A DNA stretch of 20,000 nt from an uncultured virus (IMG/VR IMGVR_UViG_3300032167_000100) (IMGVR_UViG_3300032167_000100), one strand, 5' to 3'. Positions 1 to 20,000 are shown, counted from the first letter of the stretch. The notes: generated by a model from the letters alone, not told the origin. Translations and numbers: made by a program.

Positions 1-1
1 C

Positions 2-3000
2 ACCCATGTCTTCGGATTTATCTGTGAAGAGACCGACCAATTCCCACCACATGTTGGGAAGACCAGTTCCTTCAGTAACTTCTGCACCACCGTTACAGTT
101 CGAGTAAGAAGATCCGGTAGGATATTCAAGCTTGGTATGCTTACATTCACCAACCTGAATCCACTTCTCAGTAACAACACCTTCACCTCTATCAATATCG
201 AGAGAAAGCTTAGCGTTATAAGGCGTAGAGGTAGTACAGTCAGATGTATCGAGATATCCTTCTCTACCAAGAGCAGCGAGCTCATACCAAGTAAGGTTAC
301 AGAGTCTGTCATCCATATTGTAAGCAGTACGGGTTACGTTCTCTGTATCAAGGTCGAGACGGATTCGATAAGTCTCATACTTCCATCTGGGAGGAAGTAG
401 GAAGAGTCTGATACCGGTACCATCCTGGAGATAACCGAGCTTAGTATTCAGATGAGCCTGAAGGACTTCATCATTTGTAAGTGCGGCACCAGAAGGATAG
501 CTTACAGCATCATAGTATTTATAAGCTTTATTGTAGTACTCAAGCTTAGTGAGAACTACACCAGCTTCATCTACATTAAAGGAATCAAGACCGTAGCCGG
601 TAGAATGCTTATAACCGAAATCGAAGCGATTAAACTCAACTCTATCCTCGATAAGAATGAGAGAGTTAGCAACGATTTCATCACTAGCAGTTCCACGGAT
701 TATAATCGTATACTCTACGTTCGGTTGTACGTTTCTTGTGAGTACACAGTTTCCTGCGTAAAGAACGTTTTCCGAGATAAAGATCTTGAATCCATTTGTA
801 TGGTTAGAGGGAGAAGCATCGAGAACCATATACATACCAGATGCACCAGTATGTCTGAATCTACAGAGAAGTGTATATTCATCGTTTCTGGTTCTGAAAG
901 TCTTCAGGTTATAACCATGGATAGGAAGAGAAACTTCCTGAATATGGTCAGACGAGGAGATATCGAGTTCCTGAAGCGAGTTACAAGAGTCGAGATAAAG
1001 TGCAGAAACGTTACTACACTCATCGAATGCACCTGCAGCGATAGACTCAATAGACGCCGGAATAACGCTGAAGTTAACCTTGTCACAGTTATAGAATGCC
1101 CTCTCACCGATTTCTTTAATTCCGGAAGGAAGCTCACTGATAGAGAGGTTGGAACAACCTTCGAAGCAGGACCTACCAATTACCTTAAGACTATCAGGAA
1201 GTCTGAAGTCTTTGATAACAGTATTACCTTTGAAGCAAGCTTCTTCAAATTCATCGATCGAACAACCATCCGTAAAGCTCATGTCTTCACAGTGACTGAA
1301 GAAATATTGTGCATCAGCATTCGTGTCCATGTTAAAGACGTCAGGACCGATCGCAACAATGTGACCTTCGGTACCAGTACTATTGATATAAGTAGGACCG
1401 AACATGAAGATTTCCGGAGGCTGAAGACTTTTATTTTTGATAAGATTAGAGTAGTCGACGAGCTTAAATCCGATTTGACCTTCGCCAAGATCTACCTCGT
1501 CAAATGTGAAGTATGTGTCATAGTCTCTACCTTTGGTAGGTTCATATGCCATAAGCTTCTGAATAGAGAACTGAAGTGCTCCCCAACCATTCTCATAACC
1601 ATTAGAAGGTACATAGGCATTAGACAAGCCGCTGTAGAATCTAAAGTTAAGGATAGACGATGCACCGCAATCCTCAAACGCATCTACTGCGATAGATGTA
1701 TTTCCAGCTACACCAGACAAACCGGTACCGTTAGCTGCAGAACCGAAAGAAAGGCTTCCAACAATTCCCACACAACCAGCGAATGCTCGTTTACCGATAG
1801 ATGTTACCGATGCAGGGATATAGCTGAGTGTCATATTTGTACAGGTATCAAATGCATGATCAGGAATAGTTACAAGTCTATTTGAGATCGTTGCCATTCT
1901 CATTGCAGTACAGCTCATGAATGCTTTCGCACCGATTTCAGTTACTGTATTAGGAAGAGCGGCAAAACGAACGTTGTAACAGCCTTCAAATGCAGATTCT
2001 CCGATACGAACAATATTCTCAGGGAATGCAGAGAATGTGACATTGACACAAGACTTAAAGGTACCAGCATTAATAGCCTGAATATTCGGAGGGAATATCG
2101 AGAAGGTTACATTCAAACAAGAGTAGAATGCATACTCTCCAATCGATGTAATTCCATTAGGCAAGCTATCAAAAGAAACTTTCTTACACTCATAGAATGC
2201 GTTTGCCCCGATCTCAGTAAGAGTCGAAGGAAGTTCATCGAATTCTACGTTTGCACAGTTCTTAAATGCGTTGGCACCAATTTTGGTAGTACCAGTAATG
2301 AAGTTAGAGAATGTAACAAGAGTACATCCCTCATAGACTCCATCGGGGATAATTGTCATTCCGGAAGGAAGTTCACTAAATGTTACTTTAGCACATCCAC
2401 TGAAGCATTCTGCAGGGAGAGTTGTCAAGCTTTCCGGAAGTTCAGAAAGGGTAATATTAGCACATCCCTTAAAACACGCATCTCCAAGAGATGCCAAAGT
2501 AGCAGGAAGACTAGCCAATTTAATAGCAGCACAGTTAGTGAAACCATGGCTACCGATTGTAGTCAGTCCTGAAGGAAGTGTGCTCAGACTGATCTTGTTA
2601 CACTCATTGAATGCATAATCGGGAATAGCTGTCAGTACAGAAGGAATTCTGGTAGCTTCCCAATTATTACATCCGTCGAAGCAGTGAGCTCCGATAGTTG
2701 TAACAGTATCAGGAATATCAAAGTTTTCCAAGTTAGTACAACCATAGAAAGCATATGCACCGTAGGTAGTGATATCTTCGGTAATGATAATACTTTCAAG
2801 CTGTTCACAACCAGAGAATGCACCAGCTCCAATTTCACCGGACAGAATTGTTATATTTCTCAATCCTGCAGGCATATAGAAGCTGTGCACGTCGCCGTCT
2901 CCATCGCCATATTTCTGATTAACTACGATAGTAGGCTTATCGCCTGTACCGTACTGATTGGTCGAGAAAATACGACCGAACAGAGCATCAGCAACAGTTG

Positions 3001-4099
3001 ACGGGTCGATATGTCTTCCGACGAAAGGCAACTGCAAGCTTACAAGTGAATACAAACCACTGAGAAGATTCTCGGGAAGCTGAACGATACCTTTAGGAAG
3101 GCTGAGGCTTTCCATATTGATAGCACCAGTAAAGATAGCAGTATCAGCGATGGTATACTCAGGTTTAGCCTGAGAAGTTCCTCTGTCGTATGCAGCAAAG
3201 TATTCATCAAAGTGAGCGTTGATCAGATATGCGTTCTTAGCAACGTTACCAAGCAAGAATGCACCATTGTTTAAGTTCCAAGGACCTCTTGCAATGAACG
3301 AAATTGTATATTCGCCGGGGTTGTAAATATGAGTCAAAGATTCACCAACAATAGGACTTCCGTCTTCGGCAACACCACCACAAACCTGAGAAGTTCCATC
3401 ACCCCAGATGACAGTCATGATACTATCATCGTACTTCTGTACATTGATGGTTACCTCAAATTCACCGGCTGTTGTCTTCTTAATGTCAAAGTGTGTGAAT
3501 CCAGATCCAGTACTCATCTTCTCATACTCGGACTGAGTAATAATAAGGTGAGCATAATTTTGCCAGTTCGGTGCACTTGTATATGCAGTACGAACTGTGT
3601 TACCTACCGAGTCAGGGACAACAAAGATACGGTCTGCACTATTCTCTTCGAATGTGTTCATACCGATCTCGGGAGGAGTAGTTCTTGTCATAAGGACGAA
3701 TTTAATACCCTTACAACCATAGAAAGCGTAATCCTGAATGATTTCCACTGAATCGGGGATGGATACTCTTTGAATATCCGTATTCATGCTAAAAGCATGG
3801 GTTCCGATAACGGTAACAGGAAGATCGCCGTTATCGTAGTATTTAGGAATACCGAGCAAGGTCTGACCTTCGAATGCTGTCGTATATCCGTTTCCGGCAC
3901 TATTTGTACCTTTACCTACACGATAGCGGGAAATATCAGAACCAGAAGCAGCGGCATTGCTCGCATTCAGACCATCATACACAAGACCTTTTGAACCGGA
4001 GTAGTACAATCTATTTCTATATGTAGTTCCCCATGTATTGTGATCGAGGTAATCATAGTACTGAGAATACGGGACAAATATTTTTCCCTGATTCTTCAT
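2..4099 (-). CDS. Large BspA-type leucine-rich-repeat protein (>1366 aa, 3' end outside the window), probable virion adhesin/receptor-binding protein
   Basis: Absent from the ORF track because no stop occurs before the window edge. ATG at 4099, AGGAGG 6 nt upstream. Hand translation starts MKNQGKIFVPYSQYYDYLDHNTWG and ends ...PNMWWELVGLFTDKSEDMG. It has a regular array of about 23-aa LRR_5 repeats (e.g. LPSTLTEIGANAFYECKKVSFDS, ~1750-2850) and a PKD-like IWGDGT module (~3270-3480). The + strand shadow ORFs 137..400, 452..1885, 2684..3001 and 3329..3751 share its codon register. Confidence 0.9.
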   Translation of the reverse strand, partial: MKNQGKIFVPYSQYYDYLDHNTWGTTYRNRLYYSGSKGLVYDGLNASNAAASGSDISRYRVGKGTNSAGNGYTTAFEGQTLLGIPKYYDNGDLPVTVIGTHAFSMNTDIQRVSIPDSVEIIQDYAFYGCKGIKFVLMTRTTPPEIGMNTFEENSADRIFVVPDSVGNTVRTAYTSAPNWQNYAHLIITQSEYEKMSTGSGFTHFDIKKTTAGEFEVTINVQKYDDSIMTVIWGDGTSQVCGGVAEDGSPIVGESLTHIYNPGEYTISFIARGPWNLNNGAFLLGNVAKNAYLINAHFDEYFAAYDRGTSQAKPEYTIADTAIFTGAINMESLSLPKGIVQLPENLLSGLYSLVSLQLPFVGRHIDPSTVADALFGRIFSTNQYGTGDKPTIVVNQKYGDGDGDVHSFYMPAGLRNITILSGEIGAGAFSGCEQLESIIITEDITTYGAYAFYGCTNLENFDIPDTVTTIGAHCFDGCNNWEATRIPSVLTAIPDYAFNECNKISLSTLPSGLTTIGSHGFTNCAAIKLASLPATLASLGDACFKGCANITLSELPESLTTLPAECFSGCAKVTFSELPSGMTIIPDGVYEGCTLVTFSNFITGTTKIGANAFKNCANVEFDELPSTLTEIGANAFYECKKVSFDSLPNGITSIGEYAFYSCLNVTFSIFPPNIQAINAGTFKSCVNVTFSAFPENIVRIGESAFEGCYNVRFAALPNTVTEIGAKAFMSCTAMRMATISNRLVTIPDHAFDTCTNMTLSYIPASVTSIGKRAFAGCVGIVGSLSFGSAANGTGLSGVAGNTSIAVDAFEDCGASSILNFRFYSGLSNAYVPSNGYENGWGALQFSIQKLMAYEPTKGRDYDTYFTFDEVDLGEGQIGFKLVDYSNLIKNKSLQPPEIFMFGPTYINSTGTEGHIVAIGPDVFNMDTNADAQYFFSHCEDMSFTDGCSIDEFEEACFKGNTVIKDFRLPDSLKVIGRSCFEGCSNLSISELPSGIKEIGERAFYNCDKVNFSVIPASIESIAAGAFDECSNVSALYLDSCNSLQELDISSSDHIQEVSLPIHGYNLKTFRTRNDEYTLLCRFRHTGASGMYMVLDASPSNHTNGFKIFISENVLYAGNCVLTRNVQPNVEYTIIIRGTASDEIVANSLILIEDRVEFNRFDFGYKHSTGYGLDSFNVDEAGVVLTKLEYYNKAYKYYDAVSYPSGAALTNDEVLQAHLNTKLGYLQDGTGIRLFLLPPRWKYETYRIRLDLDTENVTRTAYNMDDRLCNLTWYELAALGREGYLDTSDCTTSTPYNAKLSLDIDRGEGVVTEKWIQVGECKHTKLEYPTGSSYSNCNGGAEVTEGTGLPNMWWELVGLFTDKSEDMG

Positions 4100-4105
4100 G
4101 AGTTT

Positions 4106-4111
4106 CCTCCT
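4106..4111 (-). promoter_or_regulatory. Shine-Dalgarno AGGAGG for the CDS starting at 4099
   Basis: Minus strand reads TTC AGGAGG AAACTC ATG. Confidence 0.8.
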
Positions 4112-4115
4112 GAAT

Positions 4116-4154
4116 AAAAAATTTCTCTAAGGGACCATATAGATCCCTTAGAGA
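4116..4154 (-). terminator. Intrinsic terminator-like hairpin between the two giant ORFs
   Basis: Minus strand TCTCTAAGGGATC-TATAT-GGTCCCTTAGAGA (13-bp stem with one G-U pair, 4124-4154), followed by AATTTTTT. Confidence 0.65.
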
Positions 4155-4171
4155 TTTGTAGTACTTAATTA

Positions 4172-7100
4172 TTAGAAAGTCGTGCTCGTTACGCTAGGTA
4201 TTGCATCAGTATCCAGAATTACTCTATAGAGTTCATTACAGCTATTGAATGCATTTGCACCAAGCGATTGGATCTTTTCGAGCGTTACGTTAGGAAGCGA
4301 GCTACATCCGGCAAATGCGCCACTCTGAATTTCTTCAACGTTGTTAAGGTTGATATATTCCAGATGTGAACAGTAAGCGAATGCATTCGAACCAATTACA
4401 GTAACAGATTTAGGCAGGTTTACAGCAACCATTTCTGCATTACTACAGTTGGTCATGAAGTTATTACCCACCTTGGTATATTTGCTCAGATACATGCCAG
4501 GGAGAGAGATCGTCTTCATACCAGTAGCGCCATAGAACATATTTGCTCCGTAGTCTTCAATATGCTCATCAAGGATGGCAGAATTGATACGAGAGTTGTA
4601 GCTCTGGCTACCGAGAATATAAGTACCGCACTTCCAATTGCCTCTGTTGACAATCTTGATAGTAAAGGTATTCTTCTCACTAGTATCGTAAAGACAATGC
4701 TTAGGTTCTCCGACATATTCACCGTCAACAGTAGCTATAGTATAGTTATATCTCATCTCCTGCTTACCATCTGCATTTGTATATACCCAAGTATTATACT
4801 CTGCATTAGTAAGTACATAACGGTTATGATTATAATTCTTCTCATACTGATCGGAATGTGTACGGTTTGCTCTGTTGAACTGAACGCCAACACCGAGAAT
4901 CTTGCCATTACCATCCACTGCCCTATCGACAGGAATGTTGCCTTCAGCATCGGGTTCGCCACAGTAAGAAGTCCACGAATAAGTTCCATCACCCCAAATG
5001 ATCGTAGTCAATTCAGGTTTGTAGATGGTTTCTTCGTGACCAGTTGTATTATTAAATTTGGTAACCGGTGTCGGATACTTGGTAATTGAAATACCAAAGT
5101 TGTCATTCATATTAACAGTTACCTCAAGAGTAGTGATACCACTCTCAAAATCATCCTTATCAATGATAAAGATCTCATAAGTTGACCAGTTGGTAGCATT
5201 TACGAAGTTAGGTGTTGCGTCCTTAGGAACGACAAAGAGTCTATCATAAGCATTATTTTCAAATGCATCGATATTAACCATAGCAACGTTGCTACCCATA
5301 CTTGCACTCATATTAACTGTCGAAAGAGATGTACAACCGTAAAAGGCTTTGCTACCAATCGAATTGACACCAATACCGATATCTGCACTTGTAAGTCTTT
5401 CAGATCCTTCAAATGCCGAAGTACCAATGGTCTCAACGGCTGCAGGAATCTTGATACTGGTAAGTCCACACTGATAGAATGCTTTATTACCAATAGACTT
5501 ACAGGTCTCAGGGATTGCAAGAGTTTGAGTTCTTACTCCCGCAAATGCAGAAGGTCCGATACTCAAGAGGTTAGATCCCATCTCAAAGCTAATCGAGTAG
5601 GGAAGGTTATTTCCAGTAGGTGCTACGCCATAGAATGCATTAGGACCAATATAGTCCACACTTGCAGGAATTACGAATCCACCAGTTCCGGTATTATCCG
5701 TAAAGTTTACAAGGTTAGTACATCCATAGAAGCACTCTTCAGGAATAGATTCAATTGTATTAGCAAGACGAATACCAGAGAGGTTAGCACACATATAGAA
5801 GGATCTCTCACCAAGTTCAGCAAGTTCACCCTCAAACTTAAGGTTAGCATTCGAGCATCTCCAGAACATATCGTCTGTTACCTGAACGATAACAAAGCTG
5901 ATAGTTGCCGAAGCGAGTCCTGCCGCACCGTAGAATGCGTGGTCTCCGATACGAGTCAAAGCGGTGGTAAATGCAAACTTCGAATTCTTTACACCATAAC
6001 AAGCATAAGGTCTTACGATAGTTGTGTTACCATTGATTATGATCTGGCTTGTGTTGGACTTACCCATAGGATATGCAACAAGTTCAGTGTAAGAATTAGC
6101 ATACAAGATACCATCTACACTATTGAACTTAGCATTACCTGTACAAGCGATAGAATTCAGCTTGGGAGGTGTTCCAATATAGTTACCATTTGCATCCAGC
6201 TCAGAGATCATGAATGCACGATCATAAATAGTTTTAACGTTCTGGGTAATAGCGATCTGTTCCATATTTACACAACCCTTGAAGCAGTCGTAGTAAATAC
6301 CAACAGTGGACTCAGCAAGAGTATTGTTCGCAACATCGGGATCAACCGTAGAGATAGCCCAGAGATACTGGTTTGTCGAGTTGCCGAGGTACTTGATATT
6401 ACCAGAAGTATTATATTGAATTGCAGTATTTTTAAGAGCGTCTACACCGATTTCTTCAAGAGATGCAGGAACTGCAAGTGTGGCAAGGTTGGCACATCCG
6501 TTGAATACCGAATCACCAATAGATACAACACCGGCAGGAAGTTCTACACTAGTCAAGCTAGAGCATGCAGCGAATGCACCGGCTCCAACGTTACGAAGTG
6601 TAATAGCAAAACTCAATCCATTAATGGTAGAAAGTCCAGTACAGTTAGCAAATGCACCAACACCAATATCAGAAATCGGGCAGTTGCCGTCGATTGTAAA
6701 GGTCTGGAGACTTGCAATGTTCTGGAATGCACCGAACGGAATGCGTTCTGTCTTAAGCAGATGAATCTCTCTGATCGAGCTAGGAATATAGTATTCCTCA
6801 AACTCGGTCTCATTGAAGTATTGAGTTGTAGGTGCGATATTAGATTCCTTCATAAGATCAACGTAATCTCTGTTATAAACCATGATGTTGTCATCGTTCA
6901 TAATCGAAGTGATTACATAAGGTGTCGATCCATTCGGGAAGGTATAGTAAGTTTCTTTATAGGTAGCTCCCTCAGTGATTTCAACGATAGTGTCATAGCC
7001 CTGAGATGCAACAGAGTTACGGATGTAGATGCTACTTCCGCTAGGTCCTGCTACAAACTTGAGCATGTTTACCATTACAGGAACTTCAGGCGTTCCAGTG

Positions 7101-10100
7101 TTAACATCGACAGACATAATAGTTGTCTCTGTACCATAAGAAATGGCTTTTTCTGTATCAAAGAAGATGGTCTTTCCAGTAAGATTATCACCAACCTTAA
7201 CAGAGTCAGGGTTGATCTGATAACCGAAGAAGTATCCGAATACAGAGTCATATGTCTTATTAGAGTCTTTAGTTCTGCCGACATAGGGAACTTTCATGAT
7301 TTGAATTGCGTTACATTTATTGAATACAAAGTCGCCGATATACTCTACCGATACAGGAAGAGCAACCGTTGTAATATTCTGGCAGTTATAGAATGCGTAG
7401 TCTTCGAGTCTCTTAAGTCCCTCATTAAAGGTAACCGTTCCAACACCGCAGTTAGCAAATGCATAAGACTGGATAATCTCTGCACCAGTGCCAAGTACCA
7501 CAGTATTGACAGCACTACAGTTCTCAAAGACAGATTCCTCGATAACTTTTACGTTATTAGGAATAGTAACCGTACCAGCAATAGCTGTACCCTTGAAGGC
7601 TTTGCTATTGATATACTTTGTATTAGACGACGCTTCCATCGTCAAATTTGTAAGAGTTATAATGCCTTCACAAGCAGATTCTGCAATAAGCAGAGTGCTG
7701 CTGTCAACGGGAAGTCTGGTAGTTCCACTCTCAACACAGAGGAGATACTTACCATTGTTAGAATCAAGATAGAGTGCCTTACCGCCACCGGTGGATACCC
7801 AGTGTTTATCAGTAGTATGAGTAGCAGCCTCTTCATAAGTACCAGCAAATGCAGTACCATTAAAGACAGTCTTACCCGTACCGATATATTCAAGGTCAAT
7901 ACCGTTTGCAAGAGTTACCGTTGCAAGATTCCTACATCCGTTAAATGCACCAGCATTAATTCTCTTTGTAGATCTTGGAATAGTAATTTCGGTGAGATTT
8001 TCACAACCGCCAAATGCACTCAAACCGATTTCACGGAGAGAGCCAGGAAGCGTGATATTTTCAGCTGTGCTAGACTGGAATGCATAGCTACCGATTACCT
8101 CAGTCTTAGAAACACTGCCCCAGTTGATATCCATCCTCGAGTTAGCAAATGCATGCTCTTCAATGGTTACCAAGCTATCAGGGATATTTCTTTCTCTGGG
8201 TTGGCAGTTAACTTTCATATATTCACTTGCACAGTTATTGAATGCGTACTTACCAATATTTGTAATAGTCGGGTTACCCGTCCACATGATAGTGGCAGTA
8301 CAGTTGTTAAATACATTCTCACCAAGATGCTTTACAGAGTCAGGGATTTCAATTGTCTGCAGGTCGGTACATCCAGAGAATACTTCGTTTCCGATATATT
8401 CAACTTCAGAACCGGTTTCAAAGTAGACAGCAGTTACACCTCTACCACCAGCAAACATCGAGCTGAAGAGTCTATCTCCCAGAGCCTTGATCGGAATACC
8501 ATCAATAGCCTTAGGAATAACGAGCTCAGTATTTCCAGTCTCAGTAAATGCAGATTCGACTTTCGTCAATTTATAGGAAAGCGGGTTTCCATTACCGTCG
8601 CTCTCATAAGCCTCGTAACCATCCTTATAGAATGCAGGGTTCAGAGGAGCAGAGGTATAACCCGAGATAAAGTGTGAATAGATACATTCGTTCTTAGAAA
8701 TGCTCGGAACCACAGGAGACCAGTGGGAGAACATAAGGTTACCATTAGTAGGATACTCAGGGTTGTTATATTCAGGCATATCACCTTCATCAACGAACTC
8801 TGTATAGATATCCTCATAACCGATAATATGACAAGTGAAATTATCAGTAGAACAGATCTGGTTATTAACGATGATCTGTGCACCACTTGCGTCATACCAG
8901 TAACCGGTAGATTGAGCGTCAGCAGGAGGCTGTGCTCTGATACCATCGGAAGAGGTATAAACGATGTTGCCATTGTTATCTTTAAGAACGACTTTGTGAG
9001 TTACAGAAGAGTACATAGCAAGTGTATTATCCGCATTACGGATCCACATGTCATATGTAGCAATTCTCTTATAACGGTTATTTACACCGTCTGTCTGCAC
9101 ATATCGGATATGACCTTGGTCATTATATTCCTCAAGTGCAAGATAGTAGTCAGAAGGCGAGTAAGAGGTGATAGCACCATCTACACACCAGTAACTAGAG
9201 ACGAGAGATGCTTTAATCTCAACAGAGTCAGTAATTACAGGAGCATTGTCACCTTCAATAGGTTGGTTAGTGTTTGTAGCCAACAGAACAGGGCGGAACA
9301 TCGACTTGTTGATATTATTAGCTCCATTACCAAATGTATCGGTAAGAAGCTCGCAATACCAAGTAGCATCGCCTTCCTCAGCCACGGTACGAACTACTTC
9401 CTGGATATATCCATTGGCACCTGTGGTACCTTCAACCTGAACGTCGGTTGCATTTGTTTTATAGTAGGTTGCATAGAAGAAGTTTGCAGATTCACCAAAA
9501 GTAAATCTAAGAGAACCATCGGCAATGTAGCTTGCCCAGTAGTCAGTCCAAAGCTCTTGGTTAACCTTCGAGACATTATTAACGATGATACTACCAGTAA
9601 GTACACACTTATCGATTTCTCCACCAGCTTCGGTCAAACCTCCACAAGCCATGAGTTTATTAAGAACATCCTTACCATCAAGTACCCAGTTGACATTAAT
9701 CAGACGAGCATACTTGAGGTTAGTTGCCTTCATTACCAGTTCAGGAATCTCAATACCTGCAACATCCTGGAGATACAGGTGAGTCAGGTTACTGTAATCC
9801 TCGAGACTCAAGTTCTCGATATACTTCTGGTTCTGAAGTTTGAGAGTTGTGATAGATCTAGGAAGCTTCATAACTCTAAGAGATCCGCCGTTAGGAACCA
9901 AGATCGAAGGAACGTTGGTACCAACTGCATAGATTTCCTGAATATTTGTGCATCCGGTCATATCGATAGAACCTGTGAGTGCATCGCAGTTACTAATGTC
10001 AAACTTCTGGAGAAGCGGCAGGTTAATAGTGGACATATACTCAGAGGTCAGGTAAGAGTTAGTGTATCCCTCACGAGAAGAACCGATGATAAGGTCCTTA

Positions 10101-13100
10101 AGCAAGGTTGCATAGCGGAAGTCAGGCTTACTAGGATAGAGATGAGAGATATCTCCGATAGAAGAGATATTATTAGATCCGAAGACCTTAAACACGATAT
10201 CCTGCATGATACCTGCTGCACTAGGCTTGATAGTAATGGTTTCACCTGCTCTACACTTACCACCATAGTACGTACCAGCAGAGTTACCATATTCACAATA
10301 TTGATACTGGGTAGTGGAAGGTGTTACGTTAATAGCGATTTCATCGGGTGTAACGTAAACATTCGTACCCTTGTTGATACGGAAAGAAATATTGTTAGCA
10401 AGGTACTGAGGAGAGATGTATTTCGAATCCAAGAAACTAATACGCTTCTCAACGAACCAGAGCTTATGATACTTCTTAGAACCTTGACAGAGGTACTGAT
10501 AAATGGATGTAAAGATATCAGATTGAGTCGTAATATCATAGTATCCATCAGTAAAGATATCAAGGTATTTGAATCTTTGGTCTTCATTATATACGACAGG
10601 AGGAAGAGTTTCAACACCCTTAGTCATATACTCATTAAACATGATCTCAGGAGAGAGCAATGTCTTTGTAGAGTCACGAAGAGTATTCCAACGAGCCTTA
10701 ATTTCAGCACCGAAAGCATCCTCAACCATGCACCAGAATACAGAACCTTCACCGTTGAAGCAGTAGGTAGGGTTACCATCTGCGTCGTAAGCATAGATAT
10801 CATGAATCTCGACGTCATAGTTATAGATGTTACGACCGTTGTTATCAACGCCTCCGCAAGAGTCCATATCGTAAAGCGAAGTATACCAAATCGGGAAAAT
10901 CGAATTCTCCCAGTCAATTAAGTTAAAGTTAAACTCGCCAGTGTCAGCATTAATACAGTCACGAACGGAAGAAATAGATCCGGAAGTAAACCTGATATTT
11001 ACCTCACTGAGTGCTTTTGCTTCTGTAGTATCTTTGCCTTCTGTTCTATACTGTGCATATCTATTCGTGTCATGATATACATCATAGCAGGACATGAACA
11101 TGTTCTTTGCACGGTTATCGACGAGTGCTATAGTTTCGACACAGATGTAGTAGTTAATTACGTGGGACTTCTTGAAGTGTCTTTCAAATTCCTTAATGAA
11201 GATTGCCTTACGGTAATCTCTCTCATTGTAGTAGTAGTTACCGTCATAAGTAAACGGAGTAACTACCGTCTCGGAGCTTGCTTCCCAGTAGTTTGCACGC
11301 TGGAGAACCCAAGAGTACATGACCTGCATGTGCATATAGTCGGGTTCCAATCCAACATCTTCCAGGTCACCCTGGTCAGGATATGTGGACTCAAGTGCCG
11401 ACAGAGCAGCAATCTTAGAACCAGTTACTCTACCATCAGAGTCAATCTGGGGAATGGGCTCGAGAAGTTTATGAGATTTGAAGTTACAGATATCATCCTT
11501 GTTATCAAGGTATTCCCATTTCTGTGCCTTGGTTGTATTTGTGATATTTCCATCTGCGTCTTCATCGCCATCGTTCTCCAGACCAAAGGACTTAGTAGAA
11601 CCCTTATCGTAGTTGAAGTTGTAACGACCAATGAAGTTAATCTCACTAGTCTCCGTGTCTCTCTGGAAGATAAGGCAACGGAAGCCAGGGATACAGATGA
11701 AGCAGTCTTTATTATCCTCTCCATAAGGATTGTTTCTCTGGGGAGGTATGGGATCTTCGAAGAACTTAGGGAAGAGTCGACCGTTGTCAGAGTTGATACC
11801 GTCAGGAGACATGTAGTCAGCCTTTACACAGATAGTAGACTCAGCAGCACCCATATAGTTGCCTTCGGAGAAGAGTTTGTATTTGAACTTCGACTCAGAG
11901 ATCTCATCATTAACACCAATGTTAACGTGATGAGCTCCAGTCTCAGCATTCAATTGCAATGCAGAAGCCTGACGAATTCTGGTCTCATCCTGAATAAGGT
12001 ACTGAGCGATGTTAGAATTCTGTTCGCCTCTGTAGTAGAATTCGCTTCCTGCAGGAACGAAGTAATATCGATAGCCTTCCTCAGTTCCATCAGTAGCATC
12101 GAAGATAAGAACGTTGGACTGAGAAGCGGTAACGATAGGAGCAAAGACAGAGGTTTCATCAGTTCCATTGGTAGAGCTACCAGTGAAATCACAAGCCTTA
12201 ACACACTGCCACTGAGCCTTCGCATAGTAAACGATATCATTTACTCGGTAGGTAGAAGTGGTCTGATATGTGTCGGACTGCTGAGAATCGGCGATCTTTA
12301 CCCAGTACTCAGTGTTACCAGGTCCATACCATTTCTTAAATACGAACGGCTTATATTCACAGTATGTCTCATCCGTACCATCTTCACTCTTGACATAGTA
12401 GGACGTTACATTCTGATAATCTTTTGTCTTGATAAGAACGAATTTGAACTTGTAATTCTTCTTAGCATAAATCTGAGAAGACGTACCCTGAACGTTGGTT
12501 TCGCAAAGATAGATCTTTTCTTCGGTATTGTCACCCTTTGTATAGTAGTCCATACAATTGATCTTAGTCTCGAAACCTTCAGCAGTACTTGCAGGTTCAG
12601 TATAGATGATACCAACCTTGGTCTTGTTTCCCTTAATAGGAGATAACTGTCCAGTTACCAGGAAGCAAGGATAAAGCTTCTTAGCCTTATCATAGACAAG
12701 CTTGATACCAGACATACCACCAGAGGTATTGTAGATGTTGTTCTTATCATATTCTGCCATCTTCTCTTTGATACTAGGTCTATCTGCGATAAAGTTCTGG
12801 ATAATATCAGAATCCTTAAGAGCCATTTCATAGCATCTTACAGAGTAGACATCCAAGGTTGCATCGTTAGAACCAAGTACGAGAGAAGGCTTAGTGTTTT
12901 GGCTAAAGTAATAGCTGGAGAAGGAGAGTGCTTTGGAAAGCTCACCGTTGAGGTACATACGAATAAACTGAGTTGTATTCATCTTACCTGACGATGCATT
13001 CTCATTCTCGATTACGATAGTAAGCTGGATACGCTCATTATCCTTGATCTGAACGAACGGGATAGAGTCTTTGTTAGAGATAGATCCAGCCGAGTTGTAG

Positions 13101-15244
13101 TGAAGCTTAAAGTTCTCATTGGTGAGGTAAGCTTCCTGAGGTGTGACGATAAGTCCACGACCTTCAGTATTGTTGATGAGTGAGATACAAGGTGTGCCAT
13201 AGTCCAAGACGTTGGATACCTTGAAGTCAATTACGATAGTTCTACCACTACCAGCAATGGTATTAGTAGCCTCTACGAAATCTCCATCATTACGATAATA
13301 GAGATATTGGTCGTTAAAGAGAATCGGAATAGTACACTTTGCAGATCCATTAAGATGGAGAGCGATAGCACCTTCATCATCCTCAATCCAACCATTGTTA
13401 ACATAGTTCAGGTTCTGAAGCGAAGCCTCGAGAACTTTACCGGTATTTGCACCACCCTGGAAACATGTCCAGCTTGCTTTAGATTCCGATGCATTCGACT
13501 TACCAGAAGAGGTAAAGTAACAGAATGTAGGAACGCTTGCAGGGTTCAGGTTGTAGTCACCGGATACAGAACCAAGCTCGAGCATGAATGTCTTTGCAGT
13601 AGTACCATGTTCATTGGTACAAGACAGCTCAAGGAATATAGTAGTAGCAGTCTTCGGGTCAGGATAGTCAGTAATTGCCCATCTGTCCTTAGCTGCTCCG
13701 TTTTTGAAAGTTACATCTTCATCATCATAGATGATTTTAACAACGTATCTACCTTCAGCAATTTCGAGACCGGTATCTCTCCGTCTAATCTGGGTTGCAC
13801 TAGGTGTTGCGTCATCTGCAACTACAAGAAGTGCACCCTCAGCATCAGCAGTAAGTTCCTGACCGAGCTCATCGGTGCCGGTATAATAGTAGATTGTACG
13901 AACTACATTGTTCGTATACTCAGTAGATGCATTGTAAGAGTAAACCGCATATGTGATATATGCGTTATCACCATAATCGATCTTATTAGCGGAAATGGAT
14001 GCAGAAATCAACGGTACCGGATTATTGGATTCACAATACATGATATTGAAATACAAACTATCCGACTTGATTACATTATCAGTATCAATAGTACCAGTAA
14101 TTACGCAGTATTGCTCCATGGAATAGGTTCCATGGTAACTTTCTTTTCCAGGGAAGAGATCGCTAAGGTTAATAGTTGACCAGTTATATGCACCGGAAGA
14201 AGTACCAATGTCTTTAACAATAGTCTTCTTAACACCAGTAGCATCATCGGTAATATCCAAGTATACCGTCTTCTCAACACCTTCACCGAAGCAGTACCAA
14301 GCATATGTAATAATCTGCATATTCTTGACAGTTGCATCGCTAAATGCTGAGTCAGGTTCAAGGTACATGGCAATGACATTAACTGTAAAGTCCATAGACT
14401 TCTGCTTTCTGGACTCGCCACCGGTTACGGTAATACGAATAGTATTCTCACCTTCAGCGAAATCATAACCATAGTCAGCAGGGTCGAAGTAAACAGGACA
14501 GTAAGTCTTACCAAGTTCATAGCTCGGGTCGTTAGGATCGGTTACCGTAGTCGGGTTGATGTTATAGACCAAGTTAGGATGAGAGATTGTTACAAACTTC
14601 TCATCGGTAGGTCTCTTGATTTGGTAAGTGATAGTACCAGGTTTATTGGTAGTATCGTTACCATATTTCTCATTATATACAAATCCTACTTCACAGGACT
14701 GACCTGTAGTAAGAGTATAAGATGTCTGAATTTCTGTTGAATAGAGCTGTACAAGGAACGAAGTTGCGACGTCGGTAAGAACTCGGTTAATATCGATCTT
14801 ATAAACGATAACTTCTTCATTCTCAGTGTCGATGTATGTGATAATTTCACCAACTTCACCAATGTTCTTTGCATAGTTCTCAGCTTCAGCCATATCGGTG
14901 AATATTTTAGATTCACCACCAGCAATGGGTATGAAGTTAGGAAGACCGCCTGCTTTATTTGCAAGTCGGATGTATGCATTACTCTCACCGGTTAAAAATA
15001 CGATAGTATCTTTCGGTATCAGGCTTGTTGCACCTGATACCGGACCGATAGGTTTAGATACACCCGCTTCATAGTCTTCCAGAGATTCATAGACTGCCGT
15101 TTTATTAGAGTTGAAAGCATAGAAGGCTTTCGGAACTCGCTTATTAATAGGAGTAGAGTCTGATGTTGACGATGCAATATGATCACCATAGGCGATTATT
15201 TCGTCAGCGTCAGTGGTAGTCATTTTACCGATAACCTTTGGCAT
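4172..15244 (-). CDS. Giant 3690-aa multidomain phage protein: LamG-like + CotH-like kinase + LRR + BspA LRR_5 blocks + PKD-like module
   Basis: Uninterrupted ORF with SD AGAGGAG at 15254-15260. Kinase-like motifs QGTSSxxYAKKNYK, CVKADYMS, GRYNFNYDKG, DNRAKNMF, LYDMDS (~10410-12660). LamG-like region GWIEDDEG...GRTIVIDFKV...MYLNGE (~12790-13510). LRRs at ~9680-10170. Many IPxSVxxIGxxAFxxC repeats between 4175 and 8540. IWGDGT at ~4982-4999. Confidence 0.92.
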   Translation of the reverse strand: MPKVIGKMTTTDADEIIAYGDHIASSTSDSTPINKRVPKAFYAFNSNKTAVYESLEDYEAGVSKPIGPVSGATSLIPKDTIVFLTGESNAYIRLANKAGGLPNFIPIAGGESKIFTDMAEAENYAKNIGEVGEIITYIDTENEEVIVYKIDINRVLTDVATSFLVQLYSTEIQTSYTLTTGQSCEVGFVYNEKYGNDTTNKPGTITYQIKRPTDEKFVTISHPNLVYNINPTTVTDPNDPSYELGKTYCPVYFDPADYGYDFAEGENTIRITVTGGESRKQKSMDFTVNVIAMYLEPDSAFSDATVKNMQIITYAWYCFGEGVEKTVYLDITDDATGVKKTIVKDIGTSSGAYNWSTINLSDLFPGKESYHGTYSMEQYCVITGTIDTDNVIKSDSLYFNIMYCESNNPVPLISASISANKIDYGDNAYITYAVYSYNASTEYTNNVVRTIYYYTGTDELGQELTADAEGALLVVADDATPSATQIRRRDTGLEIAEGRYVVKIIYDDEDVTFKNGAAKDRWAITDYPDPKTATTIFLELSCTNEHGTTAKTFMLELGSVSGDYNLNPASVPTFCYFTSSGKSNASESKASWTCFQGGANTGKVLEASLQNLNYVNNGWIEDDEGAIALHLNGSAKCTIPILFNDQYLYYRNDGDFVEATNTIAGSGRTIVIDFKVSNVLDYGTPCISLINNTEGRGLIVTPQEAYLTNENFKLHYNSAGSISNKDSIPFVQIKDNERIQLTIVIENENASSGKMNTTQFIRMYLNGELSKALSFSSYYFSQNTKPSLVLGSNDATLDVYSVRCYEMALKDSDIIQNFIADRPSIKEKMAEYDKNNIYNTSGGMSGIKLVYDKAKKLYPCFLVTGQLSPIKGNKTKVGIIYTEPASTAEGFETKINCMDYYTKGDNTEEKIYLCETNVQGTSSQIYAKKNYKFKFVLIKTKDYQNVTSYYVKSEDGTDETYCEYKPFVFKKWYGPGNTEYWVKIADSQQSDTYQTTSTYRVNDIVYYAKAQWQCVKACDFTGSSTNGTDETSVFAPIVTASQSNVLIFDATDGTEEGYRYYFVPAGSEFYYRGEQNSNIAQYLIQDETRIRQASALQLNAETGAHHVNIGVNDEISESKFKYKLFSEGNYMGAAESTICVKADYMSPDGINSDNGRLFPKFFEDPIPPQRNNPYGEDNKDCFICIPGFRCLIFQRDTETSEINFIGRYNFNYDKGSTKSFGLENDGDEDADGNITNTTKAQKWEYLDNKDDICNFKSHKLLEPIPQIDSDGRVTGSKIAALSALESTYPDQGDLEDVGLEPDYMHMQVMYSWVLQRANYWEASSETVVTPFTYDGNYYYNERDYRKAIFIKEFERHFKKSHVINYYICVETIALVDNRAKNMFMSCYDVYHDTNRYAQYRTEGKDTTEAKALSEVNIRFTSGSISSVRDCINADTGEFNFNLIDWENSIFPIWYTSLYDMDSCGGVDNNGRNIYNYDVEIHDIYAYDADGNPTYCFNGEGSVFWCMVEDAFGAEIKARWNTLRDSTKTLLSPEIMFNEYMTKGVETLPPVVYNEDQRFKYLDIFTDGYYDITTQSDIFTSIYQYLCQGSKKYHKLWFVEKRISFLDSKYISPQYLANNISFRINKGTNVYVTPDEIAINVTPSTTQYQYCEYGNSAGTYYGGKCRAGETITIKPSAAGIMQDIVFKVFGSNNISSIGDISHLYPSKPDFRYATLLKDLIIGSSREGYTNSYLTSEYMSTINLPLLQKFDISNCDALTGSIDMTGCTNIQEIYAVGTNVPSILVPNGGSLRVMKLPRSITTLKLQNQKYIENLSLEDYSNLTHLYLQDVAGIEIPELVMKATNLKYARLINVNWVLDGKDVLNKLMACGGLTEAGGEIDKCVLTGSIIVNNVSKVNQELWTDYWASYIADGSLRFTFGESANFFYATYYKTNATDVQVEGTTGANGYIQEVVRTVAEEGDATWYCELLTDTFGNGANNINKSMFRPVLLATNTNQPIEGDNAPVITDSVEIKASLVSSYWCVDGAITSYSPSDYYLALEEYNDQGHIRYVQTDGVNNRYKRIATYDMWIRNADNTLAMYSSVTHKVVLKDNNGNIVYTSSDGIRAQPPADAQSTGYWYDASGAQIIVNNQICSTDNFTCHIIGYEDIYTEFVDEGDMPEYNNPEYPTNGNLMFSHWSPVVPSISKNECIYSHFISGYTSAPLNPAFYKDGYEAYESDGNGNPLSYKLTKVESAFTETGNTELVIPKAIDGIPIKALGDRLFSSMFAGGRGVTAVYFETGSEVEYIGNEVFSGCTDLQTIEIPDSVKHLGENVFNNCTATIMWTGNPTITNIGKYAFNNCASEYMKVNCQPRERNIPDSLVTIEEHAFANSRMDINWGSVSKTEVIGSYAFQSSTAENITLPGSLREIGLSAFGGCENLTEITIPRSTKRINAGAFNGCRNLATVTLANGIDLEYIGTGKTVFNGTAFAGTYEEAATHTTDKHWVSTGGGKALYLDSNNGKYLLCVESGTTRLPVDSSTLLIAESACEGIITLTNLTMEASSNTKYINSKAFKGTAIAGTVTIPNNVKVIEESVFENCSAVNTVVLGTGAEIIQSYAFANCGVGTVTFNEGLKRLEDYAFYNCQNITTVALPVSVEYIGDFVFNKCNAIQIMKVPYVGRTKDSNKTYDSVFGYFFGYQINPDSVKVGDNLTGKTIFFDTEKAISYGTETTIMSVDVNTGTPEVPVMVNMLKFVAGPSGSSIYIRNSVASQGYDTIVEITEGATYKETYYTFPNGSTPYVITSIMNDDNIMVYNRDYVDLMKESNIAPTTQYFNETEFEEYYIPSSIREIHLLKTERIPFGAFQNIASLQTFTIDGNCPISDIGVGAFANCTGLSTINGLSFAITLRNVGAGAFAACSSLTSVELPAGVVSIGDSVFNGCANLATLAVPASLEEIGVDALKNTAIQYNTSGNIKYLGNSTNQYLWAISTVDPDVANNTLAESTVGIYYDCFKGCVNMEQIAITQNVKTIYDRAFMISELDANGNYIGTPPKLNSIACTGNAKFNSVDGILYANSYTELVAYPMGKSNTSQIIINGNTTIVRPYACYGVKNSKFAFTTALTRIGDHAFYGAAGLASATISFVIVQVTDDMFWRCSNANLKFEGELAELGERSFYMCANLSGIRLANTIESIPEECFYGCTNLVNFTDNTGTGGFVIPASVDYIGPNAFYGVAPTGNNLPYSISFEMGSNLLSIGPSAFAGVRTQTLAIPETCKSIGNKAFYQCGLTSIKIPAAVETIGTSAFEGSERLTSADIGIGVNSIGSKAFYGCTSLSTVNMSASMGSNVAMVNIDAFENNAYDRLFVVPKDATPNFVNATNWSTYEIFIIDKDDFESGITTLEVTVNMNDNFGISITKYPTPVTKFNNTTGHEETIYKPELTTIIWGDGTYSWTSYCGEPDAEGNIPVDRAVDGNGKILGVGVQFNRANRTHSDQYEKNYNHNRYVLTNAEYNTWVYTNADGKQEMRYNYTIATVDGEYVGEPKHCLYDTSEKNTFTIKIVNRGNWKCGTYILGSQSYNSRINSAILDEHIEDYGANMFYGATGMKTISLPGMYLSKYTKVGNNFMTNCSNAEMVAVNLPKSVTVIGSNAFAYCSHLEYINLNNVEEIQSGAFAGCSSLPNVTLEKIQSLGANAFNSCNELYRVILDTDAIPSVTSTTF

Positions 15245-15253
15245 CTATATTAT

Positions 15254-15260
15254 CTCCTCT
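15254..15260 (-). promoter_or_regulatory. Shine-Dalgarno AGAGGAG for the 3690-aa CDS
   Basis: Minus strand TAA G AGAGGAG ATAATATAG ATG, directly after the upstream stop. Confidence 0.7.
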
Positions 15261-15261
15261 C

Positions 15262-16341
15262 TTATTGTAATTCTATAGTAAGTGTAACGCTATTCGCAGA
15301 CTGGAGATCCGTTCTGTAGCAGTTATAATCCGTTACAGAAAGGTTAGTATGAGAAGTTACGTTAGACACATGTACAAAGTTAGATGTCTTCATAAAGACG
15401 TCTGTTACATCGTATCCATTCATCTGTACAGACTTAAGAGTCTTTCCACCAGGAATACAAAGCCAAATATAGTCGTTACCAACTGTATTAATATGGACTG
15501 TGTATCTGTTTCCGGAACAGAGCTGTACACCTTCACCATCACTGGTTTGGGCAAATGTATCAGATGTAATAATACTTGCTTGAATGTTAGCCTGAGTAGA
15601 TGAGCCGAAGTATGCATAGTAGCATCCAGTAACAGCAAATCTACCAGTAGCAGACAAAGGACCGGACTTATCAGTTGCAGAAGCAACGAAGTCATAAGAC
15701 TTAAGACCAGCCTCTACAGAACCGTTGATTGACAACGGAGCACCGGCACTAGATGTGAATGAACCTACTGCAAGTGTTTGATCTTGAGCTACGTCTGCTT
15801 GTGCAAGTTTATATGAGTAGAGACCGCAAGTGAAATCAATATCACTGCGAATGGTTCCAGGTGTGCTAACTTTAAAACCGAAGTTAATAAGTGAATAGGT
15901 CTCACCAACTTCACAGACTCTAGAAGAGAGTCCAGTAAAGCTAAGTCCTGCAGCAACTGCAGGACCTCCACCTCCGCCATTTTCCTCTACATATTTTGCT
16001 ATATAATCTTTAATCTTAGCACCCGTCCAGCCTTTGGTATCATCCTCTTCTTCTCCGACATCAATAAGCTTGACATCCTGAGTCTTGAGAGTTCCCAAAG
16101 TATCGGCGATAAGATAAGTTGTTAAGATACCACGAGTTTTGTCGATGACAGTGATAGACTGTCCCACATATGCAGTAGGACTATATCTTGCATAACCTCT
16201 CGCAGTATTTTGGTCAGTTGTACCTTCATCTCCCAAGGAGAAAAAGATTTCATCATCGTATGCAGGGAAAGGTCCTTGACGACGAATTGATCTAGGGTAC
16301 TCATTGTATTTAGTGGGTCTAGATGATAATTCTATTGCCAT
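15262..16341 (-). CDS. Hypothetical phage structural protein (359 aa)
   Basis: The SD TAAGGAGG (16349-16356) overlaps the upstream stop. N-terminal RQGPFP...AYVGQSITV motif, a Gly linker (GGGGGP) and beta-rich C-terminal domains (YAYFGSS...YIWLCIP). Lies in a tail-gene context. Confidence 0.8.
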   Translation of the reverse strand: MAIELSSRPTKYNEYPRSIRRQGPFPAYDDEIFFSLGDEGTTDQNTARGYARYSPTAYVGQSITVIDKTRGILTTYLIADTLGTLKTQDVKLIDVGEEEDDTKGWTGAKIKDYIAKYVEENGGGGGPAVAAGLSFTGLSSRVCEVGETYSLINFGFKVSTPGTIRSDIDFTCGLYSYKLAQADVAQDQTLAVGSFTSSAGAPLSINGSVEAGLKSYDFVASATDKSGPLSATGRFAVTGCYYAYFGSSTQANIQASIITSDTFAQTSDGEGVQLCSGNRYTVHINTVGNDYIWLCIPGGKTLKSVQMNGYDVTDVFMKTSNFVHVSNVTSHTNLSVTDYNCYRTDLQSANSVTLTIELQ

Positions 16342-16353
16342 ATCAGGACCTCC

Positions 16354-18078
16354 TTATACATTGATAGTAACAACTACCGTGTTAGTAGTTGTGAACGGAA
16401 TAGCCGGAGCATAACCATAGATATCATATTCTGCGGCATTAGCAGCTGTTCCATCGGCGGCTTGTACATAGATAGTTCCCATCTTAGTCAAATCGAACGG
16501 AGAGTTAACAGTTTGGTTATACAATTCAGGAGCAGGCTTTCCCTTCGGTACTGCTACCAAAAGCTGAAGTGTTCCTGGGCTTACTGTAAACATTGCTGTT
16601 CTCTTGGCTGTAGGATAAGGTGTGTTAGACGGGGTAAGAGCACGTACAATCTCGCTTGTGATTGTATTTGAAGCATATTTAGTCAGAGACTCACCAAAAT
16701 AGAATCCCATTCTATAGGACTCAATATATCCACTAGCAGCAGATAAGTGATAAGGATAAGTATCCAGACCAAGTGTGATTGATTGTGAAACGGGATCATA
16801 TTTTACCGTAGTGAGAGAACCTTTATTATTCGTTGCACACTTATCGGTTTTAACCATTGCATATGCTTCGAACTTCTTCTTGTATCCCTCGGGAATTATG
16901 AATGTTCCGTTATTTCCAGACAGAACGATTTTACCGTCTGTCATATCATCTTGGTTTAACTGGGAAGGTTCGCCAGGTAGCGTTCCACCATCACCAAGAT
17001 AAGTTACAACGTAAGAATCTATATGAGCCTCTATACTCTCAGTTTCACCGGCACATTCATACTCACCGTCTGTAAGCTCGAGGCTCCAGTTTTGGGTGAT
17101 AGATGTACCAATCTCAAACATACCAGTTTTGAGAGCATTGACTTTCAGGACAGGTTCTTTTCCAATCGTCGGCGTAATAACCGCATTGAAAATCTCATCC
17201 AGAATTTCATATAACGTCTTACCAGTAATATTCCATGTTCTTCTCGACTTTTTGATATTACCTACGTTATCCCAATCTCCATCAAGTTGGAGGTCTTTAG
17301 TCATAATGATCTTCTCTACATCAAGTTGCCCGTTAAGAGCAATCCAAGTAGAACCATCAAAGATATAGGTAATTACATCGTAGGGAGCACCTACAATAGT
17401 AGCATCCTCGGTTGTCTTGATGATAACCATATCACCATAACAAACCTGACGTCGAGCAAGAATTCTATTTATCGCATCAGAATCAACTTCATTGGTAGCC
17501 CTTATTCCATAATGAATAGTGGGTCTATCCAATAAGTCCATGAACGAAGATACACCGCCTCCAGTAGAGGTAAGAAGTTCCCAGTCATCTTCAGTCGTGG
17601 GACCATGATTTTCGGTAGTCTTCGTATATATTACAAAACCTTCACCTGACGGTGCGGTTGCAATTATCATTGCACCACTAGGTACATTCTCTACACTGAA
17701 TACATCTTCAAGAGATTGATAAATATTCGTCGAAGAAATACCGGTTGCAGTACCAGTGATTAAGTTAGCAATTAGCGTAGTTTGCCAACTGCTGTCGCCG
17801 ACCTTTTCAGTGAGAAGTACATCATATGCTTTAAATGCAGTATACGTACTATCGGCGTTTAGACAGGTTCCAGATCCAGTTGACACCCAAAGAGATGAGT
17901 TATCAGCTTGGTCGGAGACCATTTTCAAACCTATTAAATATTTGATTTTTTCATAGTCGCAATAGAAAATTGAGTATGAATTTTTCTCAACTTCACGACT
18001 ATAAGCTTCCGCTTTGATACAGTCTACCAACTGTCCTTGTATACGGACTTGGAAGGTATCATTAATAGGAATGCTCAT
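16354..18078 (-). CDS. Hypothetical phage structural / tail-associated protein (574 aa)
   Basis: SD AGGAGGTG at 18084-18091. Contains GGGVSSFMDLLDRPTI (resembles the xDLxxKPxI fibre motif), YIFDGSTWIAL, and a C-terminal GFYFG...SEIVRAL...LLVAVP domain. Confidence 0.8.
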   Translation of the reverse strand: MSIPINDTFQVRIQGQLVDCIKAEAYSREVEKNSYSIFYCDYEKIKYLIGLKMVSDQADNSSLWVSTGSGTCLNADSTYTAFKAYDVLLTEKVGDSSWQTTLIANLITGTATGISSTNIYQSLEDVFSVENVPSGAMIIATAPSGEGFVIYTKTTENHGPTTEDDWELLTSTGGGVSSFMDLLDRPTIHYGIRATNEVDSDAINRILARRQVCYGDMVIIKTTEDATIVGAPYDVITYIFDGSTWIALNGQLDVEKIIMTKDLQLDGDWDNVGNIKKSRRTWNITGKTLYEILDEIFNAVITPTIGKEPVLKVNALKTGMFEIGTSITQNWSLELTDGEYECAGETESIEAHIDSYVVTYLGDGGTLPGEPSQLNQDDMTDGKIVLSGNNGTFIIPEGYKKKFEAYAMVKTDKCATNNKGSLTTVKYDPVSQSITLGLDTYPYHLSAASGYIESYRMGFYFGESLTKYASNTITSEIVRALTPSNTPYPTAKRTAMFTVSPGTLQLLVAVPKGKPAPELYNQTVNSPFDLTKMGTIYVQAADGTAANAAEYDIYGYAPAIPFTTTNTVVVTINV

Positions 18079-18083
18079 AAATA

Positions 18084-18091
18084 CACCTCCT
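18084..18091 (-). promoter_or_regulatory. Shine-Dalgarno AGGAGGTG
   Basis: Near-perfect anti-SD complement 5 nt upstream of ATG 18078. Confidence 0.8.
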
Positions 18092-18101
18092 AAATAGATG
18101 T

Positions 18102-18136
18102 AAAAACGGGTCTAATACAATTGCTGTATTAGACCC
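18102..18136 (-). terminator. Intrinsic terminator-like hairpin
   Basis: Perfect 12-bp inverted repeat GGGTCTAATACA / TGTATTAGACCC (18108-18136, 5-nt loop), followed on the minus strand by GTTTTT. Confidence 0.7.
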
Positions 18137-18143
18137 TAATTGT

Positions 18144-18175
18144 ATTATATTATTGTTTTTGCTATTAAATAGCAA
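18144..18175 (-). promoter_or_regulatory. Possible sigma70/sigmaA-type promoter with an overlapping palindrome
   Basis: Minus strand TTGCTA (18170-18175), 17 nt, then TAATAT (18147-18152); an overlapping TATAAT lies at 18144-18149. The region is AT-rich, so a chance match is possible. Confidence 0.3.
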
Positions 18176-18188
18176 TTAAATTATTGAT

Positions 18189-18662
18189 TTATTCGGTTTT
18201 TGTGTTGTGTTCGGGATTATCATTCATTGCCTCAAGCTTAGTGAAAAACTCTTCGGAATCATCCTCGAGAATAGGCATGAGCGCAACATAATCCTGCGGC
18301 GTGAGATTGAAATTAGATGCGATATCACTATATTTAATAGTGGGATAATCAACATCTGTTTCGCTGTCCATGAGGGAATAGATCTCATTGAGACGAGGTT
18401 CAATGAACTGAGGGAGAAGCATAGCTGCTCCACGATCGTCGACGATCGGCTCACCGTTTTCATCCTTACGGATCTTATCCTTATAGGTCTCATCGATCTT
18501 CTTACGAGCGGAGATAATTGCATCGTAATCAGTCTGTACGATCTTGATAGTTTTTGCCACACGGAAGCCAATAATGGCTGCATTTGCACCAACAGGTGTC
18601 TGTGTAGCGATCTTATTCAAGGTACCAAAAATAGCTTCAATAGAAGACAATGTAATTTTCAT
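18189..18662 (-). CDS. Small helical phage protein, DUF1617-like (possible tail-fibre assembly accessory)
   Basis: Preferred start is ATG 18662 (MKITLSSIEAIF) with GAGG about 9 nt upstream, rather than GTG 18677. The pattern FRVAKTIKIV...RKKIDETYK...KDENGE resembles small proteins that follow S74 tail fibres. Confidence 0.7.
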   Translation of the reverse strand: MKITLSSIEAIFGTLNKIATQTPVGANAAIIGFRVAKTIKIVQTDYDAIISARKKIDETYKDKIRKDENGEPIVDDRGAAMLLPQFIEPRLNEIYSLMDSETDVDYPTIKYSDIASNFNLTPQDYVALMPILEDDSEEFFTKLEAMNDNPEHNTKTE

Positions 18663-18673
18663 AGTTGTGTTCC

Positions 18674-19999
18674 TCACTTATTTTTGTCTTTATATTTATT
18701 ATTTTTATTGATAATATCTTCAAGATCCATAACACGCTTTTTAAGCTTCTGAATCTGATAGATATTCAGAGCAATGAACTCTGTATAACGAATTCCATAT
18801 CGAGTCTCTTCGAGTTCATGACCTAATTCGTCATGTAAATGGAATTCAACAAATGGAGCAAAATCATTTGTATCAATATTATGCTTCTCAAGCAAATCCT
18901 TTATATCGTTAGCGACAAGCCCGAAATGAATTCGTTTACCATCGATATAACTATATTCGCTTGGAAGTAAATCGTCGTAAAATGCATCATATTTATCAGT
19001 AACAACATTTATGTTTTTCTTAAACCGCTTATCAGACCACTCAGTGGCAGGTGTTTTGAAATATAGGTTATTGACATAAATAGAAGCCCAATAATACGTA
19101 GTATTTCCGAGATTATATTTATCTGTTGTATATGGGTTAATTGAGGTATGGCTATCAATACCACCACGGTTAGTATATGTGGTCGTTTTTGTTTGTGAGA
19201 ACGTTGTAGTAGTCTGCGTATACCCAGAATTAAAATATGCATTATTAACTCTGAATATTACACCCGTTTTCTTTGTCGCACTTGTCGATCCTGCCGAAAC
19301 CGTCATTGTGACTGTACGTTCCTCTAGTCCAAAGATATTTTTAAAATATACTGTAAATGTTTTTGCTTCGAACAGCGCATCATTTAGTGATATTTTAATC
19401 GTCATACCATCAGACACGGATACGGTTGCAGTATATGATTTAGTGGTCGAGTCTGAACTTCCCGGGTCATACCACATGTTCAAATAACAATCACTATTCT
19501 GAGCAGATTTGATCTGATCAGTTACTATTCCCGTTACCTTTAACGACGTCGTCGTTAAAGAATCAACGTATATATTTGTAGCGTTTATGGTAGATGCATC
19601 GATTGCCGATTCAACGCTGAGTGACCTTGCATTGATTGCTCCATTACTCTGAATGTTTTGGAACAGAGCATCACCATTTGATAAAATCGCTGCCAAATAT
19701 ACTGCATATTGGTTTCCGGATCCGTCATATGCAAATAATTCACCATAGTATGTAACGACGCTAGAATTGGCACCAGTAAATACTTTACCAGTAGCATACA
19801 TACCGTTATATCCACCATTGGTTGAATTATAACCATACATATCATTGTTGGACAGTGTCCAACCGCCGATAAGACCAGATATCGCTGTCATATAACCCGC
19901 TTTGGATACGGTGAACTTACCTTTTCCGAGACCAATTCCAGCAGTTCCAATATAAACACCGTCATTTGTCGTCTCGTTATAAGAGGTTTTTCCGTTTCG
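18674..19999 (-). CDS. Tail fibre/spike protein with C-terminal peptidase S74 intramolecular chaperone (5' end outside the window)
   Basis: The frame stays open from 19891 to the window edge (RNGKTSYNETTNDGVYIGTAGIGLGKGKFTVSKAGYMTAISGLIGGW). The C-terminus has WSDKRFKKNI...HFGLVANDI...YGIRYTEFIA...IQKLKKRVMDLE, the S74 signature plus a coiled coil. Confidence 0.88.
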   Translation of the reverse strand, partial: RNGKTSYNETTNDGVYIGTAGIGLGKGKFTVSKAGYMTAISGLIGGWTLSNNDMYGYNSTNGGYNGMYATGKVFTGANSSVVTYYGELFAYDGSGNQYAVYLAAILSNGDALFQNIQSNGAINARSLSVESAIDASTINATNIYVDSLTTTSLKVTGIVTDQIKSAQNSDCYLNMWYDPGSSDSTTKSYTATVSVSDGMTIKISLNDALFEAKTFTVYFKNIFGLEERTVTMTVSAGSTSATKKTGVIFRVNNAYFNSGYTQTTTTFSQTKTTTYTNRGGIDSHTSINPYTTDKYNLGNTTYYWASIYVNNLYFKTPATEWSDKRFKKNINVVTDKYDAFYDDLLPSEYSYIDGKRIHFGLVANDIKDLLEKHNIDTNDFAPFVEFHLHDELGHELEETRYGIRYTEFIALNIYQIQKLKKRVMDLEDIINKNNKYKDKNK

Positions 20000-20000
20000 A

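What the first reader, a model, noticed from the sequence alone, without database searches (positions are those of the whole stretch)
3990..4240. Two giant in-frame ORFs are split in the middle of one LRR cap motif by a 75-nt stop/hairpin/RBS cassette
Seen: the 3690-aa ORF ends ...NELYRVILDTDAIPSVTSTTF and the next ORF begins MKNQGKIFVPYSQYYDYLDHNTWGTTY, in the same frame and exactly 75 nt (25 codons, 4100-4174) apart. Joined, they form one BspA-LRR C-terminal cap (PxxxxxxF-x6-8-IxVP...Y...W..Y). The same cap occurs intact twice in this window: NIDAFENNAYDRLFVVP...NWSTY (~5180-5270) and PPEIGMNTFEENSADRIFVVP...NWQNY (~3545-3690). Inference: an ancestral protein of more than 5000 aa was cut inside a domain. 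The halves may re-associate by cap complementation, giving a detachable or sub-stoichiometric distal adhesin, or may be rejoined at the RNA or translation level. The spacer is tidy (double stop, 13-bp hairpin, strong SD), which argues for selection rather than decay.
Basis: partly seen in the sequence, partly recalled or inferred. Interest (0 to 1): 0.8.

Follow-up and report, generated by a model that had tools for sequence, protein, structure and literature searches.

The report
Giant phage fibre gene split inside a domain
Two neighbouring giant leucine-rich-repeat genes of an uncultured animal-gut phage-like element are the two pieces of one protein domain, cut by a tidy 75-base spacer that all known relatives keep; the pieces probably snap back together as proteins, but this is untested.

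Summary
ORF1 (15244..4172, 3690 aa) ends ...TSTTF. ORF2 (4099..<2; 1875-1878 aa in relatives) starts MKNQGKIFVP. Between them lie 75 nt with TAA-TAA, a 13-pair hairpin plus T-run, AGGAGG and ATG.

A profile of 43 intact caps from other LRR_5 proteins matches ORF1's last 30 residues at positions 2-31 and ORF2 residues 4-25 at positions 37-58. An unsplit 850-aa protein (P0259) aligns collinearly across the junction, with its gap over the spacer.

All three protein clusters related to each ORF, and three contigs from three other studies, keep the split. No fused close relative was found. Two of those three contigs have a 74-nt spacer, so the shared frame is not conserved. Read-through or other rejoining is very unlikely.

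ORF2's first 143 residues are almost invariant (1 variable column). ORF1's last 90 residues are the most variable part of ORF1.

Best reading: a selected gene fission inside a domain (about 0.85). The two proteins are then joined by fold complementation (about 0.45, inferred). This is a new variant of the known phage "genes in pieces".

The parts
4172..15244 (-). ORF1, 3690 aa. It has a non-LRR N-terminal part of about 2200 aa, then several LRR_5 blocks. The protein ends before the C-terminal cap of its last LRR domain.
   Evidence: PF13306, E 8e-145; relatives P0003-P0005 are all 3690 aa
4175..4264 (-). First half of the split cap: ORF1 aa 3661-3690, LGANAFNSCNELYRVILDTDAIPSVTSTTF.
   Evidence: It matches cap-profile positions 2-31 and the match ends at the protein's last residue. 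The core residues are invariant in 4 sequences; the variable columns are 3663, 3668, 3670, 3680, 3681 and 3687.
4169..4174 (-). Double stop, TAA TAA.
4124..4154 (-). Hairpin of 13 pairs with a 5-nt loop.
   Evidence: unique in the window with up to 3 mismatches; no Rfam match
4113..4123 (-). AATTTTTTATT tract after the hairpin. With the hairpin it resembles an intrinsic terminator; whether it works as one is untested.
4106..4111 (-). Shine-Dalgarno AGGAGG, 6 nt before the ATG.
   Evidence: other gene starts in the window also carry GGAGG-type sites
2..4099 (-). ORF2, 1366 aa within the window. It runs off the window end; relatives are 1875-1878 aa. It is an LRR_5 protein.
4019..4090 (-). Second half of the split cap: ORF2 aa 4-27, QGKIFVPYSQYYDYLDHNTWGTTY.
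   Evidence: It matches cap-profile positions 37-58. In the AF2 model the strand and two helices have pLDDT 92-94.
3671..4099 (-). ORF2's first 143 aa, nearly invariant among 4 sequences (1 variable column, T25S).
5171..5362 (-). Intact paralogous cap in ORF1, aa 3295-3358.
   Evidence: Profile hit at positions 1-61, 37.7 bits.
3545..3739 (-). Intact paralogous cap in ORF2, aa 121-185.
   Evidence: Profile hit at positions 2-62, 40.7 bits.

Best explanation
This is a fixed gene fission. One very long BspA-type (LRR_5) fibre or adhesin reading frame, about 5,570 aa in total, belongs to an uncultured phage-like element from animal guts. It is interrupted by a 72-75-nt intercistronic cassette: double stop, stable hairpin plus T-run, AGGAGG, ATG.

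The cassette sits in the loop between the two halves of the C-terminal cap of an LRR domain. It does not sit at the domain boundary, which lies about 30 residues further on.

The two cistrons are translated separately, and there is no read-through.

Inferred mechanism: ORF1 ends as an uncapped LRR solenoid. The first ~27 residues of ORF2 (the strand KIFVP plus the helices carrying W23 and Y27) supply the missing cap. This fold complementation would dock the variable 1878-aa distal protein non-covalently onto the 3690-aa proximal one. It would resemble donor-strand complementation between pilus subunits, or the reassembly of other split phage proteins.

The hairpin and T-run may trim or stabilise the transcript. 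Its effect on the ratio of the two proteins is unknown.

Shown: Inferred: the single ancestral gene (odds about 0.85 for a selected fission inside a domain) and the physical re-association (odds about 0.45).
For: 1. Position of the break. A profile was built from 43 cap segments of other LRR_5 proteins. ORF1 aa 3661-3690 match positions 2-31, ending at the last residue. ORF2 aa 4-25 match positions 37-58. Full-length hits occur only at the two intact caps.

2. Rarity. Of the 300 proteins fetched, only the 4 ORF2-family members start with a half cap scoring 14 bits or more; 4 others score 5.6 bits or less and look like signal peptides. The 4 ORF1-family members end at profile position 31 (19.5-25.1 bits); the only other protein listed as ending before the cap, P0135, scores 1.3 bits at positions 8-20.

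3. Unsplit homologue. With X at the stops, the junction aligns to P0259 (850 aa) in one collinear BLASTP alignment: E 9e-26, 72 of 258 residues identical, with a 24-residue gap in P0259 over the spacer. ORF2 aa 5-88 match P0259 aa 495-577 at 41% identity. In alignment A3, all 11 comparator rows are gapped across most of the spacer.

4. Spacing. From the (I/P)P motif to IFVP there are 13 residues across the break, against 14 in the intact ORF2 cap and in P0259. That fits an insertion between codons.

5. Fold. The AF2 model of the X-read-through, built on the 12-row alignment A3, gives the LRR part block-mean pLDDT mostly 67-98 (57 for the first ten residues), the spacer 44-47, and ORF2 aa 10-29 92-94. 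The model's residues 1-205 align to the C-terminal LRR plus cap of 4fd0 (Z 18.3, rmsd 2.9, 171 aligned) and of 4fdw (Z 16.8). 4fd0 carries the same cap motif near its C-terminal end (aligned to residue 399 of 404); 4fdw_A matched only in the summary table, without a shown alignment.

6. Maintenance. ORF1 relatives P0003, P0004 and P0005 (clusters of 28, 5 and 1 members) are all 3690 aa and end ..TTF. ORF2 relatives P0123-P0125 all start MKNQGKIFVP. Contigs from 3 other studies span the junction with the cassette present, and no joint skips it.

7. Selection pattern. ORF2's first 143 columns hold 1 variable column, against 21.9% over the 1366 columns compared. ORF1's cap-half keeps its core residues.

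8. Neither protein starts with a signal-peptide-like sequence (read by eye). The neighbouring genes hit PHROGs, and one carries Peptidase_S74.
Against: - No unsplit orthologue was found. The one-gene ancestor is inferred from paralogues and from one distant homologue.
- ORF1's last 90 residues are the most variable stretch of ORF1 (23 variable columns), while the proposed partner segment of ORF2 is invariant. No co-variation is visible.
- The AF2 model leans on an alignment of intact caps, so it shows compatibility, not binding.
- The near-invariance of ORF2's start could reflect a recent recombination or sweep rather than purifying selection. The DNA of the relatives could be seen only in part: 81 differences were not listed.
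- If the terminator-like hairpin is efficient, it would make ORF2 scarcer than ORF1, which is not what a 1:1 joint predicts.
- Phage origin is only moderately supported. There was no DNA match in the phage collection. The only matches in the viral-contig collection were a few short peptide patterns that tblastn did not confirm as relatives. All PHROG hits are of 'unknown function'.
Confidence: 0.55

Rival explanations
1. The split is real and maintained, but the half-caps are relics. ORF1 tolerates an uncapped last LRR, or caps it in another way. ORF2 attaches elsewhere on the particle or cell, or acts alone. Its conserved first 143 residues then serve another partner, or are conserved through recent recombination. 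A variant of this reading: the two half-caps come from two different parent genes joined by illegitimate recombination, so there was never one 5,570-aa ancestor.
For: - ORF1's C-terminal 90 residues are its most variable part, and nothing co-varies with ORF2's invariant start.
- ORF2 aa 38-103 form a normal entry motif of the next LRR module, as in P0259. ORF2 is therefore a complete module string apart from its first ~27 residues.
- Conserved N-terminal and variable distal parts are the usual layout of phage fibre proteins whatever their docking site (general knowledge).
Against: - The complementarity is exact: profile positions 2-31 against 37-58, with spacing within one residue of the intact caps. 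Two independent truncations would rarely give this.
- The half cap of ORF2 is not decaying: 1 change in 27 residues across 4 sequences.
- In solved LRR_5 structures the cap is part of the domain.
- Uncapped LRR solenoids expose their hydrophobic core (general knowledge from LRR engineering, recalled).
Confidence: 0.3
2. The two ORFs are rejoined during expression into one polypeptide of about 5,570 aa. Possible routes are stop-codon read-through or recoding, ribosomal bypassing (a hop from the last Phe codon TTC at 4177-4175 to the TTC at 4114-4112, which is in frame with ORF2), or RNA splicing.
For: - The ORFs are in frame in this window.
- A stop follows the last codon directly, a stable hairpin lies in the gap, and a matching TTC lies in ORF2's frame before the SD (read by eye). 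These loosely recall T4 gene 60 (recalled).
Against: - There are four in-frame stops of two kinds.
- 2 of 3 related contigs have a 74-nt spacer, so the frame relation is not kept.
- A strong SD and ATG with correct spacing serve ORF2.
- The hairpin starts 20 nt after the would-be take-off codon rather than containing it.
- A TTC or TTT codon inside a T-run is expected by chance.
- No intron or other RNA family matched, and 75 nt is too short for a self-splicing intron.
- A hop would give a cap loop 4 residues longer than in the intact caps.
Confidence: 0.03
3. Artefact or decay: an assembly or sequencing error, or a recently broken pseudogene.
For: Giant repetitive genes are prone to assembly errors (general knowledge).
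Against: - The same break is present in three protein clusters for each ORF, drawn from several sources.
- It is also present in contigs of three other studies.
- Both ORFs stay open over 11 kb and 5.6 kb despite 5% and 22% variable columns.
- The spacer has an ordered stop / hairpin / SD / ATG layout.
Confidence: 0.02

Closest known systems
Split DNA polymerase gene 43 (43A/43B) of T4-related Aeromonas phages 44RR and 25. In 44RR the interruption is a short 'intercistronic untranslated sequence' (IC-UTS). Source: passages of the review PMC2988022 seen; the primary paper was not seen.
   Same: A contiguous coding region is cut into two cistrons by a short non-coding intercistronic insert with no endonuclease gene (44RR). 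The review states that the two polypeptides of phage 25 co-purify and are active.
   Different: That case is an enzyme, not a structural repeat protein. Whether its cut also lies inside a fold unit was not seen. Here, reassembly is only inferred. The size and features of the IC-UTS could not be checked: a search for 'IC-UTS' found only the review.
'Genes in pieces' made by free-standing homing endonucleases: nrdA of phage Aeh1 (mobE) and the T4 topoisomerase genes 39/60 (mobA). Source: passages of PMC2988022.
   Same: An insertion in a functionally critical region splits a phage gene, and the halves reassemble into a working protein.
   Different: Those inserts carry an endonuclease gene. The 75-nt spacer here has no ORF. 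At most it could be a remnant of such an insert, for which there is no evidence.
Intact LRR_5 C-terminal caps: crystal structures 4fd0 and 4fdw (Bacteroides cell-surface proteins), the metagenomic protein P0259, and the two paralogous caps in this window.
   Same: The motif is the same (..PP..x..F, about 7 residues, [IL][FY]VP..Y.., W..[FY]) and so is the predicted fold.
   Different: In all of these the cap is one continuous chain. Here the chain is broken after the F.
Donor-strand complementation between subunits of chaperone-usher pili (recalled from general knowledge; no call).
   Same: The proposed logic is the same: a subunit with an incomplete fold is completed by the N-terminal extension of the next subunit, giving a stable non-covalent joint in a fibre.
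   Different: The fold differs (Ig-like versus LRR solenoid cap), as does the system. No chaperone is known here. This is a functional analogy only, not membership.
Translational bypassing in T4 gene 60 (recalled).
   Same: A stop follows directly after a codon that recurs downstream, and a hairpin lies in the gap.
   Different: Here the take-off codon is not in the hairpin, an independent SD and ATG serve ORF2, and there is no evidence of a nascent-peptide signal.

Membership tests
BspA-type leucine-rich repeat proteins (Pfam LRR_5, PF13306) | Match to the Pfam profile above its gathering score. | tested here: met
   ORF1 scores 475.5 bits and ORF2 408.6 bits against a cut-off of 27.7. The last 130 aa of ORF1 alone score 71.7 bits.
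LRR_5 domain with the C-terminal cap of type ..F-x7-[IL][FY]VP..W..[FY] | The cap is contiguous with the last repeat in one polypeptide. | tested here: not met
   The chain ends at profile position 31 and the next protein resumes at position 37. All 11 comparator rows in A3 are gapped across most of the spacer.
Split gene with a short intercistronic untranslated insert (IC-UTS type, gene 43 of phage 44RR) | A short non-coding insert carries stop and restart signals inside a coding region that is otherwise contiguous. | tested here: met
   The 75-nt spacer has no ORF. It appears as an insertion relative to P0259 and the paralogous caps.
Split gene with a short intercistronic untranslated insert (IC-UTS type, gene 43 of phage 44RR) | The two products reassemble into a functional protein. 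| not testable with these tools
   This needs biochemistry. The AF2 read-through model shows only that the fold is compatible.
Genes in pieces by homing-endonuclease insertion (Aeh1 nrdA, T4 39/60) | An endonuclease gene lies between the two halves. | tested here: not met
   Only 72 nt lie between the stop and the ATG, and no ORF is present.
Self-splicing intron or other described RNA element | Match to an Rfam model, and a size compatible with a ribozyme. | tested here: not met
   No Rfam match at E up to 1 in 3900-4400. The insert is 75 nt.
Gene 60-type translational bypass | Matched take-off and landing codons, with a stop directly after take-off. | tested here: met
   TTC at 4177-4175 is followed by TAA, and TTC at 4114-4112 lies in ORF2's frame. 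This is expected by chance in a T-run.
Gene 60-type translational bypass | The take-off codon lies inside the stem-loop, and the downstream part has no independent initiation site. | tested here: not met
   The hairpin starts 20 nt after the codon. AGGAGG lies 6 nt before the ATG.
Intrinsic (rho-independent) terminator | A G+C-rich stem immediately followed by a U-tract. | tested here: inconclusive
   There are 13 pairs, 6 of them G-C, and the site is the top hit of the scan. However, two A residues separate the stem from the six Ts. No 3'-end data exist: the RNA contig of run X23 covers only 3668-4007.
Phage tail-fibre or host-recognition module | Neighbouring genes of virion or fibre type, and phage family matches. 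| tested here: inconclusive
   Peptidase_S74 is present in the ORF at 18674-19999. All six ORFs hit PHROGs, but only families of unknown function. Only distant LRR matches (28.6-35.8% identity) appeared in the phage collection. The only matches in the viral-contig collection were 7 and 6 short pattern hits that tblastn did not confirm.

The most novel reading that the evidence does not exclude
ORF1's uncapped last LRR would be a 'socket' and ORF2's first ~27 residues a 'plug'. This would be a natural split-LRR, donor-strand-like joint that strings megadalton fibre modules together non-covalently. It would let the fast-evolving distal module be exchanged, by recombination at the conserved plug and spacer or even at the protein level in mixed infections, without touching the 11-kb proximal gene. 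A still bolder and much less likely add-on: a minor fraction of ribosomes hop from TTC to TTC and make a covalently fused form.
Probability: 0.4. Interest if true: 0.7.

Novelty: new variant of a known kind. Interest (0 to 1): 0.5.

Why it matters
If the two proteins do rejoin through the split cap, this would be a natural case of fragment complementation in an LRR solenoid. It would also be a new way to build and diversify very long phage fibres or adhesins.

The case is well defined for experiment: a 27-residue 'plug' and a ~150-residue 'socket', which is a tractable size. It could serve as a template for engineered split-LRR or modular receptor-binding proteins.

It also matters for annotation. 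A gene boundary that looks clean (stop, hairpin, SD, ATG) can lie about 30 residues inside a domain, so domain-based pipelines would call two 'complete' proteins.

If the halves do not rejoin, the finding is a conserved oddity of limited reach.

Tried and rejected
**Binding and folding**
- Complex prediction on ORF1 aa 3520-3690 with ORF2 aa 1-60, each given as an alignment, returned 'no answer' (score 0.00, controls not run). This is neither support nor evidence against binding.
- AF2 on the X-read-through without an alignment gave a poor model (mean pLDDT 48, everything after residue 127 below 50). It was uninformative.

**Profile and alignment attempts**
- The Pfam LRR_5 profile cannot test the cap. 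It is a repeat model, and ORF2 aa 1-60 gave no hit.
- A larger alignment, A4 (23 rows), misplaced the query within the repeats and was not used.

**Searches for relatives or an unsplit orthologue**
- Phage collection: no DNA match. tblastn with the ORF1 C-terminal piece gave only distant LRR matches in 6 records. The ORF2 N-terminal piece gave none.
- Viral contigs, by protein: no confirmed relative.
- JGI metagenome contigs, by protein: none.
- GTDB genome contigs: 10 loci, all generic LRR_5 proteins at 31-53% identity. I looked at 3 of the 10 (L002, L003, L005) and they said nothing about the junction.
- The ORF1 N-terminal 2200 aa found only the same three close relatives among proteins of 2029-6458 aa.
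- The C-terminal query in that same length range found no fused close relative. After the three close relatives, the remaining listed hits show 21-40% identity, mostly over 21-44% of the query; P0019 covers 97% at 24% and P0094 covers 57% at 26%. Shorter or longer forms outside those ranges were not searched.

**Is the hairpin a mobile cassette?**
- An arm pattern with a free loop gave 0 matches in viral contigs and 0 in metagenome contigs. There is only one copy in the window.

**SD sequestration by ORF1's end (translational coupling)**
- This pairing appears in the MFE fold of 106 nt. In a 131-nt context it has pair probability of about 0.02, and the SD instead pairs locally with 4102-4098. 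I dropped the idea.

**RNA evidence**
- The one RNA-library contig laid (run X23) covers 3668-4007 only. It does not reach the junction, so it says nothing about co-transcription.

**Literature**
- A search for BspA / LRR / phage / tail fiber (listing only, 15 of 69 shown) found nothing on split LRR caps in phages. This is no proof that none is in print.
- The Jug-phage paper PMC12880540 has no mention of LRR or BspA (term search only).

Full report
**What is there**

The genes lie on the minus strand.
- ORF1 runs 15244..4172 (3690 aa) and ends ...NELYRVILDTDAIPSVTSTTF, followed by TAA TAA.
- ORF2 starts at the ATG at 4099-4097 with MKNQGKIFVPYSQYYDYLDHNTWGTTY and runs off the window end after 1366 aa. 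Its close relatives are 1875-1878 aa. The pair therefore totals about 5,570 aa.
- The interval 4100-4174 is 75 nt and in frame in this window, with four in-frame stops.
- It contains a 13-pair hairpin (4154-4124, 6 G-C pairs, 5-nt loop) followed by AATTTTTTAT. This is the best of 13 terminator-like sites in the window. The 106-nt region folds at -28.2 kcal/mol, z = -3.26.
- AGGAGG follows at 4111-4106, 6 nt before the ATG.
- No Rfam family matches, and the hairpin is unique in the window.

**Context**

- Both proteins are BspA-type LRR_5 proteins (PF13306, E 8e-145 and 4e-124).
- Upstream on the same strand lie four more ORFs with strong SD sites.
- One of them (18674-19999) carries a Peptidase_S74 'chaperone of endosialidase' domain.
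- All six ORFs hit PHROG families, though only ones of unknown function.
- Neither giant protein begins with a signal-peptide-like sequence (by eye).
- The stretch occurs in runs labelled feces metagenome, gut metagenome or goat gut metagenome from 15 studies, which the tool says are of animals by their record.
- No genome is held for the window.
- A phage host-recognition module is the likeliest setting, but this is not proven. No DNA or close protein match exists in the phage or viral-contig collections.

**Is the break really inside a cap?**

The motif [RK][IL]FV(V)P occurs at only three places in the two proteins: ORF1 aa 3337, ORF2 aa 7 and ORF2 aa 159.

Nearly all had the form ..(T)PP..x..F, about 7-9 residues, [IL][FY]VP..Y...W..[FY] in one chain.

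I built a profile from 43 of these segments. They were selected by a stricter expression, and a few may not be true caps.
- The profile gives full-length hits only at the two intact caps: ORF1 aa 3295-3358 (37.7 bits) and ORF2 aa 121-185 (40.7 bits).
- It gives complementary partial hits at the junction. ORF1 aa 3661-3690 match positions 2-31, ending at the last residue. ORF2 aa 4-25 match positions 37-58.
- Among all 300 proteins held, only the four ORF2-family members begin with a half cap at 14 bits or more. Four others score 5.6 bits or less and look like signal peptides.
- The four ORF1-family members end at position 31 at 19.5-25.1 bits. One other protein, P0135, is also listed as ending before the cap, at 1.3 bits.

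**An unsplit homologue of the junction**

A library-wide search with ORF2 aa 1-95 found 59 proteins at E up to 0.001.
- Only the ORF2 cluster itself carries the segment at its N-terminus.
- P0259 (850 aa) matches aa 5-88 internally, at 495-577, with 41% identity.
- In P0259 the first half of a cap stands immediately upstream in the same chain.

Read through with X at the stops, the junction aligns to P0259 in one collinear BLASTP alignment. The figures are E 9e-26 and 72 of 258 identical, with a 24-residue gap in P0259 lying over the spacer.

In alignment A3, all 11 comparator rows (P0259, the two paralogous caps and 8 other proteins) are gapped across most of the spacer.

From the (I/P)P motif to IFVP there are 13 residues across the break, against 14 in the intact ORF2 cap and in P0259. 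The simplest history is an insertion of 72-75 nt between codons.

P0259 also shows where the true domain boundary lies. After a cap come about 10 residues, and then the entry motif GL[VI]Y.GLNAS...GNGY...IP..Y...VT.IG..AF of the next LRR module. That motif corresponds to ORF2 aa 38-103. The gene boundary is therefore displaced about 30 residues into the preceding domain.

**Fold**

- Solved LRR_5 structures match the intact ORF2 cap by sequence. For 4fd0 the shown alignment carries the cap motif near the C-terminal end. 4fdw matched only in the summary table.
- An AF2 model of the X-read-through on the 12-row alignment A3 gives the LRR part block-mean pLDDT of 67-98 after the first ten residues (57) and 44-47 for the spacer (model residues 151-170).
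- In the same model ORF2 aa 10-29 score 92-94. There is a strand at 177-181 (KIFVP) and helices at 182-190 and 192-197.
- Model residues 1-205 superpose on the C-terminal LRR plus cap of 4fd0 (Z 18.3, rmsd 2.9 Å, 171 aligned) and of 4fdw (Z 16.8).
- Only 146 model residues come from ORF1 and the low-confidence spacer was trimmed, so at least about 25 of the aligned residues are ORF2's.
- This shows compatibility with the intact fold. It leans on an alignment of intact caps and is not evidence of binding between separate chains.

**Is it maintained?**

- ORF1 relatives P0003, P0004 and P0005 (96, 93 and 91% identical over aa 3300-3690) are all exactly 3690 aa and end ..TTF.
- ORF2 relatives P0123-P0125 all begin MKNQGKIFVP.
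- The search of proteins of 2029-6458 aa with the ORF1 C-terminal region would have admitted a fused form of ~5,570 aa. It found none close.
- Contigs of three runs from three other studies (X7, X8, X21) span the junction with the cassette present, and no joint skips it.
- X7 and X8 lack one base at 4165, so their spacer is 74 nt and the two ORFs are out of frame. X21 keeps 75 nt.
- Together with the four stops and the SD/ATG, this argues strongly against read-through. The 'same frame' is best seen as a leftover of an in-frame insertion, or as chance.

**Pattern of variation (four sequences per alignment)**

- ORF1 has 5.3% variable columns overall. They are concentrated in the LRR half, and the last 90 residues are the most variable stretch (23 columns).
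- Within the last 30 residues the variable columns are 3663, 3668, 3670, 3680, 3681 and 3687. All are non-core positions of the repeat consensus. L3672, V3675, I3676, L3677, I3682, P3683 and F3690 are invariant.
- ORF2 has 21.9% variable columns over 1366 columns, but only one (T25S) in its first 143.
- A conserved N-terminus followed by a variable remainder is the usual layout of a distal fibre protein that docks by its N-terminus (general knowledge). The natural partner of a half cap is the other half.
- A recent sweep or recombination could produce the same picture. The DNA differences of the relatives were only partly listed (81 rows hidden), so synonymous-site conservation could not be judged.

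**Mechanism proposed**

Shown:
- There are two cistrons.
- The break lies inside a cap and is conserved.
- The frame relation is not conserved, and ORF2 has an independent initiation site.

Inferred:
1. One ancestral reading frame was split by insertion of an intercistronic cassette (about 0.85 for a selected fission within a domain).
2. ORF1 folds with an open last repeat, and ORF2's first ~27 residues complete it. This docks the variable distal protein onto the proximal one (about 0.45).
3. The hairpin and T-run modulate the transcript by partial termination or stabilisation (open).

A similar arrangement (hairpin, T-rich tract, SD, ATG) precedes the gene at 18078. The spacer therefore looks like an ordinary intergenic signal of this genome placed in an extraordinary position.

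**Comparison with known systems**

The closest described kind is the 'genes in pieces' of T4-related phages.
- nrdA of Aeh1 is split by mobE.
- The T4 topoisomerase genes 39/60 are split by mobA.
- Closest of all is gene 43 of phage 44RR, split by a short intercistronic untranslated sequence. The products of the split gene of phage 25 co-purify and are active.
- These points come from passages of the review PMC2988022. The primary papers were not seen.

The present case differs in three ways. It concerns a structural repeat protein. The insert is only 75 nt with no endonuclease gene. The cut falls between two secondary-structure halves of a capping unit.

The proposed joint works like donor-strand complementation in pili (recalled). 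That is an analogy, not membership.

**Verdict**

I rate it a new variant of a known kind, of moderate interest.

Noticed in passing
window 18108-18136 (-), with 18139-18168 and 18080-18095: A second strong hairpin (13 pairs) followed by GTTTTTACAT lies in the 110-nt gap between the ORFs at 18189-18677 and 16354-18078. A promoter-like site (TTAATA-18-TACAAT) precedes it, and TAGGAGG plus ATG follow. The hairpin / T-tract / SD / ATG layout is the same as at the split. On the + strand the same palindrome also scores as terminator-like.
   Followed up: partly
window 18674-19999 (-): An ORF open at the window end (441 aa seen) has a Peptidase_S74 'chaperone of endosialidase' domain at aa 322-373. 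This is typical of self-cleaving phage tail fibres and spikes. Its stop overlaps the start of the next ORF (18674-18677).
   Followed up: no
window 8644-15244 (-), ORF1 aa 1-2200: The non-LRR N-terminal 2200 aa of ORF1 are 98-99% identical among relatives and have no Pfam family. Aa 1100-1900, the only part queried, gave no PDB sequence match. They hit only PHROGs of unknown function (phrog_24896 at aa 576-948, phrog_14959 at aa 1230-1891). What this part does is unknown.
   Followed up: partly
window ~4610-5170 (-) and ~2900-3545 (-): A domain of about 190-210 aa containing the motif (I/V)IWGDGT follows each intact cap and precedes the next LRR block, once in ORF1 (aa ~3360-3545) and once in ORF2 (aa ~186-400). 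ORF2 aa 29-493 align to ORF1 aa 3212-3683 at 25% identity, so the two sides of the split are paralogous module strings. No Pfam family covers this domain.
   Followed up: partly
window 3840-4010 (-), ORF2 aa ~30-86: The linker and entry segment of ORF2 gives multi-stretch matches (up to 20 stretches per protein, 30-40% identity) to repeats of the type YG..DP.LTY...G.L..GD.F.G.L.R..GE.VG.Y.I..G.L....NY in many large proteins (for example P0243 and P0247). This may be a distant relation between the LRR entry hairpin and that repeat, or a compositional effect.
   Followed up: no
window 4165 and 4158: The spacer is polymorphic. A 1-nt deletion at 4165 occurs in contigs of 2 of 3 runs, and G>T (+ strand) at 4158 occurs in all 3. 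No difference is listed inside the hairpin or the SD, but 81 differences were not shown.
   Followed up: partly
relatives P0123 and P0125: ORF2 relatives lie on contigs of up to 161 kb and 263 kb, so the element may be a jumbo phage or sit in a larger replicon. Their C-terminal part carries PF19789.
   Followed up: no
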